Positions 1 through 64,000 of a stretch of 64,000 nucleotides of DNA are shown here, in pieces. Under the pieces are notes generated by a model. That model did not search any database and was not told the origin of the DNA. It was given only the letters and a program-made list of their open reading frames with translations. Positions within the stretch are counted from its first letter, which is position 1, and the number at the start of each line of letters is the position of its first letter. Position numbers and translations under genes: made by a program. The DNA is taken from the NCBI GenBank assembly GCA_035281625.1, contig DATEDO010000105.1, positions 102-64,101 on the forward strand. Reading direction: 5' to 3'. Source of the stretch: Candidatus Methylomirabilota bacterium (GTDB taxonomy: Bacteria; Methylomirabilota; Methylomirabilia; Rokubacteriales; CSP1-6).

Positions 1-740
1 ATGCGCGTGTCCAGGGGAGTCTCGGCCTCGAGCTCGCGCACGGTGAGCGCGCTGGTCTTGGCGCTCGACTTCCAGTGAATGAGGCGCGGATCGTCACCCG
101 GCCGGTAGTCGCGCAGGTTGTGGAGATCGTCACCCCGGCCGCGCCGGCGCGTGGGCGCCGCCCCGGTACCGCCCAGCTCGCGCAGTCGCTGGGGCGATAC
201 GGGGTGGACGGCCGGAAAGACGATCACCTCTTCGCGCAGCGCCACCTGCCCCGCCTTGAGGAAGATCCCGAACGGAAAGCGCGTGGTGACCCGCACGCCC
301 CCGAGCCGGTGGCGGCCGCGCCGCGGCATCGTGGCCGACCAGCTCACGAGGCGCGAATCGCCCGCCGGGATGCGGGGCAGATAGATGTAGCGCCGCGCGC
401 CCGCGGCGGCCTCGTGCACCTCGAGGGTGATCGAGTAGGAGGGAATCCACCGCTTCTCGTTTCGCATCGTGGCGCCGAGGACGGCGGGCTCCCCGGCGTG
501 GAGCTCCTCGGGCAGGGCCGGCGCCAGCCGCAGCCGCCGGATCACCGCCTCGGACAGGATCCCGGACACCACCACGAGCGCGAGCAGCATGGACGAGAGG
601 AGATAGAGGAGGTTGTTGCCGGTGTTGACGGCGGCGACGCCCAGCCCCACCGAGGCAAAGAGGCTCCACCAGCCGTCGCGCGTCGGCCAGATCGTGCGGC
701 GGGGCTGCCAGATCCGGCGGATCCAGTCGGGCAGGCGCAT
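1..740 (-). CDS. DUF58 domain protein (MoxR-associated); 3' end runs off the window
   Basis: Absent from the ORF track because it is open at the edge. Hand translation from ATG 740: MRLPDWIRRIWQPRRTIWPTRDGWWSLFASVGLGVAAVNTGNNLLYLL...GDDLHNLRDYRPGDDPRLIHWKSSAKT. Two N-terminal TM helices and the RxYxxGDxxRxIHW motif are typical of DUF58. It starts 8 nt after the MoxR stop. Confidence 0.85.
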   Translation of the reverse strand, partial: MRLPDWIRRIWQPRRTIWPTRDGWWSLFASVGLGVAAVNTGNNLLYLLSSMLLALVVVSGILSEAVIRRLRLAPALPEELHAGEPAVLGATMRNEKRWIPSYSITLEVHEAAAGARRYIYLPRIPAGDSRLVSWSATMPRRGRHRLGGVRVTTRFPFGIFLKAGQVALREEVIVFPAVHPVSPQRLRELGGTGAAPTRRRGRGDDLHNLRDYRPGDDPRLIHWKSSAKTSALTVRELEAETPLDTR

Positions 741-748
741 GGGCCGAC

Positions 749-1696
749 TCAGCGCGGGACGGGCACGTCCTGGACGAGGGTGCGGATGACGGCCTCGGGA
801 TCCATGCCGACGCCCGGCGCGCCGCCGGCGCCGCGCGTGATCACGCGGTGGGAGAGCGCGGGCACCGCGAGCGCTTTCACGTCGTCGGGCAGGAGGAAGT
901 CGCGTCCGTCGGCGAGGGCGCGGGCCCGCGCCGCGCGCAGGAGCGCGATGGAGCCGCGCGGGCTCACGCCGAGCGACAGGAGCGGCGTGGCCCGCGTGGC
1001 CGCCACCAGCGCCATCAGGTAGTCGAGCACGGACTCGTCGGCGCGCACCGCGTCCGCCGCGTCCTGGAGGGCGAGCACGTCCGCCACGTCGAGCACCGGC
1101 TCGAGCCGCTCGAGCGCGCTGCTGCCGCCGCCGCGCAGGATGAGCTTCTCGTCCAGCGCCTCCGGATAGCCGATGCGGATGCGAAGGAGGAAGCGGTCGA
1201 GCTGCGATTCGGGCAGCGGGAAGGTGCCCTCGTACTCGCGGGGATTCTGCGTCGCGAGCACCATGAAGGGCCGCGGCAGGGCGTGCGTGGTGTGATCGAG
1301 CGACACCTGGGCTTCGTTCATGGCCTCCAGGAGGCTCGATTGCGTCTTGGGGGTGGTGCGGTTGATCTCGTCGGCGAGCACGATGTTGGTGAAGAGCGGC
1401 CCCGGCTTGAACACGAAATCGCCGCGCTCGGGCTGATAGATGGCGATCCCGAGCACGTCCGAGGGCAGCATGTCCGACGTGAACTGGATGCGCTGGAAAC
1501 CCCCGCCGATGGAGCGGGCCAGCGCCGCGCCCAGCGTGGTCTTGCCCACTCCGGGCACGTCCTCGATGAGGAGATGGCCGCGGGCGAGCAGGCCGATCAC
1601 GGCCAGGCGCACCACCTCGGGCTTGCCAACCAGTGCCCGGCCCACGCTGTCTTCCAGTCGGCGGATGCATTCAGTGGTCCGGGCGTCGGAACTCAT
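749..1696 (-). CDS. moxR: MoxR-family AAA+ ATPase
   Basis: Motifs GVPGVGKT (Walker A), VLADEINR (Walker B) and ATQNP...LPESQLDRF. Start trimmed to ATG 1696, which has GGAGG 8 nt upstream. Confidence 0.93.
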   Translation of the reverse strand: MSSDARTTECIRRLEDSVGRALVGKPEVVRLAVIGLLARGHLLIEDVPGVGKTTLGAALARSIGGGFQRIQFTSDMLPSDVLGIAIYQPERGDFVFKPGPLFTNIVLADEINRTTPKTQSSLLEAMNEAQVSLDHTTHALPRPFMVLATQNPREYEGTFPLPESQLDRFLLRIRIGYPEALDEKLILRGGGSSALERLEPVLDVADVLALQDAADAVRADESVLDYLMALVAATRATPLLSLGVSPRGSIALLRAARARALADGRDFLLPDDVKALAVPALSHRVITRGAGGAPGVGMDPEAVIRTLVQDVPVPR

Positions 1697-1730
1697 GGGG
1701 GTAACCTCCATAGTACAATCAGCGCGCGCA

Positions 1731-2546
1731 ATGCCCACGCCCGCCGTGCCCCCGTCCCGGTGGCCCAAAAATGCCCTGTCCGCCTGCGCGTTTACGTTCG
1801 ATCTCGACGCGGAGACCCTGTGGATGGCGCGTGGCGTCACCGAGCCGGTGGCGCTCTCCCAGGGGCGCTACGGTCCCGTGGAGGCCCTGCCCCTCATCCT
1901 GGACGCCCTACGCGCGGGGGGCGTCCACGCTTCGTTCTTCATTCCGGCGTGGGTGGCCGAGCACTACCCCGACGCGGTGGCGGCCATCGCGGCCGCCGGC
2001 CACGAGGTGGGCTGTCACGGTGACGAGCACGAGCGGGTGAGCGATCTGCCACCGGAGCGCGAGGAGGCCATCCTCGTGAAGAGCGTGGAGGTGCTGACGC
2101 GCCTGGCCGGGCAGCGCCCGCGCGGCTACCGCGCGCCGGCCTGGCAGGTGTCGGCGAGCACGCTGCCGCTGCTCGTCAAGCACGGCTTCGAGTACTCCTC
2201 GAACTTCATGGACCGGCTCACCCCCTATCTCCACCCGCCGACGGGAGGGCGTGCCCTCGTAGAGATTCCCGTCTCCTGGGTGCTGGACGACGCGCCCTAC
2301 TTCATGTTCACCGGCCAGCGGAGCATGCAGGCGCCGGGGCCGGTGCTCCAGGGCTGGCTCACGGAGTTCGCGGGCATCGCGGAGGTGCACGGGGTGACGA
2401 ACTTCACCTTCCACCCGCAGATCATCGGCCGGCCCTCGCGGCTGGCCTGTCTGCGCGAGCTGATCGACCACGTCCGCCACACGCCGCGCGTGTGGATCGC
2501 GACCCTGGGCGAGATCGCGACGCATTGGCGCGCGATCGAGGGCTGA
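1731..2546 (+). CDS. Polysaccharide deacetylase family protein
   Basis: FTFDLD...HGDEH...RGYRAPAW motifs of the NodB-type deacetylase fold. Start trimmed to ATG 1731 to avoid overlapping MoxR. Confidence 0.85.
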   Translation: MPTPAVPPSRWPKNALSACAFTFDLDAETLWMARGVTEPVALSQGRYGPVEALPLILDALRAGGVHASFFIPAWVAEHYPDAVAAIAAAGHEVGCHGDEHERVSDLPPEREEAILVKSVEVLTRLAGQRPRGYRAPAWQVSASTLPLLVKHGFEYSSNFMDRLTPYLHPPTGGRALVEIPVSWVLDDAPYFMFTGQRSMQAPGPVLQGWLTEFAGIAEVHGVTNFTFHPQIIGRPSRLACLRELIDHVRHTPRVWIATLGEIATHWRAIEG

Positions 2547-2558
2547 CGGCGCCGCCGT

Positions 2559-3491
2559 CTACCGCAGCGCGGGGGCGACGTCCTTGATGAAACGGTCGAG
2601 GGCCTTCTTCTTGTCGGCGGGCAGGAAGAAGGTCGGAATGAAGAGCATGCCCACCCCCGCGTCGCGGAGCTTGCCCAGCTTGTCCTGTATCTGGGCCACG
2701 CTGCCGCCGAGCACGGTGTCGCTGGCCTTCGCCTCGTCGGCGCCCATGCGCGCCATGTAGGCCTTGCGGATCTTCTCCACCTCGGCGGCGGCGTCCGACA
2801 TCACGAGCACCATCACCGCCGAGCGCAGAATCTCCTTCGGATTGCGGCCAACCGTCGCGCAGTGCCCCTCGAGGATCTTGCCCTTGGCGGCCAGGGTGGC
2901 CGGCCCGCCCCAGGTGTTCCAGTGGTCGGCGTGCTTGGCGGCGATCTTGAGCGTCACCTTTTCGCCGCCGCCCCCGATCATGAGCTCCGGGTAGGGCCGC
3001 TGCACCGGCTTGGGCTCGCAGGGCGCGTCATCGAGCGCGTAGAACTTGCCCTTCCAGGTCGCCTTTTTCTCCGTCCACAAGCGCTTGAGCACCTCGCACG
3101 CCTCGTCGAGGCGCGCCAGCCGCTCGCCCACCGTGTAGAAGGGAATCCCGTAAGCCTGGTGCTCGTTCTCCTGCCAGCCCGCTCCGATCCCGCAGATCAG
3201 ACGGCCGTCGGCGATGATGTCGATCTGGGCCGCCATCTTGGCGAGCACCGCGGGATGACGATACGTGTTGCCCGACACGATGGTGCCCACGCGCATGCGG
3301 CGCGTCTCCGCGGCGAGCGCGGCCAGCGTGGTCCAGCACTCCATGGTGTCGCCCACCCGGTCCGTCGTGTTGGGCATGAAGTGATCGGTCACGCAGGCGG
3401 CGTCCCAGCCGGTGGCGTCGGCGTGACGCCAGAGATCCAGCACCTCCGTCCAGCGGGTGCCGCCCATGCCGTTGAAGATCGCGAACTTCAT
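2559..3491 (-). CDS. LLM-class (luciferase-like) F420-dependent oxidoreductase
   Basis: MKFAIF...DHF...GRLICGIGAGW pattern. GGAGGG RBS lies before ATG 3491. Confidence 0.88.
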   Translation of the reverse strand: MKFAIFNGMGGTRWTEVLDLWRHADATGWDAACVTDHFMPNTTDRVGDTMECWTTLAALAAETRRMRVGTIVSGNTYRHPAVLAKMAAQIDIIADGRLICGIGAGWQENEHQAYGIPFYTVGERLARLDEACEVLKRLWTEKKATWKGKFYALDDAPCEPKPVQRPYPELMIGGGGEKVTLKIAAKHADHWNTWGGPATLAAKGKILEGHCATVGRNPKEILRSAVMVLVMSDAAAEVEKIRKAYMARMGADEAKASDTVLGGSVAQIQDKLGKLRDAGVGMLFIPTFFLPADKKKALDRFIKDVAPALR

Positions 3492-3535
3492 GGATTCCCT
3501 CCTTGTCGGGTGGCCCGAGCGTACCATACCGCTCC

Positions 3536-4519
3536 ATGACTGCGTCCGCCCGGCACGGCGTGCTCGTGATCCACCCCGGCGCCCTCGGCGACGTGCTGCA
3601 GGCGGTCCCCGCGCTGCGCGCCCTCGCCGCGCTCGACGGCGGCGCCCGCGTGAGCCTGGCCGCGCAGCCGCGTCTGGCCGCCCTGCTCGTCGGGGCGGGC
3701 GCCGTCGACGAGGCGCTGTCCTTCGACGCGCTGGGCCTGGAGGCGCTCTTCGCGGACGCGCCGGTCGCCCCCGCTCTCGCGGACCGGCTCGCCCGCGCGC
3801 ACGCGGTCGTCTCCTGGTTCGGAGCGCGTCAGCCGCCGTACCCCGAGCGGCTGCGCGCGCGGGCGCCGCGCGCGATCGTGGCGCTGCCCGTGCCCGAGGT
3901 GAACCGCGTGTCCCCCGTGCCGGTGTGGCGGCATCTTCTCGCGTCGCTGGCGCCGCTGGGCGTGAGCGGTGCCGTGCCCGCGGAGTGGCGCGCGCCCCTC
4001 GCCGTCCCCGCCGACTGGCGGGCGCGGGCGCGCGCCACGCTGTCGACCTTCGGCCTCGCCGGCGCGCGCCCGATCCTCGTGGCGCATGCGGGCGCGGGGG
4101 GCGAGTGGAAGCGCTGGCCCGTCGAGCGCTTCGCGGACGCCATCGCGCGGGCCGAGGCGGGCGCTCCCTGCGCCCTGCTGCTCCACGAGGGCCCCGCGGA
4201 CGGCGCCGCCGTCGCCGCGCTGGAAGCGCGGCTGGATTCTCTCGGGGCCGGGCGGGGGCGCACGCGCGTGGTCGCGCCGGACCTGCCCGTGCTCGCCGGC
4301 CTCCTGGCCGAGGCGCGCGCGTTTCTCGGCGGGGACTCGGGCGTGAGCCATCTCGCCGCCGCGGTCGGGGTGACCGCGGTCATCGTCTTCCCCGAGGCCA
4401 CGCGCCAGCTCTGGCAGCCATGGAGCGCCTCCGCCGTCTCGCTCGGCGCCGACGAGCCGACCGCCCCGAACCGCGCCGCGGAGCGCCTGCGCGCGTGGCT
4501 CGCCGGCGGCCCGGCTTGA
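3536..4519 (+). CDS. Glycosyltransferase family 9 (heptosyltransferase-like)
   Basis: VLVIHPGALGDVLQAVPALRAL near the N-terminus and FLGGDSGVSHLAAAVGV near the C-terminus are GT9 hallmarks. Confidence 0.8.
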   Translation: MTASARHGVLVIHPGALGDVLQAVPALRALAALDGGARVSLAAQPRLAALLVGAGAVDEALSFDALGLEALFADAPVAPALADRLARAHAVVSWFGARQPPYPERLRARAPRAIVALPVPEVNRVSPVPVWRHLLASLAPLGVSGAVPAEWRAPLAVPADWRARARATLSTFGLAGARPILVAHAGAGGEWKRWPVERFADAIARAEAGAPCALLLHEGPADGAAVAALEARLDSLGAGRGRTRVVAPDLPVLAGLLAEARAFLGGDSGVSHLAAAVGVTAVIVFPEATRQLWQPWSASAVSLGADEPTAPNRAAERLRAWLAGGPA

Positions 4520-4544
4520 CAGCGTGCGCCCCGACCGCTATCCA
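4516..4544 (+). promoter_or_regulatory. Candidate sigma-70 promoter: TTGACA-N17-TATCCA, 6 nt before ATG 4551
   Basis: Perfect -35 hexamer at 4516-4521, a 17-nt spacer, and TATCCA at 4539-4544. The start codon follows after 6 nt, implying a leaderless or near-leaderless mRNA. Confidence 0.35.
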
Positions 4545-4550
4545 AGCCCC

Positions 4551-5219
4551 ATGCCCATGATCGATCTCTCGTTCCCGATCCGGCCGCACTTCCGCTGGAA
4601 GGTCGCCCGCGAGATCCGCGCCTCGCACGCCAATGGCGACAACTTCGAGTCCTCCATCATGACACTGGGCTGCCACGCCTACACCCACGTGGATGCCCCG
4701 CGGCACTTCCTCCCGGGGGACCGCCACATCGCCGAGATGCCCGTGGACCAGTGGGTCGGCGAGGCCGCGGTGGTCGATCTGACCCATCTGGGCGACAACG
4801 ACGGCGTGACCGCCGCCGATCTCGAGCGCCGGGCCGGCCATGTCCGGGCGGGCGACATCGTCCTGCTTCGGACCGACTGGCCCCGCCGGGTCAACGTGGA
4901 GGAAGAGCGCTTCTGGCGGGATGCCCCCTACACCGCGGCGGACGCCTGCCACTGGCTGGTCAGCCGGCGGGTGAAGGCGGTGGGGTATGACTATCCCCCC
5001 GACTACGTGGTGCGCGTCGGCATCTTCGAGCCCGCGCGCAAGGTGCCGCGCGAGGAGTGCACCACCCACTACATCTTCTTTCCCGCGGGGATAACCGTCA
5101 TCGAGTACCTGACCAACCTCCATCGCATCGGGGCGGCGCGCTGCCGCTTCATGGCCTTCCCCCTGGCCCTGGATGGGGCGGATGGCTCTCCGGTGCGGGC
5201 GGTGGCCGTCGTCGACTAG
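4551..5219 (+). CDS. Cyclase family protein (arylformamidase/kynurenine formamidase-like)
   Basis: HAYTHVDAPRHF metal-binding motif and the LLRTDW motif. Confidence 0.85.
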   Translation: MPMIDLSFPIRPHFRWKVAREIRASHANGDNFESSIMTLGCHAYTHVDAPRHFLPGDRHIAEMPVDQWVGEAAVVDLTHLGDNDGVTAADLERRAGHVRAGDIVLLRTDWPRRVNVEEERFWRDAPYTAADACHWLVSRRVKAVGYDYPPDYVVRVGIFEPARKVPREECTTHYIFFPAGITVIEYLTNLHRIGAARCRFMAFPLALDGADGSPVRAVAVVD

Positions 5220-5310
5220 GTCGTCCGGGCGGGTCCCGGCTTGACACCCCCTCGGGGGCCCGCCTATGCTCCTGCCACACCCCGCCCCGCGGCGGGTGGA
5301 GGTGGGACTC

Positions 5311-5829
5311 ATGAGCGAGGACGAGTACTCCGAATCCCTCGAGACCGAGTTCCGGAAGCTGGAAGGGGCGCTCCTCAACGACACCGTCCGGCTGCTCGCG
5401 CCCAGCGAGCCCATCCAGATGGGCGTCGAGGCCACCGTGGCCGAGGCTGTTGATCGGATGGTCGCCCTGCATCGCGCCGCGGTGGTCGTCGTGGACGGCG
5501 ACGGGCGCCTCATCGGCATCTTCACCGAGCGCGACGTCCTGATCCGCGTGCTCGGCGAGGGGCGCGATCCCGCAACCACCCGGCTGGGATCGGTCATGAC
5601 GGCGCGGCCGGAGGCCCTCTCGGCCCAGGACCGGGTGTGCTTCGCGGTGAACCGGATGAGCATGGCCGGCTTCCGCACCCTGCCCCTGGTGGACGCCGAG
5701 GGCCGGCCCATCGGGATCATCACCATCAACGACGTGGTGAAGTGGCTCGCCGAGATCTTCCCGGAGGCGGTGCTCAACCTCCGCCCCGGGGACCGGCTCA
5801 AGCACCCCTTGCAGGTGGATGCCGGTTAG
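5311..5829 (+). CDS. CBS domain pair protein
   Basis: Two CBS repeats (VVVVDGDGRLIGIFTERDV; LPLVDAEGRPIGIITINDV). GGAGG precedes ATG 5311. Confidence 0.85.
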   Translation: MSEDEYSESLETEFRKLEGALLNDTVRLLAPSEPIQMGVEATVAEAVDRMVALHRAAVVVVDGDGRLIGIFTERDVLIRVLGEGRDPATTRLGSVMTARPEALSAQDRVCFAVNRMSMAGFRTLPLVDAEGRPIGIITINDVVKWLAEIFPEAVLNLRPGDRLKHPLQVDAG

Positions 5830-5967
5830 GTGAGCCTAACCCGCGCAACTCTGGGGCGTGGCGCGCACTTTCGTGTATACTTGCCCGGGCTTCAAACGAG
5901 CCGGGCGTGGCTCCGGCCGACTTCCACGCTTGAAAACTGAGCGGACCATCCGCGAATAGGGGAAACC

Positions 5968-6702
5968 GTGCTCGTTCACGCCGTGCTCGTCGTCATCGCC
6001 GCCATCGTCGTGACCCAGGCGACCGTCTTCGCCACCACCGTCTATCTCCACCGCGCGCTGGCCCACCGGGCGCTCGACGTCCACCCCCTGCTGGACTGGG
6101 CGTTCCGCGCGGTGCTCTGGCTCAGCACGGGCATGCGGCGCCAGGAATGGGTAGCCGTGCATCGCAAGCACCATACCTTCACCGATCGCGAGGGCGACCC
6201 GCACAGCCCCATGCTGCTGGGGTTCTGGAAGGTCCAGCTCTTCAACGTCTACTACTACGCGCGGGAGGCCATGGCCCCCGACATCGTCCGGAAGTTCGCC
6301 CCCGATCTCGTCGAGGACCGGTGGGACCGCTACGTCTTCTCCTGGGGCTGGACGGGGCTGTTCCTCGGCACCTCGATCCTGTGCCTGCTTCTGGGCTTCT
6401 GGCCCGGCGTCATCGCCATGGTCGCCCACGGCATCCTCTACGTCTTCGTGCTCTCTCCCCTCATCAACGGGCTCGGGCACTGGCGGGGCGCGCAGAACTT
6501 CATGAACACCGCCTACAACTCGCGCGTCCTCGCCTGGTTCACGGGCGGGGAGAGCCTGCACAACAACCACCACGCCCATCCCCGCTCGCCGAAGTTCAGC
6601 GTGGGGCGCTTCGAGTTCGATCCGGGCTGGCTGGCGATCAAGGTCTTCGCCGCGCTCAAGCTGGTCGGCATCACCGGCCCCCTCGCGAAGCTCTCGTCCT
6701 AG
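5968..6702 (+). CDS. Acyl-CoA/acyl-lipid fatty acid desaturase (membrane di-iron)
   Basis: Histidine boxes HRALAH, HRKHH and HNNHH, plus N-terminal TM helices. GTG start. Confidence 0.88.
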   Translation: MLVHAVLVVIAAIVVTQATVFATTVYLHRALAHRALDVHPLLDWAFRAVLWLSTGMRRQEWVAVHRKHHTFTDREGDPHSPMLLGFWKVQLFNVYYYAREAMAPDIVRKFAPDLVEDRWDRYVFSWGWTGLFLGTSILCLLLGFWPGVIAMVAHGILYVFVLSPLINGLGHWRGAQNFMNTAYNSRVLAWFTGGESLHNNHHAHPRSPKFSVGRFEFDPGWLAIKVFAALKLVGITGPLAKLSS

Positions 6703-6731
6703 CGCCCTCGCCAGGCGCGGTCCGCCCGTCA

Positions 6732-6781
6732 GGTCGGGCCCCTTGGGTCGGGCCCCCTTGGGTCGGGCCCCTTAAGTCGGG
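6732..6781. repeat. 3.5 tandem copies of a 14-15 nt unit, GGTCGGGCCCC(C)TTG
   Basis: Copies at 6732-6745, 6746-6760 and 6761-6774, with a partial copy at 6775-6781. Each carries the palindrome GGGCCC. The array lies between convergent gene ends and overlaps the TAA stop of the 6772..7065 gene. Confidence 0.9.
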
Positions 6782-7065
6782 ATGGTCGTGCCGGGCGGGA
6801 CGTCGGTCAAGAGCACCCAGTCGTCGGGAGCTTCCGCCGGGGGCCGGGTTCCTTCCGGAACGTTGACCGTCCGCGCGCGGCTTGGCGAGAACCACTCCCA
6901 CACGCCCGGCGGGGGGGCCGCGGAGTCGACCGGCTCGCCCATCTCCGGGCCGCTCGTTCCCGACGTCTCCCGCTCGCTCTTCCGCTGCCGCTTCTCTTCC
7001 TGCTTGGCCCGCTGGGCGTCCGCCTTGCGCCGGCGCTCGAAGCCGTAGTTCTGGCGGGCGCTCAT
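6772..7065 (-). CDS. Hypothetical small protein (basic N-terminus, Pro-rich C-terminus)
   Basis: ATGA overlap with the RidA stop (7062-7065) and high GC3 codon pattern. I recognise no family. Confidence 0.55.
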   Translation of the reverse strand: MSARQNYGFERRRKADAQRAKQEEKRQRKSERETSGTSGPEMGEPVDSAAPPPGVWEWFSPSRARTVNVPEGTRPPAEAPDDWVLLTDVPPGTTIPT

Positions 7066-7505
7066 GCGTCAGCCACCGCGATGGCGCTGATCTCCACCTT
7101 GCAGCGCGCATGGGTGGCGAGGCGGGACACCTCCACGGTGGTGGTCGTGGGGAGATGGCCCTCGAGGTATTCGGCCCACACCCGATTGAGGTCGTCCTGC
7201 TCCTCCACGGCGGTGAGGTAGCGGGTGGCCGAGACGAGGTCGTGAAGGGTGCAGCCCGCCGCTTCGAGCGTCTTCTTCAAGTTTTCCATGGTGAGGCGCG
7301 CCTGCTCGCGCATGCTGTTGGGAAGGTTGAACTCCTCGTCCCGGTGTGGGTGGCTGTGATAGACCGGCGCCGCGGTGACGCCGGACAGGAAGACCAGCCG
7401 CCCCCGCGCAACCAGGATGCCCGGAGCATAGGGCATGTGCACGTCGGTCCGGCGGTCCGGGTGATGCACGACGGCCAGCTCTCTGGTCATGGGCCCCTCG
7501 CTCAC
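7062..7505 (-). CDS. RidA/YjgF family protein
   Basis: VFLSGV...ENLKKTLEAAG...TTTTVEV...VEISAIAV pattern. GTGA overlap with the upstream gene. Confidence 0.85.
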   Translation of the reverse strand: MSEGPMTRELAVVHHPDRRTDVHMPYAPGILVARGRLVFLSGVTAAPVYHSHPHRDEEFNLPNSMREQARLTMENLKKTLEAAGCTLHDLVSATRYLTAVEEQDDLNRVWAEYLEGHLPTTTTVEVSRLATHARCKVEISAIAVADA

Positions 7506-8434
7506 ACGAAGATGCTTTCGGGCAGGAAGGCGGAGACGATCCAGTTGGGCGCGTCCACGATCTCACTGATCTTGAGATCCACCGCCACGCTCGACACGAT
7601 GTACGCCTCCTCGCGCGAGAGGCCGCGCTCCTCCACCAGGTGGTCGATCATATAGCGAATCGCCTGCTGGGCGGCGGCGAAGAGGTCGGGGCCATGCGCG
7701 GTGGTGGCCACCCAGGCGCCGCGATTGGTCCCGGTGGCGATGGGCCCGCGCGTCCGGAAGCGCGGCTCGGGCAGCCCCCGGCCCTGCCGGAGATCGAAGC
7801 GCAGCGTCATCTCGGCCGCCATCTCCACCGCGGTCACGCACACCTCGCCGTCGCCCTGCGCGGCATGCCCGTCGCCCACGCTGAAGAGCGCGCCGTTCAC
7901 CCACACCGGTAGCTCTAGGGTGGTGCCCGCGGTGAGCTGCTTGATGTCCATGTTGCCGCCGTTCTTCCGCGGCGGCATGGTGCTGTGGCCACCCGGCTCC
8001 GGCAGCGCGGTGCCCATCACGCCGGGAAAGGCCTCGATGGGGACGGCGATGCGATCCCCCTTGCGCGCGAAGCGGCCGTCGGACACGTCCCAGATCTGTA
8101 GATACGGCTTGGGGAAGTCCGCCTCGGGCAGGAGCCCGCGGCCGGGCCGGATCGCCGTCCAGCCGAAGGGCGCGCCGGGCTTCACCTCGACGATCTCGAC
8201 CACGAGCACGTCACCGGGGCGCGCGCCCGTCACCCGCACCGGCCCCGTGAGGGGATGGCCGCGGAAGGGCCCGCGCCGGATCACATCGTCGTGGGTGGAG
8301 TCCGGCGAGTAGTACCCGTCGGCGGCGTCGCGGGTCTCGAAGGTCACGGTGTCGCCGGGCGCGATCTCCAGCCGCGGCGGCAGCGCGTTGTTCCACTCGT
8401 AGTGCACCTGGCTCCGGTCGAGGCGATGATTCAT
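7502..8434 (-). CDS. Acetamidase/formamidase family protein
   Basis: GDTVTFET...HPLTGPV...GGNMDIKQL...SVGDGHAAQGDGEV, typical FmdA/AmdA motifs. Start trimmed to ATG 8434 (ATGA overlap). Confidence 0.9.
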   Translation of the reverse strand: MNHRLDRSQVHYEWNNALPPRLEIAPGDTVTFETRDAADGYYSPDSTHDDVIRRGPFRGHPLTGPVRVTGARPGDVLVVEIVEVKPGAPFGWTAIRPGRGLLPEADFPKPYLQIWDVSDGRFARKGDRIAVPIEAFPGVMGTALPEPGGHSTMPPRKNGGNMDIKQLTAGTTLELPVWVNGALFSVGDGHAAQGDGEVCVTAVEMAAEMTLRFDLRQGRGLPEPRFRTRGPIATGTNRGAWVATTAHGPDLFAAAQQAIRYMIDHLVEERGLSREEAYIVSSVAVDLKISEIVDAPNWIVSAFLPESIFV

Positions 8435-10656
8435 GCGCGGGCGAGCTCCTCGCGGACGCGATCGGGGGTGAAGGGCACGGAACGGAGGCGCACCCCGGTG
8501 GCGTCGAAGACGGCGTTGGCGATGGCGGCGGGCACCGGGCACGTCGCCGGCTCGCCGGCCCCCAGCGGGGGATTGTCGCGCCCTTCGAGCAGCACGATGT
8601 CCACCGCGTCGGGCACCTCGGGAAACGTCAGGATCGGATAGCCGGCCCAGTCCAGGCTGGTCACGCCCGCCGCGTCGAAGGCCACCGCCTCCTTGAGGGT
8701 GCGGCTGATCGCCTGGAGGACATTGCCCTCGATCTGGTTGCGCACACCGTCGGGATTGATGACGAGACCGCAGTCATGCGCCACGACCACCCGGCGGACT
8801 CGAATGGCGCCCGCGGCGCGATCCACCTCGACCTCGGCCACCGCGGCCACGTAGGCGTACTCGTTCTCGTACTGGCAGTAGGCGATGCCGCGGCCTCGGG
8901 CCGGGCCGGTTCCGCGCGCGCCCGGCGCGGGCGAGGGACGGGGCGTCCACCCCGCCGCCCGCGCGGCCGCCTCCACCACCGCCACCCCGCGCCGGTCCTT
9001 CAGATGGCGCAGACGGTAGGCGACGGGGTCGGCGCCCGCCGCCGCCGCCAGCTCGTCCAGGAACGATTCGTTGGCGAAGGTGTTCTGCGGCGCCCCGAGA
9101 CCCCGGAGCGCGGACACCCGCAGGAGACTCCGGTCGAGCTGATGCACCACCACGCGGTCGGCGGGGAACGCGTAGCCGTGCTGGGCGTTTCGATCGCCGC
9201 CGATGGCCCGCGACACCGGCTCGGGGGCGCCCGTTTCCTCGCCGGCGAGGAGATTGCCCGCTCGATTGGCGGGCCGCCGCACGTGCGTGGGCGTCCACAC
9301 CGCGTAGTCCCACGCGGCCACGCCCCGCCCGGCGTCGAGCGCGCCGCGCACCCGCATGACCATCGCCGGACCCTTGGGCTCGTAGCCGTGCTCGTCGTGC
9401 CGCATCCACTGCACGCGCACCGGCCGCCCCACCGCTTGCGACAGGATCGCCGCGTCGGCCGTCGCGTCATCGGCCCCGTTGTGGCCGTAGCAGCCCGAGC
9501 CCTCGGCGAAGATGGCGCGCACGCGCTCCGCGGGCAGGCGGAGCAGCCCGGCGATGGCGCCGCGCAGCTCGAACACGCTCTGGCTGGCCGTCCACACCCT
9601 CGCCTCGTCTCGGCGGACATCCGCCACGCCGCAGGAGGGCCCGATGGAGGCGTGCATCTGGAACGGCCAGCGATACTCGGCCTCGAGCGGGCGCGCGGCC
9701 TGCCGCAAGAGGCCATCGACGTCGCCGCGGTTCACGAGAACGCGCGGCCCGCCGGGGAGCTTGAGCAGGGTCGCGTGGAGATCCCCCGCCGCGGGCAGCC
9801 GGGCGCCGCCGCGCCAGGTGACGCGGAGCGCGCGCGCGGCGGCGATGGCCTGCTCCTCGCGCTCGCACACCACCCCCACGTAGTCCCCCTGCCGCACCAC
9901 CTTCACCAGACCGGGCACGCCCCGCACGGAGTCCTCGTCCACCGCGCCCACCCGCGCGCCGACAGTCCGCGGTCGGATCACGCGGCCGTGCAGCATGCCG
10001 GGCACGCGCACGTCGTGGACGAACACGGCCGCGCCCATCACCTTGGCGGGAATGTCCAGTCGCCGGACCGGCGTGCCGACCACGCGATAGGTGGCGCGGG
10101 GCTTGGTCTGGAAATCGCGGGTCACGGGGCGGCTGAAGCGCCGCCCGCCGACCAGCTCGCCGTAGGTCACGCGCCGCCCGGGATCGTCCGCGACGCTGAC
10201 CACGCCGTCACGGGTGACGAGCTGATCCACCGAGGTGGAGAGCCGTACCGAGGCGAGCAGCCGCAGCGTGTACCGCGCGTCGGCCGCGGCCTGACGGATG
10301 ATCGGGGCGCCGCGCTGCAGCGTCTTGCTCCCCGCGGTGACGCCCTGATCGGGCGTGCGCGCCGTGTCGCCCTGAACCACCGTGATGCGCGCCACCGCGA
10401 CGTCCAGCTCCTCGGCCACGATCTGGGCGAGCGCGGTGGCCACGCCGGTGCCGAGCTCGACCTTGCCCGTGTACAGCGTGATACCGCCGTCGGGCGCGAC
10501 CGCGAGCCAGGCGTCGATCTGGCCGGGAGGAATGGTCTGGCCCGGGGCGGCGACCTGACCGGGCAGCACCGGCTCGTCCTCGCCCACGCGCGGCGTCTGC
10601 GCGTGGGTCCCGGGCAGCGAGAACGTGACGACGAGTGCCCCTGCCGCCTGGAGCAA
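8431..10656 (-). CDS. Molybdopterin-binding subunit of the xanthine dehydrogenase/aldehyde oxidase family (IorB-like); true start probably upstream (see finding)
   Basis: The 741-aa ORF has GKVELGTGVATALAQIVAEEL, GSGCYGHNG and LGAGEPA motifs. Coordinates use the canonical TTG start from the track. Confidence 0.88.
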   Translation of the reverse strand: MLQAAGALVVTFSLPGTHAQTPRVGEDEPVLPGQVAAPGQTIPPGQIDAWLAVAPDGGITLYTGKVELGTGVATALAQIVAEELDVAVARITVVQGDTARTPDQGVTAGSKTLQRGAPIIRQAAADARYTLRLLASVRLSTSVDQLVTRDGVVSVADDPGRRVTYGELVGGRRFSRPVTRDFQTKPRATYRVVGTPVRRLDIPAKVMGAAVFVHDVRVPGMLHGRVIRPRTVGARVGAVDEDSVRGVPGLVKVVRQGDYVGVVCEREEQAIAAARALRVTWRGGARLPAAGDLHATLLKLPGGPRVLVNRGDVDGLLRQAARPLEAEYRWPFQMHASIGPSCGVADVRRDEARVWTASQSVFELRGAIAGLLRLPAERVRAIFAEGSGCYGHNGADDATADAAILSQAVGRPVRVQWMRHDEHGYEPKGPAMVMRVRGALDAGRGVAAWDYAVWTPTHVRRPANRAGNLLAGEETGAPEPVSRAIGGDRNAQHGYAFPADRVVVHQLDRSLLRVSALRGLGAPQNTFANESFLDELAAAAGADPVAYRLRHLKDRRGVAVVEAAARAAGWTPRPSPAPGARGTGPARGRGIAYCQYENEYAYVAAVAEVEVDRAAGAIRVRRVVVAHDCGLVINPDGVRNQIEGNVLQAISRTLKEAVAFDAAGVTSLDWAGYPILTFPEVPDAVDIVLLEGRDNPPLGAGEPATCPVPAAIANAVFDATGVRLRSVPFTPDRVREELARA

Positions 10657-10679
10657 CGCGCGCCGGGTCAGGACCGCGT

Positions 10680-11138
10680 TCAGTCGAGTCCCCAGGCGAA
10701 GACGTGGGTGGGCGTCAGCTCGATGATCAGGGAGTCATTGTCCCCCAGCGCCGCCTTGGACCGGTACTGGGGGTACTTCTGATAGATGAGACGCCGGATC
10801 CGGCGGAACTTCGGCCCCGGCTCGATCAGCGCACCCCGGCCCTGCACCATCACGCCGCGGAGGGTGTTCCAGTCCTCGGAGTAGAGATCGACGGTCACGG
10901 TGAGGTGCGGATTGGCCCGGACATTGCGGACCTTGCGGCCGCGCTTGCCCGAGCCCAGGTAGATTTTTCCCCCATGGAGCACGTGACAGATGGGAACGAG
11001 GTGGGGCATGCCGCCAGGTCCCGCGGTGGCCACGCGCGCCACCCGCGCCCAGCGCAGTACCTCCTCGGCGGCCCGCGAGAGGCGGACGGAACGCGACCGC
11101 CCCCGGCGTCGCCGCGCCCTCCGCGCCTTGCCCATCAC
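10680..11138 (-). CDS. PPOX-class (pyridoxamine 5'-phosphate oxidase-like) probable F420-dependent enzyme
   Basis: ARVATAGPGGMPHLVPICHV...KVRNVRANPHLTVTVD pattern of the split-barrel flavin/deazaflavin fold. Confidence 0.8.
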   Translation of the reverse strand: MMGKARRARRRRGRSRSVRLSRAAEEVLRWARVARVATAGPGGMPHLVPICHVLHGGKIYLGSGKRGRKVRNVRANPHLTVTVDLYSEDWNTLRGVMVQGRGALIEPGPKFRRIRRLIYQKYPQYRSKAALGDNDSLIIELTPTHVFAWGLD

Positions 11139-11168
11139 GCGGATGCTAGGCCCCGGCGGGCGAGCCTG

Positions 11169-11420
11169 TCAATGCGCGGCTCCCGCGCCGCCGCGCGCCC
11201 GCGCCACGATGCCCCAGAGCGAGACGATGGCCCACACGCCCTCGAGCAGCACGAATCCCCATTGCCGGCCGAGCCACGCATCGATGGTGAGCACGACGGC
11301 GCCCACCAGATTCGGGATGAGATAGGCGTAGGAGTCCTGGACGAGGACGCGCGCCTGCGCGAGCACGAAGGCGGCGAGGATCAGCAGCGCGCCCAGGATC
11401 TGCACCGCCTGCTCGGTCAT
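11169..11420 (-). CDS. Small membrane protein (83 aa, about 3 TM helices)
   Basis: This is the C-terminal part of track ORF 11169..11804. ATG 11420 overlaps the upstream stop (ATGA). Hydrophobic helices: ILGALLILAAFVL, LVGAVVLTI, VWAIVSLWGIV. Confidence 0.65.
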   Translation of the reverse strand: MTEQAVQILGALLILAAFVLAQARVLVQDSYAYLIPNLVGAVVLTIDAWLGRQWGFVLLEGVWAIVSLWGIVARARGGAGAAH

Positions 11421-11968
11421 GCTTCCCTTCCCGCGCCCGAAGCCGCGCGGCGCCGCGCCAGCGCGGCGGCCCCCACGAGCGCCGCGGTCGGCAGCCAGAC
11501 CCACACGATCTCGCTCGTGATGGTGCGAAGCCCCCACTCGCTCACGATGTCGAGGCCGATGGGCGACACCACGAGAGGGCGCCAGGGGAAGAAGTAGCGC
11601 GTGTGGTCGAACGGCGCGAGAAAGGCGACCCCCGGCCCGCCATTGGTGAAGGCGTCGAGGAAGCCGTGGGAGGCCATGGCGAGGAAGTAGTAGCCCCAGA
11701 GCCAGGGGAGCGGCAGCCCCAGCGGGCGATGCGCCAGTCGCGCCACCATGTACGACACGAGCGCCGCGGTGGGGAAGCCGTGCGTGATGCCGCGATGGGC
11801 CCACGGCGTGCCCCAGGGGATGCCGAGCGGCCAGGCAACGACGTCGGCGTCGGGCAGGATCGAGAGTCCGGCGGCGAGCAGCCAGAAGAGCGGGGGCATC
11901 GGCCGGGAGCGGGTGAGGACACGCCCCACGCCGCAGGCCACGACGGCGTGGGTCAGGATCGTCGGCAT
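11417..11968 (-). CDS. Metal-dependent hydrolase, DUF457/YdjM-like inner membrane protein
   Basis: MPTILTHA...PDAD...HRGITHG...SHGFLDAFT motifs. Confidence 0.8.
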   Translation of the reverse strand: MPTILTHAVVACGVGRVLTRSRPMPPLFWLLAAGLSILPDADVVAWPLGIPWGTPWAHRGITHGFPTAALVSYMVARLAHRPLGLPLPWLWGYYFLAMASHGFLDAFTNGGPGVAFLAPFDHTRYFFPWRPLVVSPIGLDIVSEWGLRTITSEIVWVWLPTAALVGAAALARRRAASGAGREA

Positions 11969-12006
11969 CGGCGCCGGAGAGGCATCAGCGGTAGAATACC
12001 CTCCTC

Positions 12007-12672
12007 ATGGCGTTCACCGACACCTTGTGGAAATCCATCGACGGGATCTACGGCGCGATCCTGCGCCACCCCTTCCTGGCGGGCCTCGCCGACGGCTCGC
12101 TCCCGCGGGAGAGCTTTCGATTCTACGCCGTCCAGGACGCGCTCTACCTGCGCGACTTCGCCCGCGCCCTGTCGGTGGCGGCGGCCCGGGCTCCGCAGGA
12201 CGACTGGATCATCATGTTCAACGAGCACGCCGCCGGCGCGCTCAAGGTGGAGCGGGCGCTCCACGAGTCCTTCTTCAAGGAGTTCGGCCTCACGCCCGCC
12301 GAGGTGGCGGCCACCCCGCTCGCCCCCACCAACCTCGCCTACACCTCGTATCTCCTCGCGGTGGCCAACGGGGCGCCCTTCCACGAGAACGTGGCCGCGC
12401 TCCTGCCCTGCTACTGGGTTTACTGGGAAGTGGGCAAGGAGCTCGAGCGCCGCGGCTCGCCGGATCCCCTCTACGCGCGGTGGATCGGCACCTACGCCTC
12501 GGGGGAGTTCGGCGCCCTCGTGGAGGCCGTGCTGGACGCCACCAACATCATGGCCGAGCGCGTGGGCGACGCCGAGCGCGAGACCATGCGCCGGCACTTC
12601 CTCACCACCAGCCGCTACGAGTGGATGTTCTGGGACATGGGCTGGCGGCGCGAGGCCTGGCCGGTCTCCTGA
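12007..12672 (+). CDS. tenA: TenA-family thiaminase II / aminopyrimidine aminohydrolase
   Basis: HPFLAGLADGSLPRESFRFYAVQDALYL...LLPCYWVY...YEWMFWD. Confidence 0.9.
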   Translation: MAFTDTLWKSIDGIYGAILRHPFLAGLADGSLPRESFRFYAVQDALYLRDFARALSVAAARAPQDDWIIMFNEHAAGALKVERALHESFFKEFGLTPAEVAATPLAPTNLAYTSYLLAVANGAPFHENVAALLPCYWVYWEVGKELERRGSPDPLYARWIGTYASGEFGALVEAVLDATNIMAERVGDAERETMRRHFLTTSRYEWMFWDMGWRREAWPVS

Positions 12673-12699
12673 CCGCCCGCCCCGCGCGGCGGCCCGTCG

Positions 12700-13800
12700 T
12701 CAGCCCGCGGGCTTCAGCGCGGTCAGGTTGTAGACGCTCACCGGGCGCGTGAAGCCCTTCAGCGGCATCTCACCGACCGATTCCGACTCCACGAGATCCT
12801 CGACCGTGCCGACGAGCTTGCGTGACACGAGGATCTGCCCGGGCTTGGCCTCGCCGCACAGCCGGGCGGCGAGATTGGTGACGGTGCCGATGGCACCGTA
12901 GTCCCAGCGGCCCTCGAACCCGATGGCGCCGATGGTGGCGTACCCCTGCGCGATGCCCACGCCGAAATCGAGCTCGTAGCCGCGCTTGCGCCAGCCCTTC
13001 ATGAGCTCGTCCACGCGCCCGCGCATGGCCAGCGCCATGCGCACCGCTCGCTCCTGCGGGTTCGGCACCAGTATGGGGTCGTTGAAGAAGATCATCATGC
13101 CGTCGCCGGTGAAGCGCTCCAGCGTCCCCTCGTGGGCGAGGATCAGCTCCCCCATGGCCGCGTGGTACTCGCGGAGCACCCCCATCACCTCTTCCGGCTC
13201 CGCGGTCTCGGCGAAGGCGGTGAACCCCCGCAGGTCGATGAAGACCACCGTGACCTCCCGCCGGTGGCTCTTCAGCGGGTCGTCGGCGCCGCCGTGCACG
13301 ATGGCCTCGGCGAGGTGCGGCGAGAAGAACCGCTTGAGCCGGCCCAGGCGCTCGAGCATGCCGACCTGCTCCGTCACCCGCGCCTCCAGCGTGCGGTTCA
13401 GCTCGGCGAGCTGGTCCCACAGGGACTTCACCCGCATGAGCGAGCGCACCCGCGCCAGGAGCTCCGGCTGATTGATGGGCTTGGTGAGGAAGTCGTCCGC
13501 CCCGGCATCGATTCCCTTCACCCGCTCCTGAGCGGGGTCGAGGGCGGTGACCATGACCACCGGCAGCATCGCGGTGGCGGGGTTCTCGCGGAGCTTCTTG
13601 CACACCTCGTAGCCGCTCATGCCGGGCATCATCACGTCGAGGAGGACCAGATCCGGCGGCGTCCGGTCGATCGTCTCGAGCGCCTCCGCCCCCGACGCGG
13701 CGGTGGTGACCGCGTAGCCCTTGGCGCTCAGGAGATCGCTCAGGAGCTTGAGGTTGACCGGCGTATCGTCGACCACCAGGATGCGGGTCGGCTCGCTCAT
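12700..13800 (-). CDS. Response regulator receiver fused to a class III adenylate/guanylate cyclase
   Basis: REC domain (ILVVDD...LLDVMMPGMSG...TKP) followed by a CHD domain (VVFIDLRGFT...GDGMMIFF...GTVTNLAARL). Confidence 0.92.
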   Translation of the reverse strand: MSEPTRILVVDDTPVNLKLLSDLLSAKGYAVTTAASGAEALETIDRTPPDLVLLDVMMPGMSGYEVCKKLRENPATAMLPVVMVTALDPAQERVKGIDAGADDFLTKPINQPELLARVRSLMRVKSLWDQLAELNRTLEARVTEQVGMLERLGRLKRFFSPHLAEAIVHGGADDPLKSHRREVTVVFIDLRGFTAFAETAEPEEVMGVLREYHAAMGELILAHEGTLERFTGDGMMIFFNDPILVPNPQERAVRMALAMRGRVDELMKGWRKRGYELDFGVGIAQGYATIGAIGFEGRWDYGAIGTVTNLAARLCGEAKPGQILVSRKLVGTVEDLVESESVGEMPLKGFTRPVSVYNLTALKPAG

Positions 13801-14186
13801 GTCCGCGCGCTCCCCGGCCGGTCCAGGACCTCGCGCACGAGGTCGAGGAACGGGCGAATGCTGATGGGCTTGGACTGATAGGCGTCGAAGCCGGCGGCGA
13901 GGATCTTCTGCCGGTCCTGGGTCATGGCGGAGGCGGTCACCGCGATGACGGGGATGCCCGCGGTCGCGGGGTCCGCGCGAAGCTGGCGCAGGGCCTCGAT
14001 GCCGTTGATACCGGGGAGCTGGATGTCCATCAGCACCAGCGCGGGACGCTGCTCGCCGGCCAGGCGGACCCCGTCCTCGCCGGTCTCCGCCTCCACGAGC
14101 CGATAGCCCTTGGCGGTCAGCACGTCACGCACCAGCTTGCGGTTCTTGTCGTTGTCCTCGACGACGAGGATCAGCTCACCCGCCAT
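13797..14186 (-). CDS. Single-domain response regulator (REC)
   Basis: ILVVEDN...LMDIQLPGING...SKP. ATGA overlap with the next gene. Confidence 0.92.
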   Translation of the reverse strand: MAGELILVVEDNDKNRKLVRDVLTAKGYRLVEAETGEDGVRLAGEQRPALVLMDIQLPGINGIEALRQLRADPATAGIPVIAVTASAMTQDRQKILAAGFDAYQSKPISIRPFLDLVREVLDRPGSART

Positions 14187-17100
14187 GGTGACCTCGCGAG
14201 ATCGGGATGGTGAAGGTGAAGGTGGAGCCCTGTCCGACCTGGCTCTTCACCCAGATCCGCCCGCCGTGGAGCTCCACGAACTTGCGGGCGAGGGCGAGGC
14301 CCAGGCCGGTGCCCTCGTGCTTGCGCGCGTAGTCGGTCCCCACCTGACGGAACTCCTCGAACACCGCCTCGTGGTCCTCCGGCGCGATGCCGACCCCGGT
14401 GTCCGTCACCGAGATCTCGGCGGTGCCGTTGGCCACCGCCGCGCGCACGTCGATGCGCCCGCCCTCCGGCGTGAACTTCACCGCGTTCGAGAGAAGGTTC
14501 AGGAGCACCTGCTTGATCTTGCGCTCGTCCCCGCTGATCTCGCCGAGCCTCGGATCCACCGCCCGCTCCACCGTGATGCTCCGCCGGAGCGCCCGCTCGC
14601 GGACGAGGACCAGGGTGTCGTCGATGGCCTGGGGAAGATCGAAGTCGCCCGCCTCCAGCTCCATGCGGCCGGCCTCGATCTTGGCGAGGTCGAGGATGTC
14701 GTTGATGAGCGAGAGCAGGTGGCGCCCCGACGACAGGATGTCCTGGAGGTACTCCTCCTGCTTCTCGTTCACCTCGCCGAAGAGCCGCTCCAGCATCACC
14801 TCGGAGAAGCCGATGATGGCGTTGAGGGGGGTGCGCAGCTCGTGGGACACGCTGGCGAGGAACTCGGACTTGTGCTGGTTGGCGACCTCGAGCTGCCGGC
14901 CCTTGTCCTCGATCTCGCTGAAGAGGCGCGCGTTCTGGATGGCGAGGGCCGACTGGGTGGCGAACGTGCTCAGGAGCTCGACGATGCGGGGCGGAAACTC
15001 GCCGGCTACGCGGCGGTTCACCACCAGCGCGCCCACCACCTCGTCCTCGCTCACGAGCGGCACCGCGAGGAGGGAGCGGTAGCCGAACCGCAGCAGCGCG
15101 GCGCGGATCCGGCTCTCGTAGGCATGGGTGTCGCCGACGTCGGCAACCTGGACGGGCGCGCGCGTCGCCGCCGCCCGTCCCACCGCGCCCTCGCCGTACA
15201 CGAGCGTGGTCGCGCGTAGCGCCGCCACGAAGTCGTCGGGGAACCGATCGGTCGCCCAGAGGCGGAACGCCTGGGTGGCCGCGTCGAACTCGTAGATGGC
15301 GCCCCCGTCCGTCTCCGCGAGCTGATTGGCCCGCGCCACGATGGCCGCCAGCACGACCTCGAGATCGAGCGTCGACGAGATGGCGCGGCCGACCTCGCCG
15401 AGCGCCTGCAGCTCGCCCACCGAGCGGGTCAGCTCGGCGGTGCGCGACTGCAGCTCGGTGAAGAGCCGCACGTTCTCGATGGCGATCACCGCCTGGTCCG
15501 CGAACGTCTGGAGCAGCGCGATCTGGGCGTCGGTGAACGGGCGGACCTGGGTGCGTCGGATCACCACCGCACCGATACCGGCGCCCTCGCGCAGGAGGGG
15601 CACGGCGAGGAGGCTGCGCGTACCCGTCCTCGCCTGGGCCGCCTTGTGAGCGGGATACTCAGTGTCTACGAGAGCGGCCAGATCAGGCAGATTGATCACG
15701 CGTCGCTCGAGCACGGCCCGCGCGAATATGTACTCGTGGTCAAGCGGCGCCCGAGTCGGGACGTAGCTCGGGATGGGGCCGTACTGGGTCACGACCACAA
15801 TCTCGTCGCCTTCCACCTGCCAGATCTGGGCATCATTGGCGTCGCACAGCCGGGCCGCCGTCTCCGCCACCGCCTCGAGCACCGGCTTGACGTCCGTCGG
15901 CGATGACGAGATCACCCGGAGGATCTCGGCGGTCGCCGTCTGCTGCTCCAGCGCCTCGGTGATGGTACGATTCTTCTCTTCCAGCTCCTTGAACAGACGC
16001 ACGTTCTCGATGGCGATGACCGCCTGGTCGGCGAAGGTCTGGAGCAGCGCCAGGTGCTCGTCCGAGAATAGCCCGGGCTCTCCGCGCGCGAGCACGATAC
16101 AGCCGAGGGGGCTGCCTTCACGGAGCATCGGCACCGCGACGGTGCCCCGCGGCCGCTCCGGATTGTCGCCGATCCAGCGCGCCTGCACGCCGGGCTCGGC
16201 CATGTAGTCCGCGGTCTGCACGACCTGCCGGTCGCGAATGGCCCGCGCGGCCAGGCTTCCGTCGCCCGGCGGCATCGGGAAGCGCTGGCGGACGACCTCG
16301 AGCTGAGGGGGCGGCCATTGATGGGACGTCACGAAATGCACGAGGCCGCCCTCGAACCGGAACACGCCGCCGAACTGCGCCCCACACAGGCGCACCGCGC
16401 TCGACAGCACGGTGGCGAAGACCGGCTGCACGTCGGTCGGGGACGAAGAGATCACCCGCAGGATCTCGGCCGTGGACGTCTGCTGCTCCAGCGCCTCGGT
16501 GATCGTGCGATTCTTCTCCTCCAGCTCCTTGAACAGGCGCACGTTCTCGATCGCGATGACCGCCTGGTCGGCGAAGGTCTGGAGCAGGGCGATCTGCCTT
16601 GGCGAGAACGCCCCCGCCTCGGCGCCCGTGACGGTGAGGACCCCGATCGGCTTGCCATCCAGCAGCATCGGCACGGCGAGGACGCTCAAGTAGGCCGCCG
16701 CCTGCGCGAGGGCATCGAGCCGGTACTCGGTGTCCTCACGGATGTCCGGAATGTAGACGACAGTCCGGCTCAGCACCGCGCGAGTGGTCGCGCCCTCCCG
16801 GCTCGGAGGCATCGGGTAGCTGCGCCGGACGACCTCGACCGCTTCCGGCCTCAGGCTATGGGACGCCGCGATGTGGATGAGCTCACCGTCGAAGCGGTAG
16901 ACCCAGCCGGTCGTGGCCCGGCACAGGTCCAGGGCCTTGGCGGCGATGGAATCGAAGACTGGCTGAACGTCGGTCGGGGAGCTCGAGATCACGCGAAGGA
17001 TCTCCGCGGTCGCCGTCTGCTGCTCCAGGGACTCCGAGAGCTCCCGGGTGCGGTCCTCGACCTTCTGCTCGAGCGTCGCGTACGACTCGCGGAGCCGCCC

Positions 17101-18132
17101 CGTCATCTGGTTGAATTCGTCGGCGAGGGTTTCCAGCTCGTCGCCGCTGCGCAGATCGATGCGGTGGCCGAGGTCGCCGGCGCCGATCTTGGCCGCGCTC
17201 TCCTGGAGCACCTGGATGGGCCGGGCCATGCGCCGGCCGAGGAAGGCGCTCACCACCACCGAGAGCACGATGCCCGCGACCACCAGGATGCCGGTGCTCC
17301 GGGCGGACGCGCGCAGCGGCTCGAATGCCTCCTCCAGCGGCTGCTCGACGAACACCACCCAGCCCAGCGGCCCGATCGTCGAGTGGGCGGTGAGCACCTC
17401 GCGGCCCTTGGGGTCGCGCGCGATCGTCACCGGCTCGTGGCCCGGCGTGAGCGCGGCCTTCACCTGCTCGAGATTCGCGAGGCTGGTCTTCTGGAGCACC
17501 ACGCTGATGTCGGGGTGCGCGATGAGGACGCCGTTGCGGTCCACCGTGTAGGCCAGGCCGGCCTTGCCGATCTTGATCTGCGAGATCACGTCCAGGATGA
17601 ACTTGAGGTTGATCTCGGCGACGGTGACGCCGCCGCCGCTCTGGGGCATGGCGATGCTCATGTAGGGCTCGGAGTCCTTGCGGAAGTACACCGGCCCGAA
17701 GTACGTGCGCCCCTTCTTGGCCTCCAGGAACCGGGGGTCCTGGGAGTAGTCGGTCTGGCTGGCCACCACCTCCATGGCCAGCCGCGAGATGCGGAGCTGC
17801 TCCCGCCCCAGGCTGTCGAGATGGCTCAGCTCGGTGATGGGCTGCACCTGGCGCTGGAGCCGGTAGGAGTCCTGACGGCGCTGATCCAGGGCCGCCGGCG
17901 AGGCCACGGGATGCGTGGTCCAGCCGAGCTGACGCTCGATCTCCTTCACGAAGGTCTCGATCCGCGAGGCGGCGGCGCGGGCCTTCTCGGCCTGCAGGGC
18001 GACGAGGGCGGCCTTGCTCTCGTTGTAGGACGTGTAGAGCTGGACGGCGCCGCTGGCGAGGAGCGCGCCGGTGACGAGGGCGACCAGGGCGACCACGTAC
18101 TTCCGCGACAGCCGGCGGCGCGTGCCCATCAT
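14176..18132 (-). CDS. Sensor histidine kinase: TM-Cache-like-TM-HAMP, four GAF domains, HisKA, HATPase_c
   Basis: Start trimmed to ATG 18132 (MMGTRRRLSRKY, then a TM helix), 4 nt after the upstream stop. H-box SHELRTPLN; G-box GTGLGLALA. Confidence 0.92.
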   Translation of the reverse strand: MMGTRRRLSRKYVVALVALVTGALLASGAVQLYTSYNESKAALVALQAEKARAAASRIETFVKEIERQLGWTTHPVASPAALDQRRQDSYRLQRQVQPITELSHLDSLGREQLRISRLAMEVVASQTDYSQDPRFLEAKKGRTYFGPVYFRKDSEPYMSIAMPQSGGGVTVAEINLKFILDVISQIKIGKAGLAYTVDRNGVLIAHPDISVVLQKTSLANLEQVKAALTPGHEPVTIARDPKGREVLTAHSTIGPLGWVVFVEQPLEEAFEPLRASARSTGILVVAGIVLSVVVSAFLGRRMARPIQVLQESAAKIGAGDLGHRIDLRSGDELETLADEFNQMTGRLRESYATLEQKVEDRTRELSESLEQQTATAEILRVISSSPTDVQPVFDSIAAKALDLCRATTGWVYRFDGELIHIAASHSLRPEAVEVVRRSYPMPPSREGATTRAVLSRTVVYIPDIREDTEYRLDALAQAAAYLSVLAVPMLLDGKPIGVLTVTGAEAGAFSPRQIALLQTFADQAVIAIENVRLFKELEEKNRTITEALEQQTSTAEILRVISSSPTDVQPVFATVLSSAVRLCGAQFGGVFRFEGGLVHFVTSHQWPPPQLEVVRQRFPMPPGDGSLAARAIRDRQVVQTADYMAEPGVQARWIGDNPERPRGTVAVPMLREGSPLGCIVLARGEPGLFSDEHLALLQTFADQAVIAIENVRLFKELEEKNRTITEALEQQTATAEILRVISSSPTDVKPVLEAVAETAARLCDANDAQIWQVEGDEIVVVTQYGPIPSYVPTRAPLDHEYIFARAVLERRVINLPDLAALVDTEYPAHKAAQARTGTRSLLAVPLLREGAGIGAVVIRRTQVRPFTDAQIALLQTFADQAVIAIENVRLFTELQSRTAELTRSVGELQALGEVGRAISSTLDLEVVLAAIVARANQLAETDGGAIYEFDAATQAFRLWATDRFPDDFVAALRATTLVYGEGAVGRAAATRAPVQVADVGDTHAYESRIRAALLRFGYRSLLAVPLVSEDEVVGALVVNRRVAGEFPPRIVELLSTFATQSALAIQNARLFSEIEDKGRQLEVANQHKSEFLASVSHELRTPLNAIIGFSEVMLERLFGEVNEKQEEYLQDILSSGRHLLSLINDILDLAKIEAGRMELEAGDFDLPQAIDDTLVLVRERALRRSITVERAVDPRLGEISGDERKIKQVLLNLLSNAVKFTPEGGRIDVRAAVANGTAEISVTDTGVGIAPEDHEAVFEEFRQVGTDYARKHEGTGLGLALARKFVELHGGRIWVKSQVGQGSTFTFTIPISRGHHGG
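15440..17045 (-). repeat. Intragenic tandem duplication (period about 540 nt) of GAF modules and their linkers
   Basis: 15901-16060 and 16441-16600 are near-identical at the nucleotide level. The protein motif LLQTFADQAVIAIENVRLF(K/T)EL occurs 3 times, and LEQQT(A/S)TAEILRVISSSPTDV occurs 3 times. Confidence 0.9.
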
Positions 18133-18136
18133 GGCG

Positions 18137-19597
18137 TCATCTCGCCAGCCGCTCCGCGCGGAGGGCGGTGCGCCGCACCTTGCCGTCGTCGCCGCGCAGG
18201 GGCGTCGTGACGAACTCGTAGGTGCGCGGGCGCTTGTACTTGGCGAGCCGCTCGGCGAGGAAGCCCTCGAGCGCGTGGCCGTCCAGCCCGCCCTGCGCCT
18301 GCACGATGGCGTGCACGGCATTGCCGTACTCGTCGTCGGGCAGGCCGATCACGCACGACGACGCGACCGCCGGGTGCTCGTCGAGCGCGGCCTCGATCTC
18401 GGCCGGATAGACGTTGGCGCCGCCCACCAGGATCATGTCGGTGTCGCGATCGCTCAGGTAGACGTAGCCCTCCGCGTCGATCCGTCCCATGTCCCCGAGC
18501 GACTCCCAGCCGTCGTCCCGCGCCTTCGGCGTCGCGCCGACGTAACGGTAGGGCGGCGGCGCGTCCGGGCCCCGGCGCATCCAGATCTCCCCCACCTCGC
18601 CCGGCGGCAGCGCGCGGCCGTCGCGATCGAGCACCCGCATCTCGCCCAGCACGGGACGGCCCACCGAGCCGCGGTGGGTCAGCCACTCCTCGCCCGAGAT
18701 CACCGTGAAGGACTGCGCCTCGGTTCCGCCGTAGAGCTCGAGGACGCGCTCGGCGCCGAGCCACCCGATCCACGCGTCCTTCAGCCACACCGGACACGGC
18801 GCCGCCATGTGCATGACGACCTTCAGGCTGGAAAGGTCGTGGCTCGTGCGCTCGGCCTCGGGCAGGCGCCAGATCCGGTGGAGCATGGTGGGCACCGCGT
18901 ACATCCAGTCCACGCGATGCCGCTCCACGAGCTCGAGGGCGTGGGCGGGGTCGAAGCGCGGCATCACGACCAGGTGGTTGCCGTTGAGGAGAGCGAGGAG
19001 CGACGTCACGAAGGGCCCGTTGTGATAGAGCGGCCCCGTGACGAGATGCACGCCGTCCGCGGGAATGCGAAGGAGCGCGGCGAATCCGCAGATCGCCTCC
19101 CAGGTCGCCGCCTGGGTGGCCACGATGAGCTTCGGCCGGCCCGTGCTGCCGCCCGAGGTGGGCGCCTTGAAGGAGGCGGCGACGGCCGGAGGCAGCGGCT
19201 CCGCCGAGAGCCCGGGATCGGGCTCGAAGCCCGCGGGCACCGTGGCGCGCCCCGTCGCTTCGCCGGGATCGACGCCTACCACCAGCGAGGGGTTCGCCAG
19301 CTCGATGATGGCGCGGCGCTCGGCCGCGGGCAGGCGCGACGAGATGGGCTGCGGGGTCGCGCCGAGCTTCCACGTCGCCACCATGGCCTCGTAGAACGCC
19401 GGCCCATTCGGGAGACCGATGGTCACGAACGAGTCGCGCGTGACGCCCCGCGCCGCGAAGGCCCGCGCCAGGCGGTTCGACCGCGCCTCGAGCTCCGCGC
19501 GGGTGAGGGTGTGGCCCTCGCACGTGATGGCGGGGCGGCGCGGCTCGGCGGCCGCGAGCGCGCCGATCTGGACGCCGAGCGGCGTCTCGTCGCTCAT
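18137..19597 (-). CDS. AMP-dependent acyl-CoA synthetase/ligase
   Basis: TSGGSTGRPK AMP-binding motif, GEIWMRG, and YKRP near the C-terminus. AGGAGG RBS. Confidence 0.92.
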   Translation of the reverse strand: MSDETPLGVQIGALAAAEPRRPAITCEGHTLTRAELEARSNRLARAFAARGVTRDSFVTIGLPNGPAFYEAMVATWKLGATPQPISSRLPAAERRAIIELANPSLVVGVDPGEATGRATVPAGFEPDPGLSAEPLPPAVAASFKAPTSGGSTGRPKLIVATQAATWEAICGFAALLRIPADGVHLVTGPLYHNGPFVTSLLALLNGNHLVVMPRFDPAHALELVERHRVDWMYAVPTMLHRIWRLPEAERTSHDLSSLKVVMHMAAPCPVWLKDAWIGWLGAERVLELYGGTEAQSFTVISGEEWLTHRGSVGRPVLGEMRVLDRDGRALPPGEVGEIWMRRGPDAPPPYRYVGATPKARDDGWESLGDMGRIDAEGYVYLSDRDTDMILVGGANVYPAEIEAALDEHPAVASSCVIGLPDDEYGNAVHAIVQAQGGLDGHALEGFLAERLAKYKRPRTYEFVTTPLRGDDGKVRRTALRAERLAR

Positions 19598-19608
19598 GCC
19601 CGGCTCGC

Positions 19609-19917
19609 CTACCTCCTTACGTTGAAGAAGAGCTCGCGCGACGCGCGGCGGGTGTCGATGCGGGCGCGCCCCGTGGCCACCAGGACATACAGCACGTTCA
19701 GCGCGGCCAGCGCGGAGGGGACTCCGCGCCGGCTTCGCGTGTACACCATGCGGGCGGTGAGCCCTCGCCGCCCCCGCAGCCGGCGATGGAGACGCTCCAC
19801 GGTGGCCTTGCCCACCATGTTGAAGTAGCCGGCGTCCCGCTTGCTGGTGGAGAGCGACATCACGAAATACTGCCGAGGGCTCGACAGCACGTAGTAGTGC
19901 TGGCGCTTGCCCTCCAC
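19609..19917 (-). CDS. Hypothetical protein (102 aa from GTG; start uncertain)
   Basis: High GC3 coding pattern. Sits between the MaoC and acyl-CoA synthetase genes. No family recognised. Confidence 0.5.
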   Translation of the reverse strand: MEGKRQHYYVLSSPRQYFVMSLSTSKRDAGYFNMVGKATVERLHRRLRGRRGLTARMVYTRSRRGVPSALAALNVLYVLVATGRARIDTRRASRELFFNVRR

Positions 19918-19978
19918 CTCGCCGTGGAACTCGAGCCCCTTCGTGAGGCTATCGACGCTGAGCTTCAGGGGGCCCTCC

Positions 19979-20848
19979 TCACCCGAGCTCGCCCTGCGCG
20001 CTCATCGCCACCGTGCCCTCCGGCGTCACCGCCCACAGCTCGCAGCCGCGCCCGTCGGCGAGCGGCCGGCCCCGGAGCTCGAGCGGCGCGCCCACGAAGA
20101 GAGGCGCCCGGGCCTGCGTGGTGTAGGTCCGGAGCGCGCGTCCGGGGTTCGAGTCGCGCGCGAAGTCGATCAGCAGCGTCGAGGTCAGGGGGCCGTGGAC
20201 CACCAGATCGGGATAGCCCTCCACGTCCACCGCCCACGAGCGGTCGTAGTGGATGCGATGGCTGTTGAACGTGAGGGCGGAGAAGCGGAACAACAAGACA
20301 GGATCCGGCTCCAGGCGCCGCCGCCACGCCACGTCGGCGGGCGCCGGCTCCCGCCGCGGCGCCTGATTGCGCTCCCCGGGCTTGACCTCCTCGCGGAACA
20401 CGGTGCGGCGCTCCTCCTCGACGGCGAGGCCGTCGGGCCCGAAGATCCGGCTCACCACCGTGGCGAAGACGAGCGTGCCGGTACCGCCGGGCTTGGCCGA
20501 GATGCCGGTCAGCTCGGTCTCGCGGCGCAGCGCGTCGCCGATGCGGATGGGCCGGTGGAAGCGGAAGCGCTCGCCCGCGAACATGCGCCGGGGCAAGGGC
20601 ATCGGGGGCACCACCCCCGCGTCGCGGGGGCTCCCGTCGGGCCGCAGCTCGTCGGGGCCGAAGCGCGGCAGGAAGTAGAGGATGTGCCAGCCCGGCGGCA
20701 GGGCGTCGCCGGCCTTGAGCTCGGGCCCTCCCCGGCCGAAGGTCAGGCGCAGCAGGTTGGCGGGCGCCGCGGTGACGACGTCCGTGGACTCCTGGCGCCG
20801 CCCCACATGGGTCTTGAGGGAGTCGAGGTCCAGCTCGGTGTTCGCCAT
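19979..20848 (-). CDS. Double hot-dog MaoC-family (R)-hydratase/dehydratase (mesaconyl/itaconyl-CoA hydratase-like)
   Basis: FSALTFNSHRIHYD and VVHGPL motifs. The length fits an N-terminal FAS1-like half plus a C-terminal MaoC half. Confidence 0.8.
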   Translation of the reverse strand: MANTELDLDSLKTHVGRRQESTDVVTAAPANLLRLTFGRGGPELKAGDALPPGWHILYFLPRFGPDELRPDGSPRDAGVVPPMPLPRRMFAGERFRFHRPIRIGDALRRETELTGISAKPGGTGTLVFATVVSRIFGPDGLAVEEERRTVFREEVKPGERNQAPRREPAPADVAWRRRLEPDPVLLFRFSALTFNSHRIHYDRSWAVDVEGYPDLVVHGPLTSTLLIDFARDSNPGRALRTYTTQARAPLFVGAPLELRGRPLADGRGCELWAVTPEGTVAMSAQGELG

Positions 20849-20905
20849 GGCGGAACACTAGCATGGGCGGCGGGGGAATTCCGACCCGCGCTAGACTGTT
20901 CGCCG

Positions 20906-21634
20906 ATGCGCGCTCTCGTGCTCCTGGCCCTGGCCGCCGCCGCGCTGCTCCCCGCCTGCTCCGCGCTGGAGCGGGCGCGCGCGCCGTACTGGGAGCTGTC
21001 CAGCGATCCGACTGGCCAGGCGCCCGACCCCGCCACCACGGCCGAGCCGGTCGTGCAGGTCTACGCCGCCCGCACCGTGGGATGGCGCGGGCTGCTCGCC
21101 GTGCATTCCTGGATCGTGGTGAAGCGCAACGGGGCCCCCGCCTACACGCGCTACGAGGTCATGGGCTGGGGCGTGTCCCAGGGGCGGAGCGCCATTCGCC
21201 TGAACCGGGCGGGGCCCGACAATCACTGGTTCGGCGGCCGGCCCGATCGCCTGGTGGATCTCCGCGGGCCGGATGTGGAGGTCTTGATCGACCGGATCGA
21301 GGCGGCGGTGAAGTCCTATCCCTATCCCGACTCGTACCGCTCGTGGCCGGGCCCCAACAGCAACACCTTCGTCGCCCATATCGGGCGCGAGGTGCCGGAG
21401 CTACGGCTCGATCTGCCGCCCACCGCCATCGGCAAGGATTTCCTCACCAGCGGGCACCTGGCGGGCCGGGCGCCCAGCGGCACCGGCGTGCAGCTCTCGT
21501 GGTTCGGCCTCGGCGGGGTGCTCCTCGGCTGGGAAGAAGGCCTCGAGCTGAACGTGCTCGGGCTCTCCATCGGCCTGGACCTGAACCGCCCCGCGCTGCG
21601 ACTGCCCGCGGTGGGGCGGGTGGGGTTTCCCTGA
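20906..21634 (+). CDS. DUF3750-like lipoprotein
   Basis: Only the last 243 codons of track ORF 19907..21634 are real. Signal peptide with lipobox LLPAC. AVHSWIVVK...YPDSYRSWPGPNSNTFVAHI is typical of the family as I remember it. Confidence 0.75.
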   Translation: MRALVLLALAAAALLPACSALERARAPYWELSSDPTGQAPDPATTAEPVVQVYAARTVGWRGLLAVHSWIVVKRNGAPAYTRYEVMGWGVSQGRSAIRLNRAGPDNHWFGGRPDRLVDLRGPDVEVLIDRIEAAVKSYPYPDSYRSWPGPNSNTFVAHIGREVPELRLDLPPTAIGKDFLTSGHLAGRAPSGTGVQLSWFGLGGVLLGWEEGLELNVLGLSIGLDLNRPALRLPAVGRVGFP

Positions 21635-21641
21635 GCGGCGC

Positions 21642-22073
21642 TCAGTCGCCCTTCGGCACCCGCTTGGCCAGCACGCTCGCCAGGGCCTCCGGCTTGAAGC
21701 CGATCTGCAGGAGCGCGACGCCCACGTCCGCGTACTCGCGGTAGGCGCTGATCTTGCCGCCCTCCAGGTCGAACACGCTCATGCCCTTGAAGGAAACCGG
21801 GCGGCCGGCGCTGCGCGGGATGGCGTCGGACACCGTGTAGCGGAAGCGCCACTCGCCGGCGGCGCGGCGACCGTCCTCCACCACGGTGTCGAAGCGCCAC
21901 TCGTACCCCCGGCCCTCGCGGAACATGCGCTCGAACATCTCGCGCAGGGCCTCGCGGCCCTTGTGGGGCCCGAAGAAGATGTCGTCGTAGGTGCCGTTCT
22001 CGGTGAAGAGACCTACGAGCCCCTTCACGTCGTTACGGTTGAAGGCGTCGGTGAAGCGATGGACGATGCTCAT
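21642..22073 (-). CDS. SnoaL/NTF2-like fold protein
   Basis: FTDAFNRNDVKGLVGLFTENGTY... pattern. ATGA overlap with the upstream gene. Confidence 0.8.
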   Translation of the reverse strand: MSIVHRFTDAFNRNDVKGLVGLFTENGTYDDIFFGPHKGREALREMFERMFREGRGYEWRFDTVVEDGRRAAGEWRFRYTVSDAIPRSAGRPVSFKGMSVFDLEGGKISAYREYADVGVALLQIGFKPEALASVLAKRVPKGD

Positions 22074-22552
22074 GGCGTTTCCTCCAGGAGACGGGGCACC
22101 ACCTTCTCCAGACAGCGGGCGATCTCGTCCCGGCAGTAGCGGAACGCCTCTTCTCCCTGCCCCGCCGGATCCTCGATGTCGCCCCGCTCACCGGCCCATT
22201 CCCGAAGCGTCACCATGGGCCGGCCGGCCGCCTCGCCGAAGGCGGCCAGCATCTCCTTCTGCCGCCCCGTCATCGTGACGATGAGGTCGGCCTCGGCGAT
22301 GAGATAGCGGTGTCGCTTCAGGTCGATGGAGGTCATGTCGTCCTCGGCGAGGTGGACGCCGATCTCCTTCAGGGCCAGCCGCGCGTCCAGCGAGGGCAGC
22401 ATCCCGTCGCGCGCATACGCGGCGATGCCGCCGGAGCGGATCCGGAAGCCGTCCCCGGCGTCGCGGTCGGCCAGCATCTTCTCCAGCAGGACCTGCGCGA
22501 TCACGCTGCGGGCGGTGTTGGCGTGGCAGACCACCAGGACATTCTTCCTCAT
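22070..22552 (-). CDS. Low-molecular-weight protein tyrosine phosphatase
   Basis: VLVVCHANTARS (CX5R(S/T) P-loop) and a DP general-acid motif (IEDPAG). Start ATG 22552 overlaps the upstream stop. Confidence 0.88.
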   Translation of the reverse strand: MRKNVLVVCHANTARSVIAQVLLEKMLADRDAGDGFRIRSGGIAAYARDGMLPSLDARLALKEIGVHLAEDDMTSIDLKRHRYLIAEADLIVTMTGRQKEMLAAFGEAAGRPMVTLREWAGERGDIEDPAGQGEEAFRYCRDEIARCLEKVVPRLLEETP

Positions 22553-23631
22553 CCCTCGGAGCGGGCTCCGGTGTCGGCGAGGGGGCGGTAGTAGGGATTC
22601 CCCTTCGCCGCCCACTCCTGGCGCATGGCGCGAAACTCGGGACCCATGGGATCGGCGCCGCGCATCGGCATGGTCCCCCGCCGGATGGTGAAATCGTGCG
22701 GCGCCAGCTCGCCGCCGCGCGCGAAGTGCCGCGCCGCCGCCTCCGGCTTGCCCGCGCGGTACAGCCACTCGCCGAGCCCGAACTCCGCCCGCGCCTGCTG
22801 ATCGGCATCGCTCGGCAGGGGCTGGAGCGCGCGGGCGGAGAGTCCGGCGGGCAGCGCCGCCGCCTCGCCCTTCACCCAGGCGCGCAGGGCGGTCAGATGC
22901 CGCGCCGACTCGAGCCCGGTAATGTGCTTGAAGGTGTCCGTGCCGAAGGCGACGTCGTTGGGCCGGACGATGCGGCCCGCCTCGTCGATCCAGAACACGG
23001 TGGGGACGTTCACGATGTTGTAGAGATCGGCGAGGCGATGCTCGGTATCCACCAGCGCGGGATGCATCGCCTCCGGACGGCTGGGCTTGGCGGCCTCGAT
23101 CCAGGGCCGCGCGTCCTCCGCGCTCTTGTCCAGCGCCACCGTGATCACGGCGAAGCCGCGGCTGCCCAGCTCCTCGTGGACGGCCTGCCAGACCGGCAGG
23201 TCGAGACGGCAGCCTCACCACGAGGCGTGCGCGACGAGCAGCACCTTCTTGCCGCGATGGTCGCGGAGCGAGTGCCGGCGCCCGGCGAGATCGGGCAGCG
23301 TGAAGTCCGGCGCCTCCAGCGCGGCGAGCGGACGCGCGCGCTCCGCCGCCGCCACGCCGAGGAAGGCGGCGCGCTCCGCCACGTCGACGGCCAGCGGACG
23401 GCCCAGCGCGGTGGCCACCCCGGCCAGATCGACCCCGTCGGCGGATTCCACCGGCGCCCCGCGCACGGGCACGCACATCGCGTCACGGCACAAGCCCTCC
23501 GGCTTGAGCGCCCACCCGATCGCGCGCTCGAGGGCCTCCCGGGAGAGGCGCACCGCGCCGTCGCGTACCCGCGCCGGCACCGCGGTCGGCCGGCCATCGT
23601 CGATGATCGTGAACGTCGCGTCGTCGGCCAT
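22549..23631 (-). CDS. Thioredoxin-fold (TlpA/ResA-like redoxin) protein with in-frame TGA at the active-site position: selenoprotein candidate
   Basis: Track ORFs 23215..23925 and 22549..23148 share a frame and are split only by TGA 23215-23217. Read-through gives KKVLLVAHASW-U-GCRLDLPVWQAVHEELGSRGFAVITVALD. AGGAG RBS precedes ATG 23631. Confidence 0.7.
23184..23200 (-). other. Putative bacterial SECIS-like hairpin downstream of UGA 23215-23217
   Basis: The RNA CCUGCC-GGUCU-GGCAGG has a 6-bp stem and a G-rich 5-nt loop. The stem begins 14 nt after the UGA and the loop about 20 nt after it. Confidence 0.5.
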
Positions 23632-23657
23632 CGGCCTCGCTCCTCGCTGGAATTCCC

Positions 23658-24290
23658 TCAGCGCCACGCCCACACGGGCTGCTCGAAATGATACACGCGG
23701 GTGGGGCGCCCGTGGATCACGACCTCGTGCGTCTGATACACCACCGCCGCGGTGGGCGCGTGGACCAGGGTGTCCAGGATGGGAAGCTGGATGACCGGTC
23801 GATCGCTCTCCGGGATGGCCACCAGGCGCGGCACGTCGGGCCGCTCCAGCTCGTCGAAGGCCACGAGGTGCACGCTCGCCACCTCGGCGGGATTCGGCGC
23901 GAGCGCCGCCGCGGGGCCGCCCCACACCACCACCGGCGTGATGAGGAAGCCGGACCGGGTCCCGTAGTCGTCGAGGGTCCCCAGCACCGCGTCGCCCTCG
24001 ACGCGGAGGCCCACCTCCTCGCGTAGCTCGCGCAACGCCGCGTCCACCGCGCTCTCACCGCGGTCGAGGCGGCCGCCGGGCAGCGCCCACTGCCGCGCGT
24101 GCGCGCGCAGGCCGGCGGCGCGGCGGGTGATGAGAAAGCACGCGCGCCCGGCATCGTCGGGCATGAGCACCACCGCCACCGCGGCGGGCCGGAGGCCGTC
24201 GGCGGAGGCGTGGCGCCGGTCGAACCCCGCGAGGTGCTGCCGCGCGCGCTCGCGAAGCGCGTCCTCGAAGCGGTGCGGGGCGGCGGACAT
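23658..24290 (-). CDS. NUDIX hydrolase (CoA pyrophosphatase-like)
   Basis: Nudix box GGRLDRGESAVDAALRELREEVGL. Start is either 24290 or 24305. Confidence 0.88.
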   Translation of the reverse strand: MSAAPHRFEDALRERARQHLAGFDRRHASADGLRPAAVAVVLMPDDAGRACFLITRRAAGLRAHARQWALPGGRLDRGESAVDAALRELREEVGLRVEGDAVLGTLDDYGTRSGFLITPVVVWGGPAAALAPNPAEVASVHLVAFDELERPDVPRLVAIPESDRPVIQLPILDTLVHAPTAAVVYQTHEVVIHGRPTRVYHFEQPVWAWR

Positions 24291-24331
24291 ACCCCTGCAC
24301 GACACCCCATCTCGGGAGTAGTGTCAAGCTC

Positions 24332-25192
24332 ATGGCCATCAAGCTCGGGCTCTTCTCGATGAACCAGGACGCCTGCAGCCACCCCGACGCGGCGGCGCGC
24401 GTGGCGCGGGCCGCGGAGGCCGCGGGCTTCGAGTCGCTCTGGTGCGGCGAGCACGTGGTGCTCCCCGACCCGCAGGCGCCCCCCTCGCCGATGGCCCCGG
24501 GCGATCGCATTCTCGATCCCCTCGTGGCCCTCAGTTTCCTCGCCGCGCACACCGATCGCGTGCGCCTCGGCACCGGCATCATCATCGTGCCGCAGCGCAA
24601 TCCCGTGGTGCTGGCCAAGGAGCTGGCGAGCCTGGACGTGCTCTCGAACGGCCGGCTCATCTTCGGCATCGGCGTGGGGTATCTCGAGCCGGAGTTCCGC
24701 GCCATCGGCGCGCCCTTCGCGCAGCGCGGCGCCGTCACCGACGAGTACGTGGAGGCGATGCAGGCCCTGTGGACGCAGGAGCGTCCCGCGTTCAAGGGGC
24801 GCTTCGCCGCCTTCGACAAGGTGCAGGCGCATCCGCAGCCGCGGCAGCGCGGCGGGCCGCCCATCGTGGTCGGCGGCCGAACGACCGCGGCGTTTCGTAG
24901 AGCGGTCACGCGCGGTCACGGCTGGTACGGGTTCGGCCTCGACGTGGAGGGCGCGGAGAAGGCGCTCGCCGGCCTGCGCGAGGCGGCGGCGCGCGCCGCG
25001 CGTCCCGCCGCGCTCGGTCCGCTCGAGCTCTCGCTGACGCCGCGCGGCTTCGGCCTCGACCGGGCGATGGCCGAGCGCTACGCGGCGCTGGGCGTCCACC
25101 GCCTCGTCCTCCGGCCCCCCAAGGATCTCGACGTCGCGGGCCTCGAGGACTTCGTGCGCCGCGCGGGCGATGACCTGGTCGGGCGGGTGTGA
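24332..25192 (+). CDS. LLM-class F420-dependent oxidoreductase
   Basis: ESLWCGEHVV...NGRLIFGIGVGY...PPIVVGG pattern. Confidence 0.88.
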   Translation: MAIKLGLFSMNQDACSHPDAAARVARAAEAAGFESLWCGEHVVLPDPQAPPSPMAPGDRILDPLVALSFLAAHTDRVRLGTGIIIVPQRNPVVLAKELASLDVLSNGRLIFGIGVGYLEPEFRAIGAPFAQRGAVTDEYVEAMQALWTQERPAFKGRFAAFDKVQAHPQPRQRGGPPIVVGGRTTAAFRRAVTRGHGWYGFGLDVEGAEKALAGLREAAARAARPAALGPLELSLTPRGFGLDRAMAERYAALGVHRLVLRPPKDLDVAGLEDFVRRAGDDLVGRV

Positions 25193-25201
25193 GCGCCCGT
25201 C

Positions 25202-25642
25202 ATGGCCGCCACCTACCGGCTGGGGCCGACCCGACGCCTGGTGAACGTGGTGATGACCGCCTTGCTGCGAGTGGGCCTCGGTCCGCCCCGCACCTATCTC
25301 CTCACCGTGCCGGGGCGAAGGACGGGCCGACCCCTCACCACGCCGGTCACGCTCGTCCAGAGCGGGAGCCGGCGGTGGCTGGTCGCCCCCTACGGCGAGG
25401 TCGCCTGGGTCCGGAACACGCGCGCGGCGGGGCGTGTCACGCTGACCCGCGGCCGGCGCCGCGAGACGCTCACCGTGAGGGAGCTCGCGCCCGTGGACAG
25501 CGCGCCGGTGCTGCGCCAGTACGTCAAGGAAGTGCCCATCACGCGCCCCTTCTTCGACGTGCGCCCCGACTCCCCCCTCCCCGCCTTCGTCGAGGAGGCC
25601 CCGCGCCACCCGGTCTTCCTCCTCCAGCCGGACACGCGTTGA
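25202..25642 (+). CDS. Deazaflavin (F420H2)-dependent nitroreductase family protein (DUF385/Ddn-like)
   Basis: LLTVPGRRTGRPLTTPV...WLVAPYGEVAWVRNTRAAGRVTL pattern. Confidence 0.85.
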   Translation: MAATYRLGPTRRLVNVVMTALLRVGLGPPRTYLLTVPGRRTGRPLTTPVTLVQSGSRRWLVAPYGEVAWVRNTRAAGRVTLTRGRRRETLTVRELAPVDSAPVLRQYVKEVPITRPFFDVRPDSPLPAFVEEAPRHPVFLLQPDTR

Positions 25643-25675
25643 CCACCACGACGAACTTGGTGTAGATTCCGCGCC

Positions 25676-25861
25676 ATGAAAAAGAAGAAGTCGGCCAAGA
25701 AGACCGTCGCGAAGAAGGCCAAGGCGAAGAAGCCGGCGGCGAAGAAGGCCCCGGCCCGCGCCAAGGCGTCGAAGCCGGCGAAGTCGGCCGGGGTCGGAGC
25801 CTACACGCCCCAGCCGGTCAGCGGAATCGGCTGGGCTCCCTTCCGCTACCCCGTGTCGTAA
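25676..25861 (+). CDS. Small lysine/alanine-rich (histone H1-like) protein with a distinct Trp/Pro C-terminal tail
   Basis: MKKKKSAKKTVAKKAKAKKPAAKKAPARAKASKPAKS then AGVGAYTPQPVSGIGWAPFRYPVS. It fills its own intergenic slot. Confidence 0.55.
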   Translation: MKKKKSAKKTVAKKAKAKKPAAKKAPARAKASKPAKSAGVGAYTPQPVSGIGWAPFRYPVS

Positions 25862-25878
25862 GTCGCCGCGCCGTCCCG

Positions 25879-26682
25879 GTGTCGAACCCGCTCGCGCTCC
25901 ATACCTGGACTCTGGACTCGACGCCGCTCGCCGACGCCCTCGCGATCGCGCGCCGGGTAGGCTGGGAGGCGGTGGAGCTGCGCCGCCTGGACTTTCTCCG
26001 CGCGCGCGAGGCGGGCCACACCGACGAGGACGTGCTCGGCTGGGTGCGGGCGTCGGGGCTGGCGGTGGCATGCGTGGGGGTCGAGATGGGCTGGCTCCAC
26101 GCGACCGGCGCGGAGCGGACACGGTTGCTCGGCGTCTTCGTGGAGTCCTGCCGCGCCGCCGGCGCGCTCGGCTGCCCGCGCGTCATGAGCGCGGTGGGGC
26201 CGGGAACCGGCGAGCTGGCTCCGTCCGCGGCCAGCGTGCGGGAAGTCGCCGCCATCGCCCAGGAGCACGGCGTGCGCCTGGCCTTCGAGTTCAGCTACGG
26301 AGCCGCCCAGCTCAACACCCTCGCGCGCATGCGGGAGCTGGTGGCGCGGGCGGGGCATCCCGGCTGCGGGCTGCTGCTGGACACGTACCACATCCACCGC
26401 AGCGGGGGCAGCGCCAAGGACGTCGAGGACGTGCGGCCGGACGAGATCGTGTACGTGCAGTTCAGCGACGTGCCCCGCGGCGCCCTCGATCCCAAGAACA
26501 TGCTGAACCGGCTGCCCGCCGGCCAGGGGGTGGCGCCCATCCGTGAGCTCTTCGCCGCGTTCGCGGCCAAGGGCTATCGCGGGCCGCTGTCGTACGAGGC
26601 GCCCAATCCCGCCGCCTGGGCGCGCCCCGCCGAGGAGGTCGCGCGCGAGGGCCTCGCCGCTGCGCGCGCCGTCCTCCCCTAG
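25879..26682 (+). CDS. Sugar phosphate isomerase/epimerase (xylose isomerase-like TIM barrel)
   Basis: WEAVELR...RLAFEF...LLLDTYH...VQFSDV pattern. GTG start. Confidence 0.85.
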   Translation: MSNPLALHTWTLDSTPLADALAIARRVGWEAVELRRLDFLRAREAGHTDEDVLGWVRASGLAVACVGVEMGWLHATGAERTRLLGVFVESCRAAGALGCPRVMSAVGPGTGELAPSAASVREVAAIAQEHGVRLAFEFSYGAAQLNTLARMRELVARAGHPGCGLLLDTYHIHRSGGSAKDVEDVRPDEIVYVQFSDVPRGALDPKNMLNRLPAGQGVAPIRELFAAFAAKGYRGPLSYEAPNPAAWARPAEEVAREGLAAARAVLP

Positions 26683-27032
26683 CGCACCCCGAGCAGCTCC
26701 ACCTCGAAGATCAGGGTGGCGCCGGGCGGGATCACCCCGCCCGCGCCGCGATCGCCGTATCCGAGCGCGGACGGGATGATGAGCTTGCGCTTGCCGCCCA
26801 CCTTCATCGAGCCCACGCCTTCGTCCCAGCCCCGGATCACGTGTCCGCGCCCGATGGGAAACTCGAGTGGCTGGCCCCGGTCGAGCGACGAGTCGAACTT
26901 CGTGCCGTTCTCCAGCCAACCCGTGTAGTGCACGCTCACCGTCTGGCCCGCGGTGGGCGCGGCGCCGGTGCCCTCGCGCAGCTCGACCCAGCCCAGTCCC
27001 GACGCGCTACGGACGATCTGTTCGTCGGCCAT
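26679..27032 (-). CDS. FKBP-type peptidyl-prolyl cis-trans isomerase
   Basis: VHYTGWLENGTKFDSS...FPIGRGHVIRGWDEG...LIFEVELL. Only the last 117 codons of track ORF 26679..27962 are used. Confidence 0.92.
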   Translation of the reverse strand: MADEQIVRSASGLGWVELREGTGAAPTAGQTVSVHYTGWLENGTKFDSSLDRGQPLEFPIGRGHVIRGWDEGVGSMKVGGKRKLIIPSALGYGDRGAGGVIPPGATLIFEVELLGVR

Positions 27033-27040
27033 GAGGGGAC

Positions 27041-27367
27041 CTACTGCATCGGCGAGTAGGCGGTGGGACGAAGGATGTGCGCGGTGAGCTTGCGCAGCAG
27101 GGGCCCGTTCTTTTCCGTCTCGGCGAACTTGGCGAGGCGCTCCTTGTCGCTGAAGAAGGCACCCCACTTCTTCTCGCGATCGGCGAGGCTCTCCCAGGCG
27201 AGGATGTAGAGGAGCTGATCGGACGGGCCGCCCAGCTCGTTGGTCCAGAAGCCCACCACCTGGATCCCGTGCTTCTTGAAGAAGTCCATGGTGATCTCGG
27301 CGAAGCGGCGGTTGAGATCGGGCAGGCGGCCCGGCATGGCGTGATAGGTGCGGAGCTCGTAGAGCAT
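27041..27367 (-). CDS. NIPSNAP family protein
   Basis: MLYELRTYHAMPG...GFWTNELGGPSDQLLYILAWESL. Confidence 0.88.
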   Translation of the reverse strand: MLYELRTYHAMPGRLPDLNRRFAEITMDFFKKHGIQVVGFWTNELGGPSDQLLYILAWESLADREKKWGAFFSDKERLAKFAETEKNGPLLRKLTAHILRPTAYSPMQ

Positions 27368-27560
27368 GAATGGACGCCCTCCTCGGTGCGCGGGGCGATG
27401 CTAGGCGCCGGGCCGCGCCCCTGTCAACTCTCTGGCGAGCCGCAGGCGGGAGCAAGAGGGCGAGCCGCAGCCGGAGGCGAGGCGAGCGGATACATAGTGG
27501 GGTCCCGAGCGGAGCGAGGGCAGTTGTCTCTCCCCGGCCGTTCGTCGTATCGTTGCCCCC

Positions 27561-28598
27561 ATGACGCCACCCAAGTACGTGACCCTTCCCGAGATTCGTG
27601 AAGCGGCCCACCAGAAGCTTCCGCGTGACGCGTGGAACTTCGGCGACGGCGGCGCCGAGACCGAGACCACGCTGCGACGCAACCGCGCGCATCTGGACCG
27701 CCTGGCCATTCGCCAGAACGTGCTCGTGGACGTGCGCACAGTGGATCTGTCCACCACCTTCCTCGGCCAGCCGCTGGCCGCGCCGGTGGCGGTGGCGCCC
27801 ATGGGGGGCCTCATCCTCTTCCATCCCGAGGGCGATTGCGAGATGGCGCGTGGCGCCGCCCAGGGCGATACGCTGCAGTTCCTCTCCGGGGCCACCGGCT
27901 GGTCGGTGGAGGACGTGGCCAAGGCGGCCACCGGGCCGAAGATGTTCCAGCTCTATCACCACGGCGATCGCGGCTGGGTGGGCGAGCTGATGCAGCGCGT
28001 GGAGAAGTCAGGGTATCTGTCGGTGTGCCTCACCGTGGACGTGCAGTGGTACGGCCGCCGCGAGCGCGACATCATCAATCGTTACGTGCCGCGCGAGGCC
28101 ATGTCCAAGGCGCCGAACCCGCGCGGGCCCGACCAGACGTATCAGGCGCGGCTCACCTGGGACGACGTGGACTGGCTGCGGAAGACGGTGCGCGTGCCCA
28201 TCGGGGTGAAGGGCATCATGACGCCGGAGGACGCCCGGCGCGCGGTGGAGCACGGGGTGGACATCGTCTGGGTGTCGAATCACGGCGGGCGACAGCTCGA
28301 CCAGACCCAGTCCACCATCGACGCGCTCCCCGCCATCGTGGATGCCGTCGGGGGCGCCGCCAGCATCATCATCGACGGCGGCTTCAACCGCGGCACCGAC
28401 GTGCTGAAGGCGCTGGCCCGCGGCGCCGACCTGGTCGCCATCGGCCGCACCGCCCTCTGGGGTCTCGCCGCCGACGGCGCGGACGGCGTCGCGCGGACGT
28501 TCCAGATCCTGCGTGAGGAGATGTCCACCGCGCTGGCCCTCTCGGGCCAGACCACGATCAAGGGGCTGAAGCCCGACTACGTGTTCCGCGTCGACTGA
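27561..28598 (+). CDS. FMN-dependent alpha-hydroxy acid oxidase/dehydrogenase family protein
   Basis: MFQLY...TVD...VKGI...VSNHGGRQLD...IIIDGGFNRGTDVLKALA. Confidence 0.9.
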   Translation: MTPPKYVTLPEIREAAHQKLPRDAWNFGDGGAETETTLRRNRAHLDRLAIRQNVLVDVRTVDLSTTFLGQPLAAPVAVAPMGGLILFHPEGDCEMARGAAQGDTLQFLSGATGWSVEDVAKAATGPKMFQLYHHGDRGWVGELMQRVEKSGYLSVCLTVDVQWYGRRERDIINRYVPREAMSKAPNPRGPDQTYQARLTWDDVDWLRKTVRVPIGVKGIMTPEDARRAVEHGVDIVWVSNHGGRQLDQTQSTIDALPAIVDAVGGAASIIIDGGFNRGTDVLKALARGADLVAIGRTALWGLAADGADGVARTFQILREEMSTALALSGQTTIKGLKPDYVFRVD

Positions 28599-28603
28599 GC
28601 GGC

Positions 28604-28635
28604 GCGCGCGAGCGGAGACCGCGCCGCTCGCGCGC
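28604..28635. terminator. 12-bp perfect GC-rich hairpin between convergent genes (bidirectional terminator candidate)
   Basis: GCGCGCGAGCGG-agaccgcg-CCGCTCGCGCGC. It starts 6 nt after the plus-strand stop and abuts the minus-strand stop. There is no clear U-tract. Confidence 0.5.
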
Positions 28636-28835
28636 TACTTCTTGACGTCCTCGGCGGCCTTGTCGATCTCCTTGCCCGCCTTCTCGACCGGCCCTTTCCC
28701 GATGGCCTTGTCGGTATCGATGGCGCGGTCCACCTTCTCGCCCGCCTTCTGGGCCGGGCCCTTGTCACACGCCACCTCGACGGCGCCGAGCGCCAGGAGC
28801 CCGGCCAGCGCGGCCAGGATGCGCGAGCGCGGCAT
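28635..28835 (-). CDS. Small secreted lipoprotein with KGPxxKAG repeats
   Basis: Signal peptide ending in a Cys (LALGAVEVAC). Repeats: KGPAQKAGEKVDRAID / KGPVEKAGKEIDKAAE. Confidence 0.6.
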   Translation of the reverse strand: MPRSRILAALAGLLALGAVEVACDKGPAQKAGEKVDRAIDTDKAIGKGPVEKAGKEIDKAAEDVKK

Positions 28836-28909
28836 CACCGGAAGCCCAGGTAGCCCAGGATGAACAGGATCACCACCACCACACCGATGATGTAGAAGAT
28901 GTTGTTCAT
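28835..28909 (-). CDS. 24-aa single-TM micro-protein (lmo0937-like)
   Basis: MNNIFYIIGVVVVILFILGYLGFR. It forms the tail of track ORF 28835..29710, and its TGA overlaps the ATG of the next gene (TGATG). Confidence 0.5.
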   Translation of the reverse strand: MNNIFYIIGVVVVILFILGYLGFR

Positions 28910-29019
28910 GTCGGTCACCCCCGTCCCGTCGTCCTGCAACTGCCGTACCCTCGCCCGGGGGTGCCGAATTTCGCGAGGTTGGAGCACGACCGCGGCGGCG
29001 AGGTCGAGGAGGCCGGGTA

Positions 29020-29946
29020 CTAACTTCCCGGTCGTCGCGTGTCCCGAAGATCGAGCGCGGTGTGGACGACGAGCGCGGCCAGAACGATCGCGCCGCCCAT
29101 CAGCGCCGCCGCCGCGGGCATCTCTCCGACGAAGAGCCACACCCACACCGGCCCCAGCACACTCTCGAGCACCGCGATGAGCGAGGCCTCCGCGACCGGA
29201 ATGAGGCGCGCCCCCGCCGTGAAGAGCACGAGCCCGAAGCCCAGCTGCGCGGCGCCGAAGAAGGCGAGGAGCCCGAGGTCCGCCGCGCCCGCCTGATGCG
29301 GCTGGGCCGCCGGCCACGCGAAGAGCGCGGAGAAGACGTTCGCGAGGGCGGCCGCCGCGGTCATGCGCGCCTCGCGGTGCCGCCGCACGATCACGGTGGC
29401 GGTGGCGAAGGCGATCGCGGTCACGAGGGCGAGGGCGTCGCCGCCGATGGAGCCCGCGCCCCATGAATGCGAGGCCATGACGGCGGCGCCGGCCAGCGCG
29501 GCCGCCATCGCCAGCCAGCTGCGCCGCCGCACGCGCTCGCCCATCCAGGCCCACCCGAGCAGCGCCGCGATGAACGGTGAGGTGCTCTGGATCACCAGGG
29601 CATTGGCCACCGTGGTGAGCGACAGCGCGTTGATGAAGCACGTGGAGGCGACGGCGAAGCAGAGCGCCATGCCCACCCCCGGCCCGCCGAGCGCCCGGAT
29701 CCGCCGCCACGCGGCGCCGCGCTCCTGCAGGACGGTGACGCCGAGCAGGAACAGAGCGGCGAACACCGACCGCCAGAAGACGGTCGTCCAGGGATCGGTG
29801 GCGACCAGACGCGCGAGCAGTCCGCCGAGGCTCCAGAAGAGGGCGGCCGCCGCGACGAGCGCGATGCCCCGTGCCCTCCCCTCGCCGCCGGGAGGAGAGG
29901 GCAACGACGACGGTCGATCAGCCCCCGAGGCGGCCGTAGAGGACAT
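29020..29946 (-). CDS. DMT superfamily (EamA-type) transporter
   Basis: About 10 TM helices with a two-EamA-repeat organisation. Confidence 0.85.
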   Translation of the reverse strand: MSSTAASGADRPSSLPSPPGGEGRARGIALVAAAALFWSLGGLLARLVATDPWTTVFWRSVFAALFLLGVTVLQERGAAWRRIRALGGPGVGMALCFAVASTCFINALSLTTVANALVIQSTSPFIAALLGWAWMGERVRRRSWLAMAAALAGAAVMASHSWGAGSIGGDALALVTAIAFATATVIVRRHREARMTAAAALANVFSALFAWPAAQPHQAGAADLGLLAFFGAAQLGFGLVLFTAGARLIPVAEASLIAVLESVLGPVWVWLFVGEMPAAAALMGGAIVLAALVVHTALDLRDTRRPGS

Positions 29947-30274
29947 GCCGCCGGTTCTTGGTGTACTGGCGCACCTGGCCCGGCCAGCGCCCCTCCTCGA
30001 CGGCGCGCGCCCACGCGTCCGAGACCAGCACCTCGGGGCTCTCGATCTCGTAGAGCGCCTGGTAGCGGGGCTCGTTCTCGATCACGATCCGCTTCTTCTC
30101 GCCCCCGATGGACAGGGTGAGCTCCTGGGTCTTGAAGCGCGCCACCGCGATCACGCCCGGCACCTTGAGGAGATTGGGCACGTGCTCCCGGTCGTAGACC
30201 TCGTTGAAGAGCGCTTCCTTGGCGGGCTCGACGTCCATGGCGGCGCTGAAGAGGTAGCGGGTATCGATGGGCAT
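29918..30274 (-). CDS. Small alpha/beta-barrel protein (DUF4286/EthD-like; naming tentative)
   Basis: The last 118 codons of track ORF 29918..30643. Start ATG 30274 overlaps the cupin stop. Confidence 0.6.
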   Translation of the reverse strand: MPIDTRYLFSAAMDVEPAKEALFNEVYDREHVPNLLKVPGVIAVARFKTQELTLSIGGEKKRIVIENEPRYQALYEIESPEVLVSDAWARAVEEGRWPGQVRQYTKNRRHVLYGRLGG

Positions 30275-30600
30275 CAGCGGAGTCCTCCGGCTGGGGTGAG
30301 GGGATGGTCCTTGAGCTCGATCTCCACGAAGACGAACTCGTGAGGATTCGCGTTCACCACGTCGTGCTCGGCGCCGGGCGGGCGAAAGTACGCCTGGCCG
30401 GTGACGAGCTCGCCGGCGTTGACGCCGTCGGCGGTGAGGAGGGAGAGACGGCCCGTCGTCATCGGCACCACCACGTAGGCGAACTCGTGCCGGTGATGGC
30501 CGGTGGCGGCGCCGGGCGCGAAGCGCCATTCGGTGACCCGGACCGCGTGATTGTCGACCTGCGTGGTGGCCACGGCGCGCGGCGCGCTCGGCTGGGACAT
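30274..30600 (-). CDS. Cupin domain protein
   Basis: GHHRHEF...PPGAEHDVVN: a two-His-motif cupin. Confidence 0.85.
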   Translation of the reverse strand: MSQPSAPRAVATTQVDNHAVRVTEWRFAPGAATGHHRHEFAYVVVPMTTGRLSLLTADGVNAGELVTGQAYFRPPGAEHDVVNANPHEFVFVEIELKDHPLTPAGGLR

Positions 30601-30678
30601 GGAAGCCTCCTCGGGGGTTTGCGTGTCGCGGGAAGACTAGCACACGCGCGGACGCGCGCTCCGCGGTATCCTCACCGC

Positions 30679-31413
30679 ATGGCTCGGATGCTCGTCCCGC
30701 GCGCCGCCCTCGTGCTCGCCCTCGCCAGCGCGCTGGCGCTGGCCCTCGCCGGTCTCGGCTATCGCTGGGGCTGGTGGGGCCTCGCCACGTCCTTCAGCGT
30801 GCTCCGCGCGGCGGGCTTCGCGGCGGCGGGCGTGGCGCTGCTGGCGCTGGTCGGCGTGGCCCTGACCGCGCTGGCGCGCGCCTGGCCCGGCCTGACGCTG
30901 GCCGTCGTCGCCCTCGCCATCGCCGGGGTGGTCGTCTGGGTGCCGCTGAGCCTCCAGAAGCTCGCGCGCGCCGTGCCGTCCATCCACGACATCACCACCG
31001 ACACCGAGAACCCGCCCGCCTTCGTGGCCGTGGCCGAGCGGCGGCGCGACGCGCCCAATCCCGCCGCCTACGACGGCCCCGAGGTCGCGGCACAGCAGAA
31101 GCGCGGCTACCCGGACCTCGGTCCCCTCATGCTCGCCGCGCCCCCCGATCGCGTGCTCGCCGCCGCCGAGGCCACCGCGCGCGCCATGGGCTGGGAGACC
31201 GTGGCGGTCGCGCCCGGCGAAGGCCGGCTCGAAGCCACCGCCACCACGTCGTGGTTCGCCTTCAAGGACGACGTGGTCGTGCGCGTCTCGCCCGCGGGCG
31301 CGGGCAGCCGGGTGGACGTCCGCTCGAAGTCGCGCGTGGGCCGGAGCGATCTCGGGACCAACGCCAAGCGGATCCGGGCCTTCCTCGCCGGGCTTGCTAC
31401 CCGCGCGGGGTGA
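30679..31413 (+). CDS. DUF1499 domain membrane protein
   Basis: N-terminal TM helices, then IHDITTDTENPP...YPDL...FKDDVVVRV...SKSRVGRSDLGTNAKRI. Start ATG 30679 lies within track ORF 30304..31413. Confidence 0.8.
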   Translation: MARMLVPRAALVLALASALALALAGLGYRWGWWGLATSFSVLRAAGFAAAGVALLALVGVALTALARAWPGLTLAVVALAIAGVVVWVPLSLQKLARAVPSIHDITTDTENPPAFVAVAERRRDAPNPAAYDGPEVAAQQKRGYPDLGPLMLAAPPDRVLAAAEATARAMGWETVAVAPGEGRLEATATTSWFAFKDDVVVRVSPAGAGSRVDVRSKSRVGRSDLGTNAKRIRAFLAGLATRAG

Positions 31414-31443
31414 CGGCCGCTCGCGCGGCGAGCCCGGCCGGCC

Positions 31444-31959
31444 TCACCCCAGCACCCAGCCCGCCAGGCCGGCGGCCAGCACCACCACCACCGGCGGCAC
31501 GCGGAGGGTCGCCAGCACGACGGCGGCGACGACGGCGATGGCGGCGGTGCGCACGTCGTGGATGGCGGAGCGGGCCAGGGTGTAGACGCCGCCCGCCATC
31601 AAGCCCATCCCGATGGCCGACAGGGTGCGCTCGGCGGTGATGGCCCAGGGCCGCCCGCGCAGCCCGGCCCAGTGCTGGGAGACGAGCGCGGTGAGCGCGG
31701 CCGCCGGCACGAACATGACGAGGGTGGCCGCGAACGCGCCCATCGGGCCCTGGGCAACGTAGCCGATGAACGCCGCGATCTTCATGTTGGGTCCGGGCGT
31801 GAGCTGCGCGACGGTGTAGGCGTCGACGAACTCGCGCGAGGTCACCCACTGATGCGCGCTCACCGCCTGGCGCTCGATCTCGGGGACGATGCCGAGCCCT
31901 CCGCCGATGCAGAGGAAGGAGAGCCAGAGAAAGGTCCAGGCGAGCCGGAGCAGATCCAT
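31444..31959 (-). CDS. chrA: Chromate transporter family protein (half-size, C-terminal partner)
   Basis: FLCIGGGLGIVPEI...AQLTPGPN motifs. Confidence 0.88.
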   Translation of the reverse strand: MDLLRLAWTFLWLSFLCIGGGLGIVPEIERQAVSAHQWVTSREFVDAYTVAQLTPGPNMKIAAFIGYVAQGPMGAFAATLVMFVPAAALTALVSQHWAGLRGRPWAITAERTLSAIGMGLMAGGVYTLARSAIHDVRTAAIAVVAAVVLATLRVPPVVVVLAAGLAGWVLG

Positions 31960-32519
31960 CAGGGGGCGTCACGCGGGGTCAGCGCCTCGGAGGCGCGCGG
32001 CCGGTTCAGCCAGAAGCCGAGCGCGGCCATGGTCGCGATCGCGGCGTACGTCGGGAGCCGGAGCGGGCCCACCGCGAGGAAGGTGCCGGCCGCGAGCACG
32101 AGGGCGGTGCGGCCGCGCAGCCCCACTCGCAAGATACGGCCCGTCATCACGAAGACGAGCCCGACCACCGCCGCGCCCATCCCGAGCAGCGCACGGCCGG
32201 CGTCGGCGGTGACGCCGTGGCGCAGGAACAGCGCGAGCGCGAGAAAGATGACGGTGCCCGGGAGGACGAGGGCCACCAGGGCGCACGCGGCGCCGGGATA
32301 GCCACGCAGCCGATACCCCAGGCTCACCGCCAGGTTGGAGAAGTTGGGCCCGGGCATGACCTGGCTGAGGGCCAGATCCTGCAGGAACTCCTCGTCGCGC
32401 AGCCAGCGGCGGCGCGCCACCAGGGCGTCGTGGAAATAGGCGCTGCGGCCGCCGCCGAGGCTCGCGAGCCCGATCCAGGTGAACACCGCGGTCAGCCGCC
32501 AGAGGCCGGGGCGGGTCAC
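31959..32519 (-). CDS. chrA: Chromate transporter family protein (half-size, N-terminal partner)
   Basis: GLASLGGGRSAYFHD...SQVMPGPNFSNL. GTG 32519 overlaps the murB stop (GTGA). Confidence 0.85.
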   Translation of the reverse strand: MTRPGLWRLTAVFTWIGLASLGGGRSAYFHDALVARRRWLRDEEFLQDLALSQVMPGPNFSNLAVSLGYRLRGYPGAACALVALVLPGTVIFLALALFLRHGVTADAGRALLGMGAAVVGLVFVMTGRILRVGLRGRTALVLAAGTFLAVGPLRLPTYAAIATMAALGFWLNRPRASEALTPRDAP

Positions 32520-33586
32520 GCCGCCCCTTCGAGCCCGATCGGTCCCCAGAAAACGGGCTCCGGCGCCAGCCGCACGCCGAAGCGCTCGACCACCCGCTCG
32601 CGCACCCGCCGGGCGAACGCGGCGACATCGGCGGCGCGGGCGCCGTCGTGGCACACGATGGCGAGGGTGTGACGGGTGGACAGGCCCACCGGGCCCGCCC
32701 GCTCACCGCGCGTGAACCCCGCGCGCTCGATGAGCCAGGCCGCGGAGAGCTTCACGCGGCCGTCGGGCTCCGGCCATTGCGGCATGCCGCCGCCCGGGGC
32801 GGCCAGCGTGGCGACCCGCGCGGCGTCCGCGGCCGGCACCACGGGGTTCACGAAGAAGGAGCCGCAGGAGCGGCGGTTCTCGTCGCCGGGGTCGAGCACC
32901 ATGGACTTCGCGCGGCGAATGGCGAGCACGCTGTCCCGCGTCTCGGCCAGCGTGGGCGCGGCGAGGCCGCGGCCCTCGAGGTGGCGCTGTAGCTCCGCGT
33001 AGCGCACGGCGGGCGCGCCGCCGGGCGCCAGCCGGTACGTCACCGCGAGCACCACGTAGCGGTCCGGCTCGCCGCTGCGGAACAGGCTGTCGCGATAGCC
33101 GAAGCGGCATGCGGCGGCGATGAGCGTCCGCGGGCGGCGGTCACGCCGGTCCACCACGCGCAGCTCGGTGATGGTCTGGCTGACGTCCTGGCCGTACGCG
33201 CCCACGTTCTGTATGGGCGTGGCGCCCACGAGCCCCGGGATGCCGGACAGGCACTCGAGGCCGGCCCACTCGCGCTCCACGGCATGGCGCACGAGATCGT
33301 CCCACGGCTCCCCCGCCGCCGCGGTGACGTCCATCCCCGCGCCGGCCGCGCGCGCCTCGACCCCGCGCAGCGACACCTGGATGACCAGGGCGTCCACACC
33401 GGCGTCCGCCACGACCACGTTGGAGCCGCCGCCCAGCACGCGCACCGCCACGCCGCGCGCCGCCGCCCAGTCGAGCGCGGCGATGAGGGTCGCCTCGTCG
33501 CGCGCCTTGACGAACCAGCGCGCGGGCCCGCCCACGCCCAGCGTGGTGCGCGGCGCGAGCGAGGCATTCTCGACCATCGGCAGCAC
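32516..33586 (-). CDS. murB: UDP-N-acetylenolpyruvoylglucosamine reductase
   Basis: TTLGVGGPARW...GGGSNVVV...SGIPGLVGATPIQNVGAYG...SCGSFFVNP. Confidence 0.93.
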   Translation of the reverse strand: MLPMVENASLAPRTTLGVGGPARWFVKARDEATLIAALDWAAARGVAVRVLGGGSNVVVADAGVDALVIQVSLRGVEARAAGAGMDVTAAAGEPWDDLVRHAVEREWAGLECLSGIPGLVGATPIQNVGAYGQDVSQTITELRVVDRRDRRPRTLIAAACRFGYRDSLFRSGEPDRYVVLAVTYRLAPGGAPAVRYAELQRHLEGRGLAAPTLAETRDSVLAIRRAKSMVLDPGDENRRSCGSFFVNPVVPAADAARVATLAAPGGGMPQWPEPDGRVKLSAAWLIERAGFTRGERAGPVGLSTRHTLAIVCHDGARAADVAAFARRVRERVVERFGVRLAPEPVFWGPIGLEGAA

Positions 33587-33667
33587 GCGCCCATTCTAGC
33601 GTGTCCCCCGCCCTTGACAGCGCGGGCCGCGGCGTGGCTGGCTAGGGGCCCGAGGAGGCGCCCGTCC

Positions 33668-34681
33668 ATGAAATTCGGCATCGGACTCTCGGTGCAGCAT
33701 CGTCCGGAGGAGTCGCAGGCGCAGCGCTTCGCCGAGCATCTCGAGCAGGTGCGGCTGGCCAAGCGCGTGGGCTTTCACTCCATCTGGTCGAGCCAGCACT
33801 ATCTCTCCGACCCCTTCACCTACTTCCAGCCCATTCCCACGCTGGCGCGGGTGGCCGCCGAGGCGGAGGGCATGACGCTGGGCACGGGCGTGATCCTCCT
33901 CCCGCTGCATCAGCCGGTGGATCTCGCCGAGCAGCTCGCCACGCTGGACGTCATCACGGGGGGACGGCTCATCGTCGGGCTGGGCCTGGGCTACCGCGAC
34001 GTGGAGAACCTCGCCATGGGCCATGACCCGAGCGCCCGCGTCGGGCGGCTCGTCGAAGGGCTCCAGGCGCTGGAGCGACTGTGGTCGGGCGAGCCGGCCT
34101 CGCTCGACGGCAAGCACTTCCAGCTGCGCGACGTGCGCATCTCCATGCCGCCGCTGCAGCGGCCGCGCCCGCCCATCTGGCTGGCCGCCAACGGCGATGC
34201 CGGGGTCAAGCGCGCGGCGCGGCTGGCCGACACGTGGCTCATCAATCCGCATACCACACTCCCCACGCTGGAGCGGCAGCTCGCCCTGTTCCACGCCGAG
34301 CGCCGCGCCGCCGGCCGCCCGCCCGCGCCGGAGATTCCGTTGATCCGGGAGTGCTACGTCTCGGACAGCCAGGCCGGCGCCTTCGCCGAGGCCCAGCCCA
34401 TCCTGGAGCCGAAGTACAAGGCCTACCAGCGCTGGGAGCAGGACAAGGCCCTGCCCAAGGGCGAGACCTGGAGCGACGCCTTCGCGGAGCTGGCCCGGGA
34501 CCGCTTCATCCTGGGCGATCCCGCGCGCGTCCGCGAGGAGATCGCGCGCTACCGAGAGCGGCTGGGCGTCACGTCCATGGTGTTCCGGCTGCAGTGGCCG
34601 GGCATGGACCAGGCGCGCGTGCTCAGGACGATCCGACTCCTCGGGGAGAAGGTCTTGCCGCACGTTCCGCCCGCCCTTTAG
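33668..34681 (+). CDS. LLM-class flavin/F420-dependent oxidoreductase
   Basis: MKFGIGL...SSQHY...GRLIVGLGLGY. Start ATG 33668 lies within track ORF 33284..34681. Confidence 0.88.
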   Translation: MKFGIGLSVQHRPEESQAQRFAEHLEQVRLAKRVGFHSIWSSQHYLSDPFTYFQPIPTLARVAAEAEGMTLGTGVILLPLHQPVDLAEQLATLDVITGGRLIVGLGLGYRDVENLAMGHDPSARVGRLVEGLQALERLWSGEPASLDGKHFQLRDVRISMPPLQRPRPPIWLAANGDAGVKRAARLADTWLINPHTTLPTLERQLALFHAERRAAGRPPAPEIPLIRECYVSDSQAGAFAEAQPILEPKYKAYQRWEQDKALPKGETWSDAFAELARDRFILGDPARVREEIARYRERLGVTSMVFRLQWPGMDQARVLRTIRLLGEKVLPHVPPAL

Positions 34682-35133
34682 TGCTGCGCCTGGCCCCGCT
34701 CTTTCGCGTGTCCGCCGAGGTGGGCGAGGTGCGCTCGCTGGGCGAGGCGCCCGGCGGCGAGCGCCGTGTAGTCGCCATCCTCGGCGGCAGCTTCGCCGGC
34801 GATGACCTCGCGGGCGAGGTCGTGCCCGGCGGCGCCGACTGGCAATGGCGGCGCGCCGACGGCACCCTCGACATCGACGCGCACTACGCCCTCCGCGAGC
34901 GGAGCGGCGCCGTCATCGAGGTGGAGAGCCGCGGCCTTCGCACCGGCCCGCCCGCGGTGCTCGAGCGGCTGGCGCGCGGCGAGCCCGTGGACCCCGCCGA
35001 GTACTACTTCCGCACCGTCCTGCGCTTCACCACCGGGGACGCGCGGCTAGCCTGGCTCAACCGCACCATCGGCATCGCGAGCGCCGCGCGCCACGCCCGG
35101 CGGGTGGAGCTGGATGTCTACCGGCTGCTGTAG
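34681..35133 (+). CDS. DUF3237 family protein
   Basis: GERRVVAILGGSFAGDDLAGEVVPGGADWQWRRADG. GTG 34681 overlaps the TAG of the upstream gene. Confidence 0.75.
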   Translation: MLRLAPLFRVSAEVGEVRSLGEAPGGERRVVAILGGSFAGDDLAGEVVPGGADWQWRRADGTLDIDAHYALRERSGAVIEVESRGLRTGPPAVLERLARGEPVDPAEYYFRTVLRFTTGDARLAWLNRTIGIASAARHARRVELDVYRLL

Positions 35134-35150
35134 CCGCCCGCGTATCGCCG

Positions 35151-36317
35151 CTACACGACCTTCTCGTCGCGCAAACTCCTGATCTCCGCCTGAGAAAACC
35201 CCAGCTCCCCCAGGATCTCGTCCGTGTGCTCACCGGTGTCGGGCGAATGCCGGCGCACCGAGCCCGGCGTCCGCGCGAGCGTCACCGGCGGCGCCTGCAC
35301 CAGGATCTCGCCGAGCGCCGGATGCTTCACCGGCACCGCCATTCCCAGGTGCTTCACCTGCTCGTTCTCGTACACCTGCTTGACGTCGAGGATGGGGCCG
35401 GAGGGGACGCCCTTGGCGTTCAGCAGCTCCACCCACTCCGCGCTGGTGCGCGTCGCGAAGGCCTTCTCGAGCTCGGGCGCCAGCGCCTTGCGGTTCTTGG
35501 AGCGGTCGGGCGCCGTCTTGAAGCGCGGGTCGTCGAGCAGCGGCTCGGCGCCGAGGGCCTCGCAGAGGCGGCGGAACATGTTCTGCCCGGAGGCCGCGAT
35601 GTTGATGTGGCCGTCCCTGGTCTTGAAGACCCCGGTGGGGATCGCGGTGGGATGGTCGTTCCCGGCCTGCGGCGGGATCTCGCCCGCGATCAGCCAGCGG
35701 GCCGCCTGGAAGTCGAGCATGGTGACCATGGCCTGCAGCAGCGAGGTGTGCACCCACTGCCCGCGTCCCGAGCGCTCGCGCTCGAGCAGCGCCACGAGAA
35801 TCCCCTGGGCCAAGAAGATGCCGGCGGTGAGATCGGCCACCGGGATGCCCACTCGCACCGGGCCTTGCCCGGGCAGGCCGGTGATGGACATGAGCCCGCC
35901 CATGCCCTGCGCGATCTGGTCGTAGCCGGGCCGGTCGCGATACGGCCCGGTCTGCCCGAAGCCCGAGATGCTGCCGTAGATCAACCGGGGGTTGTCTCTG
36001 CTCAAAGTCTCGTAGTCGATGCCGAGCCGGTTCTTGACATCGGGGCGGAAGTTCTCCACCACGACGTCGGCCCTGGCGATGAGGCGCTTCAGGATGTCGA
36101 TGCCCTTGGGCGACTTGAGGTCGAGAGTGATGGACCGCTTGTTGCGGTGGAGGTTCTGGCTGTCGAAGCCGCGGCGGGGGAAGTCGCCCTGCTCGTCCTC
36201 GCGGGCGGAGACCTGGATCACCTGCGCCCCCATGTCCGCGAGCTGGCGGACGCAGGTCGGCCCGGAGCGGGCGCGGGTGAGGTCGATGACGGTGTAGGGC
36301 GCGAGGGGCAGAGTCAT
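35151..36317 (-). CDS. Class III CoA-transferase (CaiB/BaiF family)
   Basis: VIDLTRARSGPTC...VVENFRPDV...GFGQTGPY...YDQIAQGMGGLMS. AAGGAGG RBS; ATGA overlap. Confidence 0.92.
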   Translation of the reverse strand: MTLPLAPYTVIDLTRARSGPTCVRQLADMGAQVIQVSAREDEQGDFPRRGFDSQNLHRNKRSITLDLKSPKGIDILKRLIARADVVVENFRPDVKNRLGIDYETLSRDNPRLIYGSISGFGQTGPYRDRPGYDQIAQGMGGLMSITGLPGQGPVRVGIPVADLTAGIFLAQGILVALLERERSGRGQWVHTSLLQAMVTMLDFQAARWLIAGEIPPQAGNDHPTAIPTGVFKTRDGHINIAASGQNMFRRLCEALGAEPLLDDPRFKTAPDRSKNRKALAPELEKAFATRTSAEWVELLNAKGVPSGPILDVKQVYENEQVKHLGMAVPVKHPALGEILVQAPPVTLARTPGSVRRHSPDTGEHTDEILGELGFSQAEIRSLRDEKVV

Positions 36318-37210
36318 TTCCGGCCTCCTTGGTCGGGAGGAAGTATGGCGGATGCGCTGACCGACTTCGGGTTCCGCAGGGGCCAGCGACCCCCGTCGAC
36401 CGCAGTGAGGAAGTCGAGCACGCCGCGATTGAAGGCTTCGGGCTCCTCGAGGTTGATGGTGTGGCCGGATTTCGGCAGCACCAGGAGCCCCGACGAGCGG
36501 ATCTTGCGCTTGAGATAGAGCGCCGGCTCGAGACACGGCTCGTCCTCGTCGCCGGTGACGATGAGGGTCGGCACCTCGAGCCGCTCCAGATCGTTCTCGA
36601 GCTCGTACACCGACGGGCGCGTCATCTGGACGCCGCGCATGGTCAGGGCATGACCCTGGGCGGACTGGGCGACGAACTGGTCGTAGAGCTCGCGCCAGCC
36701 CTTGGGATCCTTGTCCATCAGCTGCACCCGCGTGGGCCCCTTGGTGTAGAAGTCCGCCACCGCGACGATCCCGTCGTCCACGAAGCGCCGCGCCGTCTCC
36801 TCCACGTCCTTGCGGAACCGCTCGCGCTCGCCCGGCACGCTCCCGTAGCCGGCGCCCGCCACCACGATCGATAGCGCGCGTTCGGGGTGGCGAATCCCGA
36901 AGTGCAGGGTGGCGTAGCCTCCCATCGAGAGGCCGCAGATGTGCGCCTTCCGGATGCCGAGCGCATCCAGCAGCCCCCGGATGTCCTCGACGGCGCGATC
37001 CTGCGAGTAGGCGGCGGGATCGGTGGGCACGTCCGACGGCGGGTAGCCCCGCGCGTTGTACGCGATGGTGCGGTAGCGGCGCGAGAAGAAGCGCACTTGG
37101 AGATGCCAGCTCTGATAGTCGCCGGCGAACTCGTGGACGAACACGAGGGGAACGCCCTCGCCGAACTCCTCATAGAAGAGGTTGATGCCGTCGACGCGCG
37201 CGGTGGGCAT
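36314..37210 (-). CDS. Alpha/beta hydrolase
   Basis: GLSMGG nucleophile elbow. A C-terminal His lies in LPKSGH. Confidence 0.88.
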   Translation of the reverse strand: MPTARVDGINLFYEEFGEGVPLVFVHEFAGDYQSWHLQVRFFSRRYRTIAYNARGYPPSDVPTDPAAYSQDRAVEDIRGLLDALGIRKAHICGLSMGGYATLHFGIRHPERALSIVVAGAGYGSVPGERERFRKDVEETARRFVDDGIVAVADFYTKGPTRVQLMDKDPKGWRELYDQFVAQSAQGHALTMRGVQMTRPSVYELENDLERLEVPTLIVTGDEDEPCLEPALYLKRKIRSSGLLVLPKSGHTINLEEPEAFNRGVLDFLTAVDGGRWPLRNPKSVSASAILPPDQGGRK

Positions 37211-37222
37211 GCCTCCTTGTAC

Positions 37223-38248
37223 TCAAACTTTGCCGTCGAGGCAAGCGCGCAGGGCGGCCCCGAGCTCGGCAGCGTGCGTGGTGATGGCGGTCAGGTGCGC
37301 GCCGGGAATCTCGCGGATGATGGCCTGCGGAGCGGCCTCGCGCCATGCCCGCGACGCGCCCTCCCGCATCGCGTACGGCTCCTCGGCGGGCCAGAAGATC
37401 GTGAGGGGGCCCGCGAAGCGCCCCGGACGATACCCGCGCATGATCCGGCGATAGCGCTCGAACAAGGACGGGGAGGTTTCCGCGGGCGGCGCCGCGGGCA
37501 ACTCCGGCGGGCGGCGGCCCAGGAGGCGGCGCACGCGGCGCCGGATGCCGGCCCGGAGGCGGTCCACCGTCCAGCCCGATTCGGCCAGCCGCGCGCCGGG
37601 CAGATTCGGCGCGATGAGGATCAACCGCTCGACGACTTCTCCCTCGGCGATGAGCGTCCGCGCCATCTCGTAGGCCACGAGGCCACCGTTGCAGTACCCG
37701 GCGAGCCGATACGGACCCGCGGGACGCAGCCGGCGCAGCTCGGCGAGCGGCTCCGCGACCATGTCCTCGATGGTGGGGGGCAGGGGGCGGCCGTCGACGC
37801 CCAGCGGGGCGAACGCGTGCACCGGCTGATCCCTGCCGAGATGCCCGGCCAGGGCGAGACAGTAGAAGCCGCCGCCGTTCATGTCCCCGTGCATCAGGAA
37901 GAGCTCCGGACGCTGTCCGGGGCCGGTGTTCAGGTTGCGGCCGATGTACTTCCGCGCGCTGCCGCTCCGGCTCTCGGAAGCTTTCATCAGCCCGGCGAGC
38001 GTCTCGATCGTCACGTCGAGGGAACGAGCGGGCGGCGGGGCCGCGTGGCCGCACGCTCGCTCGACCTCGGCCAGCATGCGGGCGGCCTGCTCGGGGGTGC
38101 CGCCGAGATGGGCGAAGCGCTCCGTCACGCTCGCGATCCGGACGCCGAGGACGTCCTGCCAGATGTCGCGCACCATCACTTCGAGCGGATCGAGAGGCCG
38201 GCGGGGCGGCGGCGGCGTCTCGCGGGCCCTCCCGCGCGCGGGGGTCAC
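37223..38248 (-). CDS. Carrier-protein-like domain lacking the Ser, fused to a type-I thioesterase with a GxCxG nucleophile motif
   Basis: The N-terminus has VRDIWQDVLGV...FAHLGGTPEQA, where GG-T-P replaces GG-x-S. The TE part has LFLMHG...GYCNGG (Cys186). GTGA overlap with the ACP gene. Confidence 0.75.
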   Translation of the reverse strand: MTPARGRARETPPPPRRPLDPLEVMVRDIWQDVLGVRIASVTERFAHLGGTPEQAARMLAEVERACGHAAPPPARSLDVTIETLAGLMKASESRSGSARKYIGRNLNTGPGQRPELFLMHGDMNGGGFYCLALAGHLGRDQPVHAFAPLGVDGRPLPPTIEDMVAEPLAELRRLRPAGPYRLAGYCNGGLVAYEMARTLIAEGEVVERLILIAPNLPGARLAESGWTVDRLRAGIRRRVRRLLGRRPPELPAAPPAETSPSLFERYRRIMRGYRPGRFAGPLTIFWPAEEPYAMREGASRAWREAAPQAIIREIPGAHLTAITTHAAELGAALRACLDGKV

Positions 38249-38508
38249 CGCCCGGCGAGACGCCGCTCGATCACGTCGGCCAGGCTGCCGAGGGTCCGGA
38301 GCGATGCGTCGCTGAGATCGGAGGGCTCGAAGTCCACGCGGAACTCTCGCTCCACCGCGACCACCAGCTCGAGCAGCGCCACCGAGTCGAGCCAGAGGCC
38401 CCCATCCCGCAGCGGGGTCGAGGCGTCGAGCGCGCCCGACGCGCGCGCGGAGCCCGCCAGCTCCCGCACGAGCTTCTCCAATCGGTCGAGGATCACCCTG
38501 GTTGTCAA
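38245..38508 (-). CDS. Acyl carrier protein (stand-alone)
   Basis: GLWLDSVALLELVVAVEREF with the DS phosphopantetheine site. Start is TTG 38508 (GGAG 5 nt upstream) or GTG 38496. Confidence 0.75.
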   Translation of the reverse strand: MTTRVILDRLEKLVRELAGSARASGALDASTPLRDGGLWLDSVALLELVVAVEREFRVDFEPSDLSDASLRTLGSLADVIERRLAGR

Positions 38509-38510
38509 TG

Positions 38511-39431
38511 CTACTCCGACCGGGCGTCCATCGCGTCCTTTGCGAAGCCGGTGTTCACCAGGTCCTCGTAGCGGTGGGTTCGGCGGATGAACCCGCCGCT
38601 GAGGAGAATGCTCTGTAGCGTGTCGTAGCCCGGGCGCCGGAGCAGCGGATCGCGCGCCCACGTGTCCTGGCGCTGATACCGCGCGATCGCGGCCTCCAGC
38701 AGCGAGCGCTCCACCGCGGGGTACGCGGCGACCACCACGCGCGCGACTTCGCCGGCGCCGCGGCCGGCCAGCCAGCGCTGCGTGCGATAGACGGCCCGGG
38801 CGAAGCGGGCCACCACCTCGGGCTCGCGCGCGAGCAGCGCGGGGGCCGCCATGTAGGACGTGAAGGGCAGCGGCCCGGTCGCCTCGCCCATGGAGACCGC
38901 GATGTGGGCGGCGCCGTCGCGGACGAGGGCCTCCACGACGGGCTGCGTCGTCTCCAGGTAGTCGCCCTCGCCCCCACGGAAGGCGGCGACCGCGTCCGCC
39001 ATGGGCCGATCGCGCTCGATGCGCACCCGAGCGGAATCCACTCCGTGGCGCCGCAGGACCGTGAGCAGGCACTGCCAGGGGGTGGGCGCCTCCTGGAAGC
39101 CCAGCACCGTCTTGCCGATGAGGTCGGCGAAGCGGAAGCGCGGCTCGGGACGGCGCGACAGGAGGAAGAAGGCGTTGCGGCTGCACACCTCTGCGAAGTG
39201 CGCGACGTGCTGGCCGGTGCGGTCGGCCAGCTCGAAGCTGCGCATGAGACCGCCCAGGCAGATCTCGATCTCGCCGTCGAGCAGGGCCTGCATGGTGCCC
39301 CGCGGATAGCGCGAGGCCGGCGCCACCGTCACGTCCAGCTCCTCGGCGGCGAAGTGGCCGAGGGCGATCCCCGCCGGGAGCGCCGCATAGAAGGGGGTAG
39401 GGAACGGCATGGGAACGGTCAGGGCGCGCAT
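38511..39431 (-). CDS. NMT1/THI5-like (NitT/TauT-type) substrate-binding-fold protein without a signal peptide
   Basis: 306 aa with no N-terminal hydrophobic leader. The overall pattern matches NMT1-like periplasmic-binding-fold proteins. Confidence 0.65.
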   Translation of the reverse strand: MRALTVPMPFPTPFYAALPAGIALGHFAAEELDVTVAPASRYPRGTMQALLDGEIEICLGGLMRSFELADRTGQHVAHFAEVCSRNAFFLLSRRPEPRFRFADLIGKTVLGFQEAPTPWQCLLTVLRRHGVDSARVRIERDRPMADAVAAFRGGEGDYLETTQPVVEALVRDGAAHIAVSMGEATGPLPFTSYMAAPALLAREPEVVARFARAVYRTQRWLAGRGAGEVARVVVAAYPAVERSLLEAAIARYQRQDTWARDPLLRRPGYDTLQSILLSGGFIRRTHRYEDLVNTGFAKDAMDARSE

Positions 39432-39454
39432 GCGGGCTCTCGGGTGCGGGGGAG

Positions 39455-39460
39455 TATAAC
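39455..39460. promoter_or_regulatory. AT-rich -10-like element in the divergent intergenic region: TATAAC on plus, TGtTATACT extended -10 on minus
   Basis: This is the only AT-rich patch (gagtataacag) in the 55-nt divergent spacer between genes starting at 39431 (-) and 39487 (+). Confidence 0.3.
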
Positions 39461-39486
39461 AGCGAACCCCGACACGCCGTGGTACC

Positions 39487-40245
39487 GTGAGCGACGTGGC
39501 ATCCCTGGTTCCGAGGCGCCTCCTCGAGGCCGCGCTCGCCCGCCGCGGCTACGAGGTACGGCCGATCCCGCCCATCACGCGCGACGTCCGGGAGCGCGAG
39601 GCCTTCGTGCGGCGGGCGGAGGATATTCAGCGGCGCCATCGCGCGCAGACCCGCGAGCAGGTGAGGGCCTTACGCGCCAAGTACGCGCGCCCCGTGCTCG
39701 GTCTGGTCAACACCTGGGATCTGCTCGAGCAGCTCGGCGGATGCGTGGATCCCGCCGACGCCGCGCTCTACGGCGCCAGCCAGCAGCTCCACGCGCTCCA
39801 AGTGTTGGCGGCCATGGAGGCCGCCGGCGTGAAGGACCCCGTCCTCCTCGCCGCCGCCCTCATCCACGATGTCGGCAAGCTGCTGCTGCTCGCCGGCGAG
39901 GCCCCGGAGAACGTGGTGGGGGCGATCGCGCCGATCGGCGACCACGCGCCGGGCTGCGGGCTGGACGCGGCGTGGCTCCCGTGGAGTCACCGTGAGTTCG
40001 CCTGGAGCCGCGTGAAGGACGACGTCGACGAGCCGGTGGCCTGGCTGGTGCGCTACCACGGCATCGTTCCCGACCGCTGCACGCCGCTCTTCGACGCGCG
40101 GGACCGCGCATACGCCGAGCGCTATCTCGTCCCCTTCCGGCACTACGACCAGGACTTCAAGTCGCCGTTCGCCCTGCCCCGGAAGCGGCTCGCCGACTAC
40201 CGGGAGCTCGCCGCCCAGCTGCTCCCCCCCACGCTGGTGGTCTGA
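39487..40245 (+). CDS. myo-Inositol oxygenase (MIOX)-family HD-domain di-iron oxygenase
   Basis: QQLHALQ, LIHDVGK, GCGLD, WSHREF, VRYHG and FRHYDQDFKS align with MIOX ligand motifs recalled from memory. GTG start. Confidence 0.75.
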   Translation: MSDVASLVPRRLLEAALARRGYEVRPIPPITRDVREREAFVRRAEDIQRRHRAQTREQVRALRAKYARPVLGLVNTWDLLEQLGGCVDPADAALYGASQQLHALQVLAAMEAAGVKDPVLLAAALIHDVGKLLLLAGEAPENVVGAIAPIGDHAPGCGLDAAWLPWSHREFAWSRVKDDVDEPVAWLVRYHGIVPDRCTPLFDARDRAYAERYLVPFRHYDQDFKSPFALPRKRLADYRELAAQLLPPTLVV

Positions 40246-40251
40246 CGCCCC

Positions 40252-41097
40252 CTACTGCACGCGCAGGCGCGGGTCGAGCACGTCGCGGAGCCCGTCGCCG
40301 AGGAGATTGAGCGACAGGCCCGCCAGGGTGAGCGCGGCGCCGGGACACAGGCTCACCCAGAACGCCTCCCGAATGACGTTCTTGCCGCTCGCGATCACGT
40401 TGCCCCACGACGGCACGTAGGGGGGCACGCCCACCCCCAGGAAGCCCAGGATGGCCTCGGCGAGGATGGCGTAGGCGAAGATGAAGCTCCCCTGCACGAG
40501 GAGAGGGCCGACGCAGTTCGGGAGGATGTGGCGGAACGCGATCACGAGGTCACGCCGGCCGAGCGCGCGGGCCGCCTGCACGTAGTCCAGGTCGCGGAGG
40601 CCCAGCACGGTGCTGCGGATCAGGATCGCGGTCCGCGGCATGTACACGATGGACAGCGCCATGATGACGTTCCACACGCCCGGGCCCCGCGCCGCCATGA
40701 GCGCGATCGCGAGGAGAATGGCCGGGAAGGCCATCATGCCATCCATCACCCGCATGACCATCGCGTCGAGACGGCGGCTGAAGCCGGCGAGGAGCCCCAC
40801 CAGCACGCCGCCCAGCGAGGTGAGCAGCATCGTCGTCACCCCGACCAGGAGCGATACGCGGCTGCCGTGGATCACCAAGCTGTAGATGTCGCGCCCGAAC
40901 TCGTCGGTCCCGAGCAGATGCTCCCCTCCGGGCGGCCGCAGGCGGCTTCCCGGCACCAGGCGCGTGGGGTTGTGCGTGGAGATCACGTCGGCCAGGAAGG
41001 CGGCGAGCACGAACACGAGCAGGATCGCGGCGCCTGTCATTGCGCCGGGATGTCGCGCCAGACGGCGCAGCCAGGTCGGCCGGGAGCGTTCAGTCAT
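40252..41097 (-). CDS. ABC transporter permease (DppC/OppC-like)
   Basis: N-terminal extension plus a BPD-transporter EAA-loop region (YVQAARALG). Confidence 0.9.
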   Translation of the reverse strand: MTERSRPTWLRRLARHPGAMTGAAILLVFVLAAFLADVISTHNPTRLVPGSRLRPPGGEHLLGTDEFGRDIYSLVIHGSRVSLLVGVTTMLLTSLGGVLVGLLAGFSRRLDAMVMRVMDGMMAFPAILLAIALMAARGPGVWNVIMALSIVYMPRTAILIRSTVLGLRDLDYVQAARALGRRDLVIAFRHILPNCVGPLLVQGSFIFAYAILAEAILGFLGVGVPPYVPSWGNVIASGKNVIREAFWVSLCPGAALTLAGLSLNLLGDGLRDVLDPRLRVQ

Positions 41098-42034
41098 AGC
41101 GGATGCGGGGGTCGATGAAGGCGTAGAGGAGGTCCACGAGGAGATTGATGATGACGTAGGCCGCCGCCGTCACCAGCACCACTCCCTGCACCACCGGATA
41201 GTCGCGGCGCAGGATGGCGGAGATGATGAGCCGCCCCAGCCCGGGGATGTTGAACACGATCTCCGTCACCACCGCGCCGCCGATGAGGATGGCGGTGGTG
41301 ATGCCGATCACCGCCACCACCGGGACGAGCGCGTTGCGGAACGCGTGCACGTAGGTCACCACCCCGGGCGACAGGCCCTTGGCGCGGGCAGTCCGGATGT
41401 AGTCCTGCTGGAGCACGTCCAGCATGCACGAGCGCGCGATGCGGGCGATGAGGGCCGACTGATTGAACCCCAGGGAGACCGCGGGCAGCACCATGTACGT
41501 CAGGGCGGTGCGGGGATCCACCCAGATGGACGCGTATCCCGCGGCGGGCAGCCAGCCCAGGCGCACCGCGAAGAGGAAGATGAAGTTGAGGCTCAGCCAG
41601 AAGCCGGGAATGCACACGCCGAGGAGGGAGAGGAACATGAGCCCGCGGTCCCACCAGGAGCCGCGGTGAGCGGCGGCCACGATGCCCGAGGGCACGCCGA
41701 TGGCCACCGCCACGAAGAGCGCCGAAAGGGTGAGGACAATGGTGGGCTCGGCGCGCTCGGCGAGCGCTCGCGTCACCGGCCGGTCGAGGAAGTACGAGTG
41801 CCCGAGGTCGCCCCGCAGGATGCGCGCGTAGAAGGTGAAGAGCTGCTCGTGGAGCGGCCGGTCGAGCCCCAGCCCCGCGCGAGCGGCCTGGATCTGGGAC
41901 GGCGTGGCCTCGGGTCCCAGCATGACGGCGACGGGGTCGCCGGGAATGAGGTGGATGAGGAAGAAGACGATGGTGACGACGACCACCATCACGGGAATGA
42001 CGGCGAGGACGCGGCGAAGGAGGTAGGAGCTCAC
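41090..42034 (-). CDS. ABC transporter permease (DppB/OppB-like)
   Basis: MSSYLLRRVLAVIPV...YIRTARAKGL. Confidence 0.9.
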   Translation of the reverse strand: MSSYLLRRVLAVIPVMVVVVTIVFFLIHLIPGDPVAVMLGPEATPSQIQAARAGLGLDRPLHEQLFTFYARILRGDLGHSYFLDRPVTRALAERAEPTIVLTLSALFVAVAIGVPSGIVAAAHRGSWWDRGLMFLSLLGVCIPGFWLSLNFIFLFAVRLGWLPAAGYASIWVDPRTALTYMVLPAVSLGFNQSALIARIARSCMLDVLQQDYIRTARAKGLSPGVVTYVHAFRNALVPVVAVIGITTAILIGGAVVTEIVFNIPGLGRLIISAILRRDYPVVQGVVLVTAAAYVIINLLVDLLYAFIDPRIRYD

Positions 42035-42060
42035 GGCTCCTCGACAGATCGGCCCGCGGC

Positions 42061-42082
42061 GGGGCCGCCGCCCGGCGGCCCC
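42061..42082 (-). other. Intercistronic 9-bp GC hairpin between the binding-protein and permease genes
   Basis: GGGGCCGCC-gccc-GGCGGCCCC lies in the 66-nt gap after the SBP stop. Confidence 0.5.
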
Positions 42083-42100
42083 GCCCGCGTTAGCGCTCGG

Positions 42101-43669
42101 CTACTTCTCGAGCCACACGTTGTAGAAGCGGAGCCGCTCGTTGCTTTCGTCGAAGCCCTTGACGTTGTTGCGGGCGGCGCGCATCCCGAAGAGATCACCG
42201 TAGCGGATCACTGGGACCTTCTCGTAGAAGAGCCGCGTCTGCCGCTCCCACAGCGCCATCCGCTTCTTGGGGTCGGTCTCGCGCGCGAGCTCGGCCGAGA
42301 TACTCAGCATGGTCTCGTCGTTGTTCCAGCCCGGCCAGGCGGCGGTCAGGTACACGTGATGGGTGGGGTCGTAAGCGGCGCCGATGCCGGTCGTGAAGGC
42401 GTCGTACTCCTTGGGGTTGTTCCGGCGCTTCACGAGGGTCGCCCAGTCCACGACCTGGAGGTCGATGTTGAAGCCCACATCCTCGAGCTGCTGCTTGGTG
42501 AGCAGCGCGAAGTCGTACATCCACTTGTACTCTTGCGTCGTCATGAAACGGATCGGCTCCTTCTTGTATCCAGCCTCCTGCAGGAGCCGCTTGGCCTTGT
42601 CCTTGTTCCGCTCGTTCCACGGCAGGCCGGAGAGCTTCGTGTGCCAGGCGGTGATCTCGACCGGGGCGAGGCTCGAGTCCATGCGATAGAACTCGCTCTT
42701 CCCGCCCGCCACCGTCTTCATGATGGGCTCGATGTCGATAGCCGCCTGCCAGGCCTGACGGAGCTTCTGGTTCGTCATCAGGCCTTCCTTCTTGTTGAAG
42801 ACCGCGACGAGCCAGTAATAGGGCTTGGCCACGATGGGCCGCGCCGCCGTGCTCTTCTTGATCCGGTCGTAGGCGTCCAGGTTCAGGTCGTCGGCGAAGT
42901 CGAGCTCGCCGGTCTCCACCTGCGCCACCCGCGTCGCGACCTCGGGCACCGGCACCCAGCGGATCTCGTCCGCGTAGGCGGTCTTGCCGCCGCCGTAGCC
43001 ATTGGGCTTCTCGTTCCGCGACTTGTAGTCGTCGAAGCGCACCATGCGGATGTACTGGTCGGGCTTCCACTCCGCGAGCTTGTAGGGACCCGTGCCGATG
43101 TATTCGGTGGCCTTGACCGCGGGCTCGAACTTCTCGGCGATCTCCTTGGGATAGATGGCGCCGAAGTTGTTGGGTACGGCGAGGGAGATCAGCACGATGG
43201 CGGACTTCTCCTTCAACCGCAGGTCCACGGTGTACTTGTCGACGGCCTTGACGTCGGTGACCTGGGCGAAGAGGGCCTTCCCGTAGATGGATTGCTTCCC
43301 CCACCGGACGAGCGAGGCCACCACGTCGTCGGACGTCATCTCCTTGCCGTTGTGGAACTTGACGCCCTGGCGGAGCTTGAACGTGTAGACGAGCCCGTCC
43401 TTGCTCACGGTATGGCCCTCCGCGAGCATGGGGATGGGCTTCTTGTCCTTGTCCAGGCTGTAGAGTCCCTCGTAGATGTGGTTGGTGAGGGTCTCGGTGA
43501 TGCTCGCGGTGGTCCAGTGCGCGTCCAGCGCGGGCGGCTCGCCGAGATTGCCCACGCGGAGGACGCCGCCCTTCACCTGGGCGAGCGCGGGCGGGACGGC
43601 CGTGCCGGCGGCGAGGGCCGCGGCGGCGAGGACGAGAAACGCTTTCCGGAAGACGACTGAGCCCGTCAT
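42101..43669 (-). CDS. ABC transporter substrate-binding protein, family 5 (peptide/nickel/opine type)
   Basis: Signal peptide, then LRVGNLGEPPALD...YRMVRFDDY. 522 aa. Confidence 0.9.
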   Translation of the reverse strand: MTGSVVFRKAFLVLAAAALAAGTAVPPALAQVKGGVLRVGNLGEPPALDAHWTTASITETLTNHIYEGLYSLDKDKKPIPMLAEGHTVSKDGLVYTFKLRQGVKFHNGKEMTSDDVVASLVRWGKQSIYGKALFAQVTDVKAVDKYTVDLRLKEKSAIVLISLAVPNNFGAIYPKEIAEKFEPAVKATEYIGTGPYKLAEWKPDQYIRMVRFDDYKSRNEKPNGYGGGKTAYADEIRWVPVPEVATRVAQVETGELDFADDLNLDAYDRIKKSTAARPIVAKPYYWLVAVFNKKEGLMTNQKLRQAWQAAIDIEPIMKTVAGGKSEFYRMDSSLAPVEITAWHTKLSGLPWNERNKDKAKRLLQEAGYKKEPIRFMTTQEYKWMYDFALLTKQQLEDVGFNIDLQVVDWATLVKRRNNPKEYDAFTTGIGAAYDPTHHVYLTAAWPGWNNDETMLSISAELARETDPKKRMALWERQTRLFYEKVPVIRYGDLFGMRAARNNVKGFDESNERLRFYNVWLEK

Positions 43670-43725
43670 GCAGGCACCTCCGTGCGGCGGGGTTCGCGTC
43701 AGGTGCGTGGAGTGTGCTGGAGGGC

Positions 43726-43753
43726 GGGCCGCCTTGTCAACGGGCGGCGGCCC
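43726..43753 (-). terminator. 8-bp GC hairpin immediately after the amidase stop
   Basis: GGGCCGCC-12 nt-GGCGGCCC. The loop contains TTGACA on the minus strand, a possible -35 for the downstream ABC operon. Confidence 0.4.
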
Positions 43754-45208
43754 TCACTCGTAGCCGGGCGGCGGCACGAACGCCTGGAACTCGCGCTCGA
43801 GCAGCTTGGCCAGCTCGATGGTGGTGCGGTCGCCATACTGCGGCCCCACGATCTGCACCCCTACCGGGAGGCCCCCCGGCGTGAAGCCGGCCGGGGCCAC
43901 GGTGCCGGGCAGGAACACCACCCCCGCGAGACCGGCCCAGAAGAGCTGGTCCGTGGTGGGCACGCGGCGGCCGTTGACCGAGATGGTGCGCTCGTAGCGC
44001 TCGCCGACGTGATCGTGGGGGAAGGCGGCGGTGGCCGCGACGGGGCAGATGAGCACGTCCCACTCGCGGAAGAACTCCGCCCACTTCCACCGGAGCTGAT
44101 GGCGCGCCTCGTTGGCGGCGTGCCAGTCGCGGTGGGGCATGGTGTTGGCCCGGATCATCCGCGCGTAGTAGGACTCGTCGTCGGGGGCCAGACGGCTCGC
44201 CGCCTCCGCCTCGGCGCGGAACTCCGCGGGGCTGAGCCGTCCCGACGTGGCGCCGCGCAGCAGCTGGATGTACACGCGATGCGACTGCGCGGTGTCGATG
44301 TCGGGCCGCGCGCGGTCGTTCACCTTGGCCCGGCGCCGCGAGAGGAAGTCCGCCACCGCCTGGATGCGGTCCTGCACCTCCACGTCCACCTCGGACACGG
44401 CATCGGTGAGCATGACCGCGACCTTGAAGTCGCGCAGGGCGCGCCGCCGCGGCGCGGGCAGCTCCAGCCGCCAGCCCTCGGCGTCGATCTCGTCCGGGCC
44501 TGCCATCGCGGTGAGGGCGAGGGCGAGGTCGTCGGCGCTGCGTCCCATCGGCCCCACCACGCTGATGTCGCCCGGCGCGACCTTGCCCGGCAGGGCCTGG
44601 CCGCGCGGCGGCACCACGCCGTACGAGGGCTTGTGGCCGAACACACCGCAGTAGTGGGCGGGGTTCCGGATGGACGAGCCGATGTCGCTGCCCGCCTCGA
44701 TCCCGGTGAGGCCGGCGGCGAGCGCGGCGGCGGAGCCCCCGGAAGAGCCGCCGGGCGAGCGGGTCAGGTCCCAGGGATTGTTGGTGGTGCCGTAGATCTC
44801 GTTGTAGCTCTGATAGTCTGCGAGGTAGATCGGCACGTTGGTCTTGCCGAAGATGACGACGCCCGCTTCCTGCAGCCGGTCCACGGTCAGCGCGTTCTTC
44901 GCGGGAAAGTTTCCCTTCAGCGCGGGGACGCCCCAGGTGGTGGGCATGCCGGTGACGTCGTACGACTCCTTGATCGTCATGGGCACGCCGTGGAGCGGGC
45001 CCCAGGTGGCGCCCTTGCGGAGCGCGGCGTCGGCGGCCCGCGCCCGCTTGCGGGCGGTCTCCAGATCCGTGGCGATGATGGCGTTGACGCGCGGGTTGTA
45101 CCGCTCCATCCGCGTGATGTAGAGGTCGAGCAGCTCGAGGCAGCCGATCTTCTTGCGGCGGATCAGCGCGGCGAGGGACTTTGCCGACTCGAATGGAACG
45201 TCCATCAT
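43754..45208 (-). CDS. Amidase-signature family amidase
   Basis: GGSSGGSAAALAAG...GSDIGSSIRNPA. Start trimmed to ATG 45208 (GGAGG RBS). Confidence 0.92.
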   Translation of the reverse strand: MMDVPFESAKSLAALIRRKKIGCLELLDLYITRMERYNPRVNAIIATDLETARKRARAADAALRKGATWGPLHGVPMTIKESYDVTGMPTTWGVPALKGNFPAKNALTVDRLQEAGVVIFGKTNVPIYLADYQSYNEIYGTTNNPWDLTRSPGGSSGGSAAALAAGLTGIEAGSDIGSSIRNPAHYCGVFGHKPSYGVVPPRGQALPGKVAPGDISVVGPMGRSADDLALALTAMAGPDEIDAEGWRLELPAPRRRALRDFKVAVMLTDAVSEVDVEVQDRIQAVADFLSRRRAKVNDRARPDIDTAQSHRVYIQLLRGATSGRLSPAEFRAEAEAASRLAPDDESYYARMIRANTMPHRDWHAANEARHQLRWKWAEFFREWDVLICPVAATAAFPHDHVGERYERTISVNGRRVPTTDQLFWAGLAGVVFLPGTVAPAGFTPGGLPVGVQIVGPQYGDRTTIELAKLLEREFQAFVPPPGYE

Positions 45209-45247
45209 CCACCTCCGGGGCCAACAATGTATCATGCGGGGCGAGCG

Positions 45248-46297
45248 ATGAGGCGACGGACGGCGCTGGCGACGGCGGGGCTGGGCCCGCTCGCCTTTCT
45301 CGCCTTCCCCTCGGCGTGGACGTCGCGGCCCGCATGGGCCGCCGACACCTGGGACCTGCGGCAGATCTCCGCGGACGAGCGGCGCCGCCTGCTCGCGGGC
45401 GAAGCCCTCCCCTTCCCCGTCGCCGAGCGCACCGACCGCGATCTCGCCGCCGGCGTCGTCCTCTACCTGCCGGTCCCGGCAGCGCGCGTGGGCGAGCACC
45501 TCGTCGAGGCGGAGCTCGCCGTCCGCGATCCGGGCGTCACCGCCTGGGGCGTGCTGCCCGAGCGCGCGAGTCCGGAGGATCTGGCCAAGCTCCGGCTGGG
45601 GCCCGCGGAGACCGAGGAGATCCTGGAGGCCCAGCCGGGATCGGTGTGGAATCTCTCGAGTCGCGAGCTCGAGGCCCTCCGTGCGCTCCGACCTGCCCTC
45701 GCCGGCCCGGCACGCTCGGGGCTGGCGCAGGCGAGCACGAGCCTGCACTACCGCACCGTGCTGCTGCACCGGGCCCGGGCGTATCGCACGGGCGGCCTGG
45801 CCGCCATCGAGCCCTATGCCCGGCGGGGGGGCGCCGTCGTCGATCCTGGGGCGGAGCTCCGCCTGGCTGCGGAGGACACGCGCCCGCTCGCCGACGCCGC
45901 GCCCGGTCTGCCCGACACGCTCCTGCTCTACCCGTCGCTACAGGCGGCGGGCCGCCCGAGCCAGATCTTCTGGGTGGAGCGCCGGCTCCAGGGGCGGGCC
46001 GCGCCCATCCTCGTGCATCAGCTCATCGACGCGCGCCCCGAGCTGGCCGTGCACGTGGAGCGGCACTTCTTCGTGGCGCACTCCTACAACTCGAGCCAGA
46101 CGCTGACCGGCGCCCTGCCCTGGGGGAGCGGCTGCCTCGTCTTCACGGTCGGCCGCGTCTCCACCGATCTGGTGACGGGTCTCGGCGGCGAGGTGAAGCG
46201 GGCGCTCGGCCGCCGCCAGCTCCGCGGGGACCTCACCGGCCGCATCGAGCGCATCCGCGCCGCCCTCGCGAAGATCACGCCTCCCCAGTCGCCCTGA
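45248..46297 (+). CDS. Secreted hypothetical protein (RR-containing signal peptide)
   Basis: MRRRTALATAGLGPLAFLAFPSAWTSRPAWAA. Only the last 349 codons of track ORF 43682..46297 are used. An alternative ATG is at 45227. Confidence 0.6.
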   Translation: MRRRTALATAGLGPLAFLAFPSAWTSRPAWAADTWDLRQISADERRRLLAGEALPFPVAERTDRDLAAGVVLYLPVPAARVGEHLVEAELAVRDPGVTAWGVLPERASPEDLAKLRLGPAETEEILEAQPGSVWNLSSRELEALRALRPALAGPARSGLAQASTSLHYRTVLLHRARAYRTGGLAAIEPYARRGGAVVDPGAELRLAAEDTRPLADAAPGLPDTLLLYPSLQAAGRPSQIFWVERRLQGRAAPILVHQLIDARPELAVHVERHFFVAHSYNSSQTLTGALPWGSGCLVFTVGRVSTDLVTGLGGEVKRALGRRQLRGDLTGRIERIRAALAKITPPQSP

Positions 46298-46356
46298 AGC
46301 GGCGTCGAGACGGGTCCAGGGGCGGCAACGAAGCGAATGGGCCCTTCTCGGCGCCG

Positions 46357-47388
46357 CTAGACGGGAATCGCGACGCGGGCCAGCACTTCCGGCTCGTCGA
46401 GGAGACGGCCGGCGCCGCGGACCACGCAGGTCAGCGGATCTTCGCAGACGGTGATGGGCAGATCCGTCTGCTGATGGAGCAGGAGGTCGAGCCCCGGCAA
46501 GAGCGCGCCGCCGCCGGTGAGGGTGATGCCGTTGTCCACGATGTCGGCGGCCAGCTCGGGCGGCGTCTTCTCGAGACAGCTGTGCACCGCCTCCACGATG
46601 GCCTCGATGGGCTCGCGGAGCGCCTCGCGCACCTCGGCGCCGCTCACGTAGATGGTCTTGGGAATGCCCGCGGTGAGGTCGCGCCCCTTGACCGCGATGG
46701 TCTCGTTGTCGCGCGCGCACGGATAGGCCGAGCCCAGCGAGATCTTGATCTCCTCCGCCCGCCGCTCGCCGATGAGAAGGCTGTGGCTCTTCCGGACGTG
46801 GGAGGTGATGGCGTCGTTCATGTCGTCGCCCGCGATGCGCAGCGACGTCGAGAACACGATGCCCGACAGCGAGATCACCGCGACCTCGGTGGTGCCGCCG
46901 CCGATGTCCACGATCATGCTGGCGCCCGGCTCGGAGATGGGCAGCCCCGCCCCGATGGCGGCGGCGGTGGGCTCGGCGATGAGGAAGACCTGGCGCGCCC
47001 CGGCATGCCCCGCCGACTCCTGCACCGCGCGGCGCTCCACCTGGGTGATTCCCGAGGGAACGCTGATGACGATGCGCGGATGGACCGGACTCCACCGCGG
47101 ATGAGCGCGGCGGATGAAGTGGTAGAGCATCTTCTCGGTGGTGTCGTAGTCGGCGATGACGCCGTGGCGCAGGGGACGGATGACCTCGATGGTGCCGGGC
47201 GCTCGACCGAGCATCGCCTTGGCGGTGTTCCCCACTGCGATCACCGATCGGTCCGCGGTACTGAGGGCCACGATGGACGGCTCGTTGAGGACGATGCCCT
47301 GCCCCGGCGCGTGCACGAGCGTATTCGCCGTGCCGAGGTCCACGGCCATGTCGGTGGGAAGGAAGAAATTGAGCGCGCGGCGGAGCAT
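46357..47388 (-). CDS. mreB: Rod-shape-determining actin homologue MreB
   Basis: DLGTANT...EPSIVA...IVDIGGGTTEVAVISL...LTGGGALL. Confidence 0.93.
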   Translation of the reverse strand: MLRRALNFFLPTDMAVDLGTANTLVHAPGQGIVLNEPSIVALSTADRSVIAVGNTAKAMLGRAPGTIEVIRPLRHGVIADYDTTEKMLYHFIRRAHPRWSPVHPRIVISVPSGITQVERRAVQESAGHAGARQVFLIAEPTAAAIGAGLPISEPGASMIVDIGGGTTEVAVISLSGIVFSTSLRIAGDDMNDAITSHVRKSHSLLIGERRAEEIKISLGSAYPCARDNETIAVKGRDLTAGIPKTIYVSGAEVREALREPIEAIVEAVHSCLEKTPPELAADIVDNGITLTGGGALLPGLDLLLHQQTDLPITVCEDPLTCVVRGAGRLLDEPEVLARVAIPV

Positions 47389-47401
47389 CCGCGAACACCG
47401 A

Positions 47402-47417
47402 GGCAACGGATGTGCCA
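47402..47417 (-). promoter_or_regulatory. Near-consensus sigma-54 promoter, TGGCAC-N5-TTGC
   Basis: The minus strand reads TGGCACATCCGTTGCC. The -12 GC lies 15 nt upstream of the mreB ATG at 47388. Confidence 0.5.
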
Positions 47418-47567
47418 GCGGCGCGCGCGACGTGAGCGGGCGGGAAAATATGGCGTCCCGTGACGCGCGGCGGCGCGGCCGGCGTAGGACTTACACGGGC
47501 GGCGTGTAGGGATTACATCGTCGACTACCGGCGTCCGCCTCCGTGACCGGCAGCCGCGGCGCCGACC

Positions 47568-48686
47568 TCATCCGTGCCGGCGTGCGGCGCCATCTGATGA
47601 GCGAGTTCGGTCTGCTGCGCGCGGGCGGCTCGGCGCCCGGGGCGTCGCGGGGCCGCCGAGCAGCGCGGTGAGGCGCGGGCGCGCGCCCGCCTCGATTTGC
47701 TCCCGCGTGCACTGGCGCGGCGCCTTGTCGGGCCGCCAGCGGACGAAGCGCGTGCCGTGGCGGAAGCGCCCGCCGCTGACGTGATCGTAGCCGACTTCCA
47801 CGACCAGCCGCGGCGCCAGCGGCACCCACTCGCCGGAGCGCTCGGTGCTCCAGCGGCTGGGGCCGCCCGGCGCGTTGCCGGTGAAGCCGGAGCCGCCCAT
47901 CAGCGGCCGCAGCTTCCCGAGGAGCGCTCGCCGGTCGGCCACGCTGAAGCCGGACGTGAAGCCGACGTGGTCGAGCCGGCCCTGGCCGTCGTAGAGGCCG
48001 AGCAGGAGCGAGCCCACCACCTTCCCCGCGGAGGCGTACCGGAAGCCGCCCACCACGCAGTCGGCGGTGCGGAGACGCTTCACCTTCACCATCGCGTCCC
48101 GCGTGCCGGACGCGTAGGGAGCGTCCAGGCGCTTGGCGACGACGCCGTCCAGGTTGCCGCCGGCCCGCGAGAGCCAGGACTGCGCGGCCTCGAGCTCGGT
48201 GGCCGCGGGCGAGAGTCGAATGGTGGCGGCGCGGGCGAGATGCGCGCGGGCGAAGGCCTCGAGGCGCGGCCGCCGCTCCGCGAGAGGTCGCTCGACGAGC
48301 GGGCGCCCGTCGGCGTCCACGAGGAGATCGAAGGCGATGAGCCAGGCCGGCGTCTCCTCGGCAAGCCGGCGCACGCGCGAGGGCGCGGGGTGGATGCGCT
48401 GGAGCAGATCGTCGAAGGAGAGCCGGCCGTCGACGGGGACGACCAGCTCCCCATCCAGCACGAAGCGCCGGGCCGGGAGCGCGCCCACCGACGCCACCAC
48501 GTCCGGGAAATAGCGCTCCAGCGGCTTGCCCGCCTTGGACCGGAGCGCGACCGACTCGCCATCGCGGAAGACGAGGCAGCGGAATCCATCCCACTTGGGC
48601 TCGTACTGCCAGCCGGGTCCGGTGGGGATCGCGTCCACGAGCCGCGCCTCCATGGGCGGGTAGTCCGGGCGGAGCGGCAGCGTCAT
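47568..48686 (-). CDS. ligD: ATP-dependent DNA ligase (stand-alone LigD ligase domain)
   Basis: YEPKWDGFRC (adenylation Lys), LDGEL, DGVVAKR and VKVKR motifs. ATGA overlap with the upstream gene. Confidence 0.92.
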   Translation of the reverse strand: MTLPLRPDYPPMEARLVDAIPTGPGWQYEPKWDGFRCLVFRDGESVALRSKAGKPLERYFPDVVASVGALPARRFVLDGELVVPVDGRLSFDDLLQRIHPAPSRVRRLAEETPAWLIAFDLLVDADGRPLVERPLAERRPRLEAFARAHLARAATIRLSPAATELEAAQSWLSRAGGNLDGVVAKRLDAPYASGTRDAMVKVKRLRTADCVVGGFRYASAGKVVGSLLLGLYDGQGRLDHVGFTSGFSVADRRALLGKLRPLMGGSGFTGNAPGGPSRWSTERSGEWVPLAPRLVVEVGYDHVSGGRFRHGTRFVRWRPDKAPRQCTREQIEAGARPRLTALLGGPATPRAPSRPRAADRTRSSDGAARRHG

Positions 48687-49636
48687 GCCACGCGCTCGAG
48701 TCGGAAGCGGCCGGTCCGGGCCAGCATCGGCGCGTAGAGATCGCCCAGGCGCTGGAGCCGGGCGGGCGCATTGTCGATCCGGAAGTCCTCGACGCGCGCG
48801 CCGCCGGCCACCTCGTCCCACGTGAGGGGCATGGACACGGGCGCGCGCGGGCGGGGGCGCACCGAGTACACCGAGGCGAGCGTGCGTCCCCACGCGTTCT
48901 GGTTGTAGTCCACCAGCACCCGGCCCGCCGGCCGCCGGGCCACGCGGTACTCCGCGGTCACGAGGCTCGGCCGCTCGCGGGCGAGCGTCTGCGCCACCGC
49001 TTTGGCCACCCGCCACACCGTCTTCTGGTCGGGGCCGCGCACGATGGGCACGTAGATGTGGATGCCCCGCGAGCCGGTGGTCTTGGGATAGGCGGACATG
49101 CCCACGTCCTCGAGCGCGGCGCGCACGAGCAGGGCCGTCTCGCGCACCCGCTCGAACCCGGCGCCCGGCACCGGGTCGAGATCGAAGTGGAGATAGTCCG
49201 GCCGGTGGACGTCGTCGCAGCGCGCATACCACTGATTGAGATCGATGCAGCCGAGGTTCACCACCCACAGCAGTGACAGGAGGTCCTGCACCATTGGGAA
49301 GTCGATCACGTTGCCGGACGCATGATCGATGCGGCACGTCTCGATCCAGTCGGGGCGCGGCGCCGGCGCGCGCTTCATGAAGAAGAACGGGCCGGCCGCG
49401 CCATCCGGGTAGCGCTTCATGACCATGGCGCGGTCGCGGAGATGCGGCAGCAGGTACGGCGCCACCGCCACGTAGTAGCGCAGGAGGTCGCCCTTGGTCA
49501 GGCGGGGGCGCGCCCAGAACGGCTTGCGCAGGTTGGTGAGGGTGACGGCGCGACCGCCCAGCCGCACCTCCACGGTGTCCCGGTCGGGCGGGACGACCGC
49601 CGCGGGGTCGAGGGCGGGCCGCGCGCGCGGGCTCAT
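48683..49636 (-). CDS. LigD polymerase/primase domain protein (archaeo-eukaryotic primase fold)
   Basis: DYLHFDLDP, KTTGSRGIHIYVP and VLVDYNQN motifs. Confidence 0.92.
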   Translation of the reverse strand: MSPRARPALDPAAVVPPDRDTVEVRLGGRAVTLTNLRKPFWARPRLTKGDLLRYYVAVAPYLLPHLRDRAMVMKRYPDGAAGPFFFMKRAPAPRPDWIETCRIDHASGNVIDFPMVQDLLSLLWVVNLGCIDLNQWYARCDDVHRPDYLHFDLDPVPGAGFERVRETALLVRAALEDVGMSAYPKTTGSRGIHIYVPIVRGPDQKTVWRVAKAVAQTLARERPSLVTAEYRVARRPAGRVLVDYNQNAWGRTLASVYSVRPRPRAPVSMPLTWDEVAGGARVEDFRIDNAPARLQRLGDLYAPMLARTGRFRLERVA

Positions 49637-50247
49637 GGCGCGCGCACGAGACGGGGCGGTCGCACGCCGTGGCGCACCGCGCCGCGCACGCCGACGTAGT
49701 CGAGCTCCGCGCCCACGCGGGCGCAGCGCAGGAGCAGGCCTCCGCGGCTCATGTCGCCGCGCCCCACGAAGTCGGCGGGGAAGCGCAGGCGCTCGCCGAA
49801 GACCTCCAGGAGCGGGTCGAGATACTTGCCGGTGGCGATGCTGCCCAGGAGCACCACGTCGCAGCGCGCGCCCAGGAGCGGCGCGAAGCGGAGCGCGTCG
49901 CGCCGGAGGGGCTCCACATAGCGCGGGTTCCCCGCGTCGATGTCCACTTCGGCGAAGCGGCGCAGCCGCGCCAGGTCCACCATCTCCACCGCCGGCACGA
50001 GCCCGTCGGTGGGGGTGATCACGAGCACGCCGGAATGGCCGGCGGGCGGACGGGCGAAGGCCTCGGCGTAAGCGAGCTTGCCGCGGAAGTAGAGCCCGCT
50101 GAGGAACGAGAAGACCTCGCCCAGGGGCGCCCCGCCGGGGCCGCGCAGGCGCTGGGCCAGATCGAAGCGGGCCGCGGGGCTGAACACGAGCCGGGCGCGC
50201 TCGCCGCCGCAGTGCGCGGGCGAGAGCAGGAAGATCCGCCGCTTCAC
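49633..50247 (-). CDS. Hypothetical protein (204 aa) embedded in the PolX-LigD operon
   Basis: GTG 50247 overlaps the PolX stop (GTGA), and its own stop overlaps the LigD-pol ATG (ATGA). Sequence: RIFLLSPAHCGGERARLV...VVLLGSIATGKYLDPLL...FVGRGDMSRGGLLL. No family recognised. Confidence 0.65.
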   Translation of the reverse strand: MKRRIFLLSPAHCGGERARLVFSPAARFDLAQRLRGPGGAPLGEVFSFLSGLYFRGKLAYAEAFARPPAGHSGVLVITPTDGLVPAVEMVDLARLRRFAEVDIDAGNPRYVEPLRRDALRFAPLLGARCDVVLLGSIATGKYLDPLLEVFGERLRFPADFVGRGDMSRGGLLLRCARVGAELDYVGVRGAVRHGVRPPRLVRAP

Positions 50248-51986
50248 CGGGGGCCCACCGGCGCCACCGCCCGGGCGAATCCGGCCGTGTTCAGGGTGTT
50301 CAGCACCTCGTCGCGTCGCACCCAGCCGCGCCGCGCGATGATCGTCCCGTAGCGGAGGTTGTCCAGCTCGTCGACGGCGTGGGCATCCGTCGAGATGACG
50401 AAGCGGAGCCCGCGCTCGCGCGCGGCCCGCAGCCAGCGGGGCGCCATGTCGAGCCGGTGCGGATCCCCGTTGATCTCGATGGCCGCGCGCGAGGACGCCG
50501 CCGCATCCAGAACCGCCTCCACGTCGACCTCGATGGGCGGCCGCGAGGGGATGAGGCGCCCCAGGGCGTGGCCCCAGATCTTGAAGCAGGGATGAGCCAT
50601 CGCGCGCGTGAGCCGTCGCGTCATCTCCGCCGGCCCCATCCGGTGCCGCTGATGGATGCTGGCGATGATGACGTCGAGGCGCTCGAGAACGGCGTCGGGG
50701 TAGTCGAGCGCTCCGTCGGCGAGGATGTCGGACTCGGTGCCGCGGAGCAAGCGCACCGACACCTTCTCCTGCACGCGGTCGATCTCGTCCCACTGCGCGC
50801 GCAGCCGGTCCACGGTGAGGCCGTTCGCGTAGGTCGCGGTGGGCGAGTGGTCGGTGATCGTGAGGTACCGCATGCCGCGCGCCTCCGCCGCGCGCGCCAT
50901 CTCCTCGACCGTGTTGCGGCCGTCCGAGTACACGGTGTGGCAGTGCACGAAGCCCTGCACGTCGTGCATCGCCACCAGATCGTCGGGCAGGCGGCCGGCG
51001 AGAGCGGCCTCGATCTCGCCGGTGTCCTCGCGAAGCTCGGGCGGAATGAACGGCAGGCCCAGATGCGCGTAGAGCTCCGGCTCGTCCTTCGCGGACAGCG
51101 GGGTGTCCCGCCCCGCTCGCGTGAGACCCGCGGGCCCGAGGCGCAGCCCCCGCGCTTCCGCGATGCCGCCGAGGCGCGTCAGGTGCGCGCGGGCGCCGGT
51201 GGCGTGGAGGAGCGCGGCGGCGTGGCGGTCCGGACGGGTCACCCGCACCTCGAGGGGCAGCCCGCTCTCGAGCACCGCCCGGTGAAGGTCGGGCCGGCTC
51301 TCGGTGATCGACACCACGCCGGGCAGCGCGAGCAGGTGCCCCCGCGTCGCCGCCGGCGTGCCGGAGGCGGCCACGATCTCCAGCCGGTCCACCAGCTCGG
51401 CGCCCCGGCGGAGATCGCCCGCGATCTCGACCGCGGTCACCCCGGGCGCCCGCCGCAGGTGCGCGAGGACGGGATCGGCGTCGGCGAGCGCGTGCGACAG
51501 GAGGGCGCGCGCCGGTGCCGGCTCCTCCAGCCGCCGGATGGCTTCGAGGAGGCGCGCTTCCGTCTTCTCGCCGAATCCCTTCACGCCGCGGACACGGCCG
51601 GCCTCCGCCGCCGCCCGGAGGTCGGCGATGGTCTCCACGCCGAGGGCCTCGTGGAGCGCGGCGATCCGGGCCGCGGGGAGCCGGAGGCGAGCCAGCTCGG
51701 CCGCGCCGGGCGGATGCCCCGCGCGCAGCGCTTCGAGGGTCTCCGATCGGCCCGTCTGGCGCAGCTCGCTGATGCGCGCGGCGAGGCCGGCCCCGATGCC
51801 CTGCAGCCCGGTGAGCCGCCCCTCGGCGGCGAGTCGCTCGAAGGTCGCGTCGTCGAGCGACTCCAGGACCCGGGCGCCGCGCGCGTAGGCGCGCGCCTTG
51901 AAGGCGTCCTCGCCGGACAGGTCGAGGAGGCGTCCCATCTCGCGCAGCGCCCGCGCGACGCCGAGCCGGTCGTTAGCAAGGGCCAT
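50244..51986 (-). CDS. polX: Family X DNA polymerase with C-terminal PHP phosphoesterase domain (PolX)
   Basis: HhH motifs (GIGAGLA, GFGEKT). PHP motifs HCHTVYSDG, ITDHS and STDAH. Confidence 0.9.
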   Translation of the reverse strand: MALANDRLGVARALREMGRLLDLSGEDAFKARAYARGARVLESLDDATFERLAAEGRLTGLQGIGAGLAARISELRQTGRSETLEALRAGHPPGAAELARLRLPAARIAALHEALGVETIADLRAAAEAGRVRGVKGFGEKTEARLLEAIRRLEEPAPARALLSHALADADPVLAHLRRAPGVTAVEIAGDLRRGAELVDRLEIVAASGTPAATRGHLLALPGVVSITESRPDLHRAVLESGLPLEVRVTRPDRHAAALLHATGARAHLTRLGGIAEARGLRLGPAGLTRAGRDTPLSAKDEPELYAHLGLPFIPPELREDTGEIEAALAGRLPDDLVAMHDVQGFVHCHTVYSDGRNTVEEMARAAEARGMRYLTITDHSPTATYANGLTVDRLRAQWDEIDRVQEKVSVRLLRGTESDILADGALDYPDAVLERLDVIIASIHQRHRMGPAEMTRRLTRAMAHPCFKIWGHALGRLIPSRPPIEVDVEAVLDAAASSRAAIEINGDPHRLDMAPRWLRAARERGLRFVISTDAHAVDELDNLRYGTIIARRGWVRRDEVLNTLNTAGFARAVAPVGPR

Positions 51987-51998
51987 ACCGCCACCGCC

Positions 51999-53180
51999 TC
52001 AGATCAATGGCCGCAGGTCGACCCGACGCCCCTCGGCGGCGGACAGATACGCCCCATAGATGACGGCCGTGACGTCGCGGGCGAGCGCCCCGCCGGCGAG
52101 CGGCTCGCGCTTGGTCGCCACCGCCTCCACGAAGTCCTGGATCTCCTGCGGGTAACCGGAGGTCCAGTCCTCGTCGGGCTGTGGGCTGGACCAGCCCGCC
52201 TTGGTCTCGAGCTTCTCCACGAGGTACTCGGAGCCGAAGACGGCGGGGTCCGGGGCGTAGGCCTGCACGGTGTCGTTGGGATTGATGTTGCAGATCACGA
52301 CCGCCTTGGCGCCATAGACGATCATCTGGTTGCGGATGCCGCCCAGCACGGTGTCCGCGGCGGAGATCTGGGCCACCGTGCCGTCGTCGAAGCCGATCAG
52401 CATGGTGCCCCAGTCCTCGACGTCGGCTCCCTCCACCGTGTTGAGGTAGCGCGGCGTGGTCGCGCGGAACGTGTCGGTGGCGGCAAGGTTCGCGGTCTCC
52501 GCGCTCACCGACGCCGGCCGGATGGCGCGGCCGCGCAGCCGCTGTCCCTCGTCGGCCTTGAGGTAGAGCGCGGCGCCGAGGGGATGGCAGGCCTTGCCGA
52601 TGAGCGAACCGCCGCCGCCGGTGACCCACCGCTTGTTCACCGGGGCGTGCGTGCCCCCGTGGCTCTCCTCGCCCACGAGGCGGAGAATCGGCCCGCCGGC
52701 GGCGGCGAGGAGGCGCCGCGCCTTCTGGATGGGCGGGGCGTACACCCAGTTCTCCGCATAGCAAAGGCGCACGCCCGCCTGCGCGCAAGCCTGGAGCACC
52801 GCGTCGGCCGAGGCCAGGGCGCTGCGCAGCATCTCGGCGCGGGGCGTCGCGACCTCGCCGAAGAAGCCGGTCAAGGGCTTTTCCACGATGACGTGCTTGC
52901 CGGCGCGCGCGGCTTCGATGGCCATCGACGCGTGGAGATGCGAGGGAACGCAGAGGTCGACCAGCTCCACCGCGCGGTCGTCGAGCACCGCGCGGAAGTC
53001 GGCGACGGCCCGCCGCACCGCGAACTCGCGGGCGAACGCCTCGGCGCGCGCGGGACGCGCCGCCGTCACCGCCGCCAGGTCGACCTCGATGCCGCGGACG
53101 TGCCGATAGGCCTCCGCGTGCAGGCGGGCCACGAAGCCCGCTCCGACCACTCCGACGCCGATCCGTTTACGCTCCGCCAT
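51999..53180 (-). CDS. Gfo/Idh/MocA family oxidoreductase
   Basis: IGVGVVGAGFVARLH Rossmann motif and VIVEKPL. Confidence 0.9.
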   Translation of the reverse strand: MAERKRIGVGVVGAGFVARLHAEAYRHVRGIEVDLAAVTAARPARAEAFAREFAVRRAVADFRAVLDDRAVELVDLCVPSHLHASMAIEAARAGKHVIVEKPLTGFFGEVATPRAEMLRSALASADAVLQACAQAGVRLCYAENWVYAPPIQKARRLLAAAGGPILRLVGEESHGGTHAPVNKRWVTGGGGSLIGKACHPLGAALYLKADEGQRLRGRAIRPASVSAETANLAATDTFRATTPRYLNTVEGADVEDWGTMLIGFDDGTVAQISAADTVLGGIRNQMIVYGAKAVVICNINPNDTVQAYAPDPAVFGSEYLVEKLETKAGWSSPQPDEDWTSGYPQEIQDFVEAVATKREPLAGGALARDVTAVIYGAYLSAAEGRRVDLRPLI

Positions 53181-53245
53181 GCCCCTCCCGTGCGCTCGAG
53201 CCCGGATGTGAGTCTACCCGGACTCGGCGCGCGGGGCGAGGCGAG

Positions 53246-53539
53246 CTAGCACTTCGGCATCGGGCGGAGCCGCGCCTCGATCTTGTCACCCACCCGCAGA
53301 TCGCGAGTGGTTTCCTGGTTGGTCTGGAACTCGTGCTGTGCCCCGGACGTGTCGCGCACCTTGATGCGGTCCCCGGTCGCGCTGATCTCCACGACCTGGC
53401 CCGTGACCATCTCCGGCGCCTTGGCGGGCTGGCAGTTCGGCGTCGACGACCTCTGCGAGGTCGTCTGGGCGGCAAGCGGGCCCGCCGCGCACAACGCGGC
53501 CAGGGAGACCGAGAGCATCGTGATTCCAAACGCCTTCAT
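53246..53539 (-). CDS. Small secreted protein (97 aa)
   Basis: Signal peptide MKAFGITMLSVSLAALCAAGPLAAQ. GGAGG RBS. This is the tail of track ORF 53246..53848. Confidence 0.6.
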   Translation of the reverse strand: MKAFGITMLSVSLAALCAAGPLAAQTTSQRSSTPNCQPAKAPEMVTGQVVEISATGDRIKVRDTSGAQHEFQTNQETTRDLRVGDKIEARLRPMPKC

Positions 53540-53565
53540 CGCATGTCCTCCGTTTCGCTCTCCGG

Positions 53566-53781
53566 CTAGTTCTTCTTGGTGATGTCGTAGATGGCGCCGC
53601 CCACCGCGCCGACGCCGGCGCCGATCAACGCGCCCTTGCCCGCGCCATAGCCGGTGCCGGCCCCGATGGCCGCGCCCGCGCCCGCGCCGACCGCCGTTCC
53701 GGTGGCCGTCCCGCAGCCTGCCGGCGCGATGGCCAGAGCCGAGAGCGAAAGCACCGCCGCTAGTCTTTTCACGCCAGTCAT
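53566..53781 (-). CDS. Glycine-zipper lipoprotein (YMGG/17-kDa-antigen-like)
   Basis: Lipobox IAPAGC, then GAGAGAAIGAGTGYGAGKGALIGAGVGAVGG. Confidence 0.75.
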   Translation of the reverse strand: MTGVKRLAAVLSLSALAIAPAGCGTATGTAVGAGAGAAIGAGTGYGAGKGALIGAGVGAVGGAIYDITKKN

Positions 53782-53831
53782 AGTGATCCTCCTCTGAATC
53801 GTTGCGGCACTGGTGTGCCCTGCTCTCCTGC

Positions 53832-53847
53832 GGCAAGCGCCATGCCA
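53832..53847 (-). promoter_or_regulatory. Sigma-54-like promoter, TGGCAT-N5-TTGC
   Basis: The minus strand reads TGGCATGGCGCTTGCC with correct GG-N10-GC spacing. It lies about 52 nt upstream of ATG 53781. Confidence 0.35.
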
Positions 53848-53980
53848 TCGTCGCGGTGGGCGCGCGGATGCGGAATGACGGACGAGGCGGGAACTTACAG
53901 CGGGGGTTGCGTCGATGGCGGTAGTTTCTACCGATTCAAGCAGTGCCGTCGGGGGCCGCGATTCCCCGGGCGTCAGGGCA

Positions 53981-55300
53981 TCACTTCCCCATCAGGGCGT
54001 TCGGCAGCCAGGTGGCGAGCGGCGGCGCCACCGCCACCAGCCCCAGCATCACGAGCCCCAGGATCACGTACGGCGTGACCGCCCAGAACACCTGCCGCAT
54101 GGTGATCGAGCGCGGGGCGACGCTCTTCATGGTGAAGAGAAGCATGCCGAAGGGCGGCGTGAGGAGCCCGAGCTGCATGCACATGAGGTACAGCACGCCG
54201 AACCAGATGGGATCGAAGCGGTAGGTTTCGACCAGCGGCATGAAGAACGGCAACGTGATGAGCATCATGCTCACCTGGTCGACGAAGCAGCCGAGGACGA
54301 GCAGGATCAGCATCATCACCGTCATGACCATGAAGGGGCTGAAGTTGGCCTCCTGCACCGCCGCCACCAGCCCATTGGTGGCGCCCGAGAAGGTGAGGAT
54401 CTGCGAGAAGGTGGTCGCCCCCACGATGATGAACAGGATGACGCCGGAGATCGCCGCCGTCCCCATCAGCGCCTTCATGAGCCCGTTCCAGGTGAGGGCG
54501 CGGTAACCCGCCGCCATCACCACCGTCGCCACCGCGCCGACCGCGGCGGACTCGGTCGGCGTCGCCCAGCCCGCCGCCATCGCAAGCACGACGACCACGA
54601 AGATCACCACCAGGGGGAAGACGTACACGACGAGCGGCCGCCAGCGGGCCCAGCCGCGCACGGGGTCGTGCTCGAACGGCGGGGCCAGGCCCGGGTTCAT
54701 CGCGGTGCGCACCACGATGTAGCCCACGAACGACGCGGCGAGGAGCGCGCCGGGGACGATCCCGGCGAGGAGAAGACGCGAGATCGAGATGTTGGCGAGG
54801 CTGCCCAGCAGCACGGTGAGCGCCGAGGGCGGGATCAGCATGTCCACGCCGCCGATGGCGATGATGGGGCCCATCGCCATGGCGGGCTGATAACCCCGGC
54901 GCAGCATCTCGGGGAGCATGAGGCTGCCGAGCAGCGCGGTGGTTGCGATGGTGGAGCCGGAGATGGCCGAGAACACCGTGCCCGCGACCACCGCCACCAC
55001 CGACAGCCGGCCAGGCACGCGCGCGATGAGACGGTCGATGGCGTCGATGGCCTTCATGGCCACGCCGGTATGGAACAGCACTTCCCCCATCAGCACGAAG
55101 AACGGGATCGGCGTGAGCGAGAAGCTCGCGATCGACGCCACGCCGTTGCGGATCATCTGCACCAGCCCGGCGTCCTTGCCGAGCCACACCCAGGCGCCCA
55201 CCACGTTGATGCCGAGGAACGCGAAGGCGGCGGGCAGGGCCGCGGCGAGCAGCACCGAAAGAATGCCGAACAGCACGGTCGCGGCCAACCACCAGACCAT
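53981..55300 (-). CDS. dctM: TRAP transporter large permease
   Basis: 439 aa, polytopic. Start trimmed to ATG 55300. Confidence 0.9.
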   Translation of the reverse strand: MVWWLAATVLFGILSVLLAAALPAAFAFLGINVVGAWVWLGKDAGLVQMIRNGVASIASFSLTPIPFFVLMGEVLFHTGVAMKAIDAIDRLIARVPGRLSVVAVVAGTVFSAISGSTIATTALLGSLMLPEMLRRGYQPAMAMGPIIAIGGVDMLIPPSALTVLLGSLANISISRLLLAGIVPGALLAASFVGYIVVRTAMNPGLAPPFEHDPVRGWARWRPLVVYVFPLVVIFVVVVLAMAAGWATPTESAAVGAVATVVMAAGYRALTWNGLMKALMGTAAISGVILFIIVGATTFSQILTFSGATNGLVAAVQEANFSPFMVMTVMMLILLVLGCFVDQVSMMLITLPFFMPLVETYRFDPIWFGVLYLMCMQLGLLTPPFGMLLFTMKSVAPRSITMRQVFWAVTPYVILGLVMLGLVAVAPPLATWLPNALMGK

Positions 55301-55314
55301 GGGCGGGCGCGGCC

Positions 55315-55809
55315 CTAGGCGTGCGGGCCGCGGCCGGCGAGCGCGCCGCCGCGCACCAAGCGGCGCACGAACTCGACGGCGAGGAAGGCGAAGCACAGGG
55401 GGACGGGCGCGTAGAGCCACCACTCGGGGAAGACCACCGACTTGATCACCATCGAGCTCTGCTGGGCCGAGCTGACCACCGCCCGCCACCCGTAGATCAC
55501 GAAGATCACGGACACCGCCAGCCCCACCCCGTCCGAGAGGCGCTCGAGCGCGCGGGCCGCCTTCACGGGGATGGCGGTGAGGAGCACGTCGAGCCGCACG
55601 TGCTCGTTGCGATAGAGCAGCCAGGGGGCTACGAGGAAGGTGGCGAGGGGCAGCCCGTACTCCGACACTTCGAGGATCCAGGGCAGCGTGCCGACGCCGA
55701 GATTGCGCGCGACGACGTCGCCGGTCACGAGGAGGGCGAGCAGACCGAGCAGCAGCGCGGCCACCACCGCGCCCGCGCGGAGCAGCCGTCCGTAGGCGCG
55801 CTCGAGCAT
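55315..55809 (-). CDS. dctQ: TRAP transporter small permease
   Basis: 164 aa with 4 TM helices, located between the DctP and DctM genes. Confidence 0.88.
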   Translation of the reverse strand: MLERAYGRLLRAGAVVAALLLGLLALLVTGDVVARNLGVGTLPWILEVSEYGLPLATFLVAPWLLYRNEHVRLDVLLTAIPVKAARALERLSDGVGLAVSVIFVIYGWRAVVSSAQQSSMVIKSVVFPEWWLYAPVPLCFAFLAVEFVRRLVRGGALAGRGPHA

Positions 55810-55816
55810 CCGCGCG

Positions 55817-57901
<2,085 letters not shown>

Positions 57902-57905
<4 letters not shown>

Positions 57906-58429
57906 CGCGTCAGCGCTTTCACGACCACGTCGACGACGAGATCGGCCTTCTTGATGGCCTCGTCCTCCGGAATGCCGCCCAGGGGATGGGGAACGAGCGC
58001 GAGCGGCAGGTCAGCCATGCCGCGATTCTTCGACTCGAGCGTGGCGAGCTGCTCGAACTCGTTGGTCCCGAGGACGACGGACGGGACGCCCTTCTGCTCC
58101 AGCACGATGGCGCCGTGGATACTCCACGACGTGCACGACCCTCAGTCGGCGCTGCCGACCAGGGCGACGTCGCACGTCGTGAGCGCCTCCAGGATCGTGG
58201 GCGACGGCGCCCCCGCGATACCCTTCTCGCGCTTCACGACCTCGCCCGCTCCGTAGCGCTCCTGCAGCCGCCGCGCCACCGCGAGCATGAGCGTCCCCGC
58301 ATTGGCCTTGCTGTTGTCGAGGATGGCGATCCGCTTCCCCGCCAGGCTGTCCACCCGCTTGGCGAGCCCCGCCGCCAGGATCTTCGGCTCGGCGGTGGGG
58401 TCGTACAGGGTCACGTCCTTGCCGCTCAT
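57902..58429 (-). CDS. U-G-S-C motif protein with in-frame TGA: selenoprotein candidate (175 codons)
   Basis: Track ORFs 58142..58429 and 57902..58105 share a frame and are split only by TGA 58142-58144. Read-through gives VALVGSAD-U-GSCTSWSIHGAIVLEQKGVPSVV...LVPHPLGG. GGGAGGAG RBS precedes ATG 58429. Confidence 0.7.
58111..58131 (-). other. Putative bacterial SECIS-like hairpin downstream of UGA 58142-58144
   Basis: The RNA CGUCGUGGA-GUA-UCCACGGCG forms a 9-bp stem including one G.U pair. The stem starts 10 nt after the UGA, and the GU-containing loop is about 20 nt downstream. Confidence 0.5.
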
Positions 58430-58620
58430 GGTGTCTCCTCCCGGAAGTGAATGGGACCGGCCCCGGCAGGCCGACCGTGCGGCCGATAGTACACCAGCGA
58501 GGGTGGCTACGCGCGGAGGGCGCGGACCGACGCCTCAGAGACGAGGAGCTCGTCCCGCGTCCGGCCGCCGTAGCCGATCGTGAAGACCAGCGGCCGGTCC
58601 CTCGCCATGCATCTTGCCCG

Positions 58621-59160
58621 CTAGAGTCGCGGCCCGGTGGGCACCGGCTGCACGTAGCCGCACGCCGTGCACGTGCGGCGGGCCGGGCTGGCGTTGAACT
58701 CCTGGGCGACCCGCGTCAGCTCCGCCAGGAGATCTTCCGCATCCCGGCGCAGCTCGTAGAGCTTGGCGTCGCACCGCTCGCAGTACCAGGCGTACGCTTC
58801 CGCCTTCGCCTCGTCGGCCCCGCGCACGCGCTCGACGACCAGGCCGACCGAGTTGGCCGGGCGCTGCGGCGAGTGGGGCGTATGCGCCGGGAGCAGCAGC
58901 ACCTCGCCCTGGCGGATCGGCGCCCGCTGCCGCTTCCCCGCGGCGTCGATGTACTCGAGCACCATGTCGCCTTCGAGCTGGAAGAAGAACTCGTCGCTCG
59001 GGTCCACGTGGAAGTCACGCCGGGCGTTGGGTCCGCCGATCACCATGACGATGAACTGGGAGTCCTTCCACACCATCTCCGCGCCCACCGGCGGCTTGAG
59101 CAGCGCGCGGTGCTCGTCGATCCACGCCTTGAGATTGAAGGCGCTCAGCGTCTGGGCCAT
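58621..59160 (-). CDS. nbaC: 3-Hydroxyanthranilate 3,4-dioxygenase
   Basis: RRDFHVDPSDEFFFQLEGDM...PHSPQR, plus a C-terminal CxxC...CxxC rubredoxin-like site. Confidence 0.9.
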   Translation of the reverse strand: MAQTLSAFNLKAWIDEHRALLKPPVGAEMVWKDSQFIVMVIGGPNARRDFHVDPSDEFFFQLEGDMVLEYIDAAGKRQRAPIRQGEVLLLPAHTPHSPQRPANSVGLVVERVRGADEAKAEAYAWYCERCDAKLYELRRDAEDLLAELTRVAQEFNASPARRTCTACGYVQPVPTGPRL

Positions 59161-59199
59161 CGCCTTCCCTCCTCGGTCCGCGGCGGCGAAGGCGCGCCG

Positions 59200-60192
59200 C
59201 TACTCAATCACGTCATCCGCGCGGATGAGCAGCGACGGCGAGATCGTCAACCCCAGGGCCGCCGCCGTCTTCCGGTTGATCGACAGGTAGTACCGCGTGG
59301 GCTGCTCCGCCGGCAGGTCGCCCGGCTTGGCGCCCTTGATGATCCGGTCGACGAACGTCGCGGCGCGGCGGAACTCTTCGTCGGCGCTGGGCCCGTACGA
59401 GAGCAACCCGCCATCACGGACGATGAACCCGAACTCGTACATGGCGGGGATGCGCTGGGTGGAGGCGAAGTCGAGCAGCTGCTTCCGGTTCAAGATCGTG
59501 AGGGCGTCGGCGACGACGAACAAGGCATCCGGCCGCCGCCTCGACATCTCTGCGAAGGCGTGCTGGAAATCGTCGGGCTCGCGCACTCCGTGGGCGTGCA
59601 CTTCCACGTTCACGGCCTTCGCCGCCCGCTCGATCTCGCGATAGCGAAGGGTCATGCCGGCATCGTCACGGTTCCACACCACCGAGATGCGCGTCGCCTT
59701 CGGGACCGCCTCCTTGAGAATTTCCACCCGTTTGGCGCTGAGCTGAGCGACCTCGTCCGTCATGCCGGTCACGTTGCCGCCCGGGCGCGCCAGGCTAGCG
59801 ATCAAGCCGGTAGCCACGGCGTCACCCGAGGAGAGGACGATGACGATCGGGATGGTGGGGGTTGCACGCGCCGCCGCCGCGACGGCGAGGCCACCCTGCG
59901 CGGCAATGATGTCGACGTTCAGCCGGACCAGCTCCGCCGCCAGCGCGGGCAGGCGATCGAGTTTGCCCTCCGCAAACCGGGTTTCGTAGGCGATGCCGCG
60001 ACCCTCGACGTAACCCAGCGTACTCAGACCCTCGCGGAAGGGGCGGGGCGGCCCGCCGTCGGGGGTTCGCCCCCCGGCCGAGAGGTAGCCCAGCCGGACG
60101 ACCTTCGGCGCGGCCTGGGCCAGAACGACGTCCGGCACAAGCCAAAGGCTCAGCGCGGCCCAAACCAGCACGAGGCGACAAGGCAAGCGCAT
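59200..60192 (-). CDS. ABC-transporter-type substrate-binding protein (PF04392-like), orphan
   Basis: Signal peptide, then VRLGYLS...IPIV...GGNVTG...VPKATRISVVWN. No permease or ATPase gene is adjacent. Confidence 0.8.
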   Translation of the reverse strand: MRLPCRLVLVWAALSLWLVPDVVLAQAAPKVVRLGYLSAGGRTPDGGPPRPFREGLSTLGYVEGRGIAYETRFAEGKLDRLPALAAELVRLNVDIIAAQGGLAVAAAARATPTIPIVIVLSSGDAVATGLIASLARPGGNVTGMTDEVAQLSAKRVEILKEAVPKATRISVVWNRDDAGMTLRYREIERAAKAVNVEVHAHGVREPDDFQHAFAEMSRRRPDALFVVADALTILNRKQLLDFASTQRIPAMYEFGFIVRDGGLLSYGPSADEEFRRAATFVDRIIKGAKPGDLPAEQPTRYYLSINRKTAAALGLTISPSLLIRADDVIE

Positions 60193-60247
60193 CGGGCACC
60201 CCCTTCGGGTCCCGACCATACCGCATTTCGCCCGCCGTGCGCCCAGC

Positions 60248-60682
60248 TCAGCCGCCCTGGCTCTGGAGGATCACGATGCCGGCCGCGATGAGCCCGATGG
60301 CGAGGAGGCGCGGCCAGGTCACCGGATCGTGGAAGGCCGCGAAGCCGATGAGCAGGAGGAGCGCGGTGGACGTGCCGCCCACGATCAACGAGGACGAGAT
60401 CCGCAGCCCGCGGTCGTAGGCGAGGAGCGAGAAAATGTCCACGCCCGCGGCCGCCACCCCTGCGAGCACCATCAGCCACAGCGCCCCCATGTCGAACACG
60501 ATCACCTGGGCGCGCGCCCGCATGGCCATGAGGATGCCGGCGTTCACGGCGAGGGCGGCGGTGGTGACGACGAGGGAGCCGGCGGCGGCGCTCACCTTGG
60601 TGGAGCCCAGCTTGAGACAGAGGGCCCAGGTGGCGGCGGAGGCGCCGGCGAGCACGGCGAACAGGACGGCGGACGTGAGCAC
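60248..60682 (-). CDS. Single EamA-domain small membrane protein (144 aa)
   Basis: 4-5 TM helices. GTG 60682 has AAGGAG 6 nt upstream. This is the tail of track ORF 60248..61072. Confidence 0.6.
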   Translation of the reverse strand: MLTSAVLFAVLAGASAATWALCLKLGSTKVSAAAGSLVVTTAALAVNAGILMAMRARAQVIVFDMGALWLMVLAGVAAAGVDIFSLLAYDRGLRISSSLIVGGTSTALLLLIGFAAFHDPVTWPRLLAIGLIAAGIVILQSQGG

Positions 60683-60705
60683 GCGAGTCTCCTTGGGAAA
60701 GGGGG

Positions 60706-61299
60706 CTAGGGTCGCCAGCCCGGCGGCACCGTGCCGGGCGGAAAGACGAGGATGCCGCCGACCACGTTGCGGCTGATCAGGAACGCGACGCCCTCCGCCT
60801 CGTAGCCCATGGCGTTCTGACTCTGGATGGTGGGAGTCCCGTACACGCGGCGCACGTCCCCCGACGGGTCCATGATCGAGACGCCGCGGCTGGTGCGGAG
60901 CGCCGGCCCTCGGCCCCCCGAGTGCGGCCACAGCATGGCCAGGATCTGCTCGACACGATCCTGATAGAGGACCACCGCGATGATCAGACCGGTTTGCCCA
61001 CCGTCGTCGCTGAGCACGTACTGGTACGCGTAGCCGCGCGGCTGCGACACGCACTCGCTGGGCTGCCCCCACGCGCGCTCCACCGAGGCGGCGGTGGCGC
61101 CGAGGGCCACGCCGTCGAGGCCGTCACCCTCCCGCATCACCAGCGAGCCGAGCCCGGTCGGCGTGATGATGCCGCTCCCGCGCGGGCAGGTCGGCACCGT
61201 CTGGGCCCGCGCCGGGCCGGGCCACATCATCAGGCTCATCAGCAGCGCGACGAGAATCGTCCGGCGATACGCGGCGGGTCGGATACGGAGATGGCTCAT
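60706..61299 (-). CDS. Secreted hypothetical protein
   Basis: Signal peptide TILVALLMSLMMWPGPARA. Start trimmed to ATG 61299. Confidence 0.6.
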   Translation of the reverse strand: MSHLRIRPAAYRRTILVALLMSLMMWPGPARAQTVPTCPRGSGIITPTGLGSLVMREGDGLDGVALGATAASVERAWGQPSECVSQPRGYAYQYVLSDDGGQTGLIIAVVLYQDRVEQILAMLWPHSGGRGPALRTSRGVSIMDPSGDVRRVYGTPTIQSQNAMGYEAEGVAFLISRNVVGGILVFPPGTVPPGWRP

Positions 61300-61421
61300 G
61301 CCGGGAACCGGCGCGTCATGGGGCTGGTCATCCCGCCTGAACATACCGCAGATGTTCGCCCGGCGTGCCGGAGCAGACGCTCGGCTGCGGGCGCCCCCCC
61401 ATCGCGGTAGGATGAGCCTCC

Positions 61422-62327
61422 ATGAGCTTCGCGGCGCCCCCCGTCGTCGAGATGAACGCGGTCACCAAGCGCTATGGCACGGTGGAGGCGGTGCGCGGCA
61501 TCAGCTTGCGCATCGCCCCCGGCGAGATCGTGGCCATGCTGGGGCCGAACGGCGCGGGCAAGACCACGTCGGTGGGTCTGATGCTGGGGTTGCGGACGCC
61601 GACCTCGGGCACGGTGCGGCTCTTCGGCCTGCCGCCCACCGACCGTCGCGCCCGCAGCCGGGCGGGCGTCATGCTGCAGGAGTCGGGCACGACCAGCGTG
61701 CTGACGCCGCGTGAGATCGTGCGGCTCTTCGGCACGTACTATCCGGCGCCGATGCCGACCGAGCGGGCGCTCGCCCTGGCCGGCCTCACCGACAAGGCCG
61801 ACGCCCGCATCGGTACGCTCTCGGGGGGTCAGCGCCAGCGCCTCTACCTCGCCCTCGCGGTGTGCGGCGATCCCGACGTGCTGTTCCTCGACGAGCCCAC
61901 GGTGGGCATGGACGTGGAGGCGCGGCGCGCCTTCGTGACGAGCATCCAGACGCTGGCCGCCGCGGGCAAGACGGTGCTCTTCACCACGCACTATCTCCGC
62001 GAAGCGGAGGAGCTGGCCCGGCGCATCGTGGTGATCGACCGCGGTGTGGTCATCGCCGACGCCGCCCCGCGCGAGCTGATGGGCCGGGTGGCCGCCAAGC
62101 GTGTCGCCTTCACCGTCGTGGGCGCGCTGCCCGCTGGCGTTTTCGCCGGGCTGCCGGTGGCGGCGCTCGCGAGCGCCAACGGCCATGTCCGCTTCCTCAC
62201 CGGCGAGCCCGAATCGGTGCTCCGCGCGCTCTTCGCCCGCGGGGTGGAGCTGCGCGATCTGGAGGTGGTCGGCGCGGATCTGGAGGAGGCGTTCCTTTCC
62301 CTCACCCGCCGCGAGGAGCCGGCGTGA
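61422..62327 (+). CDS. ABC transporter ATP-binding protein (ABC-2/DrrA-like)
   Basis: GPNGAGKTT, LSGGQRQR and LFLDEP motifs. Confidence 0.93.
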   Translation: MSFAAPPVVEMNAVTKRYGTVEAVRGISLRIAPGEIVAMLGPNGAGKTTSVGLMLGLRTPTSGTVRLFGLPPTDRRARSRAGVMLQESGTTSVLTPREIVRLFGTYYPAPMPTERALALAGLTDKADARIGTLSGGQRQRLYLALAVCGDPDVLFLDEPTVGMDVEARRAFVTSIQTLAAAGKTVLFTTHYLREAEELARRIVVIDRGVVIADAAPRELMGRVAAKRVAFTVVGALPAGVFAGLPVAALASANGHVRFLTGEPESVLRALFARGVELRDLEVVGADLEEAFLSLTRREEPA

Positions 62328-63097
62328 GCGCGGTGGCGCCCGTCCTCCCCATGCTGCTCGCGCAGACGCGAAGCGAGCTGGTCGCGCGCTGGCGCGTGCC
62401 CGCGTTCAGCGTGACGAGCCTGGCCCTGCCCATCCTCTTCTACACCTTCTTCGCCCTGCCCTTCGCGCGCCAGACCTTCCCCAACGGCGTGAGCGTGGGC
62501 GCCTATCTCCTCGCCTCCTTCGCGGCTTACGCGGTGGGAAGCGTGATGGTCTACGGCTTCGGCATCAACGTGGCCATCGAGCGCGCGCAGAAGGTGGACG
62601 TGCTGATGCGCGCCACCCCGGTGCCGCCGGGCGTGGTGATCACCGCGAAGGTGATCGGCGCCCTCGTCTTCTCCCTGCTCTCGGTGATCGTGCTCATCAT
62701 CTACGGCGTGGTGGTGGCCGGGGTGCGCCAGGATCTCACGGTGTGGGCGAACGTGACCGCGCGCCTCCTCGTCGGCTCCCTGCCCTTCGTGAGCCTCGGC
62801 TTCGCCATCGGCTACAGCGCCGGGCCGAACGCGGCGCCGGCGCTGGCCAACATCATCTACCTGCCGCTGTCCTTCGCCTCGGGCCTCTTCATGCCGGTGA
62901 GCCAGCTTCCCGGCTTCGTGCAGCGCATGGCGCCGTACCTGCCCTCGTACCACTACGGCCAGCTCGCCTGGAGCGCGGTGGGCGCGCCCACCGAGCCGAT
63001 CGGCGTGAGCCTGGCGTGGCTGGCGGGCTACACGGCGCTCTTCCTGGCCATCGCCGTCCGCGCCTACCGCCGCGAGGAAACACGCAAGTTCGGCTAG
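62324..63097 (+). CDS. ABC-2 type transporter permease
   Basis: GTG 62324 overlaps the ATPase stop (GTGA). 6 TM helices. Confidence 0.85.
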   Translation: MSAVAPVLPMLLAQTRSELVARWRVPAFSVTSLALPILFYTFFALPFARQTFPNGVSVGAYLLASFAAYAVGSVMVYGFGINVAIERAQKVDVLMRATPVPPGVVITAKVIGALVFSLLSVIVLIIYGVVVAGVRQDLTVWANVTARLLVGSLPFVSLGFAIGYSAGPNAAPALANIIYLPLSFASGLFMPVSQLPGFVQRMAPYLPSYHYGQLAWSAVGAPTEPIGVSLAWLAGYTALFLAIAVRAYRREETRKFG

Positions 63098-63125
63098 CCT
63101 CGACTCGGATAGAATGGCGGCACCC

Positions 63126-64000
63126 ATGACCCGGCCCGGCACGCTCGCCATCGACGTCGGCGGCACCTTCACCGACATCACCTACGCCGACGCCGAGACC
63201 GGCGCGACCTGGGTGGCCAAGACGCCCTCCACGCCGGCCGATCTCTCGCGCGGGTTCATCACCGCGGTGCGCAAGGTGCTGGGCCAGGCGGGCCGCACGC
63301 CGCCCGACGTCCTCCGCGTCTTCCACGGCACCACCACCGCCACCAACGCCATCCTTGAAGGTAAGACTCCGCCTACTTCGCTCGTCACGACGGCGGGCTT
63401 CAAGTTCGTGCTGGAGATCGGCCGCCACGACATTCCGCGCCACGGCAATCTCTACGGCTGGAGCAAGCCGGCGCGGCCCATCACCCCCGACCGCGTGCTC
63501 GAGGTCACGGAGCGTCTCGACGCCGACGGCACGGTGCTGACGCCGCTCGACGAGGCGGAGGCCCGGCACGTCGCCCGCCGCCTGGCGCAGTGGGGCGTGC
63601 CCGCCGTCGCGGTGGTGTTCCTCCACGCCTACGCCAATCCCGCGCACGAGCGCCGCATGGCCGCGATCCTGGCCGAGGAATACCCCGGCCTCCTCGTGTC
63701 CCTGTCCTCCGAGGTGCTGCCTCAGTTCCGCGAGTTCGAGCGCAGCATGGCCACCGCGCTGAACGCCGCGGTCATGCCGCCGGTGAGCCGCTACGTCGGG
63801 CGGCTGCGCGAGGCGCTGGACGCCGAGGGGGTGCGCGCGCCGCTCCTCATCATGAAGTCGGACGGCGGCGTCACCAGCGCGGCCACCTGCGTGCGGCAGC
63901 CAGTGCAGACCGTGCTGTCGGGGCCGGCGGCGGGCGTGGTGGGCGCGGTGAGCGTGGCGCGGGCCGCGGGCCACCGTGACATCATCTCGATCGACGTGGG
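63126..64000 (+). CDS. Hydantoinase A / oxoprolinase family protein (N-terminal part; runs off the window end)
   Basis: Absent from the ORF track because it is open at the edge. Hand translation: MTRPGTLAIDVGGTFTDITYAD...FHGTTTATNAILEGK...VVFLHAYANPAHE...LSGPAAGVVGA. Confidence 0.88.
   Translation, partial: MTRPGTLAIDVGGTFTDITYADAETGATWVAKTPSTPADLSRGFITAVRKVLGQAGRTPPDVLRVFHGTTTATNAILEGKTPPTSLVTTAGFKFVLEIGRHDIPRHGNLYGWSKPARPITPDRVLEVTERLDADGTVLTPLDEAEARHVARRLAQWGVPAVAVVFLHAYANPAHERRMAAILAEEYPGLLVSLSSEVLPQFREFERSMATALNAAVMPPVSRYVGRLREALDAEGVRAPLLIMKSDGGVTSAATCVRQPVQTVLSGPAAGVVGAVSVARAAGHRDIISIDV

Follow-up and report, generated by a model that had tools for sequence, protein, structure and literature searches.

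The selenoprotein family "Prx-like (UGC-containing)" was predicted from ocean metagenomes as part of the GOS selenoproteome (Zhang & Gladyshev 2008; PMC2398784), so that the existence of the UGC family and its use of selenocysteine (Sec) are already known. The fold of this family is AhpC-TSA/TlpA-like (pfam00578; cd02966 in a 2026 review). Domain architecture, SECIS and taxonomy are absent from the accounts of the family considered here. In E. coli fdhF, the SECIS loop has the sequence GGUC. For bacterial SECIS elements in general (bSECIS), the published limits comprise a loop of 3–9 nt, a stem of 4–16 bp, a distance from UGA to loop of 16–37 nt, a G within the first two loop positions followed by G or U, and an energy of −7.5 kcal/mol or lower (PMC13188914). 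Redox centers of the CxC type have potentials of −130 to −200 mV and are more oxidizing than thioredoxin (quoted in PMC3173608).

In this study, we analyzed a window of 64,000 nt, i.e. the whole stretch of DNA presented above, with regard to a minus-strand gene interrupted by an in-frame TGA. It is highly likely that this gene encodes a 360-residue cytoplasmic UGC-containing Prx-like/TlpA-like redoxin, in which Sec139 would be inserted via SelB and a hairpin located within the gene. The family to which the window protein belongs is the one already catalogued as "Prx-like (UGC-containing)".

Reading frame and the U-G-C center

The following features define the gene and its presumed active center:

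22549..23631, minus strand: complete gene of a predicted three-domain selenoprotein, 360 codons with Sec139 counted (sequence and translation)
23215..23217, minus strand: predicted Sec codon 139 (TGA), aligned with the nucleophilic Cys, the first in the active site of the thioredoxin fold
23209..23211, minus strand: Cys141 codon (TGC), presumed resolving Cys of the U-G-C center

The gene starts with ATG at 23631–23629 and ends with the stop codon TGA at 22551–22549. Within its 360 codons it contains a single in-frame TGA (23217–23215, codon 139) in the context ASW-U-G-C-R. As the original prediction had stated, the ORFs 23215..23925 and 22549..23148 share a common frame; by translation, no further stop separates them, and the peptide across the TGA, ...KKVLLVAHASW-[TGA]-GCRLDLPVWQAVHEELGSRGF..., matches the one quoted earlier. 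No signal peptide, membrane segment or other hydrophobic stretch was found at the N-terminus, MADDATFTIIDDGR..., either in the translation or in the AlphaFold model of a Cys homologue; this end of the protein is a soluble domain. The window copy lies in a soil/groundwater-type Rokubacteria/Methylomirabilota genome with 71.5% G+C.

Alignment with full-length homologues (344–351 aa, 48–60% identity) revealed Cys in exactly the TGA column (ASW-C-G-C-R), which agrees with the earlier proposal that Sec replaces the first active-site Cys. The codons TGA-GGC-TGC (23217..23209) correspond to aligned C-G-C columns in these homologues, and the single Gly postulated between U and C recurs as C-G-C in 21/21 full-length Cys homologues examined. 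A 3-nt deletion or a sequencing artifact turning CGPC into C-G-C/TGA was ruled out, C-G-C being found family-wide. Cys141 is invariant in 86/86 family sequences, and in the Sec forms its codon is TGC in 78 cases and TGT in 3.

For the comparison of codon 139, a sample of 80 species-representative genomes was used, covering at least eight phyla (Rokubacteria/Methylomirabilota, Binatia, Chloroflexota, Myxococcota, Planctomycetota, Alpha- and Gammaproteobacteria, and Dormibacterota). In 81 of the 85 gene copies this codon is TGA, while the other four have TGC or TGT. Could the TGA be a genuine stop, resulting from a pseudogene, from a sequencing or assembly error, or from two separate genes for proteins of 138 and ~200 aa? 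Automatic public annotation, which calls fragments of 199–213 aa and 135–141 aa, would be in line with this explanation. Against it, the same TGA occurs in 81 independent copies from at least eight phyla, and both halves are conserved in frame: in 80/80 related loci fetched, the N-terminal part shows 43–80% and the C-terminal part 53–87% identity. Conservation of both halves excludes a pseudogene as well as a sequencing error, the TGA is found again and again in assemblies made independently, and the codons 3′ of the TGA are highly conserved; a sequencing error and a lack of conservation 3′ of the TGA had both been named in the original prediction as grounds for refuting it. Also, GC3 is of the coding type on either side of the TGA (0.93–0.97), a split would cut the thioredoxin fold through its active site, and the Cys homologues of 344–351 aa, with which the window protein is co-linear, are single continuous proteins. 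The genuine stop thus retains a negligible probability and, as judged from the comparative data, is already refuted.

Hairpin downstream of the UGA and probable decoding as Sec

Three further features bear on the question of how the UGA might be translated:

23184..23200, minus strand: SECIS-like hairpin CCUGCC-GGUCU-GGCAGG, 6-bp stem, 5-nt loop at 23194..23190
57902..58429, minus strand: second, unrelated predicted selenoprotein gene, UGSC family, detected by scanning for in-frame TGA on the basis of composition
58144..58142, minus strand: predicted UGSC-family Sec codon, ...VGSAD-U-GSC-TSW...

The hairpin (23200..23184) begins 14 nt past the UGA, as originally described, and fits the published bacterial SECIS model. 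With a loop of 5 nt, a stem of 6 bp, a UGA-to-loop distance of 20 nt and an energy of −10.0 kcal/mol, it lies within all four published limits, and its loop has a G within the first two positions followed by G/U. Compared with dinucleotide shuffles, the energy corresponds to z = −3.27. The hairpin nucleotides double as codons for D-L-P-V-W-Q. An alternative to be weighed is that the gene does encode a selenoprotein but the 17-nt hairpin merely follows from conservation of this peptide, a different or larger structure being the functional SECIS.

Several observations are compatible with a by-product. The conserved amino acids L-P-x-W-Q also constrain the stem and 7/10 Cys forms retain it, so that true covariation is sparse (2 pairs, 3 cells). 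The few compensatory changes are TTG co-occurring with CAA and GAT co-occurring with a 3′ A, the pair being preserved in both. Folds extended to 48 and 68 nt did not exceed shuffles in stability (z = −0.45 and −0.05), and the SECIS covariance-model search that had been proposed as a check gave no credible Rfam match, to a SECIS or otherwise, either in the whole window at gathering thresholds or in the region 23100–23300 at E ≤ 10.

On the other hand, the synonymous choice at the Leu codon of the stem appears locked in the Sec forms: CTG was found 79 times, TTG twice and CTC never (81/81 pairing-compatible), whereas elsewhere in the same genes CTG and TTG make up ~45% of the Leu codons and CTC is the commonest with 48%. 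The loop codon of the Sec forms encodes only Val (GUN) or Gly (GGN), and thereby the loop G is kept and is invariant in Sec forms only; in Cys forms this position is mostly taken by Ala, Ser or Gln. The 5-bp core of the stem is intact in 82/82 Sec forms versus 7/10 Cys forms (Fisher p ~0.001, with phylogenetically non-independent sequences), i.e. stem decay is confined to Cys forms. Neither a conserved lower stem nor an alternative conserved helix was predicted by RNAalifold, and the hairpin agrees with the bSECIS model in its position and in its loop, with a resemblance to the fdhF loop GGUC of E. coli. We therefore regard a mere by-product as improbable, and the hairpin as the probable SECIS, a role for which the comparative data alone fall short of proof.

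The source organism very probably decodes UGA as Sec, as suggested by the UGSC-family gene in the same window. With U replaced by C, its product matched NF041046 (UGSC_fam) with an E-value of 1.6e-35 and 122.2 bits, against a cut-off of 125. This gene also has a hairpin with the loop GUA, which forms 9 bp in a 48-nt fold; its 6-bp core alone has −6.5 kcal/mol (z = −3.9). TGA is the commonest ordinary stop in the window, terminating 30/50 crude ORFs, and a genome-wide reassignment can thus be excluded.

Recoding of the selC* type is known from some uncultured bacteria. UGA139 might accordingly be translated as an amino acid other than Sec, namely as Cys via a tRNA(Cys)-like UCA suppressor, or by near-cognate read-through. 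Consistent with this, the Sec machinery is missing from the 64-kb window: selA, selB and selD were absent in a Pfam scan of its 20 largest ORFs, and tRNA scans detected no tRNA-Sec in the window or in 60 related loci, the window being devoid of any tRNA. Also, natural homologues function with Cys at the site of Sec139. Such a translation is nevertheless very improbable in view of the independent, well-known UGSC family gene with UGA and hairpin in the same window, the fit of the hairpin to the SelB-type bSECIS model, and the cataloguing of the published family as a selenoprotein family. Furthermore, large selenoproteomes are reported for the phylum, including 63 selenoprotein genes predicted in one Methylomirabilota MAG (PMC13188914).

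Domains, family membership and neighboring genes

The predicted Sec protein comprises three domains:

22948..23316, minus strand: redoxin/AhpC-TSA thioredoxin-fold domain, aa 106–228 (Pfam, PDB, AlphaFold)
23332..23631, minus strand: N-terminal alpha/beta domain, aa 1–100 (AlphaFold pLDDT 91)
23490..23473, minus strand: Cys48/Cys53 pair in GLCRDAMCVPV, the CxxxxC of the N-terminal domain
22582..22935, minus strand: C-terminal all-helical TPR-like domain, aa 233–350, with the motif D-F-T-I-R-R-x-x-M-P

The ResA/TlpA-type thioredoxin fold assigned in the original prediction was borne out by Pfam, by a PDB profile search and by AlphaFold/Foldseek. The central domain matched Pfam AhpC-TSA (PF00578) with an E-value of 6.7e-17 and 62 bits (cut-off 26) and PF08534 with 1.9e-10, while the top matches in the PDB profile search were ResA, DsbE and TlpA. 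For the structure, a Cys homologue with 59% identity stood in for the window protein; its model has a pLDDT of 92.8 and matches ResA/DsbE with a target-normalized TM-score of ~0.8. In this model, C138-G139-C140 is located where strand 128–134 meets helix 139–157. HMMER alignment to the PDB relatives places gaps in their CxxC at the U-G-C of the window protein, which is a relative of ResA/TlpA/CcmG by fold only. The invariant segment N208-V209-P210-T211 (nucleotides 23010..22999) is, as we infer, the cis-Pro loop.

The two extra domains, likewise foreseen, are real: an N-terminal one of ~100 aa and a helical TPR-like C-terminal one of ~125 aa. A fold search with the N-terminal domain against the PDB gave nothing at E < 1e-3, the best match being the FimD N-domain (E = 0.086), and a HMMER search with this domain showed it to be essentially confined to the family of the window protein. 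The same HMMER search also gave two giant multi-repeat proteins, P0133 and P0216, both judged to be insignificant sums of weak matches; one of them is an Ig-like (Big_13) repeat protein. Cys48 and Cys53 are both present in 71/86 sequences. In the other 15/86, a Rokubacteria subclade, the segment carrying them is deleted, and the pair is therefore inessential for core catalysis. In the C-terminal domain, the motif D-F-T-I-R-R-x-x-M-P is invariant and conservation reaches 0.88 across residues 301–320. From about residue 229 onward, the Cys-homologue model consists of helices only; matches to TPR_2 and TPR_12 (Pfam) were weak, as were the consensus TPR matches at 257–304 in the PDB profile search.

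With regard to the family, BLASTP aligned the window protein with the GOS read JCVI_READ_1110824 (43% identity over 242 aa, E = 2e-66), U being aligned to U, and with JCVI_READ_1095901167516 (32% over 282 aa, E = 1e-33), including the N-terminal C-x4-C segment. The predicted fold, the U-G-C motif and the homology to published reads all place the protein in the Prx-like (UGC-containing) family. The window copy has a 5-residue insert (SRPEAM) otherwise present only in its closest relatives. The best NCBIfam model was NF041054 ("WAxxUGC_long", ResA-like WAxxUGC motif-containing protein; E = 1.5e-72), an equivalog of 354 positions with a curated cut-off of 300 bits. Scored with U replaced by C, the window protein reached 244.9 bits; the scores of ten more proteins of the clade, representing seven phyla, were 231–281 bits, likewise short of the cut-off. 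The window protein is therefore regarded as a close homologue or part of a sister clade and is a non-member by NCBI's rule. NF041054 asks for W-A-x-x before U-G-C; the window protein has H-A-S-W at this position, and many relatives have W-A-S-W or Y-A-S-W.

On both sides the gene is flanked by genes of the same orientation:

22070..22552, minus strand: downstream gene, LMW phosphatase/ArsC-like, with the C-X5-R motif CHANTARS
23658..24305, minus strand: upstream NUDIX hydrolase gene, most like CoA pyrophosphatase (NF007980, E = 5.5e-19, below cut-off)

The start of the downstream gene, which gave weak matches to the ArsC-thioredoxin type and to LMW-PTP, overlaps the redoxin stop (ATGA), and the NUDIX gene ends 26 nt before the redoxin ATG. 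The downstream neighbor is kept in 34/80 loci and the NUDIX neighbor in 32/80. Both are kept almost only in loci labeled Rokubacteria/Methylomirabilota; another phylum label occurs just once among the loci that keep them, at L002, a probably mis-binned contig, and because of this limitation they are weak as functional evidence.

Proposed mechanism, annotation and comparison with known systems

In the mechanism we propose, UGA139 would be decoded as Sec by Sec-tRNA(Sec)/SelB, and the in-gene hairpin C-CUGCC-GGUCU-GGCAG-G, 14 nt downstream, would recruit SelB. The data show the in-frame UGA and its conservation, the pairing of Sec with Cys, the fold, the constrained hairpin and the family membership, whereas the dependence on SelB, the catalytic cycle, the physiological substrate and what the extra domains do are inferred. 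Sec139, located where helix alpha-1 begins and equivalent to the nucleophilic Cys of ResA, would attack an oxidized substrate, whether disulfide, mixed disulfide, or sulfenic acid/peroxide. Cys141, one residue nearer than in CxxC, would then resolve the intermediate, thereby forming a strained Sec-Gly-Cys selenenylsulfide. The candidates for re-reducing this bond are thioredoxin and, less certainly, the Cys48/Cys53 pair of the protein itself. A partner or the substrate is probably bound by the helical C-terminal domain. By analogy, the potentials of CxC centers suggest that the U-G-C center of the window protein could be less reducing and more prone to exchange.

Bacilliredoxins reduce mixed disulfides with a low-molecular-weight thiol. 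An extension of the mechanism, which we consider unlikely, is a self-contained three-domain Se redox relay in which Cys48-x4-Cys53 would re-reduce Sec139-Gly-Cys141, with a mixed-disulfide substrate and a link to the neighboring genes. The transfer from the N-terminal domain would be analogous to that from CVNVGC to GCUG in mammalian thioredoxin reductase, and the substrates might be mixed disulfides of proteins and low-molecular-weight thiols, as for the bacilliredoxins with their CGC motif. In Rokubacteria, such a relay might be tied to the co-transcribed CoA-pyrophosphatase-like NUDIX and ArsC/LMW-phosphatase-like genes.

For annotation, the relevant point is that public gene calls break at the Sec codon: ~99 of the best 120 matches are C-terminal fragments of 199–213 aa, and among the best 150 cluster representatives for the N-terminal domain, 63 end exactly with ...SW versus 9 Cys read-through forms. 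Relatives occur in at least 580 species-level genomes. As the clade scores below the NF041054 cut-off, the NCBI pipeline leaves its genes unnamed as selenoproteins. Many public records thus consist of two fragments or of a truncated "thioredoxin family protein", and a lower NF041054 cut-off or a sister model would correct many of them. Three points are added here to what is known of the family: members of the clade occur very widely among soil and groundwater phyla, they are routinely mis-annotated as fragments, and the fold of their N-terminal CxxxxC domain matches none of the solved structures. Sec forms predominate in this abundant family (81:4 loci, 63:9 cluster representatives), and the gene provides a clean, verifiable example of predicted UGA-to-Sec recoding from uncultured soil/groundwater Rokubacteria/Methylomirabilota. 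With its unusual U-x-C center, a conserved putative SECIS doubling as a conserved peptide motif, and the unmatched N-terminal domain, the family is a reasonable target for biochemistry.

Compared with known systems, the predicted selenoprotein shares with ResA, TlpA and DsbE (CcmG) a thioredoxin fold with the same inserts and an active site at the strand-helix junction. Where those have C-x-x-C-R/K-x-E-x-P, the window protein has U-G-C-R-x-D-L-P, the acidic residue and the Pro being common to both, and its conserved V-P-T segment presumably corresponds to their cis-Pro loop. In contrast, ResA, TlpA and DsbE are membrane-anchored, periplasmic, single-domain CxxC proteins without Sec, whereas the window protein lacks a signal peptide or anchor, has a U-x-C center one residue shorter, and carries two extra domains. 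CxC redox proteins, such as the CGC tripeptide, the CGC variant of thioredoxin and YphP/bacilliredoxin, resemble it in having a C-G-C-type center within a thioredoxin-fold or derived context; they differ from it in lacking Sec and belong to unrelated families.

The hairpin resembles both E. coli fdhF and the bSECIS consensus in being located in the coding region just 3′ of the UGA and in having a small G-G-U apical loop. Its spacing and energy are inside the limits published for bSECIS; unlike the consensus, its stem is shorter (5–6 bp) and has no conserved lower helix, and SelB binding is putative. NF041054 equals the window protein in overall length and covers the N-terminal and redoxin domains, but the match mostly stops at profile position 205, which indicates that the C-terminal domain diverges. 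The GOS members of the Prx-like (UGC-containing) family differ in that they are published as short marine/aquatic reads. They share with the window protein the PF00578-type fold, the Sec-first U-G-C, the flank SW-U-GC-x-x-DLP-x-WQ and the C-terminal DFTI(R/V)R..MP.RG.DP, and some of the reads also carry the N-terminal C-x4-C.

Reading frame, homologues and gene neighbourhood

The UGC redoxin is encoded on the minus strand by a 361-codon frame (23631..22549) whose sole interruption is TGA 23217..23215. Read-through gives the peptide ...DHRGKKVLLVAHASW-[TGA]-GCRLDLPVWQAVHEELGSRGFAVITVALD..., identical to that of the original prediction, and the two open reading frames joined there are both present, in the same frame, in the mechanical ORF list. 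Third-position G+C is 0.93-0.97 on either side of the TGA (window G+C, 71.5%), as expected for one continuous gene.

A search of the read-through sequence against 5.8 billion proteins yielded full-length proteins of 344-351 aa (48-60% identity, 95-98% query coverage) and a far larger class of 199-213 aa proteins, which match only the part after the TGA with 70-92% identity. Every full-length homologue carries ASW-C-G-C-R, and in the alignment the first Cys occupies the TGA column, the position originally assigned to Sec. The one-residue spacing claimed between U and C recurs as C-G-C in all aligned full-length homologues; a deletion artefact is ruled out by this family-wide spacer.

Relatives were sought in one genome per GTDB species, giving at least 580 coding stretches, of which the best 80 loci were kept. 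The motif was located in 79 of these 80 loci, and the active-site codon was TGA in 81 of 85 gene copies (Sec forms) and TGC or TGT in four (Cys forms). The taxa in the record titles of the loci are Rokubacteria/Methylomirabilota, Binatia, Chloroflexota (Dehalococcoidia, Tepidiformaceae), Myxococcota/'Deltaproteobacteria', Planctomycetia, Alpha- and Gammaproteobacteria, and Dormibacterota. With the halves run separately in tblastn, each of the 80 loci showed in-frame conservation of both, at 43-80% identity for the half preceding the TGA and 53-87% for the half following it. Also, the N-terminal 100 residues gave 445 HMMER matches among 1.84 billion cluster representatives; 63 of the best 150 terminate precisely at ...SW, being gene calls halted at the UGA, while nine have a Cys codon at that point and continue past it, the remainder being contig-end or otherwise broken pieces. 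Taken together, these results exclude a sequencing error, a pseudogene and two separate genes. Two of the refuting conditions named with the original prediction, an erroneous TGA and unconserved downstream codons, are thus absent.

The gene lies in the following cluster:

21642-24305, minus strand: four genes, namely NUDIX, UGC redoxin, LMW-phosphatase/ArsC-like and SnoaL/ketosteroid-isomerase-like

The upstream NUDIX gene is CoA-pyrophosphatase-like, the redoxin stop and the start of the LMW-phosphatase/ArsC-like gene that follows it overlap in ATGA, and the last two junctions of the cluster are such ATGA overlaps (22549-22552, 22070-22073). The nearest loci belong to Methylomirabilota/Rokubacteria MAGs with 80-83% amino-acid identity and the same gene neighbours; only L001-L004, the closest relatives, keep all four genes of the cluster. 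Within the 80 loci, NUDIX and LMW-phosphatase neighbours were found only under Rokubacteria/Methylomirabilota labels, except for L002, and being present in no other phylum they give little information on function. L002 (DASRWT010000029.1), labelled 'Candidatus Nitrosocosmicus sp.' (an archaeon), holds an 80%-identical copy with the same four neighbours as in the window and is probably a mis-binned contig; L057 (CAMAVY010000027.1), a copy in a MAG labelled 'Klebsiella pneumoniae', looks like another. In six Tepidiformaceae/Dehalococcoidia loci (L058, L062, L071, L072, L073, L080), two tandem paralogues lie about 1.1 kb apart, both with TGA and hairpin.

The SECIS-type hairpin

The predicted hairpin was recovered with the sequence and place claimed for it:

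23200..23184, minus strand: hairpin CCUGCC-GGUCU-GGCAGG, starting 14 nt 3' of the UGA

By itself it folds with -10.0 kcal/mol, and comparison with dinucleotide shuffles gives z = -3.27. The bacterial SECIS model specifies a loop of 3-9 nt, a stem of 4-16 bp, a free energy of at most -7.5 kcal/mol, a G at loop position 1 or 2, most often with G or U after it, and a UGA-to-loop distance of 16-37 nt (PMC13188914). With a 5-nt loop, a 6-bp stem, G-G-U, 20 nt and the above energy, the hairpin lies within all of these limits. Rfam held no matching family, and no conserved lower stem was predicted below the hairpin.

In an alignment of the 48 nt from the UGA of 82 Sec-type copies, the inner five pairs (CUGCC/GGCAG) were present in all copies and the sixth C-G pair in most. 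Loop variants were GGUCU (56), CGUGU (16), AGGUU (5), CGGGU (3), GGUGU (1) and AGUCU (1), with G at position 2 and U at position 5 invariant. Because the stem overlaps the conserved peptide L-P-x-W-Q, classical covariation is sparse, namely two pairs and three cells with both sides changed (CTG to TTG with CAG to CAA; GAC to GAT with 3' A). Synonymous sites point to a constraint on the hairpin more strongly: of 81 Sec copies, 79 use CTG for the Leu in the stem, two use TTG and none uses CTC, whereas CTC is the commonest among the remaining Leu codons of the same genes (1258 CTC vs 1034 CTG). In Sec forms the loop codon is restricted to Val and Gly, which preserves the loop G; in 21 Cys forms it encodes Ala, Ser, Gln, Gly or Val. 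After DNA of six additional Cys forms had been included, the five-pair core was intact in 82/82 Sec forms versus 7/10 Cys forms (Fisher p ~0.001, uncorrected for phylogeny), and Cys forms carry codons absent from Sec forms at stem or loop positions, e.g. CTC, CTT, GGT and GAG. In one Cys form from a Logan assembly (L082:706-753), the stem codons are changed from CTG to CTT and from CAG to GAG (Gln to Glu), and five pairs are still possible via U-G wobble; this single case may reflect either a role beyond Sec insertion or coincidence.

Fold, domains and proposed mechanism

Residues 106-228 match Pfam AhpC-TSA (E 6.7e-17) and Redoxin (E 1.9e-10), and a PDB-sequence profile search was headed by DsbE, ResA, StoA and TlpA, in whose C-G-P-C HMMER opens a one-residue gap to align C-G-C. 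P0002, a 59%-identical Cys homologue, stood in for the window protein in structure modelling (mean pLDDT 92.8, pTM 0.90); Foldseek against the PDB returned ResA/DsbE-type domains with a target-normalised TM-score of about 0.8, so the TlpA/ResA/redoxin layout is upheld by all of these analyses. In the model, C138-G139-C140 lies between strand 128-134 and helix 139-157, the place where ResA has its nucleophilic Cys. In the 86 family sequences compared, S137, W138, G140, C141, R142, D144, L145, P146, W148 and Q149 are invariant near the centre, as is N208-V209-P210-T211, which we take to be the cis-Pro loop of the thioredoxin fold.

The N-terminal domain and TPR-like extension noticed originally were also recovered. 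Residues 1-100 are modelled as an alpha/beta domain of their own (pLDDT 91), for which no PDB match was better than E 0.086. It contains Cys48 and Cys53 (GLCRxxxCVPV), present in 71/86 sequences. One Rokubacteria subclade (L019, L020, L025, L026, L030, L032, L033, L036, L037, L039, L048, L052) has lost about 45 residues of this domain including the C-x4-C pair, and retains TGA, hairpin and the rest of the protein. Two giant repeat proteins, P0133 (2508 aa) and P0216 (1408 aa, Big_13 Ig-like repeats), matched residues 5-89 in multiple stretches; these were judged summed weak matches and rejected as homologues. From about residue 233 onward the protein is all-helical and TPR-like, with weak Pfam TPR matches near 275-313 and a strongly conserved D-F-T-I-R-R-x-x-M-P segment. 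The UGC redoxin has neither a signal peptide nor a membrane anchor and, in contrast to ResA and TlpA, is predicted to be cytoplasmic.

In the proposed mechanism, SelB with Sec-tRNA(Sec) would recognise the hairpin, leading to insertion of Sec at UGA139. By analogy with ResA/TlpA and Sec-containing thioredoxin-fold proteins, Sec139 would make the nucleophilic attack and Cys141 would be its resolving partner, the two forming a Sec-Gly-Cys selenenylsulfide. The potentials reported for CxC centres (CGC peptide -167 mV, thioredoxin CGC variant -200 mV, YphP -130 mV; quoted in PMC3173608) are more oxidising than that of thioredoxin, so that the U-G-C centre may be tuned for exchange/isomerase-type chemistry or mixed disulfides rather than strong reduction. 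A role as internal relay is conceivable for the N-terminal Cys pair, and the helical C-terminal domain may be a binding module.

Sec decoding in the host and relation to known families

Neither tRNA genes in the 64-kb window nor SelA, SelB or SelD among its 20 largest ORFs were found. A composition-based scan of the window for in-frame TGA flanked by coding-type sequence gave four sites, two of them ordinary gene junctions, one the UGC redoxin and one a second selenoprotein gene:

57902-58429, minus strand: UGSC family gene, Sec codon 58144-58142, NF041046 match

Read-through at 58144..58142 gives ...VALVGSAD-U-GSC-TSWSIHG..., matching NCBIfam NF041046 'UGSC family (seleno)protein' (E 1.6e-35), and a 9-bp hairpin with loop GUA starts 13 nt 3' of the UGA. 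The gene adjoins TRAP-transporter genes (DctP 55820-56944, DctM 53984-55816). Two unrelated selenoprotein genes within 64 kb make it very likely that the host decodes Sec. As an ordinary stop, TGA also ends more crude ORFs of the window than any other codon (30/50), so it has not been reassigned across the genome. A recent review describes a Methylomirabilota MAG predicted to carry 63 selenoprotein genes (PMC13188914).

The UGC redoxin is a genuine Sec-encoding redoxin gene with a SECIS-type hairpin, and the original observation and interpretation are both upheld. In Table 2 of the GOS selenoproteome, the family 'Prx-like (UGC-containing)' (pfam00578, motif UGC) comprises 46 Sec sequences, has 855 Cys homologues and is noted as commoner in non-marine samples (PMC2398784). 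JCVI_READ_1110824 of its supplement (...LLVAFSSWUGCAFDLPGWQ...DFTIVRASMPLRGGDPFG...) aligns to the window protein with 43% identity over 242 residues (E 2e-66), U on U, and JCVI_READ_1095901167516, containing ...LAVCRDDLCIPL... and WASWUGC, over 282 residues (E 1e-33). The best NCBIfam match was NF041054 'WAxxUGC_long, ResA-like WAxxUGC motif-containing protein' (354 positions, E 1.5e-72), with 244.9 bits below the curated 300-bit cut-off. Ten more clade members from seven phyla scored 231-281 bits, usually over profile positions 5-205 only, and partial GOS reads also match under the cut-off. Based on the GOS-read homology and the sub-cut-off score, the gene is assigned, by sequence, to the UGC-containing Prx-like/TlpA-like selenoprotein family as the literature defines it. 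Its relation to NF041054 is that of a close homologue, outside the model's membership by NCBI's rule. Our literature search found no paper using the term 'WAxxUGC' and no experimental work on any family member.

What is added here is the complete three-domain architecture, whose N-terminal domain is unmatched among solved structures, the SECIS evidence from synonymous sites, the systematic truncation of gene calls across public data, and the breadth of an overwhelmingly Sec-type clade in at least 580 species genomes. The UGC redoxin thus extends a selenoprotein family that had already been predicted, and does not represent a new kind of system.

Follow-up and report, generated by a model that had tools for sequence, protein, structure and literature searches.

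Four consecutive minus-strand genes (positions 47568-51986) in a 64,000-nucleotide window, the whole stretch of DNA that was analysed, encode a PolX-PHP protein, a 204-residue protein of an unnamed family (U204), a primase-polymerase (Prim-Pol) and a DNA ligase (Table 1). The host is a Rokubacteria/Methylomirabilota-like bacterium. The operon is probably a chromosomal, co-transcribed module for the repair of single-strand breaks and short gaps, built on the LigC/Prim-PolC scheme and not on Ku-LigD, in which U204 would be a new subunit that binds DNA breaks or lesions and possibly heals the ends.

Table 1. The repair operon and its flanking features, in window positions
Feature	Position	Strand	Size or motif	Predicted product, or basis of the call
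PolX-PHP gene	50244..51986	-	580 aa	noncanonical PolX
U204 gene	49633..50247	-	204 aa, GTG start	unnamed family
Prim-Pol gene	48683..49636	-	317 aa	stand-alone AEP primase-polymerase, LigD_Prim-Pol family
Ligase gene	47568..48686	-	372 aa	LigC-type minimal ATP-dependent DNA ligase
PolX stop/U204 start overlap	50244..50247	-	GTGA	read base by base
U204 stop/Prim-Pol start overlap	49633..49636	-	ATGA	read base by base
Prim-Pol stop/ligase start overlap	48683..48686	-	ATGA	read base by base
Sigma-70-like promoter match	50338..50365	-	TGGACA-16-GATCAT	9/12 matches; consensus match only
Terminator-like hairpin	47453..47466	-		~100 nt downstream of ligase stop, before mreB; consensus match only
Oxidoreductase gene	51999..53180	-		Gfo/Idh/MocA family; ends 12 nt before PolX start

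The gene row and its three overlaps, found in the ORF list and the sequence, are exactly as originally described. In high-GC operons, start/stop overlaps of four bases occur frequently; those seen here therefore indicate operon organisation and nothing more. The identical order PolX-U204-Prim-Pol-ligase is also present in loci L001-L004, L011 and L116, and L020 carries PolX-U204-Prim-Pol up to the contig end. The arrangement is thus not a one-off, and a real, conserved and co-transcribed repair module is supported. The promoter match, the sole site in 7.7 kb (0.1 expected from shuffles), falls within the 3'-terminal part of PolX, with U204 starting ~90 nt further downstream, and may be an internal promoter of an older U204-Prim-Pol-ligase core. 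The hairpin probably marks the operon end. The oxidoreductase gene may be co-transcribed with PolX; L001 has the same neighbour, and in L078, a related Rokubacteria MAG, a gene of this family is directly upstream of U204. Its membership in the repair module is doubtful.

The ligase consists of adenylation and OB domains only (Pfam DNA_ligase_A_M and A_C), with the KxDG motif at K31 and an Arg/Pro-rich tail of ~30 aa. It scores 463.8 bits against the LigC-type equivalog NF006078 (PRK08224; cut-off 296, residues 1-343) and 180.7 bits against the LigD-ligase model TIGR02779, below the cut-off of 227.75. By these scores the enzyme is LigC-type, and its earlier identification as a stand-alone LigD ligase domain is not supported.

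The polymerase and the ligase are separate polypeptides, as had been described, according to both the ORF list and the domain search. The best PDB matches of the Prim-Pol (PF21686, LigD_Prim-Pol, 1.6e-88) are M. smegmatis Prim-PolC structures (6SA0/5OP0, 196 bits), with 5DMU (178) and M. tuberculosis LigD-Pol 2IRU (145) ranking lower. The conserved blocks FDLD (151), SRGIH (189) and VDYNQN (242) are presumably the AEP catalytic motifs, and the 5'-phosphate pocket is conserved (N, K, F for Y25, and K). Only ~16 residues follow the position that aligns with residue 288, and the chain therefore lacks Loop 3 (residues 313-333 in M. smegmatis), the element that gives Prim-PolC its gap specificity (PMC7442782). 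Judged by its sequence, the Prim-Pol has its nearest relative in the Prim-PolC of mycobacteria, though without this defining loop. An NHEJ-type polymerase role is equally compatible, since the score against TIGR02778 (ligD_pol) is 233, above the cut-off of 214.7.

The PolX protein has an N-terminal 8-kDa/HhH domain, fingers, a degenerate palm, a thumb and an intact PHP nuclease domain. Pfam searches matched HHH_8, HHH_5, DNA_pol_B_thumb and PHP, and no palm; the NF006375 PolX model scored 405 bits, slightly below its cut-off of 426, and T. thermophilus PolX (3AU2) aligned end to end (2.8e-99). The catalytic D198, D200 and D243 of the T. thermophilus enzyme correspond to R201, E203 and E246. 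The triad is changed in all 6 of the 6 operon-linked orthologues (L001-L004, L011 and L020), where the PHP metal ligands (HCH..D, DH, E, H, H, DAH) are all kept, as they are here; the PolX of L034, which is not operon-linked, retains DLD...D. These features assign the protein to the known class of noncanonical PolXs, which lack polymerase activity, are 3'-5' exonucleases by experiment, and in some cases sit in LigD operons (PMC9226535). With the triad altered and the PHP ligands intact, it is probably an end-cleaning nuclease and not a gap filler; the gap filling once ascribed to it is unlikely.

No phosphoesterase (LigD_N) match was found in any of the four proteins, as had been stated. The operon had also been called Ku-less and end-joining-like. 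A tblastn search with three Ku probes (M. tuberculosis Ku, and Ku from L007 and L059) detected no Ku in the 64-kb window; the first description holds at the scale of the window, and a Ku gene may lie elsewhere in the genome. Ku was likewise not found in the 20-kb loci with the syntenic operon (L001, L002 and L004) or in 77 of the 80 U204-anchored loci. The second description is not the best fit: mycobacterial LigC and Prim-PolC act in Ku-independent excision repair (BER) and short-gap filling (PMC5663958, PMC7442782), and the lack of an adjacent Ku is therefore the expected state.

These data also bear on a Ku-dependent NHEJ system with a split LigD, in which the Prim-Pol and ligase would be separated POL and LIG domains, the PHP domain of PolX would replace the phosphoesterase, Ku would be encoded elsewhere and U204 would be an accessory end-binding or end-processing factor. 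We consider this unlikely. The Prim-Pol does pass the ligD_pol cut-off and, having neither Loop 3 nor a long C-terminal extension, resembles the 301-303-residue PDB chains 5DMU and 2IRU; NHEJ genes are found together with noncanonical PolXs, whose nuclease was proposed to compensate for a nuclease-less LigD (PMC9226535). Ku adjoins a same-clade ligase in L183 and lies near U204 in L007 and L059, so the gene set can also sit beside NHEJ genes. However, the ligase scores far above the LigC cut-off and misses that for LigD ligases, and Ku is missing from the window, the syntenic loci and nearly all U204-anchored loci. Furthermore, the Rokubacteria relative L078 already has a LigD with all three domains, 3.5 kb from its U204 homologue, and the window operon thus looks like a second, different system.

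The fourth component was rightly described as unannotated: U204 matches nothing in Pfam, NCBIfam, PADLOC or the PDB sequences and passes no curated family threshold. Over 8000 clusters at 90% identity match it, and at 50% identity there are at least 1583 representatives. An AF2 model (pLDDT 87, pTM 0.85) was compared with BFVD by Foldseek, and the top four matches were all of DUF6884/YaaA type (E 2.5e-4 to 2.6e-3, probability 0.99-1.00); KS14 gp8 was confirmed as DUF6884 (6.9e-17). The predicted fold is thus the "cantaloupe-fold" of YaaA (DUF328, PF03883) and DUF6884 (PF21818). In hhalign, the U204 family scored 33.5 against the DUF6884 profile (P=2e-4), compared with 11-15 for reversed and unrelated controls (P at least 0.25) and 42.5 for the accepted YaaA-DUF6884 pair under the same conditions; the U204 segment VLVITPxDGL was paired with the DUF6884 LSAxHGL block. 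Weak Pfam DUF6884 matches occur in 3 of 52 U204 members, and no other family recurs. Three motifs are colinear: i) strand 1 followed by S-P-A (YaaA "ISPAK"); ii) a strand followed by xxG[LV] (DUF6884 "LSAxxG" block); and iii) a G-R-G-x-M-S-R block (YaaA "ARGLMSR"). The hhalign comparison with the YaaA profile was not significant, and Foldseek against the PDB, which would be expected to include E. coli YaaA (5CAJ), gave nothing below E=0.037. On this evidence U204 is placed, as a distant relative, in the YaaA/DUF6884 DNA-binding superfamily.

U204 differs from these proteins in several respects. It passes neither Pfam model and, at 204 aa, is shorter than YaaA (258 aa). It does not keep the CxxxK motif of DUF6884: S9 occupies the Cys position, and the Lys is absent. 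Its own invariant residues (Ser9-Pro-Ala, Ser50, Tyr53, Lys57, Tyr60, Ser136, Lys141/Tyr142 and Arg168, with a Y53-x3-K57 pair) are grouped at the ends of strands and the N-termini of helices. The protein is basic (pI 10.5). DNA binding is the annotated and described role of E. coli YaaA, which is not known to have any catalytic activity. Other members are tied to DNA damage: DNA baits with abasic sites or ribonucleotides enriched for YfjM, of DUF6884 (PMC10220248, PMC11701544), and Caulobacter YaaA mutants are sensitive to MMC, UV and H2O2 (PMC10055390). No description of YaaA or DUF6884 within ligase/Prim-Pol/PNK-kinase gene clusters was found in the literature searched.

The co-occurrence of U204 with repair genes was surveyed in a sample of 80 GTDB species loci (76 informative). 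At 47 of the 76, U204 immediately precedes a LigC-like ligase, a Prim-Pol or both, with PolX in a subset. The orders are U204-ligase (30 of 80), U204-Prim-Pol-ligase (5), PolX-U204-Prim-Pol-ligase (4, plus 1 truncated) and U204-Prim-Pol (6, plus 1 truncated). The 80 loci come from six phyla (Rokubacteria, Verrucomicrobia, Acidobacteria, Gemmatimonadota, Planctomycetota and Chloroflexota) and from one MAG labelled Candidatus Dormiibacterota; the linked ones are from the first four phyla. A survey from the ligase side found the permuted orders Prim-Pol-ligase-U204 (L130, L157 and L164), Prim-Pol-ligase-U204-PNK kinase (L159) and U204-Prim-Pol-ligase-PolX (L141). The linkage is asymmetric, U204 being present in only 12 of 80 ligase-anchored loci. 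An AAA_33 kinase, whose sole PDB matches are mammalian PNKP (3e-14) and whose best NCBIfam matches are PNK-3'Pase and bacterial Pnkp, is fused to the N- or C-terminus of U204 in P0123, P0128, P0130 and P0147 and adjoins it in L051 and L079. U204 is thus a large, unnamed family whose genes neighbour those for DNA ligases, repair polymerases and DNA kinases in several soil bacterial phyla.

It is highly improbable that U204 has no function connected with DNA repair and is instead, say, a housekeeping protein binding small molecules or nucleotides that shares operons by chance or regulation. Most LigC-like ligase loci lack it, and at 29 of 80 U204 loci the neighbours are all housekeeping genes, with no repair gene among them (by sequence inspection, a Na+/H+ antiporter-like membrane protein, sulfotransferase-like and CBS-domain-like proteins and aspartate carbamoyltransferase). 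However, linkage in four phyla with variable gene order and overlapping start/stop codons, fusion to a DNA kinase, and the consistent recurrence of DNA-end enzymes as partners (ligase, Prim-Pol, PolX, PNK kinase, Ku/LigD) are hard to obtain without functional coupling.

U204 might also be an enzyme and more than a DNA-binding subunit. As such it might carry out metal-independent 3'-end healing (3'-phosphatase or cyclic phosphodiesterase), be an AP/dRP lyase or a base-flipping glycosylase, and form a new bacterial kinase-and-healing pair with the PNKP-type kinase and a healing-and-sealing pair with LigC. This is possible, if on balance somewhat unlikely. The usual fusion partner of PNKP kinase is a 3'-phosphatase domain, and U204 is fused to such a kinase, on either side, in four independent representatives and adjoins one at three loci (L159 included). 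In Verrucomicrobia, U204 and the ligase are the entire module (30 species), and in the model the invariant Ser/Tyr/Lys/Arg residues are clustered as an active-site crevice would be. Base flipping into the DUF6884 pocket was predicted by Pfam curators (PMC11701544). On the other hand, none of the residues invariant among 52 members is Asp, Glu, His or Cys (the best of these are E44, E/D in 49/52, and D165, 45/52), no known hydrolase, lyase or glycosylase fold was matched, E. coli YaaA is described as a DNA binder, and the PHP domain already supplies 3'-end chemistry in this operon.

For the favoured single-strand break and short-gap repair module, we infer the activities, their order and the role of U204 as follows. 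U204 would bind the damaged site or broken terminus through its conserved crevice of invariant residues, and might process the terminus itself. The presumably polymerase-dead PolX would then dock on the nick or gap via its 8-kDa/HhH and thumb domains, and its intact PHP domain, by chemistry of the 3'-5' exonuclease, 3'-phosphatase or AP-endonuclease type, would remove 3' ends that are blocked or mismatched. The short gap would be filled by the Prim-Pol, held at the 5'-phosphate, and the minimal LigC-type ligase would seal the nick.

The scheme has counterparts in several known systems. In mammalian single-strand break repair a scaffold/sensor, a kinase, a polymerase X and a ligase act jointly, and kinase with ligase is the logic of classical end-healing and end-sealing. 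As in the PNKP/Pnkp-type systems (mammalian PNKP-XRCC1-Lig3, T4 Pnk-Rnl, bacterial Pnkp-Hen1), U204 relatives join a PNKP-type 5'-kinase and a ligase. The window operon has no kinase, however, and U204 has no similarity to HAD/calcineurin-type 3'-phosphatases or XRCC1, which makes the analogy a functional one only. Bacterial Ku-LigD NHEJ also combines a LigD_Prim-Pol-family AEP polymerase, an ATP-dependent ligase and a nuclease that cleans 3' ends, but in the window no Ku was found, the four proteins have no phosphoesterase domain, the ligase misses the LigD-ligase cut-off, and the modules are separate polypeptides. Noncanonical PolXs (Prostova et al. 2022, PMC9226535; PMC12926913) share the link to LigD-family operons, previously reported for Alphaproteobacteria; here the triad variant is R-E-E, variable among close orthologues, no palm deletion is evident in the full-length 3AU2 alignment, and PolX is accompanied by U204, a stand-alone Prim-Pol and a LigC-type ligase in place of a fused LigD. 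Mycobacterial LigC/Prim-PolC (Plocinski et al. 2017, PMC5663958; Brissett et al. 2020, PMC7442782) pairs a stand-alone AEP Prim-Pol with a minimal ATP-dependent ligase in an operon with no adjacent Ku, as in the window; the ligase passes the same equivalog model, and the Prim-Pol is nearest to Prim-PolC among solved structures, with the 5'-phosphate pocket kept and Loop 3 lost. The mycobacterial operon sometimes adds the lesion-recognition enzyme Fpg, which parallels the accessory gene here, whereas the present operon, in a different phylum, adds a presumably polymerase-dead PolX-PHP and U204, both absent from the mycobacterial system.

Four consecutive genes on the minus strand, encoding a PolX-PHP protein, a protein of 204 aa (U204, a name used here also for its family), a Prim-Pol and an ATP-dependent ligase, overlap at each of their three junctions. 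Read base by base, these junctions agree exactly with the GTGA, ATGA and ATGA overlaps of the original prediction. The segment is chromosomal (72% G+C), the remaining window genes scanned are metabolic or signalling, and the closest relatives bear Rokubacteria or Methylomirabilota names. The interval 12700-18321 (minus strand) encodes a 1381-aa sensor histidine kinase with Cache, HAMP, four GAF, HisKA and HATPase domains, and a single small ORF separates it from the next gene, a response regulator that carries a fused adenylate/guanylate cyclase domain. The Gfo/Idh/MocA-family gene beside the operon may belong to it or may be a remnant of older synteny. A gene of this family also lies directly upstream of U204 in a Rokubacteria MAG (L078, 8820-9896), at a site without PolX, Prim-Pol or ligase genes. 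The promoter match inside the operon would be consistent with a history in which PolX joined an older U204-PrimPol-ligase core.

Features of the four-gene operon and its flanks in the window
Feature	Position	Strand	Details
Gfo/Idh/MocA-family oxidoreductase gene	51999-53180	-	ends 12 nt upstream of PolX
PolX-PHP	50244-51986	-	580 aa
Sigma-70-like promoter match	50338-50365	-	single, in 3' end of PolX gene, ~90 nt before U204; consensus match only
PolX/U204 junction	50247-50244	-	GTGA
U204	49633-50247	-	204 aa, GTG start
U204/Prim-Pol junction	49636-49633	-	ATGA
Prim-Pol	48683-49636	-	317 aa
Prim-Pol/ligase junction	48686-48683	-	ATGA
ATP-dependent ligase	47568-48686	-	372 aa
Terminator-like hairpin	47453-47466	-	~100 nt past ligase stop; consensus match only

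The ligase scores 463.8 bits on the equivalog NF006078 (PRK08224; cut-off 296), which covers residues 1-343 of 372, and 180.7 bits on the LigD-ligase model TIGR02779, below its cut-off of 227.75. We take PRK08224 to be the LigC model, and on that basis the enzyme appears to be a LigC-type ligase and not a detached LigD ligase domain; the label "LigD-Lig" given to it originally is thus probably wrong. Its architecture is minimal, with adenylation and OB domains only (Pfam PF01068 and PF04679), and the KxDG adenylation motif reads KWDG (residues 31-34). Past the end of the NF006078 match is an Arg/Pro-rich C-terminal tail of ~30 aa (47568-47660, minus strand), which may be a low-complexity extension or the result of a slightly late stop. 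The tail varies in length among orthologues; the called product of the homologous locus L001 is 354 aa.

The polymerase belongs to the LigD_Prim-Pol family (Pfam PF21686, 1.6e-88) and passes the LigD-pol model TIGR02778 with 233.1 bits against a cut-off of 214.7. The closest solved structure is Prim-PolC of M. smegmatis (6SA0/5OP0, 196 bits), followed by the Methanocella NHEJ polymerase (5DMU, 178 bits) and the M. tuberculosis LigD polymerase domain (2IRU, 145). The 5'-phosphate pocket of Prim-PolC is formed by N20, K23, Y25 and K35 (PMC7442782), and the aligned residues here are N, K, F and K. Prim-PolC is defined by a C-terminal Loop 3 (residues 313-333, with P320, N321 and K324) that confers short-gap specificity (PMC7442782). 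In the alignment, residue 301 of the window protein pairs with Prim-PolC residue 288 and only ~16 of its 317 residues remain; therefore it has no Loop 3. The L001 orthologue is 319 aa. Judged by sequence, the enzyme is thus Prim-PolC-like, closest to Prim-PolC and with its pocket kept, yet not a full member of that family.

The PolX protein aligns over its full length with T. thermophilus PolX (ttPolX, structure 3AU2; 2.8e-99); Pfam detects HHH_8 and thumb domains and finds no palm domain. By counted positions, the ttPolX catalytic residues D198/D200/D243 correspond to R201/E203/E246. The triad is also altered in the six operon-linked orthologues (loci L001-L004, L011 and L020), the first position being R or Q, the second E, D or V, and the third E, D or Q, while all six blocks of PHP metal-binding motifs are strictly conserved in the operon-linked set. 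These degenerate triads contrast with the intact DLD...D triad of a canonical PolX in L034, from a "Spartobacteria" MAG (Verrucomicrobia); this gene (3588-5294) does not adjoin U204 and lies ~5 kb upstream of a U204-ligase pair. Noncanonical PolX proteins, which in experiments lack polymerase activity and are Mn2+-dependent 3'-5' exonucleases, have already been reported beside LigD in Alphaproteobacteria (PMC9226535; PMC12926913). The window PolX matches this class in sequence. Of the two roles originally predicted for it, 3'-end cleaning is reasonable, the PHP motifs being intact, and gap filling is unlikely, because the R/E/E triad places it with enzymes found to be polymerase-dead (PMC9226535). 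The operon may be a natural example of division of labour, in which PolX would retain only the nuclease and synthesis would fall to the AEP polymerase two genes downstream.

As predicted, no phosphoesterase domain is present: Pfam finds no match to LigD_N (PF13298) in any of the four operon proteins. Three Ku probes detect no Ku within the 64-kb window, and the description "Ku-less" stands for that interval only. Among homologous loci, Ku lies 2 kb from U204 in L007 (12038-12793), U204 of L059 has both Ku and a LigD-like gene within 2 kb (8045-12123), and Ku is divergent from an adjoining LigC-like ligase in L183 (2182-4063). Because of these three cases, the LigC/Prim-Pol/U204 gene set is not always separate from NHEJ genes. 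Furthermore, the Rokubacteria locus L078 encodes a complete PE-Lig-Pol LigD of 888 aa (14097-16763, minus strand; LigD_N detected at 4.7e-43) 3.5 kb from the U204 homologue, with a metallo-beta-lactamase-fold gene in between. The operon could accordingly be read as a split LigD serving NHEJ with a Ku encoded elsewhere. The Ku neighbours in L183, L007 and L059, the Prim-Pol that passes the ligD_pol model and has no Loop 3, and the literature on PolX and NHEJ all point that way, but the ligase is of LigC type and Ku is absent from nearly all loci, and we regard this explanation as improbable. In mycobacteria, LigC and Prim-PolC form a Ku-independent apparatus for excision and short-gap repair, and some of the operons that encode them also include Fpg, a glycosylase that recognises lesions (PMC5663958). 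Given a LigC-type ligase and a Ku-independent scheme of this kind (PMC5663958), the designation "end-joining-like" is probably wrong.

The genomic linkage of U204 was followed in 80 GTDB species-representative loci anchored on U204, 76 of them informative and 4 on contigs too short to tell. Co-occurrence was counted by tblastn; GC3-based ORF calling misses U204 in about half of the lower-GC Verrucomicrobia loci. The most frequent arrangement is U204-ligase (30 loci, all from Verrucomicrobia, with ligases 60-64% identical to that of the window). U204-PrimPol-ligase occurs in 5 loci, U204-PrimPol in 6 (and 1 truncated), and the complete PolX-U204-PrimPol-ligase set in 4 (and 1 truncated); in 29 loci U204 stands among housekeeping genes. 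U204 is therefore linked to ligase and/or Prim-Pol in 47 of the 76 informative loci. The 80 loci come from Rokubacteria, Verrucomicrobia, Acidobacteria, Gemmatimonadota, Planctomycetota, Chloroflexota and one MAG labelled Candidatus Dormiibacterota, the linked ones being confined to the first four.

The linkage is asymmetric. When 80 metagenome loci are anchored on the ligase, U204 is present in only 12, so it is an accessory of a subset of LigC/Prim-Pol modules and not their universal partner. The gene order also varies in this sample: PrimPol-ligase-U204 is found in three loci (L130, L157 and L164) and U204-PrimPol-ligase-PolX in one (L141). One same-strand cluster (L159, 3051-6298) differs from the window operon in both order and content, consisting of Prim-Pol, LigC-like ligase, U204 and a PNKP-type kinase. 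An AAA_33 kinase gene directly follows U204 in L051 and L079, and in four independent representatives U204 is fused to an AAA_33 kinase domain, on either side. The only PDB matches of this kinase partner are to mammalian PNKP (~3e-14), and its best NCBIfam matches are to PNK-3'Pase and bacterial Pnkp. A neighbourhood that persists while gene order changes, the fusions, and partners that are all enzymes of DNA nicks, gaps or ends together make a strong case for a role of U204 in DNA strand-break repair. A function outside repair altogether is very unlikely. One further representative (P0193) has a C-terminal GNAT acetyltransferase fusion, a single case. An apparent U204-ligase fusion (P0199) and a long N-terminus (P0207) were discarded, both looking like out-of-frame Arg-rich translation.

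U204 is labelled "hypothetical protein" in every source that names it. The window protein has no match in Pfam, NCBIfam, PADLOC, PDB sequence or PDB profile searches, and a defence-system reading was rejected on the PADLOC result. Searches nevertheless reveal a large family, with more than 8000 clusters at 90% identity, at least 1583 representatives at 50% identity with E<=1e-3 (1244 of these with E<=1e-10), and at least 582 matches in GTDB species genomes. A tblastn search of phage and plasmid collections gave no meaningful matches.

AlphaFold2 predicts an alpha/beta fold for U204 with confidence (pLDDT 87, pTM 0.85). Against the PDB, Foldseek returned nothing below E=0.037 and only weak Rossmann-like or CARF-like matches (TM<=0.31); because of this, UDG-like, macro, SDR and ligase-DBD folds were rejected. 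Against a viral structure library (BFVD), the four top matches are a DUF6884 protein of mycobacteriophage Mendokysei (E 2.5e-4), a phage "YaaA" (3.3e-4), Burkholderia phage KS14 gp8 (6.1e-4) and an unnamed protein (2.6e-3), with probabilities of 0.99-1.00 and TM of 0.42-0.51 when query-normalised and up to 0.67 when target-normalised. KS14 gp8 is a bona fide DUF6884 member (6.9e-17), and E. coli YaaA matches DUF6884 weakly (8.9e-6). When a 52-sequence U204 alignment was compared by hhalign with a profile of 10 phage DUF6884 sequences, the score was 33.5 (P=2e-4, probability 46%), and the U204 "VLVITPxDGL" was paired with the DUF6884 "LSAxHGL" block. Controls with reversed profiles or with an unrelated ligase profile stayed at 11-15 (P>=0.25), and the accepted YaaA-DUF6884 pair scored 42.5 (P=1e-5) under identical conditions. 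No significant match was obtained between the U204 family and YaaA, as the single E. coli sequence or a 15-sequence profile, and the window protein does not reach the Pfam gathering threshold of PF03883 or PF21818. Weak DUF6884 matches appear in 3 of the 52 members (best E=0.024); no other family recurs. We consider it likely that U204 belongs, as a remote and distinct member, to the YaaA(DUF328)/DUF6884 "cantaloupe-fold" superfamily.

Thirteen residues are invariant across the 52 diverse members: S9, A11, S50, L52, Y53, K57, Y60, G135, S136, P157, G164, R168 and L173. None is acidic, His or Cys. At the CxxxK position of DUF6884, U204 has S9-P-A-x-x with no conserved Cys or Lys, whereas this S-P-A motif (S9-A11) is as in the YaaA "ISPAK"; the LSAxxG block is replaced by I-T-P-x-x-G, in which only G82 is nearly invariant. 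In the predicted model the invariant residues are placed where strands end and helices begin, the usual site of a phosphate- or ligand-binding crevice, which suggests that U204 may have one. DNA binding by U204 is supported indirectly, by its pI of 10.5 and by genomic context. A role of the superfamily in DNA damage has support from other members: DNA baits with abasic sites or ribonucleotides enriched B. subtilis YfjM (DUF6884) (PMC10220248), a cleft that binds DNA and flips a nucleotide is predicted for DUF6884 by the Pfam curators (PMC11701544), and mutation of yaaA makes Caulobacter sensitive to MMC, UV and H2O2 (PMC10055390). A minimal ligase with no DNA-binding domain would plausibly benefit from a nick or lesion binder acting in trans. 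U204 could also be an enzyme rather than a mere binder, a view that overlaps the binder model; the fusions to PNKP-type kinases and the two-gene U204-ligase modules speak for it, but there is no invariant acidic or His residue, and we hold it possible though doubtful.

By analogy with the mycobacterial apparatus and from the domain evidence, a four-step scheme can be proposed in which all activities and their order are inferred. U204 would bind the lesion or broken terminus, and may process it. The presumably polymerase-dead PolX would then dock at the nick or gap, where its PHP nuclease would clean the 3' end. Gap filling would fall to the Prim-Pol, anchored by the 5'-phosphate, and sealing of the nick to the LigC-type ligase. 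LigC/Prim-Pol modules, noncanonical PolX and the operon link between PolX and LigD are already known. What is new is the four-gene combination, a new variant, and above all U204 as its fourth gene; in the literature searched, no description was found of a conserved association between an unnamed YaaA/DUF6884-like family and genes for ligase, Prim-Pol, PNKP-type kinase and PolX, no paper there covers both YaaA and LigC, and the few papers on DUF6884 are silent on such a link. The observation behind the original prediction is confirmed and its interpretation upheld in part, in that the module is genuine and its fourth component deserves attention.

Should U204 sense breaks or lesions, or heal DNA ends as an enzyme, it would supply a component that Ku-independent ligase pathways have lacked. 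It could then account for the way in which minimal ligases with no DNA-binding domain find their substrates, and it would open a tractable route to the molecular function of YaaA/DUF6884 proteins, which have been connected with survival of oxidative stress and DNA damage. With this finding, direct tests can be made of the function of a large dark-matter family, whose loci come mostly from uncultured soil bacteria, and of that of the YaaA superfamily. A bolder reading, which we put forward tentatively and think unlikely as a whole, is that U204 founds a new bacterial family of strand-break repair proteins with a YaaA/DUF6884 fold and its own catalysis at damaged termini or lesions (metal-independent 3'-end healing, AP/dRP lyase or base-flipping excision), an obligatory first step for minimal LigC-type ligases, Prim-Pols and PNKP-type kinases. 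If true, this would be the first biochemical function for the YaaA superfamily, and bacteria would possess a modular single-strand-break repair kit analogous to the eukaryotic PNKP-XRCC1-Pol beta-Lig3.

Follow-up and report, generated by a model that had tools for sequence, protein, structure and literature searches.

The window analyzed here is a 64,000-nucleotide stretch of a contig from a Candidatus Methylomirabilota bacterium. It carries a four-gene operon in which a protein of 204 residues, referred to here as X204, is encoded between a PolX with a PHP domain and a stand-alone primase-polymerase, with an ATP-dependent DNA ligase gene following (Table 1). A preliminary description of the locus had placed X204 between PolX and LigD-Pol with 4-nucleotide overlaps at both ends. 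Domain searches confirm the identity of both neighbors, and the overlaps are seen in the sequence: the GTG start (50247 to 50245) overlaps the PolX stop codon TGA (50246 to 50244) to give GTGA, and the stop codon TGA (49635 to 49633) overlaps the ATG of the primase-polymerase (49636 to 49634) to give ATGA. The primase-polymerase and ligase genes also overlap by ATGA. Translational coupling joins all four genes, and their products are therefore made together. When aligned with PolX of T. thermophilus (3AU2), the PolX of the window has its polymerase carboxylates replaced, with “GDLDFL” reading “DRLEIV” and “VDLRV” reading “LEVRV”.

Table 1. Genes, motifs and other features at the X204 locus (window coordinates)
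Feature	Coordinates	Strand	Description
PolX with PHP domain	50244..51986	minus	First gene of the operon; HHH_8, pol-beta thumb, and PHP (Pfam); NF006375
X204 (feature under study)	49633..50247	minus	204 aa, GTG start; basic, pI 10.5
Primase-polymerase, stand-alone, LigD type, Prim-PolC-like	48683..49636	minus	PF21686 (LigD_Prim-Pol), E 1.6e-88; TIGR02778, 233 bits (cut-off 214.7)
ATP-dependent DNA ligase, stand-alone, LigC type	47568..48686	minus	PF01068, PF04679; NF006078/PRK08224, 463.8 bits (NF006078 cut-off 296)
Terminator-like hairpin	47453..47466	minus	About 100 nt past the ligase stop; consensus scan only
Motif I, residues 6-17, FLLSPAxxGGxR	50197..50232	minus	End of strand beta-1 and loop into helix 1
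Motif II, residues 48-60, FxSGLYFRGKxxY	50068..50106	minus	Most conserved block of X204
Motif III, residues 74-85, VxVITPxxGLxP	49993..50028	minus	Strand-turn-strand
Motif IV, residues 132-142, VLLGSxxxxKY	49822..49854	minus	End of strand beta-4 and loop into helix 7
Motif V, residues 160-174, FVGRGDMSRGGLLLR	49726..49770	minus	R163, G164, D165, M166, S167, R168 invariant
Basic C-terminal tail, residues 194-200, GxRPP[KR]L	49648..49668	minus	R196, P197, L200 invariant in 88 sequences

The operon combines a LigC-type ligase with an adjacent stand-alone primase-polymerase and contains no Ku gene. Two Ku genes lie on other contigs of the genome, and true LigD phosphoesterase (PE) genes are also present elsewhere. 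A canonical Ku gene paired with a full-length LigD gene is found on another contig; the operon in the window is therefore a Ku-less module of the LigC/Prim-PolC type. It includes no kinase, and the X204 encoded in it is not fused to one.

Judged by its conservation, X204 (49633-50247, minus strand; VKRRIFLLSPAHCGG...RPPRLVRAP*) is a genuine gene rather than a chance reading frame, because homologs with 57 to 95% identity in several phyla share the same N-terminal start, M-x-R-[IV]-F-L-L-S-P-A. A longer in-frame version extending to 50793 (386 aa) was rejected as the gene since the homologs begin at this common N terminus.

Conservation within the protein is strongest in Motif II, where at least 96% of the 172 sequences keep S50, Y53, R55, K57, and Y60. 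Residues S9, P10, A11, G15, and R17 of Motif I are invariant, as are G135, S136, K141, and Y142 of Motif IV. The loop “GSIATGKY” was considered as a Walker A motif and rejected, as its second glycine varies. About 14 invariant polar residues are located at strand ends and helix starts; one Asp is invariant (D165), one Glu is nearly so (E181), and a conserved His is absent. Invariant polar residues in such numbers are commoner in enzymes than in plain DNA binders. The 172 family members have a median pI of 10.4 and a median net charge of +12. The conserved C-terminal tail, which is listed for 80 loci and is modeled with a pLDDT of 77 to 84, may serve for docking or for contacting DNA.

The preliminary description had named no domain in X204, and our searches agree: there was no match at an E value of ≤1 in Pfam-A, NCBIfam, PADLOC, or PHROGs, and PDB sequences gave only chance-level matches whether queried with the single protein or with an 88-sequence profile. 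Its exclusion of Ku, of a LigD phosphoesterase, and of a recognizable nuclease is likewise borne out by profile searches and by Foldseek searches of the PDB. Neither the Ku HMM (PF02735) nor the LigD 3′-phosphoesterase models (PF13298/TIGR02777) match X204, which, having no conserved His, is missing the His/Asp metal site of the latter. At 90% identity the family falls into more than 8000 clusters and at 50% identity into 1583, and it occurs in at least 581 species from about eight soil phyla. It is a large, unnamed, very basic family of soil bacteria, whose clusters bear only the name “hypothetical protein” and which is not described in the literature on DUF6884, YfjM, YaaA and DNA repair, Prim-PolC and LigC, or DUF328 and ligase.

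The genes surrounding X204 were compared across 80 loci from Methylomirabilota, Verrucomicrobiota, Acidobacteriota, Gemmatimonadota, Actinomycetota, and other phyla. In 51 of these loci, the next same-strand gene after X204 encodes a LigC-type ligase (NF006078; 28 loci) or a LigD-type primase-polymerase (23 loci), and all partner matches at this downstream position are on the same strand. The ligases adjoining X204 in Verrucomicrobia and in the window belong to a single equivalog, NF006078, with scores of 450 to 470 bits. The association with repair enzymes claimed in the preliminary description is thus conserved across several phyla rather than local, but its setting is not Ku-dependent end joining. 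That description had also proposed a phylogenetic profile against LigD-Pol. X204 was found in 46 of 121 genomes of the phylum, and PF21686 is present in all 46 carriers versus 29 of the 75 noncarriers; in at least 35 genomes, the listed coordinates place the two genes within about 1.2 kb of each other on one contig. PolX is found upstream of X204 in only 5 of the 80 loci, and at one locus (L067) a LigD-PE gene is directly upstream. No repair gene occurs within about 7 kb of X204 in 21 of the 80 loci. At Udaeobacter-type loci X204 is followed by a CBS-domain gene, and at related verrucomicrobial loci it is preceded by a gene for a Na+/H+ antiporter.

X204 also occurs as a domain of longer proteins, 551 of which were found. 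Among the best 120 long relatives, 85 are fused to AAA_33, a polynucleotide-kinase-like P-loop kinase, with the kinase first in 56 cases and X204 first in 20. The fused kinase carries the motifs GxPGxGKST, VSRD, and VDNTN, and its best matches are the kinase domains of PNK-3′Pase (TIGR01663) and bacterial Pnkp (TIGR04075). These fusion genes are solitary, with no ligase gene nearby. One further relative, P0318, is a fusion of LigD-PE and X204. Apparent fusions to PolX, PHP, primase-polymerase, HxlR, GNAT, MlaD, and nucleotidyltransferase were dropped as gene-call merges; P0278, P0314, and P0296 were inspected and look like frame-shifted merges, and the others are presumed to be merges likewise. 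By operon structure, translational coupling, and fusion, the X204 family is tied to five break-repair modules: LigC, primase-polymerase, PolX, PE, and Pnk.

To place X204 structurally, we used an AlphaFold2 model of the protein (pLDDT 92.6, pTM 0.90) and a second, independent AlphaFold model (pLDDT 94.5). Foldseek searches of the PDB with these two high-confidence models returned no neighbor (best E values of 0.04 and 0.11), and the solved YaaA structure (5CAJ) was absent from the top 50 matches of both. The first model was also searched against BFVD, a collection of predicted viral structures, where the top four matches were phage YaaA/DUF6884 proteins (probability 1.00, E values of 3.8e-4 to 1.1e-3, and TM scores of 0.43 to 0.63, for one model against predicted structures). 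An hhalign comparison of X204 with a DUF6884 alignment gave an E value of 0.0058 at a probability of 6%, the highest in any YaaA/DUF6884 comparison, and the best of 20 column shuffles was not below 0.16. This weak alignment places Motif II on the DUF6884 block “DLYxSxLFRxxxxYA” and sets the LSAxxG motif of DUF6884 against “VITPxxGL” of X204, with the Gly and hydrophobic positions kept and Ser-Ala replaced by Thr-Pro. Four separate comparisons by hhalign and hmmsearch paired Motif III with the “ILSAKYGL” block of DUF6884 and the “LSGLYGVLRP” block of YaaA. X204 matched neither PF21818, which is absent from the whole source genome at an E value of ≤1, nor the PF03883 HMM, and hhalign comparisons with E. 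coli YaaA alone and with a small canonical YaaA alignment were no better than shuffles. Canonical YaaA was not found in the source genome or in five other X204 carriers. An initial by-eye pairing of “LSGLY” in X204 with “LSGLY” in YaaA was dropped, as the profile alignments put the YaaA block on “ITPxxGL” of X204, which is also strand-turn-strand. By the BFVD matches, the fold of X204 is not an orphan and distantly resembles the YaaA/DUF6884 DNA-binding proteins, with weak agreement from profile comparison; in predicted structures, X204 and DUF6884 share an alpha/beta core fold.

The two families resemble X204 in different respects. DUF6884 proteins (PF21818; for example, B. subtilis YfjM and many phage proteins) are likewise small alpha/beta proteins with collinear blocks, “FR..YA..F” followed by “[IL][ST][AP]xxGL”. 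The family carries positive charge, is associated with DNA, and is suspected of a role in repair; YfjM was recovered on lesions of the abasic and ribonucleotide types, and base flipping into a conserved pocket has been predicted for the family (PMC11701544). However, the CxxxK motif that follows strand 1 in DUF6884 is replaced in X204 by FLLSPAxxGGxR, without a conserved Cys or Lys, and X204 alone has the invariant SGLYFRGK, LLGSxxxxKY, and GRGDMSRGG blocks and the conserved RPPKL tail. Also unlike DUF6884, X204 lies beside LigC, primase-polymerase, or Pnk, and tblastn searches of phage and plasmid collections found no X204 homologs. With YaaA (DUF328, PF03883; E. coli YaaA, the “cantaloupe fold”), X204 shares, by eye, five motif blocks in the same order: LLSPA (“LLSPAK” in YaaA, at the position of Motif I), a Tyr block, [IL]SGxYG or ITPxxGL, L[AG]S...Y, and RGxM[SA]R (“ARGLMSRF” in YaaA, which Motif V resembles by eye only). 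Profile alignment is weak but consistent, placing residues 72 to 97 of X204 on residues 106 to 131 of YaaA, whereas the stretch that separates the first two blocks is shorter in X204 by about 55 residues. The yaaA genes of E. coli and Caulobacter further differ from X204 in being solitary stress-response or damage-survival genes with no ligase partner. E. coli YaaA has been called a DNA-binding protein (PMC11701544), and Caulobacter requires its YaaA to stay fit when exposed to mitomycin C, UV, and H2O2 (PMC10055390), a role in DNA-damage survival like that considered here for X204.

We put the probability at roughly 0.5 that X204 belongs to a family that branches off distantly within the YaaA (DUF328)/DUF6884 superfamily and is an accessory of Ku-independent repair of strand breaks and short gaps around a LigC-type ligase. 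X204 is very probably a strand-break repair factor, undescribed so far. In our best reading, it would be a basic factor that binds DNA nicks, gaps, or ends in the service of LigC and that possibly processes ends as well, much as the preliminary description supposed in suggesting an end-binding or end-processing role. We envision that X204 would bind the damaged site, be it a nick, a gap of 1 to 3 nucleotides, or an end that is blocked, through a cleft of positive charge. The invariant residues S9, R17, S50, Y53, R55, K57, Y60, S136, K141, Y142, R163, D165, S167, and R168 would line a pocket that holds either a phosphate at the terminus or a nucleotide, whether flipped or terminal. X204 would hand the site over to its cotranslated or fused enzymes, with PolX-PHP or LigD phosphoesterase cleaning the 3′ end, Pnk cleaning the 5′ end, primase-polymerase filling the gap, and LigC sealing it. 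The conserved linkage, the fusions, the charge, and the fold speak for this reading, as does the background on YaaA, DUF6884, and LigC. Against it speak the weak sequence-level tie to YaaA/DUF6884, the absence of the solved YaaA structure from the top PDB matches, the loci with no repair neighbor, the solitary kinase fusions, and the large number of invariant polar residues. More tentatively, X204 may found a new class of strand-break repair protein, a proposal we regard as possible if somewhat unlikely. Its founding member could be an XRCC1-like nick or gap sensor and scaffold, or else an end-healing enzyme without a classic metal site, which together with Pnk would be a fifth heal-the-ends architecture. 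In the scaffold version, X204 might gather the Pnk kinase, PolX, primase-polymerase, 3′-phosphoesterase, and ATP-dependent ligase; eukaryotic XRCC1 has a partner set much like this one.

In a rival reading, X204 is itself catalytic. Were X204 an end-healing enzyme, either metal independent or lacking a classic metal site, it might act as a 3′-phosphatase, a 2′,3′-cyclic phosphodiesterase, or a remover of 5′-adenylate. The Pnk-X204 fusion would then be a new bifunctional heal-the-ends enzyme comparable to T4 Pnkp, Clostridium Pnkp, and Runella HD-Pnk, and the separate X204 would supply LigC with ligatable ends. The recurrence of the fusion in both orders fits this idea, because T4 Pnkp, bacterial Pnkp, HD-Pnk, and mammalian PNKP similarly pair a Pnk-type P-loop kinase with a phosphoesterase as second module, in either order. 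These enzymes are also frequently associated with an ATP-dependent ligase, HD-Pnk often being encoded in an operon with one. Moreover, the fusion genes stand alone, as autonomous enzymes do, and the invariant polar residues are in the usual place for an active site. However, the second module of the known end-healing enzymes is a HAD, metallophosphoesterase, or HD domain with clear metal ligands, whereas X204 shows no signature of these domains or of 2H and has no such ligands, with one invariant Asp (D165), one nearly invariant Glu (E181), and no conserved His. A second 3′ healer would also be redundant where PolX-PHP (in the window) or LigD-PE (at L067 and in P0318) already heals 3′ ends, and no X204 homolog has a known catalytic activity. 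We consider an end-healing enzyme unlikely, though still the strongest of the rival readings.

Another possibility is that X204 fronts an excision pathway by flipping and cutting a damaged or misincorporated nucleotide (an abasic site, a ribonucleotide, or an oxidized base), as a glycosylase or as an AP/dRP lyase acting through K57 or K141. The predicted base flipping of DUF6884 and the lesions on which YfjM was recovered are in line with this possibility, as is the adjacency of the invariant lysines K57 and K141 to invariant tyrosines. In addition, LigC and Prim-PolC take part in base excision repair, and some mycobacteria encode them in one operon with Fpg (PMC5663958); X204 would occupy the position that Fpg has there. 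On the other hand, a Pnk fusion partner is a better fit to broken ends than to intact lesions, X204 lacks the Cys and Lys that are conserved in the CxxxK motif of DUF6884, and the X204 models resemble no known glycosylase or lyase fold in the PDB by Foldseek, which makes such an enzyme improbable. Less probable again is that the link to repair is circumstantial and that X204 either is a regulator or has a target that is not nucleic acid, for example the nucleotide pool or a small-molecule phosphate ester. About one-quarter of the loci have no repair neighbor, AAA_33 kinases include small-molecule kinases too, and DNA binding by X204 is itself inferred. Yet, across phyla, X204 is connected with five different break-repair modules, whether as a neighbor, through translational coupling, or in fusions; its family is extremely basic; and its sole apparent fold relatives, as judged from models, are DNA-associated proteins.

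How bacteria carry out Ku-independent repair with LigC-type ligases is understood only in part, and an accessory factor of this kind touches on the question of how nongrowing soil bacteria find nicks and short gaps and make ends ligatable. Although abundant, the X204 family is named by no protein family library. Its characterization would add a component to the LigC/Prim-PolC pathway, would account for the “predicted kinase” fusion protein that is very common in soil metagenomes, and would give a first functional handle on the YaaA/DUF6884 superfamily.

Among known systems, the mycobacterial LigC/Prim-PolC excision-repair complex (PMC5663958, PMC7442782) is similar to the window operon in that a stand-alone LigC-type ligase and a stand-alone primase-polymerase are encoded in one operon without Ku, and the source genome keeps a separate Ku-LigD system. 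In both settings the operon recruits accessory repair genes, and mycobacterial LigC scaffolds base excision repair enzymes (PMC5663958). In contrast, no X204-like component has been described in the mycobacterial complex, and the window operon adds both X204 and a PolX with replaced polymerase carboxylates.

The 204-aa protein X204 is read from an open frame of 204 codons with a GTG start and is coupled to its neighbors at both ends. Its GTG (50247-50245) overlaps the upstream TGA stop (50246-50244; ...CCCC-GGTGA-AGCGG... at 50248-50244), and its own TGA (49635-49633) overlaps the ATG of the next gene (49636-49634; ...GCGCC-ATGA-GCCC...). Both overlaps had been described in the preliminary description, as had the position between PolX and a LigD-type polymerase, and domain matches now bear out the identity of these neighbors. 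An in-frame extension to 50793 (386 aa) was rejected; we take the 204-aa reading to be the gene because homologues in several phyla begin at M-x-R-[IV]-F-L-L-S-P-A. The C-terminal tail does not vary from phylum to phylum, although it lies outside the folded core, and xPRRY often comes after it; the tail may be a partner docking peptide or a DNA contact.

Features of the X204 operon in the window and related loci elsewhere
Feature	Position or loci	Strand	Basis or remark
PolX (HHH_8, pol-beta thumb, PHP)	50244-51986	minus	domain matches
X204	49633-50247	minus	translation
X204 C-terminal tail G-x-R-P-P-[KR]-L	49648-49668	minus	loci L003-L082
LigD-type primase-polymerase	48683-49636	minus	PF21686, E 1.6e-88
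ATP-dependent ligase	47568-48686	minus	ATGA-coupled to preceding gene
Terminator-like hairpin	3' of ligase	minus
Own-genome Ku/LigD-type genes	contigs C225, C125, C11, C194		loci L001, L002, L098, L100-L102
Udaeobacter-type and related verrucomicrobial loci	L013, L017, L020, L026, L041, L047, L048, L054, L056, L064

Genomic linkage was assessed by tblastn against the best 80 X204 loci, with the window PolX, primase-polymerase and ligase, an own-genome Ku, and a kinase domain as queries. Directly downstream of X204 on the same strand, we found a ligase in 28 of these loci and a primase-polymerase, usually with the ligase next, in 23; a P-loop kinase is directly downstream in 3, and PolX is directly upstream in only 5. 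The Chthoniobacterales unit consists of X204 and then a ligase, with nothing more. Both this ligase and that of the window fall in the NF006078 (PRK08224) equivalog (450 to 470 bits against a cut-off of 296), which we take to be the LigC type. In an Acidimicrobiia locus (L067), a stand-alone LigD 3'-phosphoesterase (PE) is directly upstream of X204 (TIGR02777, 223 bits), and PE domains are near X204 in two further loci. No recognizable repair gene was found within about 7 kb of X204 in 21 of the 80. Udaeobacter-type Verrucomicrobia carry a CBS-domain gene downstream of X204, and related verrucomicrobial loci carry a Na+/H+ antiporter and an HxlR-type regulator upstream, which are not repair genes; the ligase link is lost or relocated in these genomes. 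At another locus (L070, 8274-9320), a full LigD is 4 to 6 kb off on the opposite strand. Among 121 genomes sampled from the phylum, 46 encode X204; PF21686 is present in 46/46 carriers versus 29/75 non-carriers, counts that we give without a statistical test because relatives cannot be treated as independent samples. In at least 35 genomes of this sample, by the coordinates listed, the X204 and PF21686 genes are no more than about 1.2 kb apart.

The protein search admits only candidates of similar length, and gene fusions were therefore sought with an artificial concatenate of X204 and primase-polymerase, of which residues 1 to 204 alone were scored. The X204 domain occurs in 551 proteins of at least 287 aa (E<=1e-10), and 85 of the best 120 of these also contain PF13671 (AAA_33). 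By motif position among the best 120, the kinase comes first in 56 and X204 in 20; since both orders exist, the fusion arose more than once. For these kinases, and for the separate ones encoded adjacent to X204, the best matches are the kinase portions of TIGR01663 (PNK-3'Pase) and TIGR04075 (bacterial Pnkp); the kinases bear GLPGAGKST, VSRD, and VDNTN, which are motifs of polynucleotide kinases. Two kinase-X204 fusion genes on long contigs are solitary, without a ligase nearby. A single sequence, the 471-aa P0318 from a Logan assembly, joins LigD-PE through a charged low-complexity linker to X204. Proteins that seemed to fuse X204 to PolX, PHP, or primase-polymerase were rejected, as they contain out-of-frame junk and read as merged gene calls. 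In two long-read MAG loci (L005, 6986-8595; L069, 6986-8650), the X204 frame continues into a primase-polymerase that is itself split over several frames, joins that probably reflect frameshifts in the assembly rather than genuine fusions.

The preliminary description could name no domain in X204, and this stands: there is no match at E<=1 in Pfam-A, NCBIfam, PADLOC, or PHROGs, and none of substance among PDB sequences, whether with the single protein or an 88-sequence profile. The family is nonetheless large. All 8,000 scored candidates in a 90%-identity protein collection match, under the name "hypothetical protein" wherever the source gives one, as do 1,583 clusters at 50% identity (E<=1e-3), and at least 581 GTDB species representatives encode it. 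The best 80 loci, nearly all from soil MAGs, span Methylomirabilota/Rokubacteria, Verrucomicrobiota (Chthoniobacterales, Udaeobacter), Acidobacteriota, Gemmatimonadota, Planctomycetota, Chloroflexota, Dormibacterota, and Actinomycetota. At source, each of ten diverse members either carries the name "hypothetical protein" or has none, and a literature search found no paper describing the family. X204 is single-copy in its own genome, and no copy was found in the phage and plasmid collections searched.

An AlphaFold2 model of X204 from the 88-sequence alignment (pLDDT 92.6, pTM 0.90) and one of a 57% identical Acidimicrobiia member (pLDDT 94.5, pTM 0.90) have the same element order, and the predicted fold is alpha/beta, with every invariant block placed where a strand ends or a helix begins. 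Foldseek searches, one of the checks suggested in the preliminary description, found no PDB neighbor for either model (best E 0.04 and 0.11, TM<=0.31). Among predicted viral structures (BFVD), the top four matches of the first model are of YaaA/DUF6884 type: a phage "YaaA", two DUF6884 proteins, and Burkholderia phage KS14 Gp8 (probability 1.00, E 3.8e-4 to 1.1e-3, TM 0.43 to 0.63). The fifth has probability 0.96, and scores drop sharply beyond it. DUF6884, which has a basic cleft and CxxxK and LSAxxG motifs, is a distant relative of E. coli YaaA ("cantaloupe" fold) according to Pfam's authors (PMC11701544). We compared profiles using YaaA and DUF6884 members gathered from genomes, with column shuffles as control. 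In hhalign, X204 54-96 (FRGKLAYAEAF...VLVITPTDGLVP) aligns with DUF6884 24-61 (FRAALQYAQRF...IFILSAKYGLVQ) at E 0.0058, with none of 20 shuffles below 0.16, and the same segment aligns with divergent YaaA at E 0.025 (shuffle minimum 0.094); against all YaaA pooled (E 0.087), shuffles did equally well. An hmmsearch with filters off gave the same register, and five collinear blocks can be followed by eye through all three groups (LLSPA; a Tyr/Arg block; [IL][ST]xxxGL; L[AG]S...Y; RGxM[SA]R). Membership in the YaaA or DUF6884 Pfam family itself was rejected: their HMMs do not match, CxxxK is absent, and solved YaaA was not recovered among the top 50 PDB hits of either model. Canonical YaaA was not found in the own genome or in five other X204 carriers. 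X204 probably belongs to the YaaA/DUF6884 superfamily, as a new, unnamed family inside a known, biochemically unexplained superfamily.

What, then, does X204 do? Among its partners LigC is the most constant; the others are primase-polymerase, PolX-PHP, LigD-PE, and a Pnk kinase. Between them, these enzymes take a strand break through cleaning, filling, and sealing, and we class X204 as a component newly added to a repair module that is already known. The window PolX aligns over its full length with T. thermophilus PolX 3AU2 (E 3e-99), and around residues 190-250 "GDLDFL" is replaced by "DRLEIV" and "VDLRV" by "LEVRV"; thus the three polymerase carboxylates become R, E, and E. Its PHP domain is intact. 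Judged from these residues, this PolX is probably polymerase-dead, with a role in gap binding and 3'-end cleaning rather than synthesis.

X204 keeps company with 3'-end cleaners of two kinds, one of which is also found fused to it, and a redundant role as a 3'-phosphatase is therefore less likely. We prefer to read it as a candidate DNA break- or gap-binding factor, with a probability of roughly one half; it would present the break or gap site to the ligase and end-processing enzymes. The family has about 14 invariant polar residues, no conserved His, and a single invariant Asp. That X204 heals ends by itself, as an enzyme, we consider unlikely. The DUF6884 protein YfjM was recovered on abasic and ribonucleotide lesions (PMC11701544). 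A lesion-processing activity for X204 appears improbable. The family is also extremely basic (median pI 10.4, median net charge +12). The reading to which we give least credence is a role that has nothing to do with nucleic acid.

The own genome has two Ku genes. On contig C225, Ku adjoins an 867-codon frame with phosphoesterase and primase-polymerase domains, a full LigD, and the two form a canonical Ku-LigD pair; C125 carries the second Ku, C11 a third primase-polymerase, and C194 a second PE domain. LigD-type modules that are separate from one another thus number at least three in this genome. Given the pair on C225, the window operon is not the end-joining system of the genome but a distinct module without Ku, of the LigC/Prim-PolC kind. 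The mycobacterial LigC/Prim-PolC module acts in base excision repair, where it fills gaps of 1 to 3 nt and seals them; LigC serves there as the scaffold on which glycosylases and end-cleaning nucleases assemble, and Fpg is part of the operon in some cases (PMC5663958). The window operon resembles this mycobacterial module in being Ku-less and in combining a ligase with a primase-polymerase.
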